Part shown: one piece after another, positions 1 to 64,000 of the stretch | Numbering within the stretch: position 1 is the stretch's first letter | Layout of the letters: every line of letters starts with the position of its first letter | Origin: Mytilus edulis | Lineage: Eukaryota | Reading direction: 5' to 3' | Assembly (NCBI RefSeq): GCF_963676685.1 | Contig: NC_092352.1 | Coordinates: 20,708,001-20,772,000, forward strand | Length of the DNA stretch: 64,000 nt | Position numbers and translations under genes: made by a program | The notes under the pieces: generated by a model | The model's input: only the letters and a program-made list of their open reading frames with translations | Told to the model about the DNA's origin: nothing | Database searches by the model: none

Positions 1-47
1 TCAAAAACCTCAATAAATTTATTTAAAATCACCACATTATAAATATC

Positions 48-3000
48 CAATAAAGGTACAGTTTTTGATGGGCCCATTCTTTCCAATAAAGGTACAGTAC
101 TTGATGGACCTATTCTGTCCAATAAAGGTCCAGTGATTAATGGGCCCATTCTTTCCAATAAAGGTACAGTATTTGATGGGCCTATTCTTTCCAATAAAGG
201 TACAGTACTTGATGAGCCCATTCTTTCCAATAAAGGTACAGTACTTGGTGTGCACATTCTTTCCAATAAAGGTACAGTACTTGATGGGCCCATTCTTTCC
301 AATAAAGGTACAGTACTTGATGGGCCCATTATTTCCAATAAAGTTTCAGTATTTGATGGACCCATTCTTTCCAATAAAGGATCAGTACTTGATGGGCCCA
401 TTCTTTCCAATAAAGGTACAGTACTTGATGGGCCTATTCTTTCCAATAAAGGTACAGTACTTGATGGGCCCATTCTTTCCAATGAAGGTTCTGTACTTGA
501 TGGGTCCATTCTTTCCAATAAAGGTACAGTACTTGATGGGCCCATTCTTTCCAATAAAGGTTCAGTACTTGATGGGCTCATTCTTTCCAATAAAGGTACA
601 GTGCTTGATGGGCCCATTCTTTCCAAAAAAGGCACAGTGCTTGATGGGTCCATTCTTTCCAATAAAGGTTCAGTACTTGAAGGGTCCATTCTTTCCAATA
701 AATGTTCAATACTTGATGGGCCGATATTTTCCAATAAAGCTACAGTACTTGATAGGTCCATTTTTTTTACAACTAAGGTACAGTACTTGATGGGCCCATT
801 CTTTCCAATAAAGGTACAGTACTTGATGGGCCGATATTTTCCAATAAAGGTACAGTACTTGATGGGCCCATTTTTCCAATTAAGATACAGTGCTGGATGG
901 GCCTATCATTTCCTATAAAGGTACAGTGATTGATAGGCCTATCATTTCCTTTAAAGGTTCAGTGCTTGAAGGACAATTTCTTTCCAATAAAGGATCAGTG
1001 CTTGATGGACCTATTCTTTCTTATAAAGGTTCAGTGCTTGATGGGCTAATTCTTTCTTATAAAGGTGCAGTGTTTGATGGGCCTATTCTTTCCAATAAAG
1101 GTTCAGTGCTTGATGGGCCTATTCTTTCTTATAAAGGTTCAGTGATTGATGGGCTAATTCTTTCTTATAAAGGTTCAGTGCTTGATGGGCTAATTCTTTC
1201 TTATAAAGGTGCAGTGCTTGATGGGCCTATTCTTTCCAATAAAGGTTCAGAGCTTGATGGGCCTATTCTTTCTTATAAAGGTTCAGTGATTGATGGGCCA
1301 ATTCTTTCAAATAAAGGTACAGTGCTTCATGGGCCCATTTCTTCCATTAAAAATACAGTGGTCGATGGCCCGTTCTTTCAAATAATAGGTACAGTACTTG
1401 ATGGGCCAATTCTTTCTTATAAAGGTTCAGTGTTTGACGGGCCAATTCTTTCTTATAAAGGTTCAGTGCTTGATGGGCCTATTCTCTCCTATAAAGGTTC
1501 AGTGCTTGATGGGCCAATTCTTTCAAATTAAGATACAGTGCTTGATGGGCCTATTCTTTCCTATAAAGGTACAGTGATTAATGGGCCTATCATTTCCTTT
1601 AAAGGTTCAGTGCTTAAAGGACAATTTCTTTCCAAAAAAGGATCTGTGCTTGATGGACCTATTCTTTTTTATAAAGGTTCAGTGTTTGATGGGCCAATTC
1701 TTTCTTATAAAGGTTCAGTGCTTGATGGACCTATTCTTTCCAATAAAGGTTCAGTGCTTGATGGGCCTATTCTTTCTTATAAAGGTTCAGTGCTTGATGG
1801 ACCCATTCCTTCCATTAAACATTTGTAAGGGTTCCACGGAACCCAGTGTCTCGCCTACTTATGCTGTAAATCGCAGGCTCAACAAAAGTGAGGAAAAAAA
1901 TCAATAAAAATATTCCTCTTGATACTATCTTTTAATTGTAATAACCTTCTGTCCAAGTTTGGTAAAAATCCAGGATAGTTTTTGAATCTAAGAAATGTTT
2001 TAAAAACTTAAACTGCAGACTGTATGTAATGTTAACTGGAAGAAAATCTAAGTCCATTTATAAGTAAAATACGGAAAAAATGGATTTATTTTTTTACAAA
2101 ATTTACTTCTGGATACTATCTTATGATCATAAACAAGCTTCTGTCCAAGTTTGGTACAAACCAAGGATAGTTTAAGATAGTTATTAAGATTTTAAAAACT
2201 TTAAACCACAGAGTGAATGTAATGTTTCCCCGCAGAAAAACTAAGTCCATTAAAAAGTAAAATACGGAAAAAATGGATTTATTTTTTTACAAAATTTACT
2301 TCTGGATACTATCTTATGATCGTAAACAAGCTTCTGTCTAAGTTTGGTACAAACTCAGGATAGTTTAAGAAAGTTATTAAAATTTTAAAAACTTTAACCA
2401 CAGAGTGAATGTAATGTTTCCCTGCAGAAAAACTAAGTCCATTTATAAGTAAAATACGGAAAAAATGGAATTTTATTTTTACAAAATTTACTTCTGGATA
2501 CTATCTTATGATCATAAACAAGCTTCTTTCCAAGCTTGGTAGAAATCCAGTATAGTTTAAGAAAGTTATTAAAATTTTAAAAACTTTAACCACAGAGTGA
2601 ATATTTGTGGACGCCGCCGACGACGACGGAATGTAGGATCGCTTAGTCTCGCTTTTTCGACTAAAGTCGAAGGCTCGACAAAAATACAGTGTTTGATGGC
2701 CCGTTCTTTCAAATAACAGGTACAGTACTTGATGGGTCAATTTTGTCAAATACAGGTAAAGTGTTTGATGGGTCCATTCTTACCAATGAAAGATAAAATG
2801 CTTGATGAGTTCAGTCGTTCCTATAAAGGCACAGTGCTTGATGAGTTGAGTCTTTCCTATAAAGGCACAGTGCTTGATGGGCCGTTCTTTCAAATAACAG
2901 GTACAGTACTTGATGGGTCAATTTTGTCAAATACAGGTAAAGTGTTTGATGGGTCCATTCTTACCAATGAAAGATAAAATGCTTGATGAGTTCAGTCGTT

Positions 3001-4078
3001 CCTATAAAGGCACAGTGCTTGATGAGTTGAGTCTTTCCTATAAAGGCACAGTGCTTGATGGGCCAATTCTTTCCAATAAAGGTACAGTGCTTGATGGACC
3101 CATTGTTTCGAATAAAGGTACCCTGATTAAAGGGCCCATTCTTTCCGATAAATATACAGTGCTTGATGGACCTATTGTTTCCAATAAAGGGTCAGTGCTT
3201 GATGGACCCATTGTTTCCAATAAAGGTACCCATTCTTTCCGATAAAGATACAGTGCTTGATTGGCCTATTCTTTCTTATAAAGGTACAGTGCTTGATGGG
3301 CCCATTCTTTTTTTTAAGATTCAGTGCTTGAAGGACAATTTCTTTTAAATAATGGCACAATGCTTGATTCTTCCCTATAAAGGTTTGGTGTTTCAAGAGC
3401 CTATTCTTTCACATGGTACAGTGTTTGATGGGCCAATTCTTTCAAATAAAAGTGCAGTACTTGATGGGCCTATTCTTTCCTATAAAGGTTCAGTGCTTGA
3501 TGGGCCAATTATTTCAAATAAAGGTACAGTGCTAGATGGGCCCATTCTTTCCAATAAAAATAAAGTGTTTGATGGACCATTCTTTCAAATAACAGGTACA
3601 GTACTTGATGGGCCAATTTTGTCAAATACAGGTAAAGTGTTTGATGGGCCCATTATTTCCTACAAATGTATGACGCTTGGTTGGACCATCCATACCAATA
3701 AAAGTACAGTGCTTGATGGGCCTATTCTTTCCTAAAAGGTACAGTGCTTGATGACTTAATAGTTTACTTTTATAGATTGTGACGTGGATGGAGAGTTGTC
3801 TCATTGGCACTCATCCCACATCTTCTAATACCTGTATCTATTGATTGTCACATGTTTTTCCTATAAAAGTACAGTGATTGATTGGCTCGTTCTTTCCAAA
3901 AATTGTACAGTGCTTGATGGCCTCGTTAATTCCAATGAAGGTACAGTACTTTTAAAATAGGCCTATTCTTTCCCATAAAGGTACAGTGCTTGAAAGGCAA
4001 TTTCTTTCAAATAAAGGCTCAGCACTTGATGGACCTTTCTTTTCTATAAAGATAGGCCCATTCTTTCCTATTAAGGTG
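48..4078. repeat. 36-bp minisatellite array (consensus GGTACAGTACTTGATGGGCCCATTCTTTCCAATAAA), interrupted by insertions at ~1818-2684 and ~3755-3845
   Basis: Dozens of tandem 36-bp units read directly. Units decay towards 4078. Higher-order duplication is visible (2700-2880 repeated at 2881-3060). The ORFs here are 12-aa periodic by-products. Confidence 0.95.
1818..2684 (-). mobile_element. Non-autonomous Helentron-type element (HINE/DINE-1-like) inserted in the minisatellite
   Basis: Minus strand order: 5' hairpin TTCGACT-AGTCGAA, (CGT)n microsatellite, ~3.6 copies of a ~192-bp internal repeat, repeated GCGAGAC motif, 3' hairpin GGGTTCC-GGAACCC (1829-1844). Inserted in an A/T run of a unit (CCATTAAA^AATACAG) without a TSD. 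Confidence 0.8.
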
Positions 4079-4557
4079 CTGTCAGGGTTATCATGGTGTC
4101 ACAAATATTAACTCTTCTTTTTTATTTTTGATAATGCAAATATTCAAATTCAATGAAACATGACTGAAGGTACCCCTGAGGGATGGGGAAGGGACAAATA
4201 ATATCCAAGGAAATGAGATCTGCCAAAGCTTATACAATAGTATACCAAAAATGATTGACAACCACTGGTGATTCCCCTTAAACTGACATAACCACAAACT
4301 AATACATGTAAACTAAGCAAAAGTTTCAAAGTCAATAGACCATGATTGAGGGGGAGGGGCTAAATAATCTTCATGGAAATGAGATGTGCCAATTCTTATA
4401 AAACTGCAAACCAAATATCACTAACCTACCTATAGTGGTTCACCATTAACGAGACCTAATCAAAAACTAATACATTTTTGATCAGCCGCCAACGCCAGAC
4501 ACAGCATACCTATGTCTAGCTTTTTGAAGCCGTCAATGACTCAATGCAAGACAATAA
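4075..4557 (-). mobile_element. Degenerate HINE-like element
   Basis: Two diverged ~190-bp internal repeats (GGAAATGAGAT..CCAAA..AACTAATACAT), a GCCGCC microsatellite remnant and a GTCTAGC...GCAAGAC end region resembling the 1818-2684 element. Confidence 0.4.
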
Positions 4558-5105
4558 GGAGATAATTTCCAACAGGGTCAGAATAACTGGCATGTAAGCA
4601 ACTAAAGGTCACAGTAGTAATGCAGGTTTACAACAGAAATTCATAAAAATACAGTGTAATCAAGATGATTTTAATATTTCAATGAATAATAATAACAATA
4701 ATATATTACATTGATAAACTCTAATTATTCAAATGTATTCAATTGAAAAAGTTCTTGAAATCATATTTTGTTTAATAAAATTTAAAAGGAAAACTTCTTT
4801 TTTAACAGTTACAACTTTCCTCAATAAATTAAAATTCCTTTTTTCAGTTTTGGCAAATGTTTGTAAATTCAAACTTCAACTATATATACTAAGTTAATTT
4901 TTCTTTATTAATTTTATTTGGCTGTGGTAATATACCACTATTTGTGTTTGTAATCTGGCTGAACAATGAATTTTTTTATGATATGAAATGGCTGCAATTT
5001 ACTATGTCCCACATACCCGGTAATCAATATTATTCTGTTGCAAACTAATTCATCCATTCAATCATGATCTTGATATATAATAGGCAGAATAAAATGATGC
5101 CCAGT

Positions 5106-5252
5106 CAGTGGCGGATCCAGGGGGGTCCAGGGGTCAGAACCCCACTATTTTTTGACGATCAATGCATTTGAATGTGGACATATAGTTAAACCCCCCTCCC
5201 CTTTGTTCTGGGTTGGGAAGCCCCCTTTTTAAAATGGCTGGATCCGCCCCTG
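5106..5252. mobile_element. MITE with 15-bp TIR (CAGTGGCGGATCCAG / CTGGATCCGCCCCTG)
   Basis: TIRs match 14/15 and are flanked by a CCAGT direct repeat (5101-5105, 5253-5257). Related copies at 5794-5867 and a truncated one at ~32825-32885. Confidence 0.8.
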
Positions 5253-5793
5253 CCAGTGTCTTTCATTTATGGACAGAAAAGCAATTAACAGTCAATAAAT
5301 GACCTGGTGCAAATTTAGGGAAGGCAGGTTTAAAATTTGATTTTACAACTTAAAATTAAATTGCATTGTAGAAAAGAATGTCGATTGAATGACACCTTAT
5401 CTTAGTAATGGCTTTGTAACAGTCAGTTTCATTAATGTTATTCTTATTTAAGGGAGCTGATAATAAAATCTTTATAATCATAAAACTACCAGTATATTAC
5501 CCTTTAGCCCAGTGACCCCTATATCATTCCTAAGAATTTGGCTGACTTCAGTCGAAAATTATGATATGACATACATGTAGCTTCTACGGTAATAATAAAA
5601 AAAAATTGTAACCAGATCTATAGACCTTATGTAAAAAAATATCATTTCAAAGAAATTAATTTATTATTCTATTATACCTTGCAGAAACAATTTTCATAAT
5701 ACATGATAAATAACAAACACATGCTTTATTTCTTGAACCTGTTTTTTAACATTCACATATCAACAGTGGTAGTTTTTCACTGAACTCAGGTTT

Positions 5794-5867
5794 CAGCAGC
5801 ATATTCAGGTGGAGGACTCCGGGGGTTGGACCCCCCCTCCTTTTCTAAATGGCTGGATCCGCCCCTG
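5794..5867. mobile_element. Short degenerate copy of the same MITE family
   Basis: Ends in ATGGCTGGATCCGCCCCTG, identical to the 5106-5252 element. Flanks AGGTTT/AGGCTT. Confidence 0.6.
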
Positions 5868-7666
5868 AGGCTTATGACTTCTCAAGAATGAGACCTTTTA
5901 CTATCAGTGAAATGATAAAGAAAAACATGTCTTTATTGGCAAAATTGAAATGTGACACTTTTACTGAAAGCATATAATTTAAATTCATTGGCCACTTATT
6001 TCTCGAATACACATGAAGTTGACTACATAAAGTATGCTAATTAAAACATTTTTTTAATATCTTGACTGACAACTTAAAGAATCTAATAAAGAGTGTGACA
6101 AAGCATTTTAAATCACAATTTTAATACATTTAAATTGAAAGCAAAGCACGCTTAAATTTAATGACCAGACCTTGATATTCATAATACTCATAAATAAAAG
6201 AAAGCTTTCATATTATCCTACTTTATAATCTAAAATATAAAACTGAGAAGAAAAATTTAAAAAATCACAACCCTCATATAAAGGATACATATCGGAAACA
6301 TTTCTAAATATATAGGATACAGAATTATTTATTATGAGTCAAAGAAATCTGAAAAATTCTGGGAAAGACAATTAAAAACAGTTATTTGGCTACTTTTACA
6401 CGATATATCAACCCATTTCATTTCCCTTGTTGAAAGCGTATAAGAAGATCAATTCATTCATAAAGTTTTCCTAGCGAAAAGATTTTACTTTCAAAGTTTG
6501 GTTTCAACTTACAGAATATAAAACAAACATGAACAAGAACAACTTATACTCCATGGGTATTCTAACCACCAGATACTGCATCATGTGCATTTTCTTGTCA
6601 CACAATCTGTTATTCTATCTTTTAAGATTTTTATTCAGTTAGACATGTTAGAAGGTGTTTTTTTATAATTTTAAATTTCTTTTACTATCCAACAAAAAAT
6701 AACAAAAATAGTAAATGAATAATTTATACTAAGTACTGCACACAGTACAATATACAAGGATCCTCTCTTATTCTTTATTTGAAAACCAAATCAGTAGGTA
6801 CCACATTACAGCATAAAACAGTAATATATGTGACTGTGTGACCTTACTTTTTAAAATTTCTTATTTGGATGAATTCAAAAGATTTTCAATAATTTAACTA
6901 ACATGACTAACATGTCAAAACAATATTTAGCACTAGAATTTAGTCTTAATAGAGACATTTTGAAGAAAGTTATAAATAGGACATCAGTGACAGAAATGAA
7001 AAGACTTCCATTAAATAATTAGCTTTAGTATATATAGATTGCCTCCTTATTTTTTTTCTATTTTTTCAATTTAATATTTAACATGTTTAAAAAGATAATT
7101 ATCAATCAAAATTGCATTTTTGAGTAATTTTTTTAAATTTGTGACTTGCTCATTCACAATATAACTGTTTTAAACTAAAAGTACATACATGAATTAACTT
7201 GATACTGTGAATTATAATAACAATTAAAATGATTTTCATAAAAATGTTCCTGAATTGAAATGTATCCAAAAGAAATTACCCCTTTGAACTTCTTTACATG
7301 TCACAATCTAGTCATGTGGTGATAAATGTTGGATATATCTATCATACACACATTTAGAATCTCTCTACAATAACAAAAGTAGACTTAATACCACGAAAAA
7401 GTCAAAACTAATTATGCTTCTAAAACAATAGAAGAAATGAGTAGGGGCAATAAGATGAAAAAGTATGAACATCCAACTCAAAAAGGTTGTAAAATAGCTA
7501 TGTTGTGCATTTTTAACATTGTTTAAGTAAATAACTGAACTTTTCAAAAATAATTTAAAAAAAAAAAAAATTTCATTTCTAATGTCCTACTCCTTCTTAT
7601 TAGGCAAACACGTACATCAATCATCAATATAATAAAAGCTAAACTTGTACCAATAGTAAAAACTTT

Positions 7667-9753
7667 CTAATTAGGAGACCAAGTGTCGTCTGTTCCTTCA
7701 GAATCAACTTCATCAATTAGTTCTAATACAGTTTTAGGAACTTCTACTTCATAGCTGCTTCCACTGCTGGCTTCATCTGATATAGTGTCATCTGTCTGTC
7801 TGTCATTAGCTGAAGGCACCCATGATGTATCTGAATCAGATAGTTCTCCGTTGTTATTATCCTGGTTACGCATCTTCTTTGAATCAATATCACAGTCAAT
7901 AACACTAGTTTTACGCTTCCTATCATCAGAACTTGCACCATTATTTAAATTACTGTCTCTAGTATCAGAATTTTGGTTTTTAGATAGATCTGTATTAGAT
8001 GATTCAGTCCCTATTCCACTATCACTATAGTTACTGTTTTTCGACCTTCTTCTCTTGAAATTGTACCCTGCATCACTATCTGTTTCTGTACTATCAATAT
8101 CTGTTGTAATATTTAAATGTCTAGAATTTCCAGCTGTTTCATTTTCATTTAATTGGTTTAGATTTTCATGGTCATTTTCATGCGTTGGACTGGATTCTGA
8201 TATATGCCCATCATCATGTGTTTCATCTACAGGTGTTTCACTCCTGTCAGAATCTGGTGTACAGGATCTGCTGCTTCTTGAACCGGATCTACTCATATAT
8301 GAACGCAATGTAGAACTACTTGAGAGGGATTCATCTGAATGTGATATACTCCTTATATGATCTAATGACCTTGACCTACTTCTTGATAGTCTCTCTATTG
8401 ACCTTGACCTACTTCTTGATCTTGATCTACTTCTTGATATTCTGTCTATTGACCTTGACCTACTTCTTGATAGTATGTCTATTGACATTGATCTACTTCT
8501 TGATAGTCTGTCTATTGACATTGACCTTCTTCTTGACCAAGTTCTGTAATGTACACCTGACTGTGAAGATCTTGAAGATGCCCACCTCCTTCTTACATGT
8601 GGTCTACGTAAATTATCATATGATCTTGATCTACTCCTATATGAATCAAATGATCTTGACCTACTTCTTGAATAATTGTAAGACCTTGACCTTCTGTGAA
8701 AGTCATATGATCCACTTCTTTCTGACAGGACAGATCGTGATCTATTGTGTGAATCATAGCGTGACCAAAAACGGCTTTCATCTGAGTCATATGACAATGA
8801 TCTACTTCTGTGCGAACCATGTGATCCAGATCTATTTGAGTCAAATGAATGTGAACGAGACCTGCTAGACCTCTGTATATCTGACTGATGATCAGAATGA
8901 TGTGACATGCTTGATCGACTTGATCTCCACCAGCGAGTTGGTGTATGATCTGAATCACTGTCAGAGAGACTGTAAACAGTGTGATCACTATGGTGACTTA
9001 AATCATCATTATTGTGACTTTCGTCTTGGCTCTCATGATCGCCCTCATTAAGATTTAGGCTAGTATTACTATCCGTAGCAGTGCTACTTCCTGTGTTAAT
9101 TTGGTTATTGTTGATTGGAGTTGGAATGTATTCCATGATATTGTTTAAATTTATATTTGTACTAGGAGCAGTGTCTGAAATTCCAGCAGATAAACGATGG
9201 AATATTCCCTCTCCCATTGGTAAATGTTCTTGGTGTGTGTGGTGGCTCAAATCTAATGCTTGATCAGTACCTGAATTAGCATCTGTAACATTACCATGAT
9301 TACGGGTAGGACTTGGTGAGCGTATATCATACACATATCTTGATGATCTTGTTTCATAACGTGGCCATGGAGCTTGAATGACAGGTGTTGTCGGTCTACG
9401 ACTAGGATAAATAACATATTCTCTAAATCCTCCATTGTCTGCACTTGATGATGTTGTTGTAGTGGTAGTAGTATTTGTAGCAGTAGGATGACTAGTTGCT
9501 GTCAGTACTAAATCAGGCTGGGAGAAATGACTATCTTGATCGTCACTGTAAGAACTTCCTGACAGGTAATTATACATAGAATCATTGTAATCACTATCAG
9601 AGGGATCCCAACTGGTTCCCCAAGCATCTGGAAGATTCCATCTGTTACGAGCTAACTGTTGCTTTAATCTATCAACTTCTTTCTGTAGTTTTTGTGTCAA
9701 AGCATTTAGTTCTTTAACTTTTTCCTGTAGTTTGTCTACTAATTCACTTTTCT
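7667..9753 (-). CDS. RING E3 ligase, last coding exon: coiled coil + long Ser/Asp-rich disordered region with RS domain
   Basis: ~700-codon ORF. Acceptor TTTTGCAG|AG at 9754/9753 is in phase 1 and joins exon 1 in frame (..FNR-E-KSELVDKLQ..). Stop at 7667. Confidence 0.85.
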
Positions 9754-10747
9754 CTGCAAAATTAAGCATAAGAATATTTACAATAATGACATAAAAAATT
9801 CTTGTTTTACTATGTTATTAACCTTAACACCTTTTGGGATTTTTTTTTTCTCATCTACTTCATTTGAACTTTGGTTGATAGTTGTCTCATTGGCAATCAT
9901 ACCACATCTTCTTATTTTCATATCTATTCAGAAAAGTGTGCTAATGTTTTTATTATTGCAAAAATTGATTGGGACAGGTTTTTGCCAAAAAAAGTTGATT
10001 TTAATGTTTGATAGCATTATTTTATTTGTCTTCAGCATTTCTTGAAATCACATTTCTGTCCATTGAACAGCAATTGAAATAATAACTGCATGCATATTTT
10101 TTTTGTAATAAGTTCAACTGCAATCAAAGGGACTTAGTAATCATATCACTGTATAAGTTAAAGGTTATGTTTAGTATTTGTCATTGAGACAGCAACCCAG
10201 CTATGCATATACATGTACAAATGTATACATGTATAAATAAAGAATCTTCAAAAAGTGAAATGAGACTATACAATATTGTGGATTCCTAAATTAGTGAGGA
10301 CCAATTGCAAATTAAGTGGATTGGTAAGCAGGTAAGATTAAAAAATTGTCTTTTGAGTTTTTATTTTTCAAGACTTTTTTTTGTTCTCATTTAGTGGTGC
10401 ATACACATTTACTTTGCCAGTGAAGTTATTGTGGCAATAGTCAAAAACTAAACTGTCAAGTGAACTAATGATTGGCTCTCTCTTTTTATCTTTTTGATTT
10501 AGCTATATATTTTTTATAGGTCCAAGAAATCCATATGATATGCGATCTTCACATATTCAAGGACTTTCATATGTACAAATGTATACAGCCTGAGATTTCA
10601 CTTTTTTTTATTTGAGTGTTCCTGTGTACTTCAAACATACCGGTACATTGTTTATAAATTGTTAATTACATTTCTTTCTTTTCATTAAAATCTTCCATAT
10701 TACCTATAACTATATATATATTATTTAACTTTAAATTAAAAACATAC

Positions 10748-11255
10748 CTCGATTGAACTTTTGTAATTCTTCATAGCAATCATGTGTGTCATACACACAA
10801 ACAGGAATCATTAGTCCACAACGACCAATACATAACTTCTCCCTGAATTCACAGACTTGGTTCTCATGTTGGTCTTTGTCTTTTTTAAGTATCATTTTAT
10901 CACAGCGATTAAATCGACACTTTAGCTTCCTGTATCCACAACCCTCAACATGGTTAACATAAATTTCTAACATTACTGTTTCTGCACAACCATTATCTTT
11001 AAAATCACAGAACATTAGCAAACGATTTATCATGTTTTGTACTATTGGAAGGACTGGTTTGAGTTGTCTTTTCTTGACTCTCCTACGACAGGTTGGACAG
11101 TTACGATGATTGTTCAGCCACGTTGTTATACATACATTACAGAAGACATGACGACAGGGGCTCTCCACAGGAGACTGAAGGACACACTGACATATACAAC
11201 ATATTAAATCTGGGTCAGGTGGCTGACAAAACTTTTCTGTATCATACTGGGACAT
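10748..11255 (-). CDS. RING E3 ligase, first coding exon: C3HC4 RING + TRAF/SIAH-type zinc fingers (RNF151/RNF41-NRDP1/PDZRN3-like N-terminus)
   Basis: MSQYDTEKF..PDPDLICCICQCVL..PCRHVFCNVCI..CPTCR is the typical N-terminus of this family, followed by C/H-rich fingers. Donor AG|GTATGT at 10748/10747. Confidence 0.9.
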
Positions 11256-11523
11256 CTTTAATGGTTCATCTATAAATAGAACAAAATCATGTATTATACT
11301 GAGACATCTTTAATGGTTCATCTACAATAGAACAACAATATTTACTATGAATAATACTGGGACATCTTTAATGGTTCCTCTATAAATAGAACAAAATCAT
11401 GTATTATACTGGGACATCTTTAATGGTTCATCTACAATAGAACAACAACATTTACTATGAATAATACTGGGACATCTTTAATGGTTCATCTACAATAGAA
11501 CAAAAACATTTACTATGTATAAT
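11244..11523. repeat. Tandem repeat (alternating 52/58-bp units, 5 copies) spanning the splice acceptor and ATG of the RING gene
   Basis: ATACTGRGACATCTTTAATGGTTC.. units start at 11244, 11296, 11354, 11406 and 11464. Confidence 0.9.
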
Positions 11524-11599
11524 ATTTCAGCTTTATTTGAATGAAAAGAGAGCTGTTTAATCAGTGTGCAGGACTCCCCTCTCTCATTTGGACTCCTAG

Positions 11600-13716
11600 A
11601 TATTCTATTCTATTCAACCATATAGTGACCGCCTTCAACAAATTGAAGATTATGTCATAGGAGGAAACTTACAACAAGACATAGATTGAAAAATGTACAA
11701 TTTTAAAAAAATACGAAGAATTAAAAAAAAAAAATGTTTTTTTTATAATAAAGTAAGATGTTGTAATTGAGTTAATATTGATGCTTTGAAATTGAAGATT
11801 TGAAAGAGTCTACTGAAGTGCAATTTACAATGTTATCTGATAGTTTGTTCCAATCGGTAATAGTTCTTGGAAAATAGGATTCTTTTCTGTACTGTGTTTT
11901 GCAGGATGGAATTTGGAAGCTGTTCGAATTAGAATGTCTTTTTTGTCTTTTTTGTGGAATTAATTTATTATTTTTAGGAATTGCAATCTTTTCGTGTTCA
12001 ATTTTGTAAAGCATAACCAATCTGGAGTCTTTTCTTCTGTCAGAGAGACTGCGCCATTCAAGATGTTGGAACATGTTACCAACGCTTGAGGTGTTTCTGT
12101 CTTTGTTGGTAACAAAATGTGCAGCCCTCCTTTGAACTTTTTCAATGCTATCTATGTCTTGTTGTAAGTATGGATCCCAAACAGAGCAAGCATACTCTAG
12201 TGATGGTCTTACTAGGGACTTATATGCTTGCTCTCTAATGGATGTTGAACTTATGTTCAGGTTCCTCCTAAGAAAGCCTAGTGTGCTATTAGCTTTCTTG
12301 CATATGTTGTTAATATGCACATCCCATTTAAGGTTGGAACTGATGGTGACCCCCAGATATTTTGCTGTTGTTACATGTTCTAATGAATAATTGTGTAATG
12401 TGTAGTTAAATGTGATTGGTTTTTTTATTTCTGGTGACTGAAATTACATTACACTTATCTGGGTGGAATGCCATTTTCCAAGTAGTTTCCCACGATGCCA
12501 GTTTGTCAAGATCTTTTTTTAATGTTGATGCATCGGAATTTGATTTTATTGCCAAATAAACTATTGTGTCATCTGCAAATGAACGTACTGTAGATGTTAA
12601 ACCAGTTGGAATGTCATTAATATAGTACAAGAAGAGACTTGGTCCAAGAACTGACCCCTGTAGAACCCCTGACTCAACTGCAACATACTCAGATTTTTTC
12701 CCCTCTAGAACGCCTGTTTGCGATTGCTAAGAAAAATTTTGTATCCAGTAATTTAATTCCCCCCTGTATCCCGTGATGAAGCTTATTAGTTAGAAAAGAA
12801 TGTGAAACTTTATTGAATGCTTTAGAAAAATCCATGACCAAAATATCTGTTTGTTTACCGTTTTCCATGTTAAGTGAGACATCGTCTATAAATTCTAGTA
12901 GTTGTGTTTCGCAGGATCAACCTCTGCGAAATCCATGCTGTAGGGGATATAAAATGTTGTGATTATCTGCATGTTTCATGATGTGTTTAACTACGATGTG
13001 TTCTAAAAGTTTGCAACAAATACATGGGAGTGATATAGGACGGTAGTTTTCAGGGTTATATTTTTGGCCTTTTTTGTATACAGGAGAGACATGGGCAGTT
13101 TTCCAGTCATCTGGAACAACACCTGTTTTAATTGACTTCTCAAAGATAATGGTAAGTATGGGTGCAATTTCATGTGAAAGTTCTTTTAAAAATCTTGGTT
13201 TAATTTCATCTGGTCCTGTTGCTTTGTTCGGATTTAAATTATGTAAAAGTTTTTGTATACCTTCTTTTTTTATTATTAATTTTGATATGGGTGGAAAAGG
13301 AGTATTCTGTGGCATGTTACACTGTTTGGCAAATTCTGTATTGGAAATATTAGATGCTGGTGTGAATACAGACTGGAATTGTGCGTTAAGTGCCACAGCT
13401 TTTTGTAGTGGATCAGTTAGGAGTTTGCCATCTTGTTTAATTTCAGTAATTCCACTATAATCAGGTTTTTTTTATGTTTAATCAAACTTTAATGTAGGTC
13501 CAAAATCTTTTCATAGTGCCAAAATTTGTTTCATCTTGTGGTGGTAATATGATGCTTTCAATGTATTCCCAGTATGATTTTCGTATACTTTTCTGCACCT
13601 GGTGTTTAACCTCTTTGTATTTTTTAGCAAGTGATGCATTCCCAGATTTTTTTGATTTTTTATAAAGTCTATCTCTTTTTCTAATGAGCCGTTTTGTTTC
13701 CATTGTGACCCATGGG
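11600..13716 (-). mobile_element. 5'-truncated, frameshifted non-LTR retrotransposon (CR1/jockey-group LINE RT)
   Basis: ORF fragments with NYRPISL, QHGFR, SGVxQGSVLGP, FADD and LVRPSLEYACSVWDP motifs. 3' end GTTGAAGGCGGTCAC followed by a short-repeat tail. Confidence 0.92.
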
Positions 13717-15897
13717 TGATATATTTATATATTTACATATTACTGAATGCAGATTTCTATTTCAATTTTTCCATTAGAAATAAGTTAAATTAAATTCCTC
13801 TATAAGAATATTTTTGGCTTGTGCATAATAATATAATAATATATCTGCAAATTTGTATTCCAGTGCAATTTCAATTAGTACATTGTATATTTTGTAATTA
13901 ACATAATACTTATACAATTCATATGAAAATAAGAAGATGTGGTAGCGATATGATTGCCTTAGAGACATCTCAACCAGAGACCAAATAACATAGACATAGA
14001 CATGATAGAAGTATTTACTTGTAACTGAATGAACTTTAACATGTAGGTAAATTTGTAATATTTAATTATATATCTCCATGTTACCTTCACGAAAAATTAA
14101 CTTACATGTAAATACAGGTAATTTTTTGTAAAACACTTTTAATTTTTATAAGTTTTGTGAGGTCAAAACATACATGACATATGTACCAAATTTTCTGGCT
14201 TGCAAAATTTTAAAATAAGAATCAGCCTTTTTTTATCTCAAGAACTTAACACAGAATCCTGATAGGCACAGATCTTCTTGTCACATTTTCATGTTAAGAT
14301 CTTATGAAAACTTCAAAAAGTCATTTTTAAGAGGTATATCCAACCCAGAGGGATTTACCCTATACAGATCAGAGTTTTGACAAACTAAGCAAATACATAA
14401 ATATAAACAAGATGTTTATTGAAAAGACATATGGCTGAATATAAAATACATATTAGAAATAATTAAATATGGTGGTGGATACTTCACTTGTTGTTTTAAT
14501 AAAGGTTGAATATTTGCAAGCCAAAGTATGAGCGTCTGCTCATTTCAAATCCTAGGCTACAGACTGCCCTGCAACGTCATACTTATAGTTCCTAGGGACG
14601 ACGAGCCTGGCCAGGCCGGATGTCAGGAATGTGCAAGAAAGAGGAAGTCCCCACAAGAATAATTACATGGCCCGTCTCAGGAGAAAGAGTTACGGAGCTA
14701 TAACTAACATTAAGAAATTTCCCCAAACAAAAAGAATAATTAATAAGTAAAAAGTGACCACCATTACAGTATGTTGACTGTTGTACACAGTAAGTGACTT
14801 AATCCTAGGATTGTGCAATGTCATAATTATTGTATGTATGTATGTACTGAGATTCCGCCAATTAAGATGCACCCCTTGATTGACTGCAAGGGTACAGCGG
14901 ATCCATGTACACTCCCTAAGGATTAATGGAGATGTGTCCTTTACAATATTATCCCACCACCAGAACAATCCCCACCCAACACCGCCCAAGGGAGCCTGCA
15001 GGACACCGGGAAGTCTGTTATTATGGTGGAGGAAGCCGAAATTTTACATTGTACTAATGAACTCAAAATCGTTCAAATTTTTTTTGTCGTGTTTTGAAAT
15101 CCCGGACCAGCGCAGAAATGTACAATGTACTTCCTTTTTCCGGTCTCGTTTGTATGAAACTTTGAGTAAAATATATATTTATCAGTCTAGTGTAAAATAG
15201 GAAGGAACGCGCAATACCAATTTCATTTTTAATAATTCCTTGATATGAAAAAACGTTACCTGATGATAGCGTTTCTTTGTTTACATTGCATATGACGTCA
15301 TAATTTAAATAACGTCACAACTAAATCCCTAACAACAGAACCAAAATCGGAAACGTTACTGTATTTTCGTTTCTTTTTTTTTAAACAAATATTTAAGTTA
15401 CAAAAAAATAATTCATACAGACTTCGTCCCCATTTACAGGTAATGTCTGCCTCATATTATGTTCCAATTAAATATTTGATGTGATTTAATTTTACTGATA
15501 ATAGGTAAGAAACTGATGTATAATAAAAAAAAATCAAGGTGAGATACGCATTTGTTGTAGCAAGAGAGCAATAAATTATCCCAAACTTCAGATTTAAAGA
15601 AAATGTCATAAACTTTACAAAGAGACGAAAATACACAAGCAAGGGAGTTTAATCAGTTTTCACAGTGACAAATTATCAAGCTTATTCTTAAACTTCATTA
15701 ATTTGAGGATCTTACATGGTAGAATAATAGTGATTATATTTATTTCATAGCAGATGCTGGAAGGTTTTGCTTTTCATCCGTCAGTCTTCATCTGGTTTGA
15801 TCACCCATACTTTGACAGGGAACCAGTTCAAGCAAAGTTGTCGCCCTTCAGTTTATTTCCTACACGTGTGGATCATAAACATTGACTGGTAAATGAT

Positions 15898-15917
15898 ATG
15901 TCAGCCTTAAAAACAAG
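15898..15917 (+). CDS. TBL3: TBL3 exon 1 (MSALKT-S)
   Basis: ATG TCA GCC TTA AAA ACA AG|GTAAAG. Phase 2 fits exon 2 and gives LKTSFAV, resembling the FKTNYAV start of TBL3. Confidence 0.7.
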
Positions 15918-18900
15918 GTAAAGATCACAGTAGCATTGCCTAATTTGTACTTACCATGAGCAACATGATGGGAGGCACATGTGGAGCAGGATATAAATAC
16001 TGTTTCAGGGCACCTGCCTTTCCTGATTTTTAGTCACAGGCACTTGTTTCTAATAATTCTCAGTGTATCCCAAACTCTGTCTGTCTGTTTTGTCTGTCAG
16101 ACAAAAAATCATTCGGTCAGACAGAAATTTTTAGATTTTTCTGTTGAACATGATGGGAAACTTATAACTGACACCAAACAAAAATCTGACGCACTCAACA
16201 GGCAGTTTCAATCAGTTTTCTCAGAACCAAACAAAATCACTGCTACTGAATTTGAAAACAATCAATACATGCAACAGAAAACAGCTAACCCTACCATGCC
16301 CGACATAAATATAACCATCCAAGGTATCTCAAAACTACCGGTACCTCGAATGACCTAATAACACTGTTATTATCCGAATAACACATGTAATGACCGAATA
16401 ACACTTCAAATATCAATATTAACACATTTGAGTGACTTTTAAACATGGAACTGGCTACGGTTACATGGAAATGTAACAATAATAAAAATATTATTGTTAC
16501 ATTGGGGACTAAATGCCAGAATGCATGTTTGGACAAGGAACCGATTAATTACGAATGTAACAATAATTATTGAGGCTACGGTTACATTGCGTTATTGTTA
16601 CATGAAAAACAGCAATGTTCGATGGGACTAGTAATATGTACTAAATAATAAAAGTTGAAGACATCTTATGTTTAAAATACATACAAGTATAACATACATT
16701 TTTTGATTTTTTTATAGTATGTCCTCCATGGATTCTGAAATCGAACTCAGACATCTCTTAAACTGAGTTTTACTATGCGTAGTGTTGTGCGTTTGTTTTT
16801 TTCTACACTGGCTAGAGGTATAGGGGAGGGTTGAGATCTCATAAACATGTTTAACCCCGCCGCAATTTTGCGCCTTTCTCAAATCAGGAGCCTTGGCATG
16901 GCCTTTGTTAGTCTTGTATGATTTTTATACGACCGCAAATTTTGAAAAAATTTTCGTCGTATATTGCTATCACGTTGGCGTCTGCGTCGTCGTCGTCGTC
17001 GTCGTCCGGCGTCCGAATACTTTTAGTTTTCGCACTCTAACTTTAGTAAAAGTGAATAGAAATCTATGAAATTTTAACACAAGGTTTATGACCATAAAAG
17101 GAAGGTTGGTATTGATTTTGGGAGTTTTGGTCCCAACATTTTAGGAATAAGGGGCCAAAAAGGGCCCAAATAAGCATTTTCTTGGTTTTCGCACCATAAC
17201 TTTAGTTTAAGTTAATAGAAATCTATGAAATTTTGACACAAGGTTTATGACCACAAAAGAAAGATTGGGATTGATTTTGGGAGTTTTGGTTTCAATAGTT
17301 TAGGAATAAGGGGCCAATAAAGGGCCCAAATAAGCATTTTTCTTGGTTTTTGCACAATAACCTTAGGTTAAGTAAATGGAAATCTATGAAATTTAAACAC
17401 AATGTTTATGACCACAAAAGGAAGGTTGGTATTTATTTTGGGAGTTTAGGACCCAACAGATTAGGAATTAGGGGCCAAAAAGGGACCCAAATAAGCATTT
17501 TTCTTGGTTTTCGCACTATAATGTTAGTATAAGTAAATACAAATCTATGAAATTTAAACACAAGGCTTATGACCATAAAAGGAAGGTTGGTATTGATTTT
17601 GGGAGTTTTGGTCCCAACAGTTTAGGAAAAAGGGGCCCAAAGGGTCCAAAATTAAACTTTGTTTGATTTCATCAAAATTGAATAATTGGGGTTCTTTGAT
17701 ATGCCGAATCTAACTGTATATGTAGATTCTCAAATTTTGGTCCCGTTTTCAAATTGGTCTACATTAAGGTCCAAAGGGTCCAAAATTAAACTTAGTTTGA
17801 TTTTGACAAAAATGAATCGGTTGGGTTCTTTGATATGTTGAATCTAAAAATGTACTTAGATTCTTGATTATTGAAGTTTTTTTGGTCCAGTTTTCAAATT
17901 GGTCTACATTAAGGTCCAAAGGGTCCAAAATTAAACTTTGTTTGATTTCATCAAAAATTGAATCCTTGGGGTTCTTTGATATGCCAAATCTAACTGTGTA
18001 TGTAGATTCTTCATTTTTGGTCCTGTTTTCAAATTTCAAATTCTACATTAAAGTCCAAAGGGTCCAAAATTAAACTAAGTTTGATTTTAACAAAAATTGA
18101 ATTCTTGGGCCTCTTTGATATGCTGAATCTAAACATGTACTTAGATTTTTGATTATGGGCCCAGTTTTCAAGTTGGTCCAAATCAGGATCTAAAATTATT
18201 ATATTAAGTATTGTGCAATAGCAAGTCTTTTCAATTGCACAGTATTGTGCAATGGCAAGAAATATCTAATTGCACAATATTGTGAAATAGCAAATTTTTT
18301 TTTAATTAGAGTTATCTTTCTTTGTCCAGAATAGTAAGCAAGAAATATCCTATTTGTGCAATAGCAAGAATTTTTTTTAATTGGAGTTATCTTTCTTTGT
18401 CCAGAATCAACTTAAATCTTTGTTATATACAATATACAATGTATATACACTTTTTACTACCAACTGATAAATTTAAATAATCTTTACCATTCAGTGATAA
18501 CAAGCAGTTTTTTTACATCTTAATATTTTATGATGTATTTAAATGAGTAGTTATTGTTGCAAACTCCATTAGAAATTTGAATTGATATCAGTTTTGAAAA
18601 AGGGAAACGGGGATGTGAAAAAAAAGGGGGGGGGGGGGTTAAATTTTTCTCATTTCAGATTTCATAAATAAAAAGAAAATTTCTTCAAACATTTTTTTGA
18701 GAGGATTAATATTCAACAGCATAGTGATTTGCTCAAAGGCAAAAAAAACCTTTTAAGTTCATTAGACCACATTCATTCTGTGTCAGAAACCTATGCTGTG
18801 TCAACTATTTAATTTTAGATTTAAAAAGTTTGAAGAAGAAATCTTTAATTGATTTGTAAAATCTTGGCATTTGTTTTGTGTAAAAAAAAACCATGTAATG

Positions 18901-21900
18901 TCAAAAATTTGATCACAATCCAAATTCAGAGCTGTATCATGCTTGAATGTTTTGTCCATACTTGCCCCAACTGTTCAGGGTTCGACCTCTGCGGTCGTAT
19001 AAAGCTGCGCCCTGCGGAGCACCTGGTTTAATGTTAGTTTCTTGCGTATAATTCGGAGTTTAGTATGACGTCCATTATCACTGAACTAGTATACATAATT
19101 TGTTATGGGGCCAGCTGAAGGACGCCTTCGAAGGGTGCGGGAGTTTCTCGCTACATTGAAGACCCATTGCTGACCTTCGGCTGTTGTCTGCTCTATGTTC
19201 GGGTTGTTGTCGCTTTGACACATTCCCCATTTCCATTCTCAATGTTATACATGTACACAGAAGTTCACAGTGTTCAGGGCTCACGCTACCAGGCGACTTG
19301 GGCGAAGAAGTCGCCTTCCCGACCGTCACTTCGCTTTCCCCGACCCCCAAAAGCGAAAACAAGTCGCCCTGTTCTTGACGATAGTCGCTTTCAGTCGCTT
19401 CCGTCATCGGACATTTTCAATGTTTACCAAGTTGATGAAACATCAATTTTTTTATTGATAATTAAAGAAATTCAGACATAAACGATTCATTATCTTTAGA
19501 AAAGAGGTTAAAGCATTGTCTTCACAGTGTGTAGCAGGTTATTTGATAAAAATACAACTTTTTATCACTTCGTGCATTTCCGCTGCTTGTTACTCGAAAA
19601 CGTACACCAACCTCAATTTCGGCGGCAAAATAAGTTTGTTACTTCATTTAAGCGTGATAAAAGTTGCCTCCAGTAAATTTTTAATCCATTTATTGCATTA
19701 AAAACGTCATGTTCCTTTCCAAAAAACTTGTCAAACATCGTTTTTTTTTGTAAATTTTCTTGCATTCGTCCGCCATTGACTGATTTCTAAACTCCGGATC
19801 TGAACCGGACCAGCTATGACCTTCTTCTTCTTCTTCCAAATCTTCACATCCTTTGTAGGACAACCACACCGTTAAGGCATGTAAAACAAAACCCACCACC
19901 ATACAAGTAGGAATATATTTACACTATAATTTGAATAATTCCATCCCCCACCGCTATATACAGGATCACTTTTGTAGTTTCACATATATCTTGTTGTATG
20001 TATTCTTAGTTGCGTTATGACCGAAATCCGTACTTTTACAATAATGGCTACGGACGCACGGATGGATCAGCTGACAGAAGAATATTGATCCCAAAGGGAA
20101 AAATTACGCATTCTTTTGGTTACATCTTATTGATTGGTGTATATAATTCCCTATATTTTTTTTTATTTTTTATGGATTGTTTCAAACTATTGATTAAAGT
20201 TGCTTAACTCTGAGACTATTATACTATATATCAATATATTATGACCGAGCTTAATAACTTATATATTTTTTTATGAGAAACACTGAATGTCATACACAAG
20301 ATAATTTTTAATTAAATTGTAATTAATATATTTTTTTTTACATTTTTAAAAATTTTTTTTTTTTTTTAGTGCTAGATATTTAGTTGGTAGTTTCTCACAA
20401 GCTTAAACAACTTTTAATTTCAAATGTTACTTTAATTGTAATTTTTTTACTCAGTTATGAATTGAACAATATAAAAAGAACATTATTTACATATGGCCCT
20501 TTATACTATTGTAAAATCCAAACATTGTATCGCACCGTGCGAATGAGCACTTCTCTTTCAAATCTCACCACTTCTCCCTATCAGTTTCAAAAAGAGAAGT
20601 CACTTCTCCCTATAATTCTGAAGTAGTGTGAGCCCTGAGTGTTAGTTCACAGTTAGCAAACTTTGCTTTTGATGTATCAATTTTTGGTAAGTGCGTTTGT
20701 ATAGCTGTATGAAATTTGTGTCTTGATATTGTTTCAGTTTCGTTTCAAACGCATCCCATGCAAGTTTTAAATTTTTCACCCAAACAAAATTGGTATTAGG
20801 AATCTCTTCATCTTTTGTTCAAAGTATAATGACAGTAATACGAGTAGGTGTGCAGTTAAATACTTAAAAGTGAACAGTTTTCTCTTAGTTTTTTCAACAA
20901 CAAACCATTGAACTATATTTTTCGCCTTTGGCACTACTAATTTGAAGTAGTATCTTTAAGAACATCAAATCCATTAATAACTAAAACTATTTAAACACCA
21001 TTTGTGGAATAATAATATTTATTATTTATTACATGTATTATAACAAGTATTATTTAGTAGACATGAATGAATTAAGGAACAAAACAATATAGAAGATTTA
21101 AGTTTAACAAATCTAGCGTTCATTGCTGTTTTTCGTGTAACAATAACACAATGTAACCGTAGCCTCAATAATTATTGTTACATTCGTAATTAGTCGGTTC
21201 CTTACCCAACTTTGCATTCCGGCAATTAGTCTCCAATGTAACAATAATATTTTTATTATTGTTACATTTCCATGTAACCGTAGCCAGTGCCTTTAGACAT
21301 ATATTATTGAATAAAATTATAATAGAAGTGTATTTTATAACCTAAAAATGATTTACAAGTTGCAGGTAAGTTAATATTGATCATTATAAATTTATGGATA
21401 TTGGTGTGTACTTCCAAGATGGCGACCAAGGAAATCGTATGGAATGAATAAAAGAAAGATTGCATATGCCTTCCAAGAATAACGCTATGAAAATATAGTA
21501 TTAAATAATTTACTGTATATACAGAGAATTGTCTAATAATTGTTTTTCAGAAAGGATTTGAAAATTTAACCAGTACATCAAAGCAATGCAATTACTCCAA
21601 TCACTAATTACTTTTCATAACAATTTACTCAACATTAAATAAAATGTAATTAAGAATTTTCACATATTCAATTCAAATTTAATTTGATTTCTTATTTCAT
21701 TTAAAATGTATTAAATTTACTTAATTTAAGTTACTAAAAAATCAGAAATAAAAGTAATAAAAGGAAACTCAATTAATATTCTTCTAAAATTAGTATTTAC
21801 GTTTTTTTTATTGCTGCTTTCCTTTATTTTCATACATTAAATAAGTTTTAATAGTGAAATGTTCAGTACCAATTATATAATTTAATAGTGATAATGAGTT

Positions 21901-24900
21901 AATATGTTCCAATAAACAAAATAATCATTACCTCACACTTCTGTTATATTGTTAATTCGGTTGTTGTTTACTGACACGTGCCCATTACATAATTAATCAT
22001 TAAGAGATAATGAAATTATATTACGGTATGGACACTCTGCATTAAACAGGCTTGTGACTGTCTTGGTATACCAAGGCTGCATTACCAACACCAATAATTA
22101 TAATAATGAAAAAGCTTTCTTCTGGCAAATTATAATTTAAGATTAAAAATATGTAAGAACTTTTGGATTATTTTAGTCATTCATTTCTTCTTCTTAAACA
22201 AAATACATTTCACGTGGAGTCATTGAGAGAATATTTCAGTTCATTTGCTAACTTTGTTAATAAACCAACTGACCCACTTCCTCAAAGCTACTAAGAAGGC
22301 ACGGTAACCCTCTTGGTTAGCACAAGGCGCAAAGGAAAGTGTAGCTGTTGCCGAATATTTAGGACAGTTTCCAGGCTTAGCACCTCACGGAAATTCAAAG
22401 TCTGGCGAAGAATATTTCAGAACACCCGCAAGCGTGATGACCGAGATGTCCGATATGCTCTGTAAAGACCGACCGCTGAACGTATATAACAAGTTACTCA
22501 CCACATTAACGAGATTGACAAGATGCTCGCCGGTGATAAGGAGACCAATGTCCGATCCATAATAAGAGAAAAAGGGAAGACACCGTGCCTGATACTTTAT
22601 TCAGATTCTAAATAAAGTATTTTCGCGGACTATGACAGACAGATAAGCCCGTGCCTTGTGCAGGATATCTTATATATATAGTAGTTATAATTTTTTTACA
22701 ATAAATTCTAAATAAAGTATTTTCGCGGACTATGACAGACAGATAAGCCTGTGCCTTTTGCAGGATATCTTAGTAGTTATAATTTTTTTACAATAAATTC
22801 TAAATAAAGTATTTTCGCGGACTATGACAGATAAGCCCGTGCCTTGTGCAGGATATCTTAGTAGTTATAAATTTTTTACAATAAATTCTAAATAAAGTAA
22901 TTTTGCAGACTACGACAGATAAGCCTGTGCCTTGTGCAGGATATCTTAGTAGTTGTAATTTTAGAGTTTTAAAGGGGCTTGGTTAACATCCATTTCTAAA
23001 TTAGAAATATAATAATATGATAAAGATAATATTCTTTTTAATAACTTACTAAAATTAAAACAAAAACTAATTTAAACAGTTTACTATTCCATATATTATT
23101 TAAAAAAGGCCCACCCTCACATTGTTCATTGCCTTGACGTGGCGTGATGGGCTCCACTTTAGTGGTCTAAGATGAACACGTTGAGGGATTGTATGCAATC
23201 TTTCTTTTATTCATTCCATACGATTTCCTTGGTCACCATCTTGGAAGTACACACCGATATCCATAAATTTATAATAATCAATATTAACTTACCTGCAACT
23301 TGTAAATCATTTTTAGGTTATAAAATACACTTCTATTATAATTTTATTCAATAATATACGTTTAAAAGTCACTCTAAAGTGTTAATATTGATATTTGAAG
23401 TGTTATTTGGTCATTACATGTATTATTCGGATAATAACAGTGTTATTCGGTCATTCGTGTTACCCCAAAACTACTTCTAAATTTGAAATCCATCCAAGGC
23501 AAGTCCTGCAAGTGGACCAGACGAACTTAAGCCACGTCTCCTTAGGGAGTTAGCACATGAAATTTCACCAATACTATGCCTTATATACCAAAAATCCTTG
23601 GACACTGGCGAAGTCCCTACTGACTGGCGTACTGCACATGTTTCACCCATCTACAAGAAAGATTCCAAATATAATCCAGAGAATTAATTTATAGACTTAT
23701 TTCTTTGACATGCATATGTTGTAAAATTATGGAACATGTTGTAGTTAGCGCAATCATGACACACACAGACAAACATAACATTCTGTATCCCCTACAACAC
23801 GGCTTTCGAAAAAAACAGATCTTGTGAAACTCAACTTTTGGAATTTGTAGATGATGTCACTAAATATATGGAAAACTCAAAACAAACAGATGTACTTATA
23901 ATGGACTTCTTCAAAGCTTTTGATAAAGTAAGCCATAACTTGTTAACACACAAATTAAATTACTATGGGATACAGGGGAAAACAAATGCATGGATACAGG
24001 GCTTCTTATCATGTTGTACCCAAGCAGTTATCCTAGAGGGTGAGACTTCAGGCTATGTCCCTGTAAAGTCTGGAGTGCCTCAAGGATCTGTTCTGGGCCC
24101 AAGTCTGTTTTTATTTTACATTAACTACATACCAGTTGGGCTAAATTCCACCATACGCCTATTTGCAGACAACACCATTGCATATCTGGTAATAAAATCA
24201 AACAGTGATTGTGAAACCCTTCAAAAAGACCTCAACACACTAGGCATTTAGGAAAATACATGGAAAATGACTTTCCATCCTGACAAGTGTAATGTCATGT
24301 CTATCAGCCGAAATAAAAATCTGTTCATATATATATAATTACACTTTACATGGCCACATTCTTGAACATGTTGATAAGGCAAAATACCTAGGTGTGACAA
24401 TTCAATCAGATTTAAAATGGCACAGTCACATTAACAACATCTGCAATAAAGCAAACAGCACACTAGGTTTTCTTCGAAGGAACATGAGGAATCTTAACAT
24501 CAGTTCCACCTCAGTAAAGGAACAGGCATTTTTAAAAAAAAAAATTTTTTATATAGATTAGACCGTTGGTTTTCTAGGCCTGTTTGAATGGTTTTACACT
24601 AGTAATTTTGGGGCCCTTTATACACAGCTTGTTGTTCGGTGTGAGCCAAGGCTCCATGTTGAAGGCCGTACATTGACCTATAATGGTTTGCTTTTTTGGA
24701 TTGTTGTTTGGATGAAGAGTTGTCTCATTGGCACTCACACCACATCTTCCTATATCTATATAAATCCTTAATCAGACCATCACTAGAATATGCCTGTTCA
24801 GTTTGGGATCCTTATTTTACTGAGGATATTAACAAAATAGAAAAAGTACAAAGAAGGGCTGCTAGATATGTCACTAACCAACACAGAAAAACGTTAGTGA

Positions 24901-27900
24901 CATGATAGATCATTTAAAATGGAGAGACCTCACACACAGAAGAACAGATGCACGCCTGGTCATGTTCTTTAAAATCACATATCATCTCATTGCAATCACA
25001 AAAACAGACAGACTAATTCAACCGCTCAGACAGTCCAGGAACATGCACACACTCTCATACCAAATTCCATCCTGCAGAACACAAATAAGACAACAATCAT
25101 TTTTTCCACGCACAATTAAAATCTAGAACAACCTTACTCTGAGTATTGTGATGAGCGACTCTATAGAGTCCTTCAAAGTAGCCGTCTCCACCTACACCTA
25201 CAGTCAGTAAATTCATCATGTTTAAAAATAATAAATTAAAAATATGCACTACCACTATGTAAAATTTTTTTTGTTTTTTGTTTATTATCACAAATTTGTT
25301 ATATTTCACTGTATATATGTCTTCACAAAGCAATGCGAAGTACAAGTGACGTAAACTTCAACGTGTTGAAGGCGGTCATTATAAAGTAGAAGCAGAAGAA
25401 GTAGAACATATAGCAGAAAATGTACAATTTCTTTTTTGGTCAGACAAATCGTAAACCCGTTGGGCACAGACATTACTATGTATAATGTTGTGAATCGTCT
25501 CCCAAAATTATGGGATATAATACAAATGAAACATAAAATTACTTTGCAAAAAAGGTTGTTTGAGAGTAAAGGAAAAATATCAAAGATGATTTGGGAAATG
25601 GACCCCCATTTGTTTGTGATATACATCTGTAGGACACTAGCTGTCAAATTCATGTTCACCGATAGTCACGTTAACAGGATACAATTCAAATCATAAACAT
25701 AAATAGATGTATTGGCCTCGTGCAAATGTTTTTTTCTATGTTGTTTGATTTCAATTTTAAGGTTAACATGGTTAAAGAAATCAGTTAATTTTCAATTTTA
25801 CCTGTATAAGAATGATTTTTTGTGGGTCGAATCAGTCAATCAATTTACCTTTGTTTCACTTTCAATGTTGACATTCTTTTTCTTTTGATAGCCTAACACA
25901 CATCAATCATGCATAATCCATCTTTAGCTAAGCATAAGGGTTTATATTGAAGTTCACATGAATATGGAATTCATTTAGGTCGAATTATTCACTTGCAAGT
26001 GAATAATTCATCATCATGGTTTCTTAGCAAAAATCTAGAATCTAGAAATCCAGATGTGGTAATTTATGCATGCTTAAAAAAATTTATGAAATTCCCAATG
26101 TTGTGACAACTTTTCACTTATTTTTTGTCAATTTTATTATCATGATTATACTTTTAACGATTTAGTCAGCCAAAGAAGTTAATATTAAGCAACTATGTAT
26201 ATATGTACTATTTGAAAGTTGACTCTCTTATAATTATATATCTTTTTCTGTTTTAGTTTTGCAGTGAGTCAGAAGCATGAAGCTTTTTATACGGGTGGAA
26301 AAATACAGGTAAAACTTTGCTCATGAAATTTAATCCTTTTAACAATGTTTAAGCAATATCAGCTAGTTATTAATACATGTATTATGATTTTATAGATATA
26401 AATAGATTCAAAATTTGTTTTATAAAGAAATTGCAAAAAAAAGTATTAATAAAAACTCCCCATATCTGTTTTTTTTTCTAAAATCAGCATTGAGCACGCC
26501 TATTTAATGAGATGTTCAAAAGCTATGAGATCATTTCAAAAAGGATAATTCAAAAGCTATATTAAGAACTTTTATTGTAATACAAAAAAGCATGCAGATA
26601 AATCTGCAATTTTCAATGAAAATAAGGGTTCCCACTCTTATCTTCAAAACCCATTTTATTTTATGTCAGTCCTGCCAGGAAATGCCATTGAGTTACAAAA
26701 TCAATGAAAATCCTTGAATTTCTGCAGCCTGACAGCAGTGTGTTGTAAAATTTTAAGTAATCCTTTTGAAATTGCACACTTCACATAATTTTCAGCCCTG
26801 GTATTTACAAACTTCTCACCACTGTAATCAATTACAGCACACTTCCCATTATTTCCAGTAAACAATAACATCTGTACAGGAATGACAGGGAGGCTTATCC
26901 AGATTGTCTGAAAGTCAAAAGTATCTTATGGATTCTTCACCTATGTCTTCTTTGAAAATAAATTAATAATTTTGAAAAATCCTTGAATATTTTTTTGTTA
27001 CTAGAATAGTAGGAACCATAGACCTTTAAAATCGTATAGAAATGCTGGATATGATAGAATTTGCGAAAGGTAATAGAATGAATATGTTAGTAATGGATAA
27101 TATTTTTTTTCTTCAGAGAAGTCAAAATGGAGAACTTTTATTTTGTGGGTGTGGCAACAAAGTGAATGTCCTCGATGTAACAACTGGGAAAGTAACAGAA
27201 ACATTAGAGCAGGTTGGTACAATATATAGTTATTGGATGTAACAACTGGGAAAGTCACAGAAACATTAGAGCAGGTTAGTACAATATATAGTTCTCGGAT
27301 GTTACAACTGGGAAAGTAACAGAAACATTAGAGCAGGTTGGTATAATATATAGTTCTTGGATGTTACAACTGGGAAAGTAACAGAAACATTAGAGCAGGT
27401 TGGTACAATATATAGTTCTTGGATGTTACAACTGGGAAAGTAACAGAAACATTAGAGCAGGTTGGTACAATATAAAGTTCTTGGATGTTACAACTGGGAA
27501 AGTCACAGAAACATTAGAGCAGGTTGGTACAATATATAGTTATTGGATGTTACCACTGGGAAAGTAACAGAAACATTAGAGCAGGTTGGTACAATAGCTC
27601 TTGGATGTTACAACTGGGAAAGTAACAGAAACATTAGAGCAGGTTGGTATAATATATAGTTCTTGGATGTTACAACTGGGAAAGTCACAGAAACATTAGA
27701 GCAGGTTGGTACAATATATAGTTCTTGGATGTTACAACTGGGAAAGTCACAGAAACATTAGAGCAGGTTGGTACAATATATAGTTCTTGGATGTTACAAC
27801 TGGGAAAGTCACAGAAACATTAGAGCAGGTTGGTACAATATGTAGTTCTTGGATGTAACAACTGGGAAAGTCACAGAAACATTAGAGCAGGTTGGTACAA

Positions 27901-30900
27901 TATATAGTTCTTGGATGTTACAACTGGGAAAGTCACAGAAACATTAGAGCAGGTTGGTACAATATATAGTTCTTGGATGTTACAACTGGGAAAGTAACAG
28001 AAACATTAGAGCAGGTTGGTACAATATTTAGTTCTTGGATGTTACAACAGGAGAGATCTTGGTCGTAATGAAAAATACAAACACATATATTCTGAACGAA
28101 AACACAGGGAAAATTACAGGCATATCAGAACATGTTGGTTCAAAATTTCCATTATAAAACATTACACCTTTTTGGTTTGAATAGAAGTGAAAGTGTCAGT
28201 TATATTCCTGAAAAGAATAAAATGTTATTTTATGAATGTTTCTGTTTATGTCACCCCATAAGCTCCTAATGACCTTATTTGTCTAAATTATATGTGTATA
28301 GAAATCAAATAATGAAATTGATTTCTACCTGGTTAAAACGGTGTGCTAAAAGATTTATTTTATTTACTCTCCCAGACAGTATAAAATGTAACAAGAGGCA
28401 AACAATAATAATTCATATAATATACAGAGTATAGCATTAAAAATATACATACATTTGTTTTTGTAATGTACAACAAATTAAGAGTACAACTGACCTTATC
28501 TGGCCTTTACCTGCCTTTTAATTGTAGCACATAATTAATATAACCGTGATGAGTAGCTTTGCTTGACCCAAATTAGTTCAATTTTTGGGTATTCCTAATT
28601 TCGACCAGTTAAAACAAAAATACTAGCAAGGAAAAGAGGTGAATATGTATGTCTCTCTATATTTACTTCTAAAAGCAAGGTGCACATCCATATACAAGGC
28701 TGCAATAACCATCAATAAATTTTTAGCTTTTATGATGAAAATTACCTTCAGTTTTTAGCTCATCTGGAAAAAGGTAATGTGATCTATTGTCATAGCATGA
28801 AGAAAAAAACCCTTACAAAACAATGTAGTTTGTCTTTGTATTGTCCCTTGAATGACTACATCATTATCCATTTGATCCCAGTACATCATCAAAACCCACT
28901 GAATAAGAAAACAACCCCAACTAATTATAACCAAACAAACATAAAATCTTAAAACCTCTAACATGACAACTGTTTCAATTTGATAACTAATCGTTCAATG
29001 ACTCAAAGAATGTTCAAATTTTAGCCGGCCATTGGTTAAATCCCTAAATGTAACTTGAAGGAATAAGTAACAAAAATAACCCATCAAAATGCCCATTGAC
29101 TGAACAGGTATGAGGTAACATACATTTGTGTTTCTCTATTTTAAGAGGGTGGTAAAGGGTTTATTTCGTGCAGTGTGTTTTGCCATTTTTATGTGCAGCC
29201 GTGAAAAAGGTTCCTTATTCACCTTGGTTCATGAAATTGGTAAAGAGATCAACATGCAAGAATTTTTTAATTTCTCGTTCATCTTAAAATGGCAATTTTA
29301 TTTCGTGTTCTTCTGTGCAGATATCCCCCCCCTTTTATGCCCCTCTTTTAACAGTTATACATGTTTACAGAGTAAGATAAATTATATATTTTACATGTTT
29401 TGGGAGGAAGATAAATTATATGTTTTCATGTTTTAGGAGGAAGATGAAGAAATCACCTGTTATTGTATCACACCTGATGACAAGGTAAATATTTTATTAA
29501 ATTTCAAATGAGATTCACTGGGCAATGTTTTCAGAACATTAGCCAGAATATATTTTCTTTTTTAAAACACAAATACCTCAACATTTATTTCCATATGATT
29601 TCAATGTGACAGAAAATTGATTGATAGGCTTCATATCCATAAAATAAGTTTGTCCAACAAACTAGAAATACAACAATCAATGACGACAGATTTTTTTGGT
29701 TTATAGAATTTAAAATTCAAGCAGTGAACATATTCCTATATATATATATATTGATGAATTGTAATTTAGTACTTCAAGCTTAGTAATGCCTTTATTTTAA
29801 CTCTAAATTTAATTATGTGAATTGCTATCCTCATTTTACAAATTGAGAAACTAAATATTTGTTTAACTGAAACTTATAAAACTTATAATAGTCTTCACCA
29901 GTTCATTATCAACTCCGAGGAGTCGATATTAAAAATTGAACGATGGACAGTCAGTGCGTGAATTTTTCTTGCTACCTGATTGGAAGATATTACGAGACGT
30001 GAATAATCAAAGTTTGTTGATTGGTTAGGACAATCCAAACCTAGTAAATGTCCTTCAATCCCGTAGAGTATTGGATTTGTCCTCTCTATTTTAGCAATTA
30101 GATTTTGCCTGGTCATTAATCATGCATATTCATGATATTGGTACACAGGTAACTTTTATCTATATATAGTCGAATCTTCTGGAGTTTCGTAAACAACAAC
30201 GTTAAACGATATATACTACTTCATAACGTGTGACCTCACGTGTGTGGTAAAATTTGTTGATTGATGCATGTGGCTATTCTTGTAAATAAATTAATATACA
30301 AAGCGAGAGCACTTTCCATTTTCATCAGCTAAGAGTAGACTAGCCCTTTTTGAAAGGCTAATGCTTGTTGTCACATTATACTTGAATTGTTTTTCCTTTT
30401 TCATTTTTGGGCAGTAAGAGTTAGTTATCCTTCGTTCCACATATACAAAAGAGGGACGAAAGATACCAAAGGGACAGTCAAACTCAAATCTAAAACAAAC
30501 TGACAATGCCATGGCTAAAAATGAAAAAGACAAACAAAAAACAGCACACATGACACAACATAGAAAACTAAAGAATAAACAACACGAACCCCCCAAAAAA
30601 CATGGGGTGATCTCAGGTGCTCCGGAAGGGTAAGCATATCCTGCTCCACATGTGGCATCCGTCGTGTTGCTTATGTGATAACAAATCCGGTAAATAGTCT
30701 AATTACAATGTAGGCAACTGACTCTTCTCATAAAAAAAATAAAAATACATTTGTGTCTGTATTTTATTTCTCATTTACATGTTGTACTGTTAAATTAATC
30801 ATCCTTAATCAGATTAGGATTTTTGATATTTTGATTAGGAAATAAAATATCTTTATCTTATCTTTAGTATTGGTTATCTTAGCTTATCAATTTATACAGA

Positions 30901-33900
30901 GTTTTGAAGTGAAGTTTTGGCCTTTCCTGGATAACTTGAACTATAAATTTTGAACAGTTGTGCACAGAACATTTAACAGAATTAAGTGAAGTTGAAACTT
31001 AGATTCATATGATCAGAGCTATAAATTGTATTTGTCTTTTTTTCAGTATTTGATTGTTGCTACAAGACATTTAGTTCTTAGACAATGGTTATGGAAGGAG
31101 AAATCTATAACAAGAACATGGAAAGTAAGATATATAAGTTCATTAGTTTGTCAGAATCCTTGTTTGTGCAAACAAAAATCTCCTTGTTTTTATAGAAATC
31201 AGAAAAACAGTGCTTCTTACAAATTAAGAAAACACTGTTTAATCAAATAAAACACATTTAGGTATATATATTGAATTTCCTGCTCAAATTATTTTTTAGC
31301 TTTATTGTTACCAATTACTATCATAACTATGAAGTTAGGAAAGCATTTTAATAGATTTTTTTTTTTTTTTTTTTTTGACAAAGTACAATGAAATTTCAAA
31401 GATATGTGTGGCATTGCTCCAAGATTGCTCTTAAAAATGGCTTTACCGGTAATGTATTCCAGTAATATCATGTTATATTTGCAAAGCATTCATATTGATA
31501 TGAGATATTTGTTTTAAGATGATTAATCTTTGCTAAGAGCCTTTGAATTGAGAGATGAAGGGTGTTTAGGAATAGACATGTTACACAAAATGTACTATAA
31601 AAGGAAACCCAGCAGGTTCAACAAGTTGTTGTTTTAAAGCCTTTTTCTTTGTGATTTAAAAGATAAATAATAATTCTAGAATACTGCAGGTCTCTCGGGC
31701 TTATGATTGGACCTAAATTACAAATACTTTTTTTTTTTTAAAGAATCCAAGAGTTGCTGGTTTATTAAAAAAAAATGCATGAGATTATAGTTTTTAACTT
31801 TTATATAAAACATGCTTTTTTGTAGGCAATACATAACTCTGCAGTGACAGCAATGACTTTTGATAAGACGTCTACATTATTAGCCACTGGAAGTTCTGAT
31901 TCATCAATTAAATTATGGGATATAGAAAGACAATACTGTACACATAATCTTAGAGGTCACCAAGGGGTTGTCAGGTATTTATAGATAGAATATTTTGGAT
32001 GTAATATTTCATTCATACATTGTAATCTACAATGATACATATATACTTTAGAATTATCTGTAATCCCTCCATATGTTACTTATTGTTCTAGGAAAAGTTT
32101 TGGAATGTATGTATGTTCCGTATCTCCCTCCTTTAGTAGGAGCACCACCATGGGTTATGGTGTAAAAAGGAAGACATTTAACACACTGTATCGATACAGA
32201 TTTAATGTGAACATTTGCCTATCCAGTTTCCCAGCCTGGCCGTGACGGGTCTTACTACCAGAAAGTTAACCTTCCCTAAAACAATAAGTATAATGTAATA
32301 AAGCATACGAACACACCCACTCACCTGACTCGCTCATCCTCAAAAATATAAAAAAAATTGCATAATATAAGAAAAACATTATATACAAAATAAAGGATAA
32401 GGTCACCCTGGATGCCGCACAAATGCCTAGACAACGAACGGGAAACCGGAGAGGACATACTTGGAATCCAAACCGATACCGCTAAATGCCCTGCTGTATT
32501 CCTGGTAGAGGAAAGCCGAAAATCCTATGATAAAGGATCTCGGAAAGAAACTACCGATCCACTAGGGGAACAGCTAAAACCCTCAGACATCAAATAGATT
32601 AGTCTGATAGTTTCCCACATGGAAACTACTAATGGATCCCATCTGACTACATATTTTATTCCTGAAATTATATTTTTTTTTTCAAAGCAAGATATCACCA
32701 GGTTTAAAAACACTACTAAAAATACAGCTTAGATGAAGAAAAGAGAATGGAATTGAAAGACTGAAGATTTTTTTTTCTATAAACTAGTTATTCATGAGTT
32801 AAAGTGAGCAAATACAGAAAGATTCATAGGCGGAATCCAAGGGTTCAGGGGTCCAGGCCCCCCCCTTTTGTGGGAAAAATTTTGGTTGTTATATAGGGAA
32901 TCACTGAGCATGACTTTAAAAGTCTATAAATTATTTCGTAGTGAGCAACTCCCACATATAAATTCATTTTGATCTCTAGTATGTTCAAACTACAAATTTA
33001 ATTGTGACATAAATCAAGTGGAAAAGCTATGTTTGTTAACAACAACAGGTAAATCTTAAATTATGTTTACAGCGTTGTAGAATTCCATCCAATTCAAGAG
33101 AAGCTCCAGTTATTTTCTTCAGCCAATGATAACAAAGTAAGGGTCTGGGATCTAGTGAAAAGTACCTGTATAGCTGAAATAGAGGCTCATTTCAGTGTTG
33201 TTACCTCCCTTTGTTTCTCTATTGATGGGAAGACATTATACAGGTATGTACAACACTGTTGTCTTATTAGAAAATTTTAATGCTATATGTTTGAATATAA
33301 GTAGGTCAGTTGTAGGGGAAAAAAACAGCATTTTCATAAAAAGCACAAAAGAAATATGTTGAAAGGTGATGACTTTCAAATACTAGAAGGAAAAATCTTT
33401 ATAATTTTTAGTTTATGATGTTACTTTAGATCCTTGAAGGTCTTTCTTAATCCTGATATTCATACTTTAAAATCTAAGAAATAACCCAAAACTAGAACAT
33501 CATAGAAGTATTATGATAACACCTGTTTATTGAACTAATATTACTGAGAATTTCTAACACATGTTTAATATATTTTCAGTGGTGGAAGAGACAATATACT
33601 GGCTGTATGGGATGTAGAAAAATTACAAGTTATCAAAACTATTCCTATTTTAGAGGTAATTTTTACTTTCATGCTAATGGTAGAAATTCATTTATTTTAT
33701 GTGTTTTGTGATAAAAATATCTTTCAGGCATTATTTAGATATTAATACACTTAAATTCGATCAATTTTCGACAGAAACAATTCATACATATATCATGCTT
33801 ATTTTTTAAGATCTTGTATTTGAAAGCGCTTTTAGATACAGCTGAATTAATATGGAGACTATACTTTACTATTTTATAGAATGTAGAATCAGTGGTACTA

Positions 33901-36900
33901 CTGCCAGAGAATTCAGAATACCCAAATTTAAATGTAACAGAAGATGGAAATCATGTTATTACTTTTGGAAGTAAAGGTAAGATAGTAAACTGAGGGGGGG
34001 GGGGGGGGGTCGGAGGGGTCCTGATCCTGAAATCCCGGGCTTAAAAACATGAAATCCTGAGTTCCAAATTTAAAGAAATTTAAATCTCAGCATCCCAAAA
34101 CTCGAAAAAAGAATTCTCGAATTCCCGAAAAGATCAATCCCGAAATCCCAAGCTTAAAAACACCTGATCCCAGAGTCCCTATAAAGGTCTGACCCCCTTC
34201 TAAACTGCTAACAATATTGTCTAATGTGAGATTTGGATTTATTTTTGCTCAGGGATAACTACTGGCATGATTTCTTATTCTAAATTTAAAAATAATCAGA
34301 TTTTACAGAAACTTCCATTATCAATAGATGACTGCTGATTGTTTGAGCTAGTTTATAGTTTCTTTTTGTTTTATGGCTTTCAATAAATTTATACATCTTA
34401 CTTACTTACTAATTAAAAATCCTAACAAACCATCAAATGAAATACTTTATTGTACCCCCCCCCCCCCCCCTCATCTTTTCTGAAATTGCTGTAAAGTGCA
34501 GTGACAGGGTAGTCCATCTGATTTTTGTCCAACTACCTGTCGGTCTGTATTTCATATTTGGACATCAAATAGCATTTTGACCGATAGTAGTGATTTACTG
34601 TATTTGACTGTAACTGGTCACTTTAACATGCTGATTTGTCCATAATTTTTCTCTAATTAATTTAATTAATAATTTTTTTCAGGGTCTATGAAAATATGGA
34701 ATGTTAAAAAATCAAAATGTGTATTTTCCAAATTTATGGGACTTGGATTAAAGTCTGAGACAGAAACTGGAAGCCAAACTATAACACAAGCCTGGTTTAC
34801 TGAATCAGAACAAAACTTGACAGTTGTAGTGGCTGACCATACTATATCAATGTATAATATAGAAAATATTGAAATACAAAAACAGGTGAATATAATAAAC
34901 ACATTAAACCATGTATATAGGAATTGGGAATATCAAATTACAAATATCAGTAGGAATATTACTAGGAATTTTAAATATTTATAATTGTGGACAAAAGTTG
35001 TTTGATAATAACCCATATTTTCATTTAATTTCACATTGTCCATAAATACAAGAAAGAAATACAGAATTTCCCGTTATTATATAACGATGTAACAGACCTT
35101 TTATGCAAAAGAATAAATTATATCAGTTATTCATTCTGACAGAATAAAAGAAAATATCATATAGTCAATTGGATAAGTGAACATTCTTCATCTACTCTGC
35201 AGAGCATTCAATAAAAATAATTACAGAATGGTTCTTGAATACCATACACTTATATTGTTGTTCAGCTCAATCAATATTATATTTTCTCACAAATGATAAT
35301 TTGTTATGTTGTTTGAAGTCCATGTCTTATGAACAAACTACGCTTTTGTTATTTACATGAAAAAATGGTACTGAAGGCTCAGATTTTCCCAATGCTGATA
35401 TAATAAAATAAAATAACAGAACAAGATCTTTAATCAGTTTTGCTCTAAGTATTCATAAATCTTGATAAAAAAAATGGTTGGTTTGTATTGACAAATATCT
35501 TCCTCTATTCATAATATTAAAATACCATTACCTTTATTATGTTTATGTATCCAATAACAGATTCAAACAATGTTACAAACAGAATGTTGAATTTAATCAT
35601 GGTGTTGACAGTTTATTTTTGTATAATTGTATCAATAAACCAATTTTTGGAGACGTTTCGGCCATTGGCCTTCTTCAGTTTTTTATTTAAAGCTTATTTT
35701 GGACTATGGAGTTTGAATGTACCTCTGGTATCATTTGCCTTTCTAGCTCTAAACTGTTATGAGTCTAGACAATTTGTGGATGAACTTAACACAAATATCC
35801 CATTTTCCTTTCAGTTTTGTGGCTATACAGATGAGATATTAGATTTGCAGTTTATTGGTAAAGATGACTCTCACCTAGTTGTTTGCACAAATTCAGAAAA
35901 TTTGAAAGTTTACAATGTGAAAACTTGGAGTTGTCAAATATTACATGGTCATACAGATATTGTACTGAGTGTAGCTGTCCACAAAGATACAAATATGATA
36001 GCTACTGCATCTAAGGTAAGTACTTAATTAGCTCACCTTTAATCGTTAGTGTTAATGTTAAAAAAAGAGGACAAGTATGTTTTATCTTCATGTAATCAAG
36101 AGATCTTTATAGAATTAATTAGATTTATCATATACTTAGCATTGATATGATAGCTTTTGCATATGTGTAATGAGCGGATGTACACAAGCCATAATTTCCC
36201 ACCCGGTCTGATAACCCATATTAGCCCGGGCTGATAACCCATATCAGGGGCGTCTCGTGCAAAAACCCATAACAGTGCTTTTCGTGCAAGTTACTTCCGG
36301 TGTTTCTGGTATCGATTGTTGACTTTTCCATTGTGACGTCAGATATTTTTTATGACGACGTCAAAATTTACGGGAACTTTTGTCCCCAGTTTAGTACTTG
36401 CTAACAAATGCCCTTGACAATTTAGAATCATTTTATAGTACAACAAACATGGAGTAATAATGATCATAAAACTCTTCCAAATTTTCAATGTTTCAAAATG
36501 CCTCTATAGCAAATGTTACCATACATAGATGTAGTGATGCTGTTGTTGGACAATTATAGTATATTTGATTCATAATTTAACTTCTTTATAAAGTTTTTGA
36601 CTGTTTTAGTTATTGCATTTGTTTATTTGCCTTATTTAGTCCTGGTATCTATAATGAGTTTATTTACATAAAACTATTGTCGGAAGTATATGATAAAGCG
36701 ATTAATACATGGCCTTTTCCATATCAGCCTGGGTATCATTCCTCGACCCATATCAGCACCTCGACTCCATCTCGGGCTGATATGGGGGTCTCAAGATGAT
36801 ACCCAGGCTGATATGGAAAAGGCCATGTATTAATCTCTATATAATCATTGTTCTTATGTTAAATTATAAGGTGTTATGGTTTATAAGATATATTGTTGTA

Positions 36901-39900
36901 ACTGAATGCTTTCATCTGAATAAATATTTTATTGGCAGATATAAGCAGTTTTCATAGAAAACACATCTGTAAATATTTTGTCTTTTAGTAATCCTGTTCC
37001 ATTGTAAAATTAGTGTTTCCCCTTTAAATGTACATTAAACAGAAATATTGTCATTAAAAAAAAAACTTTCTAAATATGGTCTAAGTTGAGAAGACATTTC
37101 AATATTATAAGTTTTCAGTTGCATATTTTTAAATTAAATTATATCATTCCAGGATAACAGCATAAGGATGTGGAACCTTGACCCAGAAACAGGGATGGTT
37201 CACTGTTGTGGTGAAGGTCAAGGTCACACAAGTTCTGTAGGGTCTATAATCTTTTCTAGGTGAGTTTAAAAGATGAGTAAGACTGTTACATACATTAGAC
37301 ATGTTAGAGAAGGAGAAATTATTTCTTGGCAAAAAAAAAAGAAGTCAAAATGATAAACAGACAGGGGAAAAATTCCACCTAGAAATTGATTACCACAAAC
37401 CCTACAGAAAACCCAGGGTGAAATCTAGTTCTTCGGAAGAATGAGACTTTTCTGCTCCACTATTGACCCCTGTCATGTTGCTTAGGTATACAGGAAAACT
37501 CCTAGTAATTCATAGTATTTGGTATTGTAAGGAAAGAACAAGAAAGGAGAACAGGACTGGCTAGGACAAATCAAACACACCCATGATTAGCAGTGTTTCA
37601 TATTTTGTCTAACAGTCAACCAAAAAATGATTGCATTGATGAAACTTTTTGAGAGCTGACTACAAGCTTACCATTTTTGAAAATTTGTAAATTTATCAAA
37701 TTTTTTTCAAAACTTCACAAATTTTCTGGTACAAATTACACAATGGCAAGAATAACTGTGTTGAAAATAAATCTCTGACTTTTATGTATGCATTTTTGAT
37801 AATAGTATTGTGACAAGAAGATCTGTTTGAACTTGTTTTAGTTTAAGTGGAAAGTTTGTTGTAAGTGGTGGAGAAGACTGTACAATTAAAATGTGGGATG
37901 TCAGTGATGCTAAATATAACCTACACTGTCGAGCTACAGAACGGGCACATGACAAAGATATAAATAGCATTGCAGTATCACCTAATGATAAATATATAGT
38001 CACTGCTTCTCAGGATAAAACTGCCAAGGTATGTTACATTTCAAAACATGGGACTTCACTGCATAGTTATGTTGCATCATAAAACATAGAAATTACCAAA
38101 TTGATTATCACAAGACTGCAATTAGCAGCAGTATTCACTTTACCCCCTGCAACATTTAAGTTCATGTTTTTGTAACCTTGTCTGTTCATCAAATAACTAG
38201 CAGGGTATTTGATGTCCTTACTCCTCTTTTACATTTCAAGCTGGAAGCTTTTTTAATTTTTAGAATATTTATAAATACTTAAGACACATGCATTTTATCA
38301 GGATTTAATTTCTTTACTAAATAATTATTGACGAAGTTTTACATTTAAGGCCAATCGTTTTTTCAGCTTAATATATTATACAGTTAAATATCCAGAACTG
38401 ATCTGTCAACCGTAATGGAAGCTTCATTTAATTGTATATTTCAGTTATGGGTCAGTAAAGATTTATCCATGATTGGAGTATTACGAGGCCACCGGAAGGG
38501 AATTTGGTGTGTCCAGTTTTCACCTGTTGATCAGGTAAAAGAATTTATTTCACAATGATTTGTAAGATATTTGAAAATTCAAATAGTGAAATTTCTTTGT
38601 GTTCATAGACTTTCTTTTTAGCTCACCTGTCCCGAAGGGACAAATGAGCTTATGCCATCACTTGGCGTCCGTCGTCGTCCGTCGTCTGTCGTCGTCTGTC
38701 GTCGTAAACTATTTCAAGAATCTTCTCCTCTGAAACTACTGGGCCAAATACTTTCAAACTTTAACTGAATGTTCTTTAGGGTATCTAATTTATAAATTGT
38801 ATCCGAAGTTTTGATCTATCAACAAACATGGTCGCCATTGCTAAAAATAGAACATAGGGGTCAAATGCAGTTTTTGGCTTATAACTCAAAAACCAAAGCT
38901 ATTTAGAGCAAATCTGACATGGGGTAATATTGTTTATCAGGTCAAGATCTATCTGCCCTGAAATTTTCAGATGAATCAGACAACCCGTTGTTGGGTTTGC
39001 TGCCCCTGAATTGGTAATTTTAAGGAAATTTTGCTGTTTTTGGTTATTATCTTGAATATTATTATAGATAGAGATAAACTGTAAACAGGAATAATGTTCA
39101 GCAAAGTAAGATTTACAAATAAGTCAACATGACGGAAATGGTCAGTTGACCCCTTTAGGAGTTATTGCCCTTTATAGTCAATTTTTAACCATTTTTCGTA
39201 AATCTTAGTAATCTTTTACAAAAATCTTCTCCTCTGAAACTACTGGGCCAAATACTTCCAAACTTTAATTGAATGTTCCTTAGGGTATCTAGTTTGTAAA
39301 TTGTATCCGAAGTTATGATCTATCAACAAACATGGTCGCCATTGCTAAAAATGGAACATAGGGGTCAAATGCAGTTTTTGGCTTATAACTCAAAAACCGA
39401 AGCATTTAGAGCAAATCTGACATGGGGTAATATTGTTTATCAGGTCAAGATCTATCTGCCCTGAAATTTTCAGATGAATCAGACAACCTGTTGTTGGGTT
39501 GCTGCCCCTGAATTGGTAATTTTAAGGAAATTTTGCTGTTTTTGGTTATTATCTTGAATATTATTATAGATAGAGATAAACTGTAAACAGAAATAATGTT
39601 CAGCAAAGTAAGATTTACAAATAAGTCAACATGACGGAAATGGTCAGTTGACCCCTTTAGGAGTTATTGCCCTTTATAGTCAATTTTTAACCATTTTTCG
39701 TAAATCTTAGTAATCTTTTACAAAAAATCTTCTCCTGAAACTACTGGGCCAAATACTTCCAAACTTTAACTGAATGTTCCTTAGGGTATCTAGTTTGTAA
39801 ATTGTATCCGAAGTTATGATCTATCAACAAACATGGTCGCCATTGCTAAAAATAGAACATAGGGGTCAAATGCAGTTTTTGGCTTATAACTCAAAAACCA

Positions 39901-42900
39901 AAGCATTTAGAGCAAATCTGACATGGGGTAATATTGTTTATCAGGTCAAGATCTATCTGCCCTGAAATTTTCAGATGAATCAGACAACCTGTTGTTGGGT
40001 TGCTGCCCCTGAATTGGTAATTTTAAGGAAATTTTGCTGTTTTTGGTTATTATCTTGAATATTATTATAGATAGAGATAAACTGTAAACAGGAATAATGT
40101 TCAGCAAAGTAAGATTTACAAATAAGTCAACATGACGGAAATGGTCAGTTGACCCCTTTAGGAGTTATTGCCCTTTATAGTCAATTTTTAACCATTTTTC
40201 GTAAATCTTAGTAATCTTTTACAAAAAATCTTCTCCTGAAACTACTGGGCCAAATACTTCCAAACTTTAACTGAATGTTCCTTAGGGTATCTAGTTTGTA
40301 AATTGTATCCGAAGTTATGATCTATCAACAAACATGGTCGCCATTGCTAAAAATGGAACATAGGGGTCAAATGCAGTTTTTGGCTTATAACTCAAAAACC
40401 GAAGCATTTAGAGCAAATCTGACATGGGGGTAATATTGTTTATCAGGTCAAGATCTATCTGCCCTGAAATTTTCAGATGAATCAGACAACCTGTTGTTGG
40501 GTTGCTGCCCCTGAATTGGTAATTTTAAGGAAATTTTGCTGTTTTTGGTTATTATCTTGAATATTATTATAGATAGAGATAAACTGTAAACAGAAATAAT
40601 GTTCAGCAAAGTAAGATTTACAAATAAGTCAACATGACGGAAATGGTCAGTTGACCCCTTTAGGAGTTATTGCCCTTTATAGTCAATTTTTAACCATTTT
40701 TCGTAAATCTTAGTAATCTTTTACAAAAAATCTTCTCCTGAAACTACTGGGCCAAATACTTCCAAACTTTAACTGAATGTTCCTTAGGGTATCTAGTTTG
40801 TAAATTGTATCCGAAGTTATGATCTATCAACAAACATGGTCGCCATTGCTAAAAATAGAACATAGGGGTCAAATGCAGTTTTTGGCTTATAACTCAAAAA
40901 CCAAAGCATTTAGAGCAAATCTGACATGGGGTAATATTGTTTATCAGGTCAAGATCTATCTGCCCTGAAATTTTCAGATGAATCAGACAACCTGTTGTTG
41001 GGTTGCTGCCCCTGAATTGGTAATTTTAAGGAAATTTTGCTGTTTTTGGTTATTATCTTGAATATTATTATAGATAGAGATAAACTGTAAACAGGAATAA
41101 TGTTCAGCAAAGTAAGATTTACAAATAAGTCAACATGACGGAAATGGTCAGTTGACCCCTTTAGGAGTTATTGCCCTTTATAGTCAATTTTTAACCATTT
41201 TTCGTAAATCTTAGTAATCTTTTACAAAAAATCTTCTCCTGAAACTACTGGGCCAAATACTTCCAAACTTTAACTGAATGTTCCTTAGAGTATCTAGTTT
41301 GTAAATTGTATCCGAAGTTATGATCTATCAACAAACATGGTCGCCATTGCTAAAAATAGAACAGGGGTCAAATGCAGTTTTTGGCTTATAACTCAAAAAC
41401 CAAAGCATTTAGAGCAAATCTGACATGGGGTAATATTGTTTATCAGGTCAAGATCTATCTGCCCTGAAATTTTCAGATGAATCAGACAACCTGTTGTTGG
41501 GTTGCTGCCCCTGAATTGGTAATTTTAAGGAAATTTTGCTGTTTTTGGTTATTATCTTGAATATTATTATAGATAGAGATAAACTGTAAACAGGAATAAT
41601 GTTCAGCAAAGTAAGATTTACAAATAAGTCAACATGACGGAAATGGTCAGTTGACCCCTTTAGGAGTTATTGCCCTTTATAGTCAATTTTTAACCATTTT
41701 TCGTAAATCTTAGTAATCTTTTACAAAAAATCTTCTCCTGAAACTACTGGGCCAAATACTTCCAAACTTTAACTGAATGTTCCTTAGGGTATCTAGTTTG
41801 TAAATTGTATCCGAAGTTATGATCTATCAACAAACATGGTCGCCATTGCTAAAAATGGAACATAGGGGTCAAATGCAGTTTTTGGCTTATAACTCAAAAA
41901 CCGAAGCATTTAGAGCAAATCTGACATGGGGTAATATTGTTTATCAGGTCAAGATCTATCTGCCCTGAAATTTTCAGATGAATCAGACAACCTGTTGTTG
42001 GGTTGCTGCTCCTGAATTGGTAATTTTAAGGAAATTTTGCTGTTTTTGGTTATTATCTTGAATATTATTATAGATAGAGATAAACTGTAAACAGAAATAA
42101 TGTTCAGCAAAGTAAGATTTACAAATAAGTCAACATGACGGAAATGGTCAGTTGACCCCTTTAGGAGTTATTGCCCTTTATAGTCAATTTTTAACCATTT
42201 TTCGTAAATCTTAGTAATCTTTTACAAAAAATCTTCTCCTGAAACTACTGGGCCAAATACTTCCAAACTTTAACTGAATGTTCCTTAGGGTATCTAGTTT
42301 GTAAATTGTATCCGAAGTTATGATCTATCAACAAACATGGTCGCCATTGCTAAAAATGGAACATAGGGGTCAAATGCAGTTTTTGGCTTATAACTCAAAA
42401 ACCGAAGCATTTAGAGCAAATCTGACGTTGGGTAATATTGTTTATCAGGTCAATTTCTATCTGCCCTGAAATTTTCAGATGAATCAGACAACCTGTTGTT
42501 GGGTTGCTGCCCCTGAATTGATAATTTTAAGGAAATTTTGCTGTTTTTGTTTATTATCTTGAATATAATTATAGATAGAAATAAACTGTAAACAGCAATA
42601 ATGTTCAGCAAAGTAAGATCTTCAATTAAGTCAAATTGACCAAAATTGTCAATTGACCCCTTAAGGAGTTATTGCCCTTTAAAGACTTTTTTTCACAATT
42701 TGTTCATCATGTTGACTTACTTTAAAAAATCTTCTCCTTTGAAACTGCTGTATCAATTTCAGCCAAACTTAGGCTAAATGAGTTTCAGAGTATCTAGTAT
42801 AAATTTTATATTTTATTTCCTTGTATGTCAAGAAACATAGCTCCTATGGCTAAAATAGAACATAGGAGAAAATGATTATTTTTTTTGGCTTTTGAAGAAA

Positions 42901-45900
42901 ATAGGACAATCCAAAAAACATTTAAATAAATTGAAAAGCCAAAATAATCATTGATGAGAGATTTAACCAAAAGAATTAAGGTGAGCGATTCAGGCTCTTG
43001 AGAGCCTCTTGTTTATTTATAAATATCATGTTTTCCTCTAATCATTTGAGTATTTTAAGATAAAAAAAATTATGCTGTTGTAGAAAAAATGAAAATGTGA
43101 AAACAGTACATGTTTTCCATCACAGATTTTATTTTTTTACTTTAACATCAGTTTAATTAAATACTTAAAGTCATATGAAAAGAGTGGCTGGTGAAAAATA
43201 ATGTTTATCCAATTCTTGAACCAATAAACTTATATATCATAAACTTAGTCTTCTGAGCACAATTTTATTTTTCTCTGTCTGTTATGATTAAACAAATATG
43301 GCAGTTCATTAATTGCCGTGTTTTGAAGCAGAAGTTTATGGATTGTCACCTTATAGTAAACAATCAACAAAAAGCATGGATATTGAGCATGTGTTTAACA
43401 TATACAATCAGATAATTGTTTATTTTATTGACAGATTCATGCGTATTGCAATCACCGGATTTTTACGAGACGAGTCACGCTAAGGTCACTTGCATATAGG
43501 AAAAATATGTCGGCGAATTGCTTCCTGGAAGCAAGCAATTAAAATAAAGTAAACTTTTTCTGAATGTGAACAAATAATGAGTTTTCTTTAGGAAAAAGTA
43601 TATGTACATAAGTTTTATAATGAAAACTGAAAACTATCCATTTAGTTAAAAAAATCATATGCATCATTTTTTTTCAATTTTAGGTTTCATATGACTTTAA
43701 ATCTTTTGAAATATAAAGACAATTATGTCGTAGAATTAACTAAAATATTCAGGTCAAATATGCATAGTGCAAAGGTGATCTATGGACAAGAAGGAATTTG
43801 AATTATTCATTTCTGTAAAATTCCATTATAAGATGCTTTACCTATGTTTCAGTGTGCTGTTACCTCATCAGCAGATGGTACCATCAAGATTTGGTCATTA
43901 TCTGACTTTACCTGTGTCAAGGTAAGATATTCAGGGTTATTAATTACTGTGTATCATTATTAATCATAGAATACCAATTATTGTGGTTTTCGTGGCTACA
44001 GGTACAAATTTTCTATAGGCTTGTATGCAGACATTTTTAAAACCATTAAAATTGAATATCCGCAAAAATACATTTTTTTTCATCTGCAATGAATAAGTGA
44101 ATCTACAGTTTCGGACTAAATTTGTATCTGGGTGAGAACTTTTAAGATGTCAGGTACATTTTTGTACTTGAATAATCTGACTATACCTATGTCAAGATAG
44201 AACAAATGATGGATAGACTCATTTCACAAAAAATCTTTGGACAAAAAACTTGCATGTCATGAACATTTTATTTTAACCTGTGATAATTTTTTGTTGTAAG
44301 ATTTTTAATTGTAAAGAACCATTGGTATGTGCATGATCATAGTTTTGTTTAACATTCGTTAAAAATCATTCAGTCAGAAATCAAACTACTATCTCAGTAC
44401 AATAGATATCAATACCAACAAAAAAAGATAATGCTGACACACACAAAGACACTTATAGCGAACCCTATGATAGTTTTCCATAGATTCACCTGCAAGTTAC
44501 CTGTCGATTTAAACTTTTGGCAGTTCTATTGTCCCATCTAACAAATACAACAGGTATTGTTCTCTGTATAGTTTATTCACCAGGACCTTTAAATTTCTTC
44601 TAGGAGAAATATATCACTCATTGATTAATATACCCGAACAAAAAATTGAACTGTCAATGATGAAAAAATACTTATATCAATACTAAGAAAGGACTCACAA
44701 AACTGCATGTGGTGTTGTATTTATTCAATACCAAAAACTCGTTTTTAATGTGTTCAATATTAATAATGTTACCTTATCCAAGCATCATTTATGATGTGAA
44801 GGATAAGGTGCATTATATGAAGAAGCCAAAGGGCTTCGAGGGTTAATAAGTGAACCTTTACTTTATGTCAAGGCCGCACGCCTTTTTTCACAGCTGAGTG
44901 ATTTTTTGTCTGACCACTACTATATAAGCCCGTGCAGAGTAGTGACCAGCCTCTTTTTAAATAACCAAAGCCGCTATTGGCATTTATTGGTCTAAATATT
45001 TATTTTTGGGACGGGCGTATTACTGATTATATAATTTGGGAGGGTACATATTAACCCTCGAAGCCCTTTGGCTTCTTCATATAATGCACCTTATCCTTCA
45101 CATCATAAATGATGCTTGGATAAGGTAACATTATATATCATAATCCTGGGCTTGCTCAGGTTAATAAGTGAACTCTTTGTAGCTCCAATAAATGCAACTT
45201 CCAAAACAGAATAAGAAATAAATGGAAATTAATAACCAACTAATCTCATGAACAATACCAGTAAAAAACTTGAACAGAGATATAAACAAAGAAATTCACC
45301 AAATATAGATATCCAACACAAAACTAATCTGAAAATCAGATCATTCTGACAATTTTTTGTTTAAGACGGACAAGTCTTTGCTCTCAAGTCTTTATTCCAC
45401 ATACTTTTAAATTTCATCAAATACCAATATAGTCTAGTTAGAACCAGTATAGAGCAAATCTTTCATCTAAAAATTATTGTAACAACACAGAAAAAATAAA
45501 AATATATGATTAATTCTTTTAATCTTGTTGTCTATCAATATGCATCACACAATATAATTGGAAAAACAATAATAATGTCCATCACTAGTTAATAAATCTT
45601 ATGTATGTCCATACACGCAACGCGATATCATCACAAATGTCCTTTCACTATTCACTATTATGAATCAACATCTGGAATAATGGTTCCTCCATCTCCAATC
45701 TGTTAGTTCCTTAGACAGTACATCTCCTGATGTAGAAAAACCCTGGAACTGTATCTCTAAGTCATTGTCAGCATCAACATGATCAGGCTGTAAAAGTATG
45801 ATTAAACACTGAATGAACATAATTTGAATTTGTATTGTCTACCTCAATATCCTTACAGTAAAACTTTTTGAAGGTCTGAGCTGATGCCCAATTTGCTGTT

Positions 45901-48900
45901 TTCAGGATATCATTTAATGATATACCTGCTCTTTTAGCTGCAGAAGAGGATGCAGATCTGTATGAATGAGCTTTAAATTTCAACACATTTATGCCTGCAT
46001 TAGACAGTACCAATTTTAACCATCTGGCAATTGAACAGCTTGTTACAGCTTTTAAAGTTCTGAATGAAATAAACAATTTACTACTTTTTCTTAAGTCTTT
46101 AGTTCGGTGAATATAATGTTTTAAAGTTTCAACAGGACAAATTTCTTTTTTCTGAAAGACAGGAATAATAACATCTTGTCCTATGTTTTTAGGTCGTGTC
46201 GTCTTTAATAAAGTTGTGACACGAAATATAAATGATGTGCCTGTACTGAGAACAGAGTTTAAATTAAGACTTGCAAGTGTTTGTGATCTTTGAGCAGATG
46301 CTAGAGCAATTAAAGCAACACATTTGAGAGTTAACATTTTTAAATCTAAATCTTGTAACGGGTACAGAGATTCTAAATAGCTCAATACTTTGCCAACATC
46401 CCAAGTAAACAAATATCTTGGTCTTGGGGGTCTCAGATTAAACACACCCTTCAAAAATCTTTGAATATAACTGTTATTTTCAAAAGATAAGTTACCCAAT
46501 AAAGTCAGTGTCTGACATATTGCTGATTTGTGACTATTTATACAGCTATAAGATCGTCCTTTTTGAAACAAAATGGACAGATAATCTAAAAGTAACTTTA
46601 CAGATGGAGAAGTGGGACTAGTTTGTCTTGAATTACACCACAAAACCCAGCTTCTCCAAGAGTATTCATACTGAACATTGGTTGACTTTCTCCAAGATTT
46701 AAGAAAGATTTTTGTAGTTTTGTCTGAAAAACCTTGATTAAGGAGATGTTTCCTGAAACAAGACAGGCGATAAGAAACATTTTTCTTGTGTTCATTGTAT
46801 GACTTTGATTGTTGTGTGCTAGAGTTAGCAAGTTTGACAACTGAGGCAATTTTACAGGAAAATCTATTAATGCTTTCAATAACTTTGGATACCATAACTG
46901 AGTTGTCCATACAGGGACGATTAAAATTGCCCTGCTTACCTGATCGTCTTCTATCTTTTGAAGTACTCTGCTGATTTGACTGAAAGGAGGAAATATATAA
47001 GGATATAATTTATGCCATGAAAATGAAAAAGCATCAGTTGCATAAGCATCAGGATCTGGAAACCAGCTTACAAAATTATTCAATTGGTTATTAAGCCTTG
47101 AGGCAAACAAATCCGTATCTGGGATGAAAAAATGTTTGGTTACTTCATTAAAAACTGATTCATTGAGTTTCCACTCTGAAGTGTCATTAAAATTTCTTGA
47201 TAAATTATCTGGTATAATATTTTCTTTCCCTGGAATATGAACAGCAGATAGTAAAACTTTGTTTTTTATACACCAATGCCATATTTGTTTTGTTATTTCT
47301 AATAAAGATAAAACTGATCCTCCTTGATTATTTATGTAGTTTACAGCAGTGGAACTATCAGATTTTACACAAATGTGTGTTCTTTCTACGTGACAGCAAA
47401 GTGATATTATGCTAAAATAGATAGCTTTTAATTCTAGAATATTAATGTGTAGACACTGCTCCTCCAAACTCCAATGACCTTGAGTTTGCTTTCCATGAAA
47501 AACAGCTCCCCAACCATTGAGGGAGGCATCTGTATGTAAATAATAACTTGGGGAATCATTTCTAATAGGTCTCCCATTAACTGTTTTAACATTTTCTAAC
47601 CACCAAACTATTTCAGATTTGCCTTCTACTGATATGTTCAAAAATGAATTGAAATTGTTATTTGATGCATGTAAAGCTTGTGTTTTGTCTAAATCTAAAT
47701 ATCTATGAAACAAGTGAGCATATTGTACTGCATAATGTGCAGATGAATAAAGTCCTGTTAATTGTGCTAGACTTCTAATTGATACTTTGTGAGCTTTAAG
47801 CATTTTATTTGACAGTTCAATTATTTTCCGTACTTTCTCCTCTGGTAAAAATACCTTAAATAGTACTGAATCTATAATATATCCCAAAAATATAATTCTA
47901 TTGGTTGGAATAAAAACTGATTTTTCAATATTGATGTCAAACCCAACTGACTCTATAAAGGTTTTAACCTTTTCTGTATTTTGGACTGCCAAATCAAAGT
48001 TTTCTGCTTGCAAAAGGGAATCATCAATGTAAAAATATGAATCAATACCCATGCTCCGAATATGTGAAAAAATTACTTTCAGAATTTTTGTAAATACTCT
48101 TGGAGCAGAAGCAATACCGAAAGGTAGACATTGAAATTCATATAACTTTTCATTCCATATGAATTTTAGATATTTTCTGTCCGATTCATAGATTGAAATG
48201 GAAAAATATGCATCTGTCAAATCCAAAGATGTAAAAAAGCTATTTTTAGAAATTCCTTTTAAAATCAAATCTAGCGTTTCTTGTTTAAAATGGTGATAGC
48301 TTATAAATTGATTCAATGGTTTCAAATTGATGACTGGCCTAAATTTTCCATTTTTCTTTTTTACTAGAAATATATTTGAAATAAACTGTTCTGATTCATC
48401 AAAAGATTCCTTGATAGCACCTTTCTCAAGCATATCAACTATTTCTTTGTCAATAAGGGCCTTTTCCTTATTGTTAAATTTTATAGGAACAGGAATTTTT
48501 TCCTGAATTGGCTTTTCATCAAATTCTATCTTATATCCCTTAATTGTAGAAATAATCCAATTGTCTTTTGTTAAATATTTCCAATTTGAAATAAAATTTT
48601 TCAGTTTACCCGACTTTCTTTTAATATTTATACTTTTATTTCTCACCTTTAAAATCTTCTTTTCTGATTGAAGGTGTTGGGTCTGTTTCCTCTCAATTGA
48701 CCCCGTGGGCTCTGATAACTTTGTCTTGGCTGATAGCCCCTTCTGCCTAAAAAACGGCTTCTTCCCCTGAAACTTCCTCTGTAGTTTGAATTTCTACCAT
48801 AGCTACTAGTAATGTTCTTGTTTATTTTATTAATCTCATTGATATCTTTCAATCGCTTGCCAACTTCATCTCCAAAAAGGTTAGAACCTACATCTTCATT

Positions 48901-51900
48901 GCGATTGCAAAGTTGGTGATATTTCTTGTCTATGTGTGGCTTTAAAGACATACGTCTTTTAATTGATAGTTCAAAGTGAGTATTGCTCAAGATTGCCAAA
49001 GCTTTAGAAATATTTTCCCTCATAAGTTTTACATCTGGAGTTTTGGATTTCAAAATTTCAGCCACTCTTATCAATGGTACCATACCACAACCCAGCGATT
49101 TTTGTATAGTTTGTAGATTCAAATCTGCAGTTTTAGCTTTTCTTTCAAGAAATTGCCATATCTCAGCATTAACTGGGGGTGCTACAAGACTTTTGCAATT
49201 TACCGGTATCTTCATTTCTCTCGTCATTACTGACACATCTGATTTCTTCTTACAAATATTGTCAAAAACTTTTGCTAATGATGCGCTTACCTCTTCATCA
49301 TATTTTTCATCATCTTCAAATATTTTAGGTAATTCATAGTCAAATTCGTCATCAGATGCTATAACCTGAGGTTCATTCTCTTCGTCAGAAAAGATATTGT
49401 AGTGAGTGTCAATCACCTGCTCATCAGACTCATTCTCAGAAAATTCCATGTTATTGTCAATATTTTTACTGGACATTTCATTATTGTGACTCAAAGTGGA
49501 TACTAGAGTATCCGACAAACCTTTAAATAAAGTTTTAAGCAACTCTGACTGGTCAACCTGATTCTTTGCAGCAGTTTTCTTTACTGTGCCTGTGCCAGGT
49601 TTCGTAGCCTTCGTACCTTTACCACGTTTTTTGACCGGACTTACTGTTATTCCGCTCCCTGATGGCAACTCATTGTCCATCTCAGTCACCTGCCTTTTAG
49701 GTGTCTTTTGCTTACTGGCTAAAGCCTTGCCTTTTGTAGAGCTCGTACTCTTCTTACCTTTTTCAGTCTGTTGTTGTTTTTGTTTTTGTGTGACTGCCAT
49801 TCGGATGTCCTCGGCAATTAATATTTGTGCTTCCGGGTTATCGAACTCCGGGTCATTAATGTTCTCAACTTGAGAAAAACCAGAAAACGAAGCATCAACT
49901 TCTTCGTCTGACGCAAATAGTTTTAATATTTCATCGTCATTGTCACTTTCACTGTCGCTTAAACGCGATGTACAGCGCGACATAACTTCTGTATATAAAC
50001 AGCTGACAGATTCTGCCAAGTTTTGAAATTTATTTTCAATGTTTCCGATTCGGATAAATTATTTTACAACAGAGTCTGTTGCAAAACTTTTATTTCGTGT
50101 ACTAAATCGAGTCGACTTAACCACGTGCGGCCTTTTAAAATAAAGAGGCTGGTCACTACTCTGCACGGGCTTATATAGTAGTGGTCAGACAAAAAATCAC
50201 TCAGCTGTGAAAAAAGGCGTGCGGCCTTGACATAAAGTAAAGGTTCACTTATTAACCTGAGCAAGCCCAGGATTATGATATATAATGAGTTAAAAATTAA
50301 AAGTTGATTTCTGATCAAATATTCAATAAATATTTTTGTGCGTTTGATAAATAAAAATTTGAATATTATTATTTTTAAATTAAGGTCTTCATAAACATAG
50401 TCTATAAATTAACAACAAAAAAACATGCAAATTCATTGGAAAATACTAAAAAATGTGTCTAAAATAAACTTTTTATTATTAAATCAGATTTTATATTGAA
50501 CAGATTGAAAATATATTAATGATATATTGAATAAATACAATATTGCATACTGTATGCAATATTGTATTTATTCAATATATCATTAATATATATGTGAGTT
50601 TATAGAAGTATTTCAATAAAAAAACAGATAATTTTTTGGTCAGGTAAATTAATCAATGAGTGATATATTTCTCCTAGAAGAAATTTAAAGGTCCTGGTGA
50701 ATGAACTATACAGAGAACAATTTACCTGTTGTATTTGTTAGATGGGACAATAGAACTTACAAAAGTTTAAATCGACAGGTAACTTGCAGATGAATCTATG
50801 GAAAACTATCATAGGGTTCGCAATAATATGTTTATTTTGTTAAGGAGAAAATAAATGACAATATCTATTATAGTGCATACTTTATTTCTTAAGCTGTTGA
50901 GTATACAAATATGGTAGGAATGCAAATGTAAAAAAGAATTACGAATTATATTAAAATTGTTTTTATATGTCTTTTCAGACTTTTGAAGGACATGACAGTT
51001 CTGTTTTAAGAGTGGTCTTTTTAACTAGAGGCATGCAGTTATTATCATGGTTTGTATACATGTTTTCTTACATTACATTGTGGAACATGTGTTGCACATA
51101 TAGACATGTATAGATATAAGAAGATGTGGTATGGGTGCCAATGAGTCAACTCTCCATCCAAGTCACAATTTTTTTAAAAGTAAACCTTTATGTAGGTCAA
51201 AGTATGGTCTTAAACATAGAGCCTTGGCTCACACCGAACAGCAAGCTATAAAGGGCCCCAAAAATGACTAAATTTTTTGATTTACACTCATATATGTCTA
51301 ATATCAGTTGCTTTACTTCTGAAGATATTTATTATATAACTTAGCAAATGACAAAATATTTTAAAAGTACACTCATATATAATGTCTATATTTTAATGGT
51401 TTTTTAGTGGGTTCAGATGGATTATTAAAAATCTGGACAATAAAAACAAATGAATGTGTAAAGACATTTGATGAGCATGATGATAAAGTTTGGGGGCTTG
51501 CTGTCAGTTCTGATGAAAACCGTGTTATCACTGGTGGTGCAGACTCAACCATTCTGGAATGGCAAGTAAGTCAAGAATAGTGCAATACTAAGGACCAGAT
51601 ACAGTCATACCTCCAGTGGTGATTAGTTTTTTGTTTGTTGAACTATTATTTAGGAATATCAATGATGGGTAATCTTCTTTTCTTCTCACAAGCTTATTTT
51701 ATTGCTCAAATATCTTTTAGGTAATAAATAGACATTTTTGAAGAACCTTGTAAAACATGCTTGCCTTCTGTTTGACCTTGTTTTGCACATGGTTTGATCA
51801 TATCGAAAATTCTATTTGCCAACTATACCTTTATTTTTAAAGTGATAAACACATGGCTTCCTATTTCTTCTGCAAAGATAAATATTGTTTAATTTTTCTC

Positions 51901-54900
51901 CCATGTATTGTTTATAGTAGCTAATATAGACTGTGCAAGTATGTTTAAAATCTTGAACTATTACAGGATATAACACAGGAAGTAGAAGACACCACAAGGA
52001 AAGAACAAGAACAGTTTATTATCAGGTAATATAAATATACATGTTTTAAAAGCATCTTAAATTAGGTTTATATATTTGATACAAGATTGAACATAAAGAA
52101 AATTCTGCATGATAGATATTGTTTTACAATGAGAATTGTTAATACTGTAGAATGTAGATAACTTATTATTCATGGGGTATTAACTTTTGTGGATTTGTTG
52201 GTATAGGTGAATCATGAATTTAAATGTTCGATTAAGAAATGAAGTCTTAACTTGAAAAATTGTGTTGTCTCTTGCTTTTTTCAAGTGAATGTCAGATATG
52301 ATATTTCCCCCCTTTTTTCCAGAGAACAGGAATTGTCAAACTTGATTCAGCAGAAGAAATACCACAAAGCAATTGCATTGGCAATTAAGTTAGAACAACC
52401 CTTTAGAGTGCTGACCATTTTAAAAGGTTTGTCTAATTAGAATGTCAGAAAATAACAAATAAAATAATAGCCATGTAAGACTTTGATGAAAGCTTCAACT
52501 TCCACAGATTTTTCGACCTATGATAGTAGAGGGGCATTATGTTTTCTGGTCTGTACGTCCGTTCGTCCGTTAGTCCGGATTCAGGTTAAACATTTTGGTC
52601 AAGGTAGTTTATGATGAAGTTGAAGTCCAATCAACTTTAAACTTAGTAAACATGTTCCCCATGATATGATCTTTCTAATTTTAGTGCCAAATTAAAGTTT
52701 TGACCCCAATTTCACGGTCTACTGTACATAGAAAATGATAGTGTGAAGTTCAGGTTAAAGTTTTTGGTCAAGGTAATTTTTGATGTAGTTGAAGTGCAAT
52801 AAACTTGAAACTAAGTACACATGTTCCCTATGATATGATCTTTCTAATTTAAATTCCAAATTAAAATTTTGACCCCAATTTCACGGTCCACTGAACATGG
52901 AAAATGATACTGCGAGTGGGGCATCCGTGTACTATGGACACATTCTTGGTTTTTATACGACGCAAAATTTGAAATTTTTTTCGTCGTATATTGCTATCAC
53001 GTTGGCGTCGTCGTCTGCGTCGTCGTCGTCGTCGTCGTCGTCGTCCAAATACTTTTAGTTTTCGCACTCTAACTTTAGTAAAAGTGAATAGAAATCTATG
53101 AAATTTTAACACAAGGTTTATGACCACAAAAGGAAGGTTGGGATTGATTTTGGGAGTTTTACCCAACATTTTAGGAATTAGGGGCCAAAAAGGGCCCAAA
53201 TAAGCATTTTCTTGGTTTTCGCACTATAACTTTAGTTTAAGTTAATAGAAATCTATGAAATTTTGACATAAGGTTTATGACCACAAAAGAAAGGTTAGGA
53301 TTGATTTTGGGAGTTTTGGTTCCAACAGTTTAAGAATTAGGGGCCAAAAAAGGGCCCAAATAAGCATTATTCTTGGTTTTCGCACAATAACTTTAGTTTA
53401 AGTAAATAGAAGTCAATGAAATTTAAACACAATGTTTATGACCACAAAAGGAAGGTTGGTATTGATTTTGGGAGTTTAGGTCCCAACAGTTTAGGAATTA
53501 GGGGCCAAAAAGGGACCCAAATAAGCATTTTTCTTGGTTTTCGCACCATAACTTTAGTATAAGTAAATAGAAATCTATGAAATTTAAACACAAGGTTTAT
53601 GACCATAAAAGGAAGGTTGGTATTGATTTTGGGAGTTTTTGTCCCAACAGTTTAGGAATAAAGGGCCCAAAGGGTCCAGATTTAAACTTTGTTTGATTTT
53701 ATCAAAAATTGAATAATTGGGGTTCTTTGATATGCCGAATCTAACTGTGTATGTAGATTCTTAATTTTTGGTCCCGTTTTCAAATTGGTCTACATTAAGG
53801 TCCAAAGGGTCCAAAAATTAAACTTAGTTTGATTTTAACAAAAATTGAATCCTTGGGGTTCTTTGATATGCTGAATCTAAAAATGTACTTAGATTTTTTA
53901 TTATTGGCCCAGTTTTCAAGTTGGTCCAAATCGGGGTCCAAAATTAAAATTTGTTTGATTTCATCAAAAATTGAATAATTGGGGTTCTTTAAGCCAAATC
54001 TAACTGTGTATGTAGATTCTTAATTTTTGGTCCCGTTTTAAAATTGGTTTACATTAACGTCCAAAGGGTCCAAAATTAAACTAAGTTTGATTTTAACAAA
54101 AATTGAATTCTTGGGCCTCTTTGATATGCTGAATCTAAACATGTACTTAGATTTTTGATTATGGGCCCAGTTTTCAAGTTGGTCCAAATCAGGATCCAAA
54201 ATTATTATATTAAGTATTGTGCAATAGCAAGAAATTTTCAATTGCACAGTATTCAGCAATAGCAAGAAATCTTCAATTGCACAGTATTGTGCAATAGCAA
54301 GAAATCTTCAATTGCACAGTATTGTGCAATAGCAAATATTTTCAATTGTACAGTATTGCACAATAGCAAGAAATATCTAATTGCACAATATTGTGCAATA
54401 GCAAGAAATTCCAATTGGATTTCAATTGGAGTTATCTTTCTTTGTCCAGAATAGTAGTTGAATCAACTTAAATCATTGTTTTATACAATATACAATGTAT
54501 ATTCACTTTTACTACCAACTGATAGATTAAAACAATCTTTACCATTCAGTGATAACAAGCACTTTTTTTACATTTTAATATTTTATGATGTATTTAAATG
54601 AGTAGTTATTGTTGCAAACTTCATTAGAAATTTGAATTGAGATCAGTTTTGAAATAAGGGAAAGGGGGATGTGAAAAAAAAATTGGAGGGTCAATTTTTT
54701 TCATTTCAGATTTCATAAATAAAAAGAAAATTTCTTCAAACATTTTTTTGAGAGGATTAATATTCAACAGCATAGTGAATTGCTCAAAGGCAAACATTTT
54801 TTTTTAAGTTCATTAGACCACGTTCATTCTGTGTCAGAAACCTATGCTGTGTCAACTATTTAATCACAATCCAAATTTAGAGCTGAATCCAGCTTGAATG

Positions 54901-57900
54901 TTGAGTCCATACTTGCCCCAACTGTTCAGGGTTCAACCTCTGCGGTCGTATAAAGCTGCGCCCTGCGGAGCATCTGGTTTTTATCTACAATGAGTTTATC
55001 TTCAGTGTGCATAAAACATTCAGACGGCTTTAGGTATTATCTAATTGTGTAGCATTATGAATTTTTTAAAAGAAAAGAAAAAAAGAGTCTACATAATTTG
55101 GGCTGAAAGCAATAATTATATATAACACTGAAATTTCAAATGGGATCATTTTAACTTCAGAAGAAATGATGCTGGATAAAGATTTGTAATCAATGTGCTT
55201 TGGGTGAACATTGATAAAGAGATCAAAATAATTGAACATTCAAAAAGTCAGATAATAAAATCAACGGTACCAATTTTGTTGCACCAGATGCGCATTTCGA
55301 CAATATATGTCTCTTCAGTGATGCTCGTGGCCAAAATATTTGAAATCCAAAGCTTATATAAAAGATGAAGAGCTATAATCCAAAATGACTTCAAATAATT
55401 GTAAAATTAAATGAGGCTTAGTTATAAGACGATATTTGATTAAAATTTTTATAAACCAATAGTTATGCTAAGAGTTAACATGAGAAGCGCATGCGCAGAT
55501 AGAGGTCACTATTCAGAGATATTCATGTATAATTGAATAAATTTCTGGGTAGGTAATGATGAAAAAAGGGTGGGCATGTTAACTCTTAGCATAACTATTG
55601 GTTTATAAAAATTTTAATCAAATATCGTCTTATAACTAAGCCTCATTTAATTTTACAATTTTTATAAACCAATATTATGCAAGAGTTCCCATGAGATTTG
55701 AGAGCCAATTTACTTGAATACGTGTAATTTATCCCTGTTGTGTAGGATTACAATAATGTATTGGATTCCCAAATTACTATAAATTAATATAGCAATCAGC
55801 TCACAATTAGTTATATATATCTATAACTGTTTCAACGACATACGGAATACCAATATATCTGTAGGCAACAAAGCCATTTCATAATATGGATTTTGGTAAT
55901 GATAAAGACATTTTCAAATAATATTGTATTAACTTATATACATCATGAACATTGGTACATTATAAGCAAAAACAAAACTATTTTCCACGAAGTACTCGTA
56001 CACTATAGTTATCATTGACCTCTTGAACAGTAACTGGTCTATTGTAAAATTGCCTAAAAGTAGACTCATTTGTCCATCCTGCTGATTTTAAAATAGAATT
56101 TACTGACACCCCAGCTCTAAGTGCTGCTGATGTACTAGCTCCCCTAGTACTGTGTGTTTTAAAAACAGAAGTATTTACACCTGCAAGCTTTAAAACCAAT
56201 TTAAACCAATTACTAATTGTTGACTTTGTTGGGTGATGGTATGGTTTTACAAATGTAACAAAAAGTTTTTGAGATGTACGTATTGCAGATGTTCTTTCGA
56301 TATAGGCGTTTAAAACTGTTACAATACACAGTCTTGTGTCATCAACAAATGCTGGCAAACATATTGGTGATAAATGTTTTCCTGGTTTTGAGGTTTTCAA
56401 AACCTCATTAATTTCAATTACAACATTGTCTTTTGTAATTTTCATAAAATCTAAATCTACACAATGTAACGTCTGTATTCTCTGTCCAGTAACTAGTGCT
56501 AATAACATGACTAATTTCAAAGTTAAACATCTCAGTGACAAAAGCTTTACAGGCGATAAAGTAATCAAAAATTCTAATACAACATTAACATCCCATGTTT
56601 GCTGATATCTAGGGAACATTGGTCGTTTATTATAAACTCCTCTGAGGAACCTTTTAACTAAAGGCCACTGACCAATCGGCAGTGTTTTTCCCAATGTCAA
56701 ATATGACGATAATGCAGATCGTGCTGTGTTAATAGAACTATATCCTACACCGGACTCGTATAAAACTGTCAAAAATTCCACTACATCCACCTCAGTTCGC
56801 GTAAAAATATCAATCTTTCGTTGACAACAAAATGTACACCATTTTTTGAGATATGTCCAATACTGTTTTTGTGTACTTTGTCTCCAGGATGAGATGACAA
56901 TTTCTGCAGCCTTTTTTGATAGTCCTGTATTTTGAACAATTTGCCCGACAATCTGAAGACACCCAAAATCAGTTTTTTCAACGGATGTTTCTTTTGAGGA
57001 TCTGTTGGCAGTATCAACAACTGTTGTCCTTTTTCCCTGGGTATTATGTAAGAATCCTGAACAATATGATGCAGTATTTGAGGGAACCAATGTTGAGTGC
57101 TCCACAAAGGTGCTATTAAGGTTATTTCTGCTTCCTCCAAAATCAGTTTTTGGATAACTTTTCCTACCATGCTAAAAGGAGGAAAAACAAATGAGTTAAA
57201 GTTAGTCCATCTTATAGAAAAAGCATCTACTGCTTCAGCATTAGGATCAGGTAAGTATGAAATATACCTCGATAACTGATGATTTATCCTTGAAGCAAAT
57301 AAATCAATATCATGCGGACCATATATTGAATTAATACACATAAAAACATTAGTGTTAAGTTTCCATTCTAGATCTGTATTATTAGAACGTGACAATTTGT
57401 CGGCTTCAACATTTGTTTTTCCCGGTAAATGACAAGCACTTAACCAAATGTTTCTGTGTATACACCATTGCCATATTTCCATTGTTAAGGTATTAAGAGA
57501 TTGAATTCTACCTCCCATTTTGTCTATATAGGTCACAGCTACCATATTATCCATGTATATTCGAACATGTTTATCAGATTTTGTTGAACAAAAACATTTA
57601 AATGCTAAAAACGCTGCTTTCAGTTCTAAATAATTTATGTGTAATTTCTGCTCTTCATAAGACCAAAAACCCTTGGTTTGAAGTTGTGTATTGTCGACAA
57701 CACCACCCCAACCAGTTTTTGAACTGTCTGTTTTTAAAATGATCTCAGGATCTTTTCGTACTAATGGTTTAAAACTAGACTCAACATGAGAAATCCACCA
57801 ATTTAACACATCTACTGATTCATTTGAAATGATGATTTTAGTGTCAAAATCGCCATTGTTTTGTTTTAAAAACTTGTCTTTTTCTATTTCTAAAGATTTT

Positions 57901-60900
57901 ATATATATAAGTGCATGTTCAACTCCTGGTTCGGCAGCAATCAATTTGCCTATAATCTGTGCAAATTGCCTGATTGACATTTGTCTGTTTTTAACATATT
58001 TACAGCATGTAAGTTTTATTGCTTGTGCTTTTTCAGTTGTAAGTTTAATTGTCATTGTTATTGAATTCACAACAAATCCTAAAAATGTAATTGTTTGTGT
58101 CGGTTCAAATACAGATTTGACAGGATGAATAGTAAAGCCTAATTTATCCAATAAGGTGACTGTATCAGAAATATTAATTGCACATTGCGAATAACTATCA
58201 CTGATCAAAAGACTATCATCAATGTAAGCTACATTTTTGTGTCCAATTTTTCTTAAATGTGAAAATGGCACTTTCAAAACTTTTGTAAATATCCTTGGCG
58301 CAGTTGTCAGCCCATTAGGCAAACATGTATATTCATACAACTGTTCATTCCAATAGAACCGTAAATATTTTCGGTCTTTGTGGTCAATAGAAATAGAATA
58401 ATATGCGTCTTTCAAATCAATAGAAGCAAACCAGCAGTTTTGTGACACACATTGTATTGCTGACTTTAATGTTTCCATTTTAAAATGGTGTTTTTCAATA
58501 TCATTGTTGAGAACTTTTAAATTTAAAATTACTCTACATGTACCATCCTTCTTTGGTCTTGTAAAAATATTTGAAACATATTGATTTTTAATATACGTCA
58601 CTGGTTTTATAATTTGTTTCTGTAAAAATTTATCTATTTCTAACTGTACCATATTTGTTTCATCTTTATCAAATTGTAATAAATTTGGTTCTTTGTTTTG
58701 ATATGGAATTTGCTCAAACTCAATTTGATACCCTTTTACAACATCTAAAACCCAGTTATCTGAAGTAAGACTCATCCAATTATCTAGGAATGTTTTCACT
58801 TTCCCACCAATGAAATTGTCTGGTGTGTTTGAAAATGTAAATTGTGTATTCAATTGCTGAACTGAAGTACTCACAGGCAAACTAATTTGCTTTGGCAATT
58901 CTAAAACTTCTTGTCCTGCTCTTGGAACTTCTTTTTGAACTTTTTCTTTTTGTAAGTGGGTTTCCCTAAAAAATCTTTCTTGTTTGATGGTTTGTCAAAA
59001 TGACGTTTTGGTACATGTACATATGGCTTCTTAAAAGTTTTCTTGTCATCATGTGATTTCTTTCCAACATTAAAATTGGTTTTGCCCAGTTTCTTCCCTA
59101 CTGTATATTCAGCATCCATTTCTTTGACTTTATCTTTGATGTCATTTCCAAAGAGAAAATCAGTTACTGGAACATCATCTTTGCATAAAGCTTTATATTT
59201 TGGTTGTATTTCTGCTTGTATTAAAGCTCTTCGTCTAAAAGTAATGTCTGCATACGTGACTTGAGTCATTTGGTACGCGTCCTTACAGAGTTGTGTAGCA
59301 GAGTGTACCTCTTCTGTCGTGAGTCCATCATTGGTTTGAGATTTACCAAGAAACATGTCCATTAAATACAGCATAGGACACGCTGCTTTGCCCAATAGGT
59401 TTTGATTTTTTTGTAGTTTGACGTCGTTCATTCTATTAGATATTGACATCTGTGACCAGATACCTGAAAAGGAAATGAATTCCTGTATTTTATGTCGGCC
59501 TCAATCAAATAATTTATATTGATTTGAATTAAATTTTAAAAAATACATTTACATGTACATGTATATAAATATATATTTATTTTCAAAGAATTGAATTTTA
59601 ATTAATTTTAAAATTTAACATGTACATTTTTGTACATGTATCATATGTTTAATAGTATATTTACTTTATATACACTCACCCAAATTAATTTTTGGGACTG
59701 TCAAACTGTGTACATTTTCTGGCTTTGCATACTTTTTGGTTAGCTCATCAACTTTGTTTTGCTTGGCCTTTTTTCTCAAGCCATCATTGACAACAGATGC
59801 CAGTTCATCATTTATCTTTGGACCAGCTTTCTCTTCAGTTACCATGAAGCCCTTCATATCTTCAATGACAGACATAGTGTCATTGTTTTTATTAGAAGTA
59901 CTATTACTGTTAATGTTAGTATGTATTTCTTGTTGATCAAGTTCATTGTCAGAATTATTTGAGCTTTCTGATTCACTTTCACTTGAGACATCAGATAAAG
60001 GGCTTGCTTCCCTTTGATTTTGTTTGTTGTTTTGTGATTGGCAAAGTTCTTGAAGTTCTTTCATGTAACTTTGTGTCAAAGACTCAGATTGTACTCGTGA
60101 TCCATGTCCGTGGCCACTTTCAGTTTCATATCTTTGTTTTTTAGAACTTGATGGGCTTGCGTCATCACTGGCAGATACAGTACATGTTGTACCTCGTTTG
60201 CCACATTTGTTTTTCTTAACTGGCGTGTTAGAATCAGTTCTTTCATTGTTCAACAATGCTTGTGTTATCATTTGAGTTTGTAGCAGTAACTGATACAGAT
60301 CCGGTTGTTTGTCAACATCCGGTGTTTGGTTGATTGACACATGTGACAATGGAGCTCCGCCCCCTACGCACAAATTGTCTACATTTTCAAGTCTAGCTTC
60401 AAACACAAGTTCATTATTAGAAGCGTTATCAATATTGCAGTGTTGTTGATTAACTTCATGAAAATGAAGAAATCTACTGTCATTCGAAGAATGTCTTTCC
60501 ATTTTGGAATGTTCTTCCTTTTCATCCGCCATTACGGTCGGATATTTGGACAGTCACACTGTGGTCACAAGAACGACCTCGACCGCAGTCGTCAGTCTTA
60601 TAATGTTCAAGGACCTATAACAGCAAACGTTGCTGATATCACTGTTCATCCATTGAACATAATAATAAATCCAATTACTAAGAATAGAATCAAAACTTTC
60701 AATAATAAGTTTCTAAAATTTTCCACGTGTTAACCTCTTAAAATCTGCTAACGCAGTAACCTCTATCTGCGCATGCGCTTCTCATGGGAACTCTTAATGA
60801 CAAATCAGTTAAAACTTAAATGCTATATCACTATGCATACCGAGTAAAGTCAGTCTCAAATTAATAAAATGTTATTTGTATTTTAAAATACTTCTATGGA

Positions 60901-63785
60901 TCGAATCAACGAGGACAAATGTATTTTCAATAATAAATTTAAAAAAAATATCTTACACCAATTTATTGAAGAATTGAAATTATTCACCAACGTCCATTTT
61001 TGATTGATAGAAGGACAAAATAATCTTTAAAATACTTTTTCCCCTTGCTTCAAAGTTACAGCACTACATTTAAACAATTTTAACAATTACATATACTGTG
61101 ATGGTGGCAATAGAATGAGAATCAATCTATCATTTCCCAAGAGGTCAAACATATGAACGATTTCAAATCATAAGTACCATGTACATGATATATTTAATGT
61201 TTCAGAAATATTAGCTAGCCAGTCTGGAGTAGAAGACTTACAAGCAACTTTACAAAAATTAAGACAGGACCAGTTGGGTAAGCATTTGTTATCATATCTT
61301 TTGAGATTATTTTAGGTTTAAAATGTCCAGTTGGACCTTAATATCCAGGCCCATTCAGTTACTGTTTGTTTGTTTATAAATTTTTTGGTACTTTTCAGTA
61401 GTTAATGAAGTTTGGGTAAAATATATATGGCATTTCTTGAAACGATATATTTCTTTCATTGTCTATATAAAACTTGCCTTGAAGCTGAAATAAAGATACA
61501 GATACCAGTATTGTGTGTATTATTGATTTAAAAAAAAAAAAAAAAGTAACACAATTTTTTTTTTAAATCAAGATAAGTATATAAAACTTTTTTTGTTTTC
61601 AGATGCTGTTTTGAGATTTTGTGGTCAGTGGAATACAAACAGTAAAAACTGTCATGAAGCACAGTTTATATTGTCTGTAGTGTTGAAATCTTACACAGCA
61701 GAAGATCTTCTGAAGTTTCCTAATATGAAATCAACAATAGAATCCTTATTACCTTACACCGGTAAGTAAATGACAGGTGCTCTAGTAATTGTAATGTAAG
61801 CTTATAATGGGATGGCAAATTGCTATACTGTTTTTGAATACAAATTTTATGATTATTTTAGTTTAATGAATCAGACAAAAGTTTTATGTTCACCAATTTA
61901 ACATATTAAAAGTTCCAAAATTGTCTAAATCTTTATAAGTATTTAAAAGCAATAAAACACCTGCAGAAGCTAAATGATATTTCACTAGTAAAGGCTGTTC
62001 TATAAAGGCATACATAAAACTAGGGAATAGCAACTTAAATTTACCACAATGGATGGGTATAAAATATGTTGTATGGGTTTGAATGTACGCAGCACTCTGA
62101 AATGGCTTCTATGGGTTGTCACTCTTTTTTTTCAAAATGCTTTCCCTGGGTGCAATGTGCATTTTAATGAAACGGCCCCAAGTCTGACATACATAAGTAT
62201 ATGAATGTAAAACAGATGAGCACCCTATACCAAGCTCAACATATATGGAATTGTTATGTGTTGAATTTATTTTCAGAGAGACATTTCAACAGATTGACAA
62301 GACTACAACAACAAGCCATGTTTGTGGAGTATACATGGCAGTGTATGAAAGGAATAACTGATATAAACAGGTATTCATACACAATTATATTTATATACTA
62401 CAACAACAAGCCATGTTTGTGGAGTATACATGGCAGTGTATGAAAGGAATAACTGATATAAACAGGTATTCATACACAATTATATTTATAAAGCATTTTA
62501 TCCTTTATATGCTAGAGGGTTTTTTTAAATACAGAAGACACACACATAAATTATTATGTGTGTGAATGAAAAGAAAATTTTTTATTATCTGACATAAAGG
62601 TATTGTTTCTTTTAATATGCTTTGTTTAATATTTTGTAAACACAGTGTTTAAAATCAAAATTCTAGCCAAAAAGCATGTAGAATACCCTGGTTCTGATAA
62701 GATATTAATATGAACAGTTTCCGCTTGCTGCTCTTTGGTTGGGTTGTTGTCTCTTTGACACATTCCCTAATTCCATTCTCAATTTTATCTTTTTGTATGA
62801 CAAAATAATAACATCAAAACATTATGATTGCAGTATAACTAAGCTATTTTTCACTGTGTGGTTTTCAAGACCTGCAAGATAAATCAGTACTTGATCACAT
62901 TTTTATCTTTGTCTTTTTTTAAAGCAGTGAAACTGAAGACAGAGTCGGACAATTTGTTATTGACAAAAATCCAAATAATGTTGATGACGATGAAAATATG
63001 GAAATGTCTGATGAAGATGAAGACAAAATGAAACACAGTAATATGGTAAGTAACTAGATAGTAATGGGAACCATCACAGCAGCCCTGCAGCATGTAAACA
63101 AGTAATGGATGATGCCAATAGGGTTATTACTTAGAAACGATATTTATACAAACACACAGGGATGTTTTAGTTGAGTTATGTTTTTGACCATATCTTTCAA
63201 TGTAGGGTTTCCTTCTGGGTACATGACACACCAATTAAGTAGTGGCAAACTCCAGGTAGTTTAAAGTAAGGCAGCAAAAAGGATTTTAGGAATATTCACA
63301 CCAAGTTTCAACGCTGAACTCATACCATATTTATTGTTTTAATGAGGATTTTAAAATTAGAGTTTTGAAATTATTTGTGACTGACAGATGCATGGAAGAG
63401 CAAGTGATACTATAGGCCTTCCATTTCTGTATCTGTACGGGACTAACAAAATCAAAATGCTCACAGCATTCATACATGTTACAGATTACTTGTTATCTGT
63501 CAATAAAGAATTAGGGCTTTCCTAAAAATCATTAACAAGTATTGATTGTACTGAAAGAAAAGACAATTAGTTGTATAATTTCCTGTAAACTTTATTTACA
63601 CATTTGTTGAAAAAAAATAAATTGTTTTAACTTTAATTAAAAAAAAAAGTTCTAAATTTCTATTTTGACAGGTTAGTAAAATGGAGGAAAGCAGTAAACT
63701 GTCTTTAAAAAGAAGAAAAATAAGGAAGAAAATAGACAGTCGTAAAAGAGTAAAACAAGCTGTCAACAAAAAGAAGAGGAAATAA
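15898..63785 (+). CDS. TBL3: Transducin beta-like protein 3 (UTP13; WD40 repeats + Utp13 C-terminal domain), gene span, 24 coding exons, ~864 aa once the 1-nt excess in exon 17 is removed
   Basis: The spliced exons give FYTGGKIQ, HGHTDIVL, AHDKDINSIAVSPND, GHRKGIWCVQFSPVDQ, TFEGHDSSVL, WNTNSKNCHEAQ and LLPYTERHFNRL, all TBL3 hallmarks. All introns are GT-AG with compatible phases except 16/17. Confidence 0.95.
16735..19247 (+). mobile_element. Dispersed (SINE-like) repeat interrupted by a HINE
   Basis: Sequence at 16735-16921 resumes at 19030. Its 3' end GTTGTTGTCxCTTTGACACATTCCCxATTCCATTCTCAAT recurs at ~62730-62790. Confidence 0.55.
16922..19029 (+). mobile_element. Helentron-type HINE, copy 1
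   Basis: SubTIRs TATACGACCGCA / TGCGGTCGTATA, (CGT)n microsatellite, ~158-bp internal tandem repeats, 3' GC hairpin, T-rich insertion site, no TSD. Closely related copy at 52950-54980. Confidence 0.88.
19275..20637. mobile_element. TIR DNA element (CAGGGCTCAC..) with 6-bp TSD
   Basis: TIR CAGGGCTCACGCTAC / GTAGTGTGAGCCCTG (14/15). AGTGTT is duplicated at 19269-19274 and 20638-20643. Confidence 0.8.
22605..22962. repeat. ~88-100-bp tandem repeat, 4 copies, inside MULE-1
   Basis: ATTCTAAATAAAGTATTTTCGCGGACTATGACAG..GTGCAGGATATCTTAGTAG repeated. Confidence 0.9.
24530..24759 (+). mobile_element. Short dispersed repeat (ends GAGTTGTCTCATTGGCACTCA.ACCACATCTTC) inserted in the LINE
   Basis: Splits the LINE sequence GAACAGGCAT^ATAAATCC. 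Other copies at ~3755-3845, ~9870-9927, ~13920-13990 (-) and ~51108-51270 (-). Confidence 0.75.
26257..26308 (+). CDS. TBL3: TBL3 exon 2
   Basis: FAVSQKHEAFYTGGKIQ, flanked by AG/GT. Confidence 0.9.
27117..27212 (+). CDS. TBL3: TBL3 exon 3
   Basis: RSQNGELLFCGCGNKVNVLDVTTGKVTETLEQ. Confidence 0.9.
27174..28048 (+). repeat. 62-bp minisatellite, ~14 copies, made of the TBL3 exon 3 3' end plus its donor site
   Basis: Unit GATGTTACAACTGGGAAAGTMACAGAAACATTAGAGCAG|GTTGGTACAATATATAGTTCTTG. Confidence 0.95.
29437..29484 (+). CDS. TBL3: TBL3 exon 4
   Basis: EEDEEITCYCITPDDK. Confidence 0.88.
30440..30705 (-). mobile_element. Dispersed retro-element-like repeat fragment
   Basis: Shares the CCTGCTCCACATGTGGCA..GTGTTGCT block with fragments at ~15955-16015 (opposite strand) and ~37420-37485. 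Confidence 0.5.
31047..31124 (+). CDS. TBL3: TBL3 exon 5
   Basis: YLIVATRHLVLRQWLWKEKSITRTWK. Confidence 0.9.
31826..31974 (+). CDS. TBL3: TBL3 exon 6
   Basis: AIHNSAVTAMTFDKTSTLLATGSSDSSIKLWD..RGHQGVV. Confidence 0.92.
33073..33243 (+). CDS. TBL3: TBL3 exon 7
   Basis: VVEFHP..LFSSANDNKVRVWD..AHFSVVTSL. Confidence 0.92.
33580..33655 (+). CDS. TBL3: TBL3 exon 8
   Basis: GGRDNILAVWDVEKLQVIKTIPILE. Confidence 0.92.
33880..33976 (+). CDS. TBL3: TBL3 exon 9
   Basis: NVESVVLLPE..VITFGSK. Confidence 0.9.
33992..34200. mobile_element. MITE with G/C-run termini and 6-bp TSD, 15 nt downstream of the exon 9 donor
   Basis: TAAACT at 33986-33991 and 34201-34206; internal (ATCCCGA)-type repeats. Confidence 0.7.
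34683..34885 (+). CDS. TBL3: TBL3 exon 10
   Basis: GSMKIWNV..VVADHTISMYNIENIEIQKQ. Confidence 0.9.
35815..36015 (+). CDS. TBL3: TBL3 exon 11
   Basis: FCGYTDEILDLQFIG..QILHGHTDIVL..ATASK. Confidence 0.93.
36700..36835. repeat. Fold-back element end: perfect 40-bp inverted arms with an inner secondary stem
   Basis: 36700-36739 is the reverse complement of 36796-36835; inner CCCATATCAGC / GCTGATATGGG. Confidence 0.85.
37153..37259 (+). CDS. TBL3: TBL3 exon 12
   Basis: DNSIRMWNLD..GQGHTSSVGSIIFS. Confidence 0.92.
37842..38028 (+). CDS. TBL3: TBL3 exon 13
   Basis: FVVSGGEDCTIKMWD..AHDKDINSIAVSPNDKYIVTASQDKTAK. Confidence 0.93.
38445..38534 (+). CDS. TBL3: TBL3 exon 14
   Basis: LW..GVLRGHRKGIWCVQFSPVDQ. 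Confidence 0.93.
38615..43013 (+). mobile_element. Helentron-type HINE carrying ~8.5 tandem copies of a ~502-bp unit
   Basis: 5' TTTTTAGCTCACCTG + hairpin, (CGTC/CGT)n microsatellite, units at 38720, 39224, 39727, 40228, 40730, 41231, 41730, 42231 and 42728, 3' subTIR AGGTGAGC and hairpin AGGCTCT-AGAGCCT. Confidence 0.9.
43169..43696. mobile_element. Non-autonomous Kolobok-like DNA transposon
   Basis: TTAA TSD on both sides; 12-bp TIR AGTCATATGAAA / TTTCATATGACT with purine-purine termini. Confidence 0.75.
43853..43921 (+). CDS. TBL3: TBL3 exon 15
   Basis: CAVTSSADGTIKIWSLSDFTCVK. Confidence 0.93.
45783..46910 (-). CDS. DIRS-A tyrosine recombinase
   Basis: Catalytic set R (AQRSQ), K (KTTRP), HSYR, W (ANW), Y (FY). 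Overlaps the 3' end of pol. Confidence 0.93.
   Translation of the reverse strand: MDNSVMVSKVIESINRFSCKIASVVKLANSSTQQSKSYNEHKKNVSYRLSCFRKHLLNQGFSDKTTKIFLKSWRKSTNVQYEYSWRSWVLWCNSRQTSPTSPSVKLLLDYLSILFQKGRSYSCINSHKSAICQTLTLLGNLSFENNSYIQRFLKGVFNLRPPRPRYLFTWDVGKVLSYLESLYPLQDLDLKMLTLKCVALIALASAQRSQTLASLNLNSVLSTGTSFIFRVTTLLKTTRPKNIGQDVIIPVFQKKEICPVETLKHYIHRTKDLRKSSKLFISFRTLKAVTSCSIARWLKLVLSNAGINVLKFKAHSYRSASSSAAKRAGISLNDILKTANWASAQTFKKFYCKDIEVDNTNSNYVHSVFNHTFTA
46598..48754 (-). CDS. DIRS-A Pol (RT, RNase H, phage-like DNA adenine methyltransferase domain); probably entered by -1 frameshift
   Basis: LDLTDAY, LPFG, YIDD; TDAS..GWGA, HINILELKA, DNLSR; DLFAS..DAF..YIFPPF. The listed start (48646) is GTG and the frame is open back past 48754. 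Confidence 0.92.
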   Translation of the reverse strand, partial: FFRQKGLSAKTKLSEPTGSIERKQTQHLQSEKKILKVRNKSINIKRKSGKLKNFISNWKYLTKDNWIISTIKGYKIEFDEKPIQEKIPVPIKFNNKEKALIDKEIVDMLEKGAIKESFDESEQFISNIFLVKKKNGKFRPVINLKPLNQFISYHHFKQETLDLILKGISKNSFFTSLDLTDAYFSISIYESDRKYLKFIWNEKLYEFQCLPFGIASAPRVFTKILKVIFSHIRSMGIDSYFYIDDSLLQAENFDLAVQNTEKVKTFIESVGFDINIEKSVFIPTNRIIFLGYIIDSVLFKVFLPEEKVRKIIELSNKMLKAHKVSIRSLAQLTGLYSSAHYAVQYAHLFHRYLDLDKTQALHASNNNFNSFLNISVEGKSEIVWWLENVKTVNGRPIRNDSPSYYLHTDASLNGWGAVFHGKQTQGHWSLEEQCLHINILELKAIYFSIISLCCHVERTHICVKSDSSTAVNYINNQGGSVLSLLEITKQIWHWCIKNKVLLSAVHIPGKENIIPDNLSRNFNDTSEWKLNESVFNEVTKHFFIPDTDLFASRLNNQLNNFVSWFPDPDAYATDAFSFSWHKLYPYIFPPFSQISRVLQKIEDDQVSRAILIVPVWTTQLWYPKLLKALIDFPVKLPQLSNLLTLAHNNQSHTMNTRKMFLIACLVSGNISLIKVFQTKLQKSFLNLGESQPMFSMNTLGEAGFCGVIQDKLVPLLHL
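48649..49983 (-). CDS. DIRS-A Gag-like ORF1
   Basis: First ATG at 49983. P-VN-EIW..D..LQ..Q, LS-KRR..LKP and LFG motifs typical of DIRS ORF1; RG-rich tail. Confidence 0.85.
   Translation of the reverse strand: MSRCTSRLSDSESDNDDEILKLFASDEEVDASFSGFSQVENINDPEFDNPEAQILIAEDIRMAVTQKQKQQQTEKGKKSTSSTKGKALASKQKTPKRQVTEMDNELPSGSGITVSPVKKRGKGTKATKPGTGTVKKTAAKNQVDQSELLKTLFKGLSDTLVSTLSHNNEMSSKNIDNNMEFSENESDEQVIDTHYNIFSDEENEPQVIASDDEFDYELPKIFEDDEKYDEEVSASLAKVFDNICKKKSDVSVMTREMKIPVNCKSLVAPPVNAEIWQFLERKAKTADLNLQTIQKSLGCGMVPLIRVAEILKSKTPDVKLMRENISKALAILSNTHFELSIKRRMSLKPHIDKKYHQLCNRNEDVGSNLFGDEVGKRLKDINEINKINKNITSSYGRNSNYRGSFRGRSRFLGRRGYQPRQSYQSPRGQLRGNRPNTFNQKRRF
50511..50591. repeat. Perfect AT-rich palindrome, 40-bp arms with a 1-nt spacer
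   Basis: ATATATTAATGATATATTGAATAAATACAATATTGCATAC-T-reverse complement. Confidence 0.95.
50979..51049 (+). CDS. TBL3: TBL3 exon 16
   Basis: TFEGHDSSVLRVVFLTRGMQLLS, phase-2 donor. Confidence 0.92.
51408..51565 (+). CDS. TBL3: TBL3 exon 17 (one extra G near 51409-51411)
   Basis: GSDGLLKIWTIKTNECVKTFDEHDDKVWGL..WQ. 158 nt where 157 is needed. Confidence 0.88.
51967..52025 (+). CDS. TBL3: TBL3 exon 18
   Basis: DITQEVEDTTRKEQEQFII. Confidence 0.88.
52323..52426 (+). CDS. TBL3: TBL3 exon 19
   Basis: EQELSNLIQQKKYHKAIALAIKLEQPFRVLTILK (start of Utp13 domain). Confidence 0.92.
52508..52949 (+). mobile_element. Short HINE-like element
   Basis: GGGGCAT motif near both ends, (GTCC/GTTC)n microsatellite, two ~170-bp internal repeats, 3' hairpin GTGT..ACAC. 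Confidence 0.7.
52950..54980 (+). mobile_element. Helentron-type HINE, copy 2 (same family as 16922-19029)
   Basis: Same termini, (CGT)n microsatellite and internal repeats. Confidence 0.88.
55978..57105 (-). CDS. DIRS-B tyrosine recombinase
   Basis: GQRIQTL, KTSKPG, HSTR, AGW and FYNR catalytic motifs. Confidence 0.93.
   Translation of the reverse strand: MEHSTLVPSNTASYCSGFLHNTQGKRTTVVDTANRSSKETSVEKTDFGCLQIVGQIVQNTGLSKKAAEIVISSWRQSTQKQYWTYLKKWCTFCCQRKIDIFTRTEVDVVEFLTVLYESGVGYSSINTARSALSSYLTLGKTLPIGQWPLVKRFLRGVYNKRPMFPRYQQTWDVNVVLEFLITLSPVKLLSLRCLTLKLVMLLALVTGQRIQTLHCVDLDFMKITKDNVVIEINEVLKTSKPGKHLSPICLPAFVDDTRLCIVTVLNAYIERTSAIRTSQKLFVTFVKPYHHPTKSTISNWFKLVLKLAGVNTSVFKTHSTRGASTSAALRAGVSVNSILKSAGWTNESTFRQFYNRPVTVQEVNDNYSVRVLRGK
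56781..58973 (-). CDS. DIRS-B Pol (RT, RNase H, methyltransferase-like domain); probably entered by -1 frameshift
   Basis: IDLKDAY, LPNG, YIDD; TDSS..GWGG, HINYLELKA, ADKLSR; DLFAS..DAF..FPPF. The listed start (58898) is TTG and the frame is open back past 58973. Confidence 0.92.
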   Translation of the reverse strand, partial: FFRETHLQKEKVQKEVPRAGQEVLELPKQISLPVSTSVQQLNTQFTFSNTPDNFIGGKVKTFLDNWMSLTSDNWVLDVVKGYQIEFEQIPYQNKEPNLLQFDKDETNMVQLEIDKFLQKQIIKPVTYIKNQYVSNIFTRPKKDGTCRVILNLKVLNNDIEKHHFKMETLKSAIQCVSQNCWFASIDLKDAYYSISIDHKDRKYLRFYWNEQLYEYTCLPNGLTTAPRIFTKVLKVPFSHLRKIGHKNVAYIDDSLLISDSYSQCAINISDTVTLLDKLGFTIHPVKSVFEPTQTITFLGFVVNSITMTIKLTTEKAQAIKLTCCKYVKNRQMSIRQFAQIIGKLIAAEPGVEHALIYIKSLEIEKDKFLKQNNGDFDTKIIISNESVDVLNWWISHVESSFKPLVRKDPEIILKTDSSKTGWGGVVDNTQLQTKGFWSYEEQKLHINYLELKAAFLAFKCFCSTKSDKHVRIYMDNMVAVTYIDKMGGRIQSLNTLTMEIWQWCIHRNIWLSACHLPGKTNVEADKLSRSNNTDLEWKLNTNVFMCINSIYGPHDIDLFASRINHQLSRYISYLPDPNAEAVDAFSIRWTNFNSFVFPPFSMVGKVIQKLILEEAEITLIAPLWSTQHWFPQILHHIVQDSYIIPREKGQQLLILPTDPQKKHPLKKLILGVFRLSGKLFKIQDYQKRLQKLSSHPGDKVHKNSIGHISKNGVHFVVNERLIFLRELRWM
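58901..59463 (-). CDS. DIRS-B Gag-like ORF1, exon 2
   Basis: Acceptor TTTCCTTTTCAG|GT ATC TGG; IWSQM..DVKLQKNQ..RRRALI..LFG. Confidence 0.85.
59680..60532 (-). CDS. DIRS-B Gag-like ORF1, exon 1
   Basis: ATG at 60532. Ends ..KYAKPENVHSLTVPKINL G|GTGAGT. Spliced product is 471 aa. Confidence 0.85.
61206..61277 (+). CDS. TBL3: TBL3 exon 20
   Basis: EILASQSGVEDLQATLQKLRQDQL. Confidence 0.9.
61603..61761 (+). CDS. TBL3: TBL3 exon 21
   Basis: AVLRFCGQWNTNSKNCHEAQ..ESLLPYT. Confidence 0.93.
62277..62370 (+). CDS. TBL3: TBL3 exon 22
   Basis: ERHFNRLTRLQQQAMFVEYTWQCMK. Confidence 0.92.
62302..62490 (+). repeat. 95-bp tandem duplication of the TBL3 exon 22 3' part plus its donor site
   Basis: ACTACAACAACAAGCCATG..ATAAACAG|GTATTCATACACAATTATATTTATA occurs at 62302 and 62397. 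Confidence 0.92.
62925..63045 (+). CDS. TBL3: TBL3 exon 23 (acidic tail; NAGNAG acceptor at 62925 or 62928)
   Basis: Polypyrimidine tract + AAG CAG, open frame SETEDRVGQF..DEDEDKMKHSNM, donor GTAAGT. Confidence 0.75.
63672..63785 (+). CDS. TBL3: TBL3 exon 24 (basic tail, stop)
   Basis: TTTTGACAG|GTT; VSKMEESSKLSLKRRKIRKK..KKKRK* in phase 0. Confidence 0.75.
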   Translation, partial: VSKMEESSKLSLKRRKIRKKIDSRKRVKQAVNKKKRK

Positions 63786-64000
63786 AAAATATATTTTAGT
63801 TATTATCTATTTGTTGAGTTCTATAATACTATTGGCCATTATATGTAAACCTATTTTATTTCTAATGGTAAATTCCTTTTTTGCAAGTAATTTGTTAGTT
63901 GTTAATATCTAATTTGCTGACTAGTCCGAACACAGCTGACATTATGCAAAAAGATTTGGTTCCCTATATCAGTGTAAATATATATACAAATTTAAATAGA

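Follow-up and report, generated by a model that had tools for sequence, protein, structure and literature searches.

The window, a stretch of 64,000 nucleotides from the Mytilus edulis genome, contains an intact DIRS1-like tyrosine-recombinase retrotransposon of about 5.5 kb, which we call DIRS-A. A second element, DIRS-B, lies 5 kb from it, and its reverse transcriptase (RT) is 47% identical to that of DIRS-A. DIRS-A has three open ORFs, encoding a Gag-like protein, Pol, and a tyrosine recombinase, and the coordinates of these and of the other features are given in Table 1. The element has inverted terminal repeats (ITRs) at its ends, with a 116-nt repeat (I3) that is 100% identical to 44841-44956, and it contains an internal complementary region (ICR), to which the 45-nt repeat I16 is also 100% identical. 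The ICR is complementary to both element ends, as is expected for a DIRS1-like element. The DIRS1-like elements in the available text of PMC3266345 share with DIRS-A the gag, pol (RT and, as putative regions in DIRS-A, RNase H and methyltransferase), and tyrosine recombinase genes, the ITRs, and the ICR with a right extension, as well as ends of the molluscan ATT type and a short overlap of pol and recombinase.

In Pfam searches, the RT of DIRS-A matched RVT_1 with E = 1.2e-22, and RTs of solved structure also matched. The recombinase matched Phage_integrase above the cut-off (E = 3.6e-7); its frame has 408 codons and overlaps pol by 409 nt. The methyltransferase-like domain is a weak match to Dam, with E = 0.0047 for DIRS-A and 7.5e-6 for DIRS-B, both below the curated Pfam cut-off. 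No Pfam profile matched an RNase H in DIRS-A pol, and the putative RNase H-like region is named from its acidic motifs. The Gag had no match among the Pfam profiles. A protein identical to it has been recorded with the name of a mussel, and there are relatives at 48-66%. A search with the NCBIfam profiles gave no matches.

Inverted repeats of about 200 nt (96%; 44453-44647 and 50630-50826) flank DIRS-A and are probably an older non-autonomous DNA element, and a 40-bp palindrome (50511-50591) lies beside the left end. Elsewhere, the window has a 715-codon Ser/Arg-rich low-complexity ORF on the minus strand (7667-9814), with a weak coiled-coil match only, and tandem arrays with units of 36 nt (10-2000), 62 nt (27045-28146), about 501 nt (38717-42728), and about 160 nt (17023-17670 and 53055-53700).

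Table 1. Positions of DIRS-A, DIRS-B, and their features in the window.
Feature	Position	Strand	Remarks
DIRS-A, DIRS1-like tyrosine-recombinase retrotransposon	44763..50287	-	ORFs, Pfam, inverted repeats I3/I9/I16
DIRS-A left inverted terminal repeat	50142..50287	-	I3, I16
DIRS-A gag-like ORF	48649..49983	-	444 aa from first ATG
DIRS-A pol frame	46598..48793	-	731 codons; RT, RNase H-like region, adenine-methyltransferase-like domain
DIRS-A slippery heptamer U_UUU_UUA, predicted -1 shift site	48748..48754	-	gag frame
DIRS-A trans-frame segment, 34 codons in pol (-1) frame	48647..48748	-	102 nt, no stop
DIRS-A 5-bp stem GGGCT..AGCCC	48707..48739	-	not supported as stimulator
DIRS-A intron over pol, 1667 nt, GT-AG	46980..48646	-	joint in X1 and X4 contigs
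DIRS-A tyrosine recombinase exon	45783..46979	-	398 codons
DIRS-A second intron, 1152 nt, GT-AG	45788..46939	-	joint 46940/45787 in X1 and X4 contigs
DIRS-A internal complementary region (ICR)	45046..45173	n/a	I9, I16
DIRS-A right inverted terminal repeat and right extension	44763..44956	-	I3, I9
DIRS-B intron inside gag, 216 nt	59464..59679	-	joint in 3 of 4 runs
DIRS-B slippery heptamer U_UUU_UUA	58967..58973	-	gag frame, then GGG
DIRS-B intron over pol, 1703 nt, GT-AG	57172..58874	-	joins -1 frame to recombinase frame
DIRS-B recombinase exon	55978..57171	-	397 codons

The gag ORF of DIRS-A ends with TAA at 48651-48649. Upstream of this stop, TTTTTTA (48754-48748) is read in the gag frame as CGT TTT TTA GGC, as had been claimed in a previous sequence-only reading of this DNA. 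The pol frame is -1 relative to gag. It follows a TAG, starts 13 codons ahead of the heptamer, and is free of stops into the RT; the peptide that had been given for it, FFRQKGLSAKTK..KILKVRNK, is correct. The reading had also stated that there is no ATG near the start of pol, and we find the first Met at codon 121 (48433), inside the RT. This Met would be residue 106 after the shift, while the RTs of solved structure match from residue 84-93, and 36 ATGs stand ahead of it. DIRS-A thus has two elements of the canonical eukaryotic -1 signal, a zero-frame X_XXY_YYZ heptamer inside the overlap and a downstream -1 ORF that is open from the heptamer and has no usable start. However, there are 98 copies of TTTTTTA on the two strands of the window, so the single site in DIRS-A proves nothing alone.

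The third element of the canonical signal is a stem-loop or pseudoknot that lies 5-9 nt past the heptamer and stimulates the shift, and none was found in DIRS-A by local folding and a pseudoknot scan. The stem proposed earlier does exist, beginning at 48739, 8 nt past the heptamer, with its partner at 48711, but the stimulatory role suggested for it was not borne out. The stem is no better than shuffled sequences, its pairing probability is 0.15-0.23, and the 78 nt downstream of the heptamer fold with z = -0.27. A simple pseudoknot scan of DIRS-A gave a score that was matched by 29 of 60 shuffles. The fold after the DIRS-B heptamer, with z = +0.31, likewise shows no stimulatory structure, and among the 15 families of this genome with pol in -1 that are described below, z is below -2 in only four, so that the folds give no general stimulator.

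A donor and an acceptor of splicing were predicted from the sequence of both elements first, and contigs then showed exactly those joints. The DIRS-A donor, aag|GTGAGA, comes 2 nt past the gag stop and has phase 0 with respect to the pol frame; the acceptor lies within the codons for FPPFS and has phase 0 with respect to the recombinase frame. The joint 48647/46979 was present in both of the contig runs for DIRS-A (X1 and X4, from two studies), and the corresponding joint of DIRS-B, 58875/57171, in all four (X8, X2, X9, and X10, from four studies), and all are GT-AG on the strand of the elements. These runs are assembled contigs flagged 'RNA?', from which rare forms are dropped, and among the runs listed as containing the sequence none is recorded as RNA. 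One contig of 2909 nt spans gag, the heptamer, and the recombinase. The DIRS-A intron is spliceosomal in character, with GT-AG ends, a pyrimidine tract, and a joint that is found in transcript-like contigs and not in the genomic copies scored. No joined genomic copy of DIRS-A was found among the 40 candidates scored, of 73; the nearest of them is a decayed copy on C2, 72% identical, with deletions at other points. The raw RNA runs X19 (29 reads) and X22 (13 reads) showed no joint, their read numbers being too low to inform. A third joint in X1 (47710/48192) was set aside, since it is not GT-AG and was seen at a depth of 3.9 in one contig. The gag intron of DIRS-B appears, from the pattern of ORFs, to be retained in the genomic copies L077 and L078, and short last gag ORFs are also seen in several other families.

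In the spliced DIRS-A RNA, the gag stop is still ahead of the joint, and it is the -1 segment, not gag, that shares its frame with the recombinase. Because the splice thus makes the -1 frame continuous with that of the recombinase, the same shift likely gives both a Gag-Pol and a Gag-recombinase protein. The sequence-only reading overlooked this splice, which likely lets one shift serve the recombinase as well. We propose the following route. The majority of ribosomes would terminate at the TAA of gag to give Gag, and a minority would slip back one base at U_UUU_UUA and read the 34 trans-frame codons, which would be common to both fusion proteins. If the RNA is unspliced, the shifted ribosomes would run on into the RT, RNase H, and methyltransferase regions, to give a predicted Gag-Pol of 1128 aa. 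If the intron over pol has been removed, they would instead enter the recombinase, to give a predicted Gag-recombinase of 844 aa. The second splice would drop the recombinase ORF, since this intron takes out nearly all of it, in frame, and with both introns removed, an exon of 40 nt would remain and the message would encode Gag only. That DIRS-A Pol is reached by -1 frameshifting as Gag-Pol seems to us very probable from the sequence, and the full model, with one shift giving Gag-Pol from the unspliced and Gag-recombinase from the spliced RNA, is probable. We infer the shift, its efficiency, and the fusion proteins as likely from the layout, its conservation, and the joints in the contigs.

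The conservation was assessed within this genome. A search with the RT gave 60 further loci, 62 together with DIRS-A and DIRS-B, which fall into 29 families at 80% RT identity, and one copy with intact layout was used for each family. Most of 20 extra genome loci fell within known families. F24 and F29 are broken and were excluded from the family counts. The pol frame is in -1 in 15 of the 27 classified families and in +1 in the other 12, of which F11 (L044) is a doubtful member. A donor at phase 0, located by pattern 2-26 nt past the gag stop, is present in 14 of the 15 '-1' families, and the 15th has AG|GTTAGT at phase 0, found by eye. The phase-0 acceptor is present in 12 of the 15, while F4, F26, and F28 have no acceptor at the FPPFS motif. 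The serine of FPPFS is encoded by AGY in 26 of 39 families, compared with 299 of 1183 serines (25%) elsewhere in pol.

These splice signals bear on the possibility that Pol is made by the -1 shift while the recombinase is translated separately from the spliced RNA, by re-initiation or a leaky start at an ATG past the gag stop. In DIRS-A, codon 24 of the recombinase exon is such an ATG and, on the spliced RNA, lies 71 nt past the gag stop, where translation of the recombinase could begin; a Met is found 8-40 codons past FPPF in 10 of the 14 '-1' families listed. However, there is no Met until codon 185 in DIRS-B, where it falls after the SAM-like domain (96-158), nor until codon 158 in F28, and the ATGs that do occur may have arisen only because the overlapping pol frame conserves Trp codons. 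Furthermore, the phase of the donor with respect to the pol frame, which is kept in 14 families by pattern, matters only if ribosomes come in the -1 frame. Thus, a separate start for the recombinase is unlikely, and we prefer the single shift that serves both enzymes.

The sequence-only reading called for a search for such heptamers across DIRS families, and in this genome the heptamer class is kept: within the gag/pol overlap, each of the 15 '-1' families carries a canonical heptamer that is read in the gag frame. This compares with an expectation of 2.0 families from the rate in upstream gag, 3.6 from codon shuffling, and 5.0 from synonymous recoding; since the families are related, multiplied probabilities would overstate their independence, and the counts are strong evidence but not formal probabilities. 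The other two frames hold a heptamer in only three families and one. The pol frame is open from the heptamer to the gag stop in all 15 families, for a sum of 417 codons (0.96 families expected), and upstream of the heptamer it is open for an average of 7.9 codons, where a chance run is 6.6. To judge from these comparisons of sequence, it is the position and frame of the heptamer across families that are beyond chance, and not the heptamer by itself. The heptamers used are U_UUU_UUA in eight families, A_AAA_AAC in five, and U_UUA_AAC and G_GGA_AAC in one each. The first is the HIV gag-pol site, and the other three are among the four most shifty heptamers in the available text of PMC5009743. The proposal that DIRS Pol arises by -1 frameshifting is therefore strongly supported by comparison for these 15 families, but not as a DIRS-wide model, because 12 of the 27 classified families have pol in +1.

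Alternatively, translation of pol could begin at an ATG of its own or at an internal entry site, or use a spliced RNA specific to pol, and the heptamer would then be a by-product of an A/T-rich stretch encoding Phe and Leu. The abundance of the heptamer in this AT-rich window, the lack of a stimulator near it in the folds and the pseudoknot scan, and a first pol Met that precedes the RT core in five of the 15 families are all in keeping with this. However, the excess of heptamers over the 5.0 families expected holds even with the Gag protein fixed, and the heptamer is exactly the point back to which pol remains open. In the other 10 families, the first pol Met is inside the RT core, as it is inside the RT in DIRS-A, and its position, from -58 to +111 codons around the core, is not conserved. 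Neither of the competing routes named in the sequence-only reading, a pol ATG or a spliced RNA for pol, was encountered: there is no conserved ATG, and no joint leading into pol was seen in the two contig runs for DIRS-A or the four for DIRS-B, from which, again, rare forms are dropped. We consider an independent start for pol very unlikely, and frameshifting at the heptamer is the preferred explanation. Slippage of a polymerase on the U6 run, changing the frame by an extra U in some transcripts instead of by the ribosome, is the least probable, for although one decayed genomic copy of DIRS-A (L108) has seven T in the run and RT slippage at U6A has been reported for HIV (PMC5737442, as available), the families with U_UUA_AAC and G_GGA_AAC have no long homopolymer yet fit XXXYYYZ in frame, and the contigs have no indel at the run, which is weak evidence since they drop rare variants.

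The '+1' families have a different site. UUU_CGN is present in the gag frame of the overlap in seven of the 12, where 0.36 are expected, and in none of the 15 '-1' families; F16, F11, F14, F22, and F23 are the '+1' families without it. A further '+1' family, L099, also has the motif, which sits 24-138 nt before the gag stop (L042, L047, L050, L054, L055, L057, L061, and L099). UUU_CGN is the +1 frameshift motif of influenza PA-X and the plant amalgaviruses (PMC5052127, in the text available), and the '+1' clade shares with these its location in the frame of the upstream ORF within the overlap, while DIRS-A and DIRS-B lack it. The seven families belong to an eight-family '+1' clade, sister to the '-1' families, in which the gag stop is always UGA-C, and the intact copies of this clade have a recombinase frame of about 960 codons directly after the UGA-C and in frame with it. 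An AG|GT donor is found 4-13 nt after the gag stop in the '+1' clade. The '+1' families of L049, L063, and L068 have neither the heptamer nor UUU_CGN in the gag frame, and upstream of their gag stop they have sites resembling donors, at phase 0 of pol.

Some elements have both a -1 heptamer and UUU_CG in a single gag tail (L126, L130, L132, L161, L169, and L092/L093), and the UUU_CG site has the form UCC_UUU_CGU in L132, L161, and L169. Of these, the families L126, L130/L132, and L161/L169, from outside this genome, have a long +1 frame for the recombinase and lack the FPPFS acceptor. Two-way frameshifting is possible in the elements that have both sites. We put forward tentatively, with somewhat less than even confidence, that recoding signals of viral type may be exchangeable parts in DIRS elements. 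In one clade, the -1 heptamer would be combined with the splice, so that one shift supplies both enzymes; a sister clade would use a +1 shift at UUU_CGN to reach pol and readthrough of UGA-C to reach the recombinase; and the mixed elements would have in one gag tail a -1 heptamer leading to pol and a UUU_CG +1 site leading to the long recombinase frame.

A scan of metagenomes extended the comparison. The best 80 of 456 loci gave 52 families, of which 27 were excluded because they had no Gag-profile match overlapping pol, and relaxed calls on these gave mixed results. In all 25 of the families kept from the best 80 of 456 loci, pol is in -1, and a gag-frame heptamer of canonical type occurs in 19 of them, compared with 2.1 expected. 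One of the four heptamers of the mussel genome is used in 17 of these 19. The six '-1' families without a canonical heptamer are L114, L118, L135, L140, L143, and L180. In 11 metagenome families, the codons for FPPF contain an AG acceptor, and 10 of these have the heptamer and 10 have the phase-0 donor. Among more distant Gags (P0005-P0017), FLG is retained 35-41 residues from the C-terminal end in five of 13. A search of viral contigs gave no relatives. At a similar place, the noncanonical '-1' families L114, L135, L136/L143, and L140 have N(U/C)U_UUU_CGN, a sequence that might serve both shift directions.

The arrangement in DIRS-A resembles that of HIV-1 and of animal LTR elements of the Ty3/Gypsy type (PMC5009743), in that U_UUU_UUA is read in the frame of gag, pol lies in -1, and the product is a Gag-Pol fusion, which is predicted here; the available text of that paper has no mention of 'DIRS'. 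DIRS-B also has a GGG codon after the heptamer, as does HIV-1 (PMC4373837, in the part available). Unlike HIV-1, DIRS-A does not have a stable stem-loop after the site, its pol has no protease or DDE integrase, and its integrating enzyme is predicted to be reached through the same shift together with a splice. For Ngaro, which is also a tyrosine-recombinase retrotransposon, a -1 shift from RT/RNase H into the recombinase was proposed by Poulter and Butler (2015), as quoted in the available text of PMC13003380. That shift is from pol to recombinase, whereas in DIRS-A it would be from gag to pol, with the recombinase joined by splicing that removes pol.

In retroviruses, spliced mRNAs express a downstream ORF, env, after the removal of pol, and env has its own start codon, with the donor located before gag or early in it. 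DIRS-A is like env in that pol is spliced out to express a downstream ORF. However, the DIRS-A donor is past the gag stop, and expression would therefore, unlike that of env, still depend on recoding.

The available text of PMC3266345 contains neither 'splic', 'intron', nor 'translat', uses 'frameshift' only for mutations, and gives no route of expression. The translation of DIRS1-like pol or recombinase is likewise not described in that text or in those available of PMC7192593, PMC3783388, PMC6681497, PMC5633606, PMC4495291, PMC4157794, and PMC9210276. In the literature searched, which did not include Goodwin and Poulter (2001) or Poulter and Butler (2015), neither a gag-pol shift of DIRS1 elements nor the splice past the gag stop is described, and a prior mention is possible. 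New here is the GT-AG splice, seen in transcript-like contigs, from 2 nt past the gag stop into the recombinase frame.

DIRS elements are common in animals and fungi. The proposed model would answer how their start-less pol and recombinase ORFs are translated, with named sites and junction peptides, and would account for the overlap of pol with the recombinase at the codons for FPPFS. The families also form a large natural collection of putative shift sites, seemingly without a local stimulator, and the proposal would correct gene models that treat the gag, pol, and recombinase ORFs separately. In this design, a single frameshift would set the ratio of Gag to enzymes, and splicing would split the shifted ribosomes between RT and recombinase.

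Follow-up and report, generated by a model that had tools for sequence, protein, structure and literature searches.

With regard to the translation of their enzymes, the tyrosine recombinase retroelements of the DIRS order raise a basic question: by which route do ribosomes reach the second and third reading frames, i.e., pol, which encodes reverse transcriptase, RNase H and a methyltransferase (RT-RH-MT), and the frame for the tyrosine recombinase (YR)? The available portions of the pertinent literature do not state this route (PMC7192593, PMC13003380, PMC3266345, PMC5009743, PMC6681497, PMC9210276, PMC3498833, PMC9341512, PMC5633606, PMC8547959, PMC3458567, PMC3950715). Here the question is posed by a window, the whole stretch of 64,000 nucleotides that was analysed, which is part of a large contig in the 1.37-Gb genome of Mytilus edulis and contains two intact tyrosine recombinase retroelements, DIRS-A and DIRS-B, both on the minus strand. 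We consider it likely that gag of DIRS-B ends in a programmed -1 frameshift site which is combined with an optional pol intron, such that a single shift would yield both Gag-Pol and Gag-recombinase.

DIRS-B (Table 1) belongs with the DIRS1-like elements of the type with a short pol/YR overlap. As far as the accessible text of PMC3266345 goes, the likeness extends to the gag, RT-RH-MT and YR reading frames, the inverted termini, the internal complementary region, the ATT at the right end, the YIDD and HSTR motifs and the short pol/YR overlap, which is listed there for molluscs; the difference is that no pol/YR translation route, frameshift site, intron or splice is described in that text. The ORF set of DIRS-B matches Pfam RVT_1, Dam and Phage_integrase, while gag was assigned by its position and its likeness to ORF1 of DIRS-A. 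The termini are inverted repeats and not split direct repeats (42-nt arms at 55469-55510 and 60755-60796, 93%), and within the internal complementary region positions 55575-55663 pair with 55394-55482, while 55655-55696 match the left terminus of the genomic copy L091. Three genomic copies share 99.1-99.5% identity, so that DIRS-B moved recently; the copy in the window is without about 23 nt of the left terminus (at 60795), which are present in the copies L090 and L091. The pol proteins of DIRS-A and DIRS-B are 39.5% identical. DIRS-A is flanked by the two arms of a longer inverted repeat (window 44453-44647 and 50630-50826, 96% complementary), which is probably an older palindromic element. 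Elsewhere, the window holds a tandem-repeat ORF (3-902, minus strand), a Ser/Arg-rich ORF of 715 codons (7667-9814), a RING/Sina-type zinc-finger ORF (10731-11309) and broken RT-like pieces (11772-13471).

Table 1. Positions in the window of the elements DIRS-A and DIRS-B, their reading frames, introns and predicted recoding sites
Feature	Position	Strand	Remarks
DIRS-A element	50286-44763	minus	gag, RT-RH-MT and YR frames, inverted termini, internal complementary region
DIRS-A T_TTT_TTA site	48748..48754	minus	same phase as in DIRS-B; 5-bp GC stem from 8 nt downstream
DIRS-A predicted pol intron	46980..48646	minus	AAG/GTGAGA to TTTCCTCCTTTCAG/ (slash, predicted exon border), predicted in-frame join
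DIRS-B element, DIRS1-like	55394..60795	minus	gag, RT-RH-MT and YR frames, inverted termini, internal complementary region
DIRS-B internal complementary region	55575..55696		matches both termini
DIRS-B gag exon 1	59680..60532	minus	from the first ATG of the frame; splice joint in 4/4 runs
DIRS-B gag intron	59464..59679	minus	216 nt, GT..AG, phase 1; in all three genomic copies
DIRS-B gag exon 2	58901..59463	minus	up to the TAG stop
DIRS-B T_TTT_TTA, predicted -1 ribosomal frameshift site	58967..58973	minus	gag F-L, gag phase, in the gag/pol overlap
DIRS-B -1-frame segment common to predicted Gag-Pol and Gag-YR	58875..58967	minus	31 codons
DIRS-B pol ORF	56781..58994	minus	RT with YIDD, RNase H, Dam-like methyltransferase; 737 codons, -1 to gag
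DIRS-B pol intron	57172..58874	minus	1703 nt, joint 57171/58875, GT..AG; 3/4 runs
DIRS-B tyrosine recombinase ORF	55978..57171	minus	397 codons, HSTR motif

An earlier sequence-only reading of this stretch had drawn attention to GAT TTT TTA GGG AAA near the end of gag in DIRS-B and to the presence of the same heptamer in DIRS-A. Both sites are there: on the minus strand the former is read D-F-L-G-K in the gag frame, and DIRS-A has CGT TTT TTA GGC in the same phase. In complete agreement with that reading, the -1 frame of DIRS-B opens a few codons earlier, after a TGA 7 codons upstream of the heptamer, and reaches Pol without a stop, running via FFRETHLQKEKVQKEVPRAGQEVLELPKQ into the RT-RH-MT ORF and staying open for 728 codons downstream of the heptamer. 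The gag tails of the two elements were likewise correctly described as lacking obvious similarity, the gag proteins being 21% identical in an alignment that fades in the tail. On the other hand, the pol starts which that reading located 2 nt beyond the gag stop of each element exist as letters, TTG in DIRS-B and GTG in DIRS-A, but these are starts only in the bacterial code, and the GTG of DIRS-A is a predicted splice donor. Taken alone, the heptamers of the two elements prove little, because TTTTTTA is common in the window (62 occurrences on the plus and 36 on the minus strand, 98 in total).

Relatives were therefore collected from the same genome. Searching with RT, we obtained 150 scored matches. 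The 60 that were retrieved as 8-kb loci, mainly because their ORFs were long and their scores distinct, resolved together with DIRS-A and DIRS-B into 29 families at 80% pol identity; L059 and L086, which are without a clear gag/pol junction, were left out of the heptamer count. L059 has a 1098-codon ORF that spans all of pol and has its own Met start. Fourteen of the 29 families form one clade with pol in the -1 frame (SH-aLRT 97 in a quick tree). A non-slippery F-L-G or stops in the -1 frame of related elements would, according to the sequence-only reading, have spoken against function; all 14 families carry an in-phase canonical heptamer in the gag/pol overlap (8 U_UUU_UUA, 5 A_AAA_AAC, 1 U_UUA_AAC), followed by a frame that is open to RT. 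The expected number of families with any X_XXY_YYZ, at the rate found in upstream gag, is 1.77, and outside the gag phase these overlaps contain 2 heptamers in 1000 positions; as the families are related, all such counts are non-independent trials. At the level of individual 8-kb loci, an in-phase heptamer with an open -1 frame occurs in 30 out of 33, while the other three have no in-frame site in the pol ORF, two of them with TTT TTA just upstream of it.

On the RT tree, DIRS-A and DIRS-B are not sisters. DIRS-A pairs with L051, which carries A_AAA_AAC (support 100), and then with L061, which carries U_UUA_AAC, while DIRS-B belongs to a seven-family U_UUU_UUA clade with L038 as its sister family. 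Because sister families differ in heptamer type, the motif has switched among forms established as shifty (PMC5009743), the encoded dipeptide changing with it. The earlier argument that conservation of the heptamer supports function thus gains support from the survey but needs correction as to what is conserved: since the sister family of DIRS-A uses A_AAA_AAC, it is slipperiness that is kept, and neither F-L-G nor this particular heptamer. The distance from heptamer to gag stop ranges from 12 to 53 codons across the 14 families, with the -1 frame open throughout, and upstream of the heptamer this frame closes within 1-23 codons; when gag was shuffled synonymously, the -1 frame stayed open in <3% of trials for 12 of the families, while the remaining two kept it open in 44-59%.

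Could the heptamers have arisen by mere chance, the genome being AT-rich, or because the peptide F-L-G is conserved? The frequency of TTTTTTA in the window agrees with this, as does the fact that synonymous shuffles with the gag peptide fixed create heptamers at rates that range among families from 11 to 64% of trials, the upper value being that for DIRS-B. However, the peptide varies (F-L, K-N, L-N) while the X_XXY_YYZ form and its phase are kept, and the joint chance of the heptamers over the 14 families in these shuffles is about 10^-7.6 if families are treated as independent, which renders this explanation hardly credible. The T_TTT_TTA of DIRS-B is, on these comparisons, a conserved -1 frameshift candidate.

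The picture was extended with metagenome contigs, which were scanned with the alignment of the -1 clade as query. The best 80 of 481 matches yielded 53 families, 16 of which were dropped because of truncated or broken junctions. Among the 37 intact-junction families from these best 80 of 481 matches, a set that is biased toward the -1 clade by its query and consists of related, non-independent members, 30 contain a heptamer of the three types found in the own-genome families (0.83 expected). Near-canonical sites are found in five more (four U_UUU_UUG, one U_UUU_UUC), another is represented by a broken copy while its family member L163 has A_AAA_AAC, and the intact-looking family L150 has no heptamer.

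Downstream of the heptamer, a helix beginning after 5-11 nt surpasses 40 shuffled versions (p<=0.05) in 21 of 50 families, including that of DIRS-A, compared with 3 of 50 in upstream controls. For DIRS-B (z about 0) and its relatives L038 and L093, a stem search within 95 nt found none at the usual spacing, and whole-window folding energy 3' of the heptamer gave nothing significant in either element apart from one 104-nt window in DIRS-A (z -2.0). Since U6A shifts 4-6% of ribosomes in reticulocyte lysate when no stimulator is present, as given in the available part of PMC3458567, DIRS-B may rely on the bare heptamer. Two further observations concern possible pairing in this region. In L048 and L049, a 10-bp stem located 9 nt past A_AAA_AAC holds a GTGAGT donor in its 3' arm, such that splicing would break the stem and could alter the shift rate between the two RNAs. 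In DIRS-B, an ACTTAC 9 nt 3' of the heptamer pairs over 6-7 bp with the GTGAGT donor, as seen by eye.

A shift may also arise in the RNA and not on the ribosome if RNA polymerase or RT slips on the U run and adds a base, as described for RT slippage at U6A of HIV (PMC5737442). Contigs from four runs show no indel at the site, bearing in mind that contigs drop rare variants, and stems at ribosome spacing as well as the U_UUA_AAC variant fit ribosomal slippage; we regard slippage in the RNA as extremely improbable. Translation of pol by reinitiation, from a non-AUG codon or from an internal AUG, with the heptamer being incidental, is another conceivable route. The TTG or GTG 2 nt past the stop in both elements could serve it, and an AUG upstream of the conserved RT start is available in 4 of the 14 families, whereas in the other 10 the first pol AUG lies inside it, in DIRS-B by 13 codons. 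Reinitiation would explain neither the heptamers and stems nor why the -1 frame is open throughout the gag tail, and the bases past the gag stop vary among families, all of which makes it very improbable compared with a -1 shift at the heptamer.

Transcript contigs were available from four probable RNA runs belonging to four studies, their identity as RNA runs being presumed. The gag intron is skipped in all four (59679-59464, GT..AG, short side 145-255 nt), and the contigs thus contain spliced RNA. An intron at the same place occurs in L038, and these two are the only ones among the 14 families to have a gag intron. A second joint, that of the pol intron, appears in contigs from three studies with a short side of 30 nt, one below the bar for a bridging record, and is absent from the contigs of run X1. 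In these contigs, presumed to derive from RNA, DIRS-B RNA occurs both with and without the 1703-nt pol intron. Among the DNA matches scored in the genome there is no copy that is without the stretch of either intron. Raw RNA reads of runs X21-X24 over 44500-62500 reach a depth <5 on both DIRS-A and DIRS-B, and the joints listed for these reads are those of a repeat at window 52500-55400. This repeat attracts RNA reads to a depth >1000, most of which stem from its copies elsewhere with 95-99% identity.

The contigs also bear on a possible role of TTTTTTAG as 3' splice site, which would place pol on a spliced RNA and make a ribosomal shift unnecessary. This candidate acceptor is largely refuted, given that all four contig sets cross the site and no joint is found there. 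DIRS-B is indeed spliced at other places, and a G follows TTTTTTA in 8 of 8 own-genome and 15 of 22 metagenome families, but the remaining seven metagenome families have a T and hence no AG, 14 families carry A_AAA_AAC or U_UUA_AAC instead, the purine-rich stretch upstream of the site contains several AG, and the gag donor, being of phase 1, would remain in the gag frame if joined at the site. We attach next to no probability to it.

The pol splice itself fits the -1 frame on both sides. Its donor (CCT/GTGAGT) has pol phase 0, follows the gag stop at a distance of 26 nt and is weak (2.6 bits on a scoring matrix). A GT donor of this phase, 2-26 nt beyond the gag stop, had been noted in most families before the contigs were compared, and the joint uses the donor predicted in this way. 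At the acceptor, TTTTCCTCCTTTTAG/, the AG belongs to the codon for Ser in FPPFS, a motif of the methyltransferase domain, and lies in phase 0 of the YR frame, the pyrimidine tract being formed by the Phe and Pro codons of FPPF. The YR ORF opens exactly at this acceptor. Splicing removes most of pol, and the -1 frame then comprises the 31 codons from the shift site followed in frame by the 397 YR codons.

Both borders recur in relatives. When the top-scoring donor was taken from the stretch that separates the gag stop from the RT start, it had pol phase 0 in 49 of 51 families, compared with 207 of 467 control RT windows, and reached >=4 bits in 36 of 51 families against 5 of 490 controls. Its position relative to the gag stop ranges from -4 to +41 nt. 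A stop codon within 50-55 nt of a splice junction escapes nonsense-mediated decay; with a donor within 41 nt, as found in all 51 families, the gag stop of the spliced RNA would stay in this zone. AGY directly follows FPPF in 24 of the 36 families for which the motif is in hand, and accounts for 24 of 26 Ser codons at this place vs. 28% elsewhere in pol, a contrast whose weight is limited by the slow change between AGY and TCN classes of Ser codons. In all 24 families with the FPPF-S AG, the YR frame is open for at least 209 codons from the AG and closes no more than 23 codons upstream of it, while in 11 of the 12 families without this AG the YR frame is closed within 37 codons. Several of these 12 have a later in-phase AG, and an in-phase acceptor is absent within 160 nt of FPPF in 3 of the 36.

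A narrower interpretation is that the frameshift provides Gag-Pol only and that YR is made from its own AUG, by reinitiation on spliced RNA, from an internal promoter or by a second -1 shift. A YR-frame AUG precedes the conserved SWR motif in 12 of the 14 own-genome families, so that only DIRS-B and L038 strictly need a Gag-YR fusion; the YR frame, which is -1 to pol, moreover begins before pol ends, and a shift from pol to YR has been proposed for Ngaro (Poulter and Butler 2015, as quoted in the available part of PMC13003380). In DIRS-B, however, the first YR AUG is codon 185, well beyond SWR at codon 95. Heptamers in the pol/YR overlap are scattered (11 in 1831 codons) and absent from 5 of the 14 families, and this lack of a conserved heptamer argues against a second shift from pol. 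Finally, the donors of 49 of 51 families have pol phase 0, a constancy for which there is no need unless translation in the -1 frame crosses the junction. We therefore judge the restriction to Gag-Pol unlikely and prefer a single shift that serves both enzymes, the recombinase by way of the splice, a connection on which the sequence-only reading was silent.

For DIRS-B we infer a ribosomal shift with the following products. Most ribosomes would terminate at the gag TAG and release Gag of 471 aa, a length predicted by arithmetic. A few per cent would slip at U_UUU_UUA after codon 450 and continue for 31 codons in the -1 frame. On RNA from which the gag intron has been removed but which retains pol, the shifted ribosomes would enter RT-RH-MT and produce Gag-Pol of about 1178 aa, while on RNA without both introns they would cross the splice into YR and produce Gag-YR of about 878 aa. 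Fully unspliced RNA would be the template for new copies, as it must be since all three genomic copies keep both introns.

A second clade of the same genome has pol in the +1 frame. It comprises 13 families of DIRS elements with long overlaps (among them L062-L069, L079, L082, L083, L089) and is known from this one genome, the scan of viral contigs having found no member. An in-phase TTT CGT or TTT CGG occurs in the overlap of 9 of the 13 families (0.19 expected) and in none of the 14 families of the -1 clade; UUU_CGN is the motif class of influenza PA-X according to the available text of PMC3498833. The gag stop is TGA-C in 10 of 13 families vs. 0 of 14. Of 12 loci examined, 8 have a YR ORF of 817-1007 codons that follows directly after this stop in the gag frame. 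As these families are closely related and also contain donor-like sites and early AUGs, +1 shifting and stop readthrough in this clade remain leads suggested by the sequences. Among individual members, gag of L079 ends in TCC TGA, which equals the antizyme +1 site, and L082 has a 1004-codon frame with both RT and YR matches. Taking both clades together, a tentative proposal, to which we give somewhat less than an even chance, is that all three DIRS proteins stem from gag-initiated RNA by recoding at the gag end in two ways that split the tree: in short-overlap elements a -1 shift would be combined with a splice that swaps pol for YR, FPPF doubling as polypyrimidine tract, and in long-overlap elements a PA-X-like +1 shift at UUU_CGN would give pol and UGA-C readthrough would lead into a gag-frame YR of about 950 codons.

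Several known systems invite comparison. The U_UUU_UUA of HIV-1 gag-pol and the retroviral and coronaviral A_AAA_AAC and U_UUA_AAC sites resemble those of DIRS elements in the heptamers, the gag phase, the position of pol in the -1 frame and the stems of many families, which lie about 7-11 nt downstream (PMC5009743 and PMC3458567, available parts). They differ in that the integrating enzyme of DIRS elements lies outside Pol and would be reached by splicing out pol after the gag stop, and in that DIRS-B has no stem at the usual spacing. Among LTR retrotransposons, -1 frameshifting between gag and pol is reported for 28 of 51 animal elements in the accessible part of the recoding review PMC5009743, where DIRS elements are not mentioned. 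There too, a -1 shift at classical heptamers sets Gag vs. Gag-Pol, but a single polyprotein with a DDE integrase results, whereas two alternative fusions are proposed for DIRS. The proposal for Ngaro-like elements cited above likewise places programmed frameshifting within the DIRS order, yet it concerns the pol/YR overlap, in which the DIRS elements studied here have no conserved heptamer, YR being reached by a splice. Neither a DIRS gag-pol heptamer nor a splice that removes pol was found in the portions of the literature covered, which do not include the main DIRS reviews; the heptamer alone may thus be in print, and the papers of Goodwin and Poulter, Poulter and Butler 2015 or a survey from 2003 on how LTR elements recode between gag and pol may already note it. 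New from this window are the +1 clade and, in transcript contigs, the joint of the pol splice.

If the proposed mechanism holds true, it would specify one heptamer, one donor and one acceptor as testable sites, and the families assembled here would represent dozens of natural -1 cassettes from marine animals, both stem-bearing and stemless. In zebrafish, about 2% of the genome consists of DIRS and Ngaro elements (PMC9341512, available part), and catalogued pol and YR proteins of DIRS elements would start at the wrong place. Three RNA forms would share the work as genome, Gag-Pol message and Gag-YR message. The recombinase would be a Gag fusion, and the ratio of RT to recombinase would be set by splicing after a shared translational step.

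Follow-up and report, generated by a model that had tools for sequence, protein, structure and literature searches.

Introduction

Retroelements copy an RNA, and a sense-strand intron should therefore disappear as soon as a spliced RNA is copied. A few systems depart from this expectation. Ogre Ty3/gypsy LTR retrotransposons of legumes carry an intron between coding regions, and its splicing was shown by Steinbauerova et al. 2008 (as cited in PMC3735527 and PMC12786077). Part of the Ogre coding capacity is available only from spliced RNA, while the unspliced RNA carries the intron to new copies. Because Ogre "splices between ORFs", gag is, by our reading, left readable without splicing. In copia, BARE1, EVADE and retroviruses, alternative splicing yields subgenomic mRNAs (PMC3735527, PMC5580714, PMC10309623). 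There the unspliced RNA encodes Gag(-Pol) and is also the genome, splicing adds a Gag-only or Env mRNA, and spliced RNA must be kept out of reverse transcription. Penelope-like elements are the textbook intron-retaining retroelements, with introns that survive retrotransposition and are conserved among related elements in invertebrates (Arkhipova et al. 2003, as cited in PMC8557442). These elements have a telomerase-like RT with a GIY-YIG endonuclease, the studied intron lies in the 5′ UTR over an internal promoter, and retention is ascribed to their unusual priming.

Canonical DIRS1-like elements (Piednoel et al. 2011, PMC3266345; Dictyostelium DIRS-1, PMC7192593) have the ORF order gag / RT-RH-MT / YR, inverted terminal repeats and an internal complementary region, and their replication is poorly understood. 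Three DIRS overviews (PMC3266345, PMC3783388, PMC9210276) do not contain the words intron or splicing. Literature searches for introns in DIRS/Ngaro elements returned no description, although the older Goodwin and Poulter papers fell outside these searches and may mention putative introns. In these searches no support was found for the remark, made in a prior sequence-only reading of the locus, that introns are occasionally known in tyrosine-recombinase retroelements.

Here, we describe a DIRS1-like element of the blue mussel Mytilus edulis in which a 216-nt GT..AG stretch interrupts gag. The analyzed window is a 64,000-nt stretch of contig NC_092352.1 (positions 20,708,001 to 20,772,000, forward strand; assembly GCF_963676685.1), and all coordinates below refer to it. 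In contrast to Ogre, this is a tyrosine-recombinase element of an animal, and the predicted intron cuts through the folded core of Gag itself rather than lying between ORFs. In contrast to copia and retroviruses, the roles of the two RNAs would be reversed, as splicing should be required for both Gag and Gag-Pol.

Results

Anatomy of the element and its interrupted gag

The element (DIRS-B, or family 1) spans 55396–60796 on the minus strand, about 5.4 kb, the size of canonical DIRS1-like elements. It is structurally complete and recently copied, a discrete unit shared at 99.1–99.5% with copies on two further contigs (C14 and C3), and the flanks differ beyond its ends. The 5′ end could be compared only for the C14 copy, as the C3 locus stops inside the element. 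A 42-nt 5′ terminal inverted-repeat segment (60755–60796) is 93% complementary to 55469–55510. The 3′ repeat complex (55394–55700) contains 89-nt inverted arms (55394–55482 and 55575–55663), the copy of the terminal repeat at 55469–55510, and an ICR-like complement of the 5′ tip at about 55681–55695. Family 3, described below, has an analogous layout.

The domain content places the element among DIRS1-like tyrosine-recombinase retrotransposons. The pol frame (56781–58994) contains RT (RVT_1, E 1e-23) and a Dam-like methyltransferase region scoring 26.3 bits, below the cut-off of 28.1. The tyrosine recombinase ORF (55978–57105) overlaps pol and matches Phage_integrase (E 3.4e-9) plus SAM-like N-terminal domains. 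No DDE integrase hit was obtained. The same holds for family 3, where the Dam-like region scores 26.9 bits. The ORF order corresponds to that of canonical elements, with the RH part taken by analogy and the MT part putative, resting on the Dam-like scores below the cut-off. As the domains found are RVT_1, a Dam-like region and a tyrosine recombinase, the resemblance to Penelope-like elements is functional only (intron retention); this element differs from them in its ITR/ICR termini and coding-phase intron.

The sequence-only reading proposed that two apparently separate ORFs, 59666–60532 and 58901–59449, are joined in frame by a 216-nt AT-rich intron, and this observation is correct to the base. 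All features lie on the minus strand. Exon 1 (60532–59680) comprises the ATG, 284 codons and the first base of a Gly codon. The intron (59679–59464) is in phase 1, starts with GTGAGT (59679–59674) after TTG G, and ends TTTCCTTTTCAG, with its pyrimidine tract and CAG at 59475–59464, followed by GT ATC TGG. Its GC content is 0.19, as compared to 0.35 for exon 2 of this element and 0.33–0.38 for both exons in the sister families. Unspliced reading stops at an in-frame TAA (59668–59666), four codons into the intron, which gives the 288-aa ORF 59666–60532. Exon 2 (58901–59463) supplies the last two bases of the Gly codon, 186 codons and a TAG stop (58903–58901), and reads IWSQMSISNRMNDVKLQK... from 59461. 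The peptide predicted across the junction is INLGIWSQMSISNR.

The joined reading (..VPKINL-G-IWSQM..) is exactly that of the RefSeq M. edulis protein XP_071132369.1 (P0012 in our set of public proteins), which equals exon 1 + G + exon 2 of this window with 0 mismatches; exon 1 is identical to its residues 1–284. Gene models in four Mytilus species use the same junction. Such models alone prove little, as they also make plainly spurious fusions in these elements (P0004 joins gag to YR; P0010 is 820 aa). Among public ORFs for family 1, only the unspliced forms come from raw assemblies (P0017 and P0025, on a 5522-nt contig), and all spliced forms are genome-annotation models.

Conservation of intron position and phase

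In an effort to determine whether the joining of the ORFs exceeds chance, we counted alternative splices. A total of 441 bare GT..AG pairs in this stretch would also give one open frame, so ORF joining alone is uninformative and was not used as evidence. The weight comes from conservation of position and phase in diverged families and from the gap-free rebuilding of an almost invariant motif.

The prior reading had named a one-off insertion and a failure of Gag homologs to align across the junction as outcomes that would refute it, and neither was found. Three 5.4-kb copies of family 1 on three chromosomes (contigs C9, C14 and C3; 99.1–99.5%) all carry the intron, and a 90% fragment on C1 and a ~70% copy on C12 also carry homologous intron sequence. 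A one-off insertion or MITE is rejected by these copies and by the shared codon and phase in families 2 and 3 (below). None of about 14 junction-spanning M. edulis loci lacks the intron, although copy numbers are low and the genome search scores only the best candidates. All four frames are open in the 99% copies.

Two other DIRS families in this genome (35–55% protein identity, synonymous sites saturated) have an unrelated AT-rich intron of 229–322 nt at the same Gly codon and phase. Family 1 reads ..KINL G|GTGAGT..TTTTCAG|GT IWSQM, family 2 reads ..RVNL G|GTGAGA..ATTGTAG|GC IWRQM, and family 3 reads ..RVNI G|GTGAGG..ATTGTAG|GT IWKQM. Family 3 is a discrete 5349-bp unit on C12 and C5 at 99.89%, with RT, a Dam-like region and YR. 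Intron lengths are 216, 320–322, 229 and 252 nt. Between families the introns are about 50% identical with many gaps, while exon 2 aligns with no gaps. The flanking exons have pS of 0.75–0.92 against pN of 0.08–0.29, showing purifying selection, and this pattern is lost, and stops appear, in the other two frames. In a phylogeny, the intron-bearing families form a clade (support 96/98) with an intronless element as sister. DIRS-A and most DIRS families of this genome have an uninterrupted gag.

The extended splice sites are consensus-like in families 1 to 3. Scored without a host-trained splice-site model, yTnAy motifs lie 16–45 nt upstream of the acceptor in all families, and the pyrimidine fraction of the last 20 nt is 0.70 in family 1 but only 0.45–0.55 in families 2 and 3, a weak tract. 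A search for conserved RNA structure in the introns that could serve as a template-selection or packaging signal found no consistent signal (z −2.7, −1.8 and −0.1).

A fourth, sister family from another organism contains forms with the intron precisely absent. ORFs identical over 132 residues up to ..PRINVG continue either ELDIV-stop, into the intron, or IWKQMSS.., reading exactly across the predicted junction into exon 2. Some of the latter lie on contigs of 100 and 605 kb. The joined junction is seen in P0198, P0200 and P0204 and the intron in P0202 and P0134, and the intron-lacking forms are frame-broken after ..QNLLG. Scans of metagenome contigs with P0038 and P0194 found nothing.

The rebuilt Gag and its predicted fold

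To test the effect of intron removal on the protein, exons were searched individually, with the public proteins P0001 and P0012 standing in for the joined product. The joined product aligns without a gap across the junction to the uninterrupted gag of DIRS-A in the same window (48649–50019, minus strand; E 3e-17) and to seven other intronless loci. Removal of the intron restores the most conserved motif of this Gag family (P.N..L.VP.VN..IW). In 71 family members, P271, N273, N283 and W287 are (near-)invariant on either side of residue 285.

A total of 2819 library proteins were related at E ≤ 1e-3, with the core at about residues 170–465. AlphaFold gives pLDDT above 90 for roughly residues 240–415, which spans the junction. 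The best fold match is the LAP2alpha dimerization domain (2v0x; Z 8.9, rmsd 3.3 Å, 152 residues aligned, model residues 236–397), 2.6 Z above the next hit, and this domain is published as derived from DIRS1-like GAG (PMC4495291). The link rests on fold only. Pfam returned no family for the spliced protein or for either exon even at E 10, a profile of the 71 Gag relatives gave no meaningful hit against PDB sequences, and Foldseek alone was borderline (E 1.7e-3). The LAP2alpha-like domain is confidently predicted, and neither ORF encodes it alone.

Pol lies in the −1 frame downstream of the predicted intron

The pol frame is −1 relative to gag exon 2, is open from 58994, and has its first ATG 73 codons in. 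A slippery heptamer, T_TTT_TTA (U_UUU_UUA in the RNA; 58973–58967), sits in the gag frame (codons GAT TTT TTA) within the overlap and is a candidate −1 frameshift site. The same heptamer sits in the gag/pol overlap of family 3. The FLG motif is conserved in the family consensus. For DIRS-A the frame relation holds, and the heptamer is inferred from its RFLG residues. Across family 1, family 3 and DIRS-A, pol is in the −1 frame and no ATG occurs in it for 73–120 codons.

Discussion

The 216 nt are best explained as a genuine U2-type spliceosomal intron inside ORF1/gag of an active-looking DIRS1-like element, an explanation we hold with good confidence. In this view, the intron arose once, or was already present, in the ancestor of a clade of at least three M. 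edulis families plus one family in another organism, and has been transmitted through many rounds of copying since. The element would be transcribed as one RNA, of which a fraction is spliced. Only this mRNA would have the 471-codon gag whose predicted LAP2alpha-like core spans the junction, and only it would let ribosomes reach the U_UUU_UUA site, where a −1 shift would give Gag-Pol. The unspliced RNA would terminate four codons into the intron and yield only the disordered N-terminal part plus about 50 residues of the core. Because every M. edulis copy seen here keeps the intron, the RNA that is reverse-transcribed would be the unspliced one, and the proteins would have to act in trans on an RNA that did not encode them. 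Our analyses establish the anatomy of the element, the inheritance of the intron, the conservation of its position and phase, selection on both exons, and the frame relations. That splicing happens in M. edulis, that Pol is made by frameshifting, and that template choice favors unspliced RNA are inferences from sequence.

The interpretation offered by the sequence-only reading is thus supported in part. Its proposals of an inherited intron in an intact DIRS element, of Gag homology across the junction, and of a Pol dependent on a frameshift downstream of the intron agree with the data, as does the corollary that full Gag and Gag-Pol should require spliced RNA while only unspliced RNA can transmit the intron. 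Its suggestion of separate mRNA and genomic-RNA pools under a splicing-controlled (e.g., germline) switch remains hypothetical. The intron-lacking forms of the sister family indicate that spliced RNA may sometimes be copied, which softens the idea of two strictly separate pools.

Other explanations were considered and appear unlikely. The element could work as a four-ORF unit on unspliced RNA, with the 288-aa ORF1 as one product and the C-terminal Gag core plus Pol translated from the Met at 59449 by internal initiation, reinitiation or a transcript starting inside the AT-rich stretch. The corresponding ATG lies 15 nt after the acceptor, a Met at this position (five codons in) is shared by families 1–3 and found in 16 of 71 relatives, and it could allow some internal initiation on unspliced RNA. 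The raw-assembly ORFs of family 1 are all unspliced, and in Penelope an intron overlaps an internal promoter (PMC8557442). However, the residues between the acceptor and that Met (G-I-W-x-Q) and those right up to the donor (VP.(I/V)N(L/I)G) are conserved and match intronless relatives without a gap. GT, AG and the phase are kept while intron length changes by non-multiples of 3, the predicted domain needs about 50 residues from exon 1, the introns hold 5–7 ATGs that would trap scanning or reinitiating ribosomes, and a sister family shows the exact junction joined.

It is also unlikely, though possible, that the intron is real but its persistence says nothing about template choice, the copies having spread at the DNA level through recombinase-mediated excision and reinsertion or through duplication of the locus. 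The element encodes a tyrosine recombinase, as DNA-only Cryptons do, and the same satellite lies near all three family-1 copies. Yet both ends coincide for the window and C14 copies, as does the 3′ end for C3, the spacing to the satellite differs (95 nt to about 2 kb), and the copies lie on different chromosomes. Family 3 shows the same pattern without shared flanks, RT is intact and conserved in both families, and copy number has increased, which excision and reinsertion alone does not give. The precise intron loss in the sister family is the signature of an RNA intermediate. Least likely is an inert insertion or decayed gag, with chance GT..AG ends, artefactual spliced models, and an element that is a dead relic or is mobilized by other DIRS families. 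The 441 alternative pairs and the spurious predicted splices are compatible with this view, but it is contradicted by the shared codon and phase in three families with saturated synonymous sites, unrelated intron sequences and exons under purifying selection, and by the open frames of the 99% copies.

A more speculative possibility, which we regard as doubtful on present evidence, is that splicing is the device by which this retrotransposon separates its mRNA from its genomic RNA. The intron, or the unspliced state itself (for example, nuclear retention or lack of an exon-junction complex), would mark the RNA as a template, and spliced RNA would be translated but normally excluded from reverse transcription. 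This would explain why no self-sufficient intronless lineage has replaced the intron-bearing ones over a span in which synonymous sites saturated, and the intron-lacking, frame-broken forms of the sister family would be rare dead-end escapes.

An intron inside the predicted folded core of Gag and upstream of the gag-pol frameshift site, kept by several families, goes further than the Ogre arrangement. It offers a natural system, in an animal with good genome assemblies, for asking how a retroelement divides its transcripts between translation and replication. For annotation, these loci are currently filed in RefSeq as ordinary two-exon "uncharacterized protein" genes.

An interrupted gag in a DIRS1-like element of Mytilus edulis

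Two DIRS-like elements lie on the minus strand of this stretch (contig C9, 20708001-20772000, of a 1.37-Gb assembly). One, DIRS-A, has an uninterrupted 456-aa gag at 48649-50019. The other, DIRS-B (family 1 hereafter), occupies 55396-60796 and carries the interrupted gag. The sequence-only reading had proposed a 216-nt spliceosomal intron joining two ORFs of this gag, and all of its coordinates and sequences hold. Exon 1 spans 60532-59680 (284 codons plus one G), the intron spans 59679-59464 (216 nt) with the donor GTGAGT and the acceptor TTTCCTTTTCAG, and exon 2 spans 59463-58901. The GC content of the intron is 0.19, as compared to 0.35 for exon 2 of this element and 0.33-0.38 for both exons in the sister families. 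Unspliced reading stops at the TAA at 59668-59666. The two exons were handled separately, with public proteins standing in for the joined product. The joined reading is exactly that of the RefSeq M. edulis protein P0012 (XP_071132369.1), which equals exon 1, Gly, and exon 2 of this locus with no mismatch.

A GT..AG pair that merges the two ORFs is not rare, as 441 such pairs exist in this stretch, and the joining of the ORFs was therefore not used as an argument. The comparative pattern described below, in contrast, cannot be chance.

DIRS-B is a discrete 5.4-kb unit shared at 99.1-99.5% with copies on contigs C14 and C3, whose flanks differ. It encodes a reverse transcriptase (RVT_1, E 1e-23), a Dam-like region just below the cut-off, and a tyrosine recombinase (YR; E 3.4e-9). 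The termini form inverted repeats (60755-60796 against 55469-55510), and the 3′ end contains 89-nt inverted arms and an internal complement of the 5′ tip. This is the DIRS1-like layout described by Piednoel et al. (PMC3266345). A satellite with units of about 161, 136, and 258 bp, plus a 35-bp array (53058-54417 and 16973-18813 in this stretch; 3599-4348 and 994-3025 in the extracted loci L008 and L009, respectively), lies 3′ of DIRS-B. The same satellite is found 95 nt to about 2 kb from the C14 and C3 copies and also occurs alone elsewhere in this stretch, which may reflect either an insertion preference of the element for this repeat or a shared neighbourhood.

Conservation of the intron within and between families

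In an effort to determine whether the intron is inherited, we searched the genome with a 617-nt probe spanning it. The intron is found in all three young copies. The probe also recovered the 5′ half of the intron in a 90% fragment on C1, and homologous intron sequence in a ~70% decayed copy on C12, where the donor has mutated to CT and the acceptor is kept.

A genome search with the public spliced Gag (protein P0001) gave 88 matches. Relatives at 45-58% identity in exon 2 are all split at residues 282-287, whereas relatives at 36% identity or less are continuous. Reading the DNA of the split loci defined two further families. Family 2 (C9:2.43 Mb, C3:22.5 Mb, and C1:10.6 Mb) has ..RVNL G|GTGAGA...ATTGTAG|GC IWRQM with an intron of 320-322 nt, and family 3 (C12:6.88 Mb, C5:4.50 Mb, and C11:58.96 Mb) has ..RVNI G|GTGAGG...ATTGTAG|GT IWKQM with an intron of 229 or 252 nt. 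The position, the phase (phase 1), and the Gly codon are thus the same, while the intron sequences are unrelated and AT-rich (about 50% identity with many gaps) and two of the lengths are not multiples of three. A Met five codons after the acceptor (IW.QM; 59449-59451 in family 1, and the exon 2 starts of loci L019 and L021) is shared by all intron-bearing families, whereas most relatives have Leu there (M in 16 of 71, L in 40 of 71); this Met may or may not serve as an internal start on unspliced RNA.

Family 3 is itself a discrete 5349-bp unit present on two chromosomes at 99.89%, with RT, a Dam-like region, YR, and terminal inverted repeats. Probes across the family 2 and family 3 introns again found only intron-bearing loci. 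In all, about 14 loci span a junction and none is intronless, although copy numbers are low and, because the genome search scores only the best candidates, this is a lower bound on what exists. Five matches to the 3′ part of the family 3 intron and its acceptor/exon 2 border, spaced about 1.1-1.5 kb apart, were found at C10:61300866-61306470 and look like a tandem array built from a piece of a DIRS element.

Between families, the exon flanks have saturated synonymous sites (pS 0.75-0.92) and pN values of 0.08-0.29. When read in either wrong frame, the contrast disappears and stops appear. A tree of the exon 2 part groups the intron-bearing families (support 96/98), with an intronless element on C14 as sister. 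The simplest history is a single gain on that branch, though an older intron with later losses is not excluded.

The protein predicted to be rebuilt by splicing

Intronless relatives, including DIRS-A, align across the junction with no gap (..RPEN(C/V)..L.VP.VN..(I/L)W..). A phmmer search of 1.84 billion representatives found 2819 relatives, and in an alignment of 71 of these P271, N273, N283, and W287 are invariant or nearly so. The intron therefore cuts the signature motif of the family at residue 285. AlphaFold predicts a disordered N-terminal half and a confident helical core (pLDDT above 90) from about residue 240 to 415. The best structural match of this predicted core (model m28a8fbccce60, residues 236-397 of P0001) is the LAP2alpha dimerisation domain (Z 8.9, rmsd 3.3 A, 152 residues), with the next hit at Z 6.3, which fits the published origin of that mammalian domain from DIRS1-like GAG. 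For helical folds such a Z is only moderate, and there is no sequence-level hit, with no Pfam model detecting these mussel Gags. We therefore take the match as support for the identity of this protein as DIRS ORF1 and not as proof. Either way, about 50 residues of the predicted core come from exon 1 and about 130 from exon 2.

A fourth family (45-50% identical) was found among the phmmer hits. It comes from JGI/IMG and ENA assemblies and is absent from M. edulis. At the protein level, its ORFs come in two forms that are identical over 132 residues up to ..LTVPRINVG. One form continues ELDIV-stop, that is, into a GTGAG.. intron (proteins P0202, P0134, P0177, and P0180), and the other continues IWKQMSSEHKMRDVKLQRIQNLLG.., the exact predicted exon 2 (P0198, P0194, P0182, P0200 on a 100-kb contig, and P0204 on a 605-kb contig). 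A further ORF, P0094, enters exon 2 from inside the intron. Whether the joined forms are retrocopies of spliced RNA or assembled transcripts, they require splicing at exactly this junction. The joined forms all leave the Gag frame 23 codons later, right after ..QNLLG, with two different tails that look like the other two frames of exon 2, and they are therefore not intact gag genes. This pattern points to length changes at one spot, possibly an A run.

Gag-Pol frames and a proposed mechanism

In family 1, family 3, and DIRS-A, the pol frame is -1 relative to gag exon 2 (gag, for DIRS-A). It overlaps gag by 91, 55, and 142 nt, respectively, and has no ATG for 73-120 codons. The slippery heptamer T_TTT_TTA lies in the overlap (58967-58973 in family 1; near 2061 in locus L021; inferred from RFLG in the C-terminal part of the DIRS-A gag) and encodes a conserved F-L-(G/D) in families that share only about 23-50% Gag identity. 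FLG also appears in the consensus of the 71 Gag relatives. With cap-dependent scanning, ribosomes on unspliced RNA would stop at 59666 and then meet seven ATGs in the intron. Gag and Gag-Pol should therefore come from spliced mRNA.

Combined, these data lead us to propose that one transcript is made and divided by partial splicing. Spliced RNA would be translated into Gag and, by frameshifting, Gag-Pol, while unspliced RNA would be the template that carries the intron into new copies. In this view the proteins act in trans. The introns show no shared structure. While the structure of the element, the inheritance of the intron, its shared position and phase, and the frame relations were read from the sequences, splicing in M. 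edulis, frameshifting, and the use of unspliced RNA as template are inferred from sequence alone. The proposed observation is confirmed, and we regard the 216 nt as a real, long-conserved spliceosomal intron in the gag of DIRS1-like elements. The interpretation attached to it in the sequence-only reading is only partly supported: the dependence of Gag and Gag-Pol on spliced RNA and the transmission of the intron by unspliced RNA agree with the comparative data, but the suggested germline switch is pure conjecture.

Relation to other intron-bearing retroelements and to existing gene models

Ogre elements keep an intron between ORFs that is spliced in part of the transcripts, copia, BARE1, EVADE, and retroviruses use splicing to make subgenomic mRNAs, and Penelope-like elements retain introns (PMC3735527, PMC12786077, PMC8557442). 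The present case differs in the class of element and in that the intron should disable Gag itself on the unspliced RNA. Three DIRS surveys never mention introns or splicing, although an earlier mention in the older DIRS papers cannot be excluded.

The splice is already implicit in RefSeq and other gene models in four Mytilus species, where the products are filed as uncharacterised proteins. Such models also produce obvious artefacts in these elements: across the public proteins P0004, P0010, and P0173, gene predictors fuse the gag N-terminus to the recombinase C-terminus or build chimeras of 820-1000 aa, and TE loci are entering protein databases as host genes.

Elsewhere in this stretch, a 95-bp unit is perfectly duplicated in tandem at 62302-62490 (two copies, 100% identical). 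An ORF with RING and Sina-type zinc fingers lies next to a short reverse-transcriptase fragment on the minus strand (10731-11255 and 12917-13396) and is unrelated to the gag intron.
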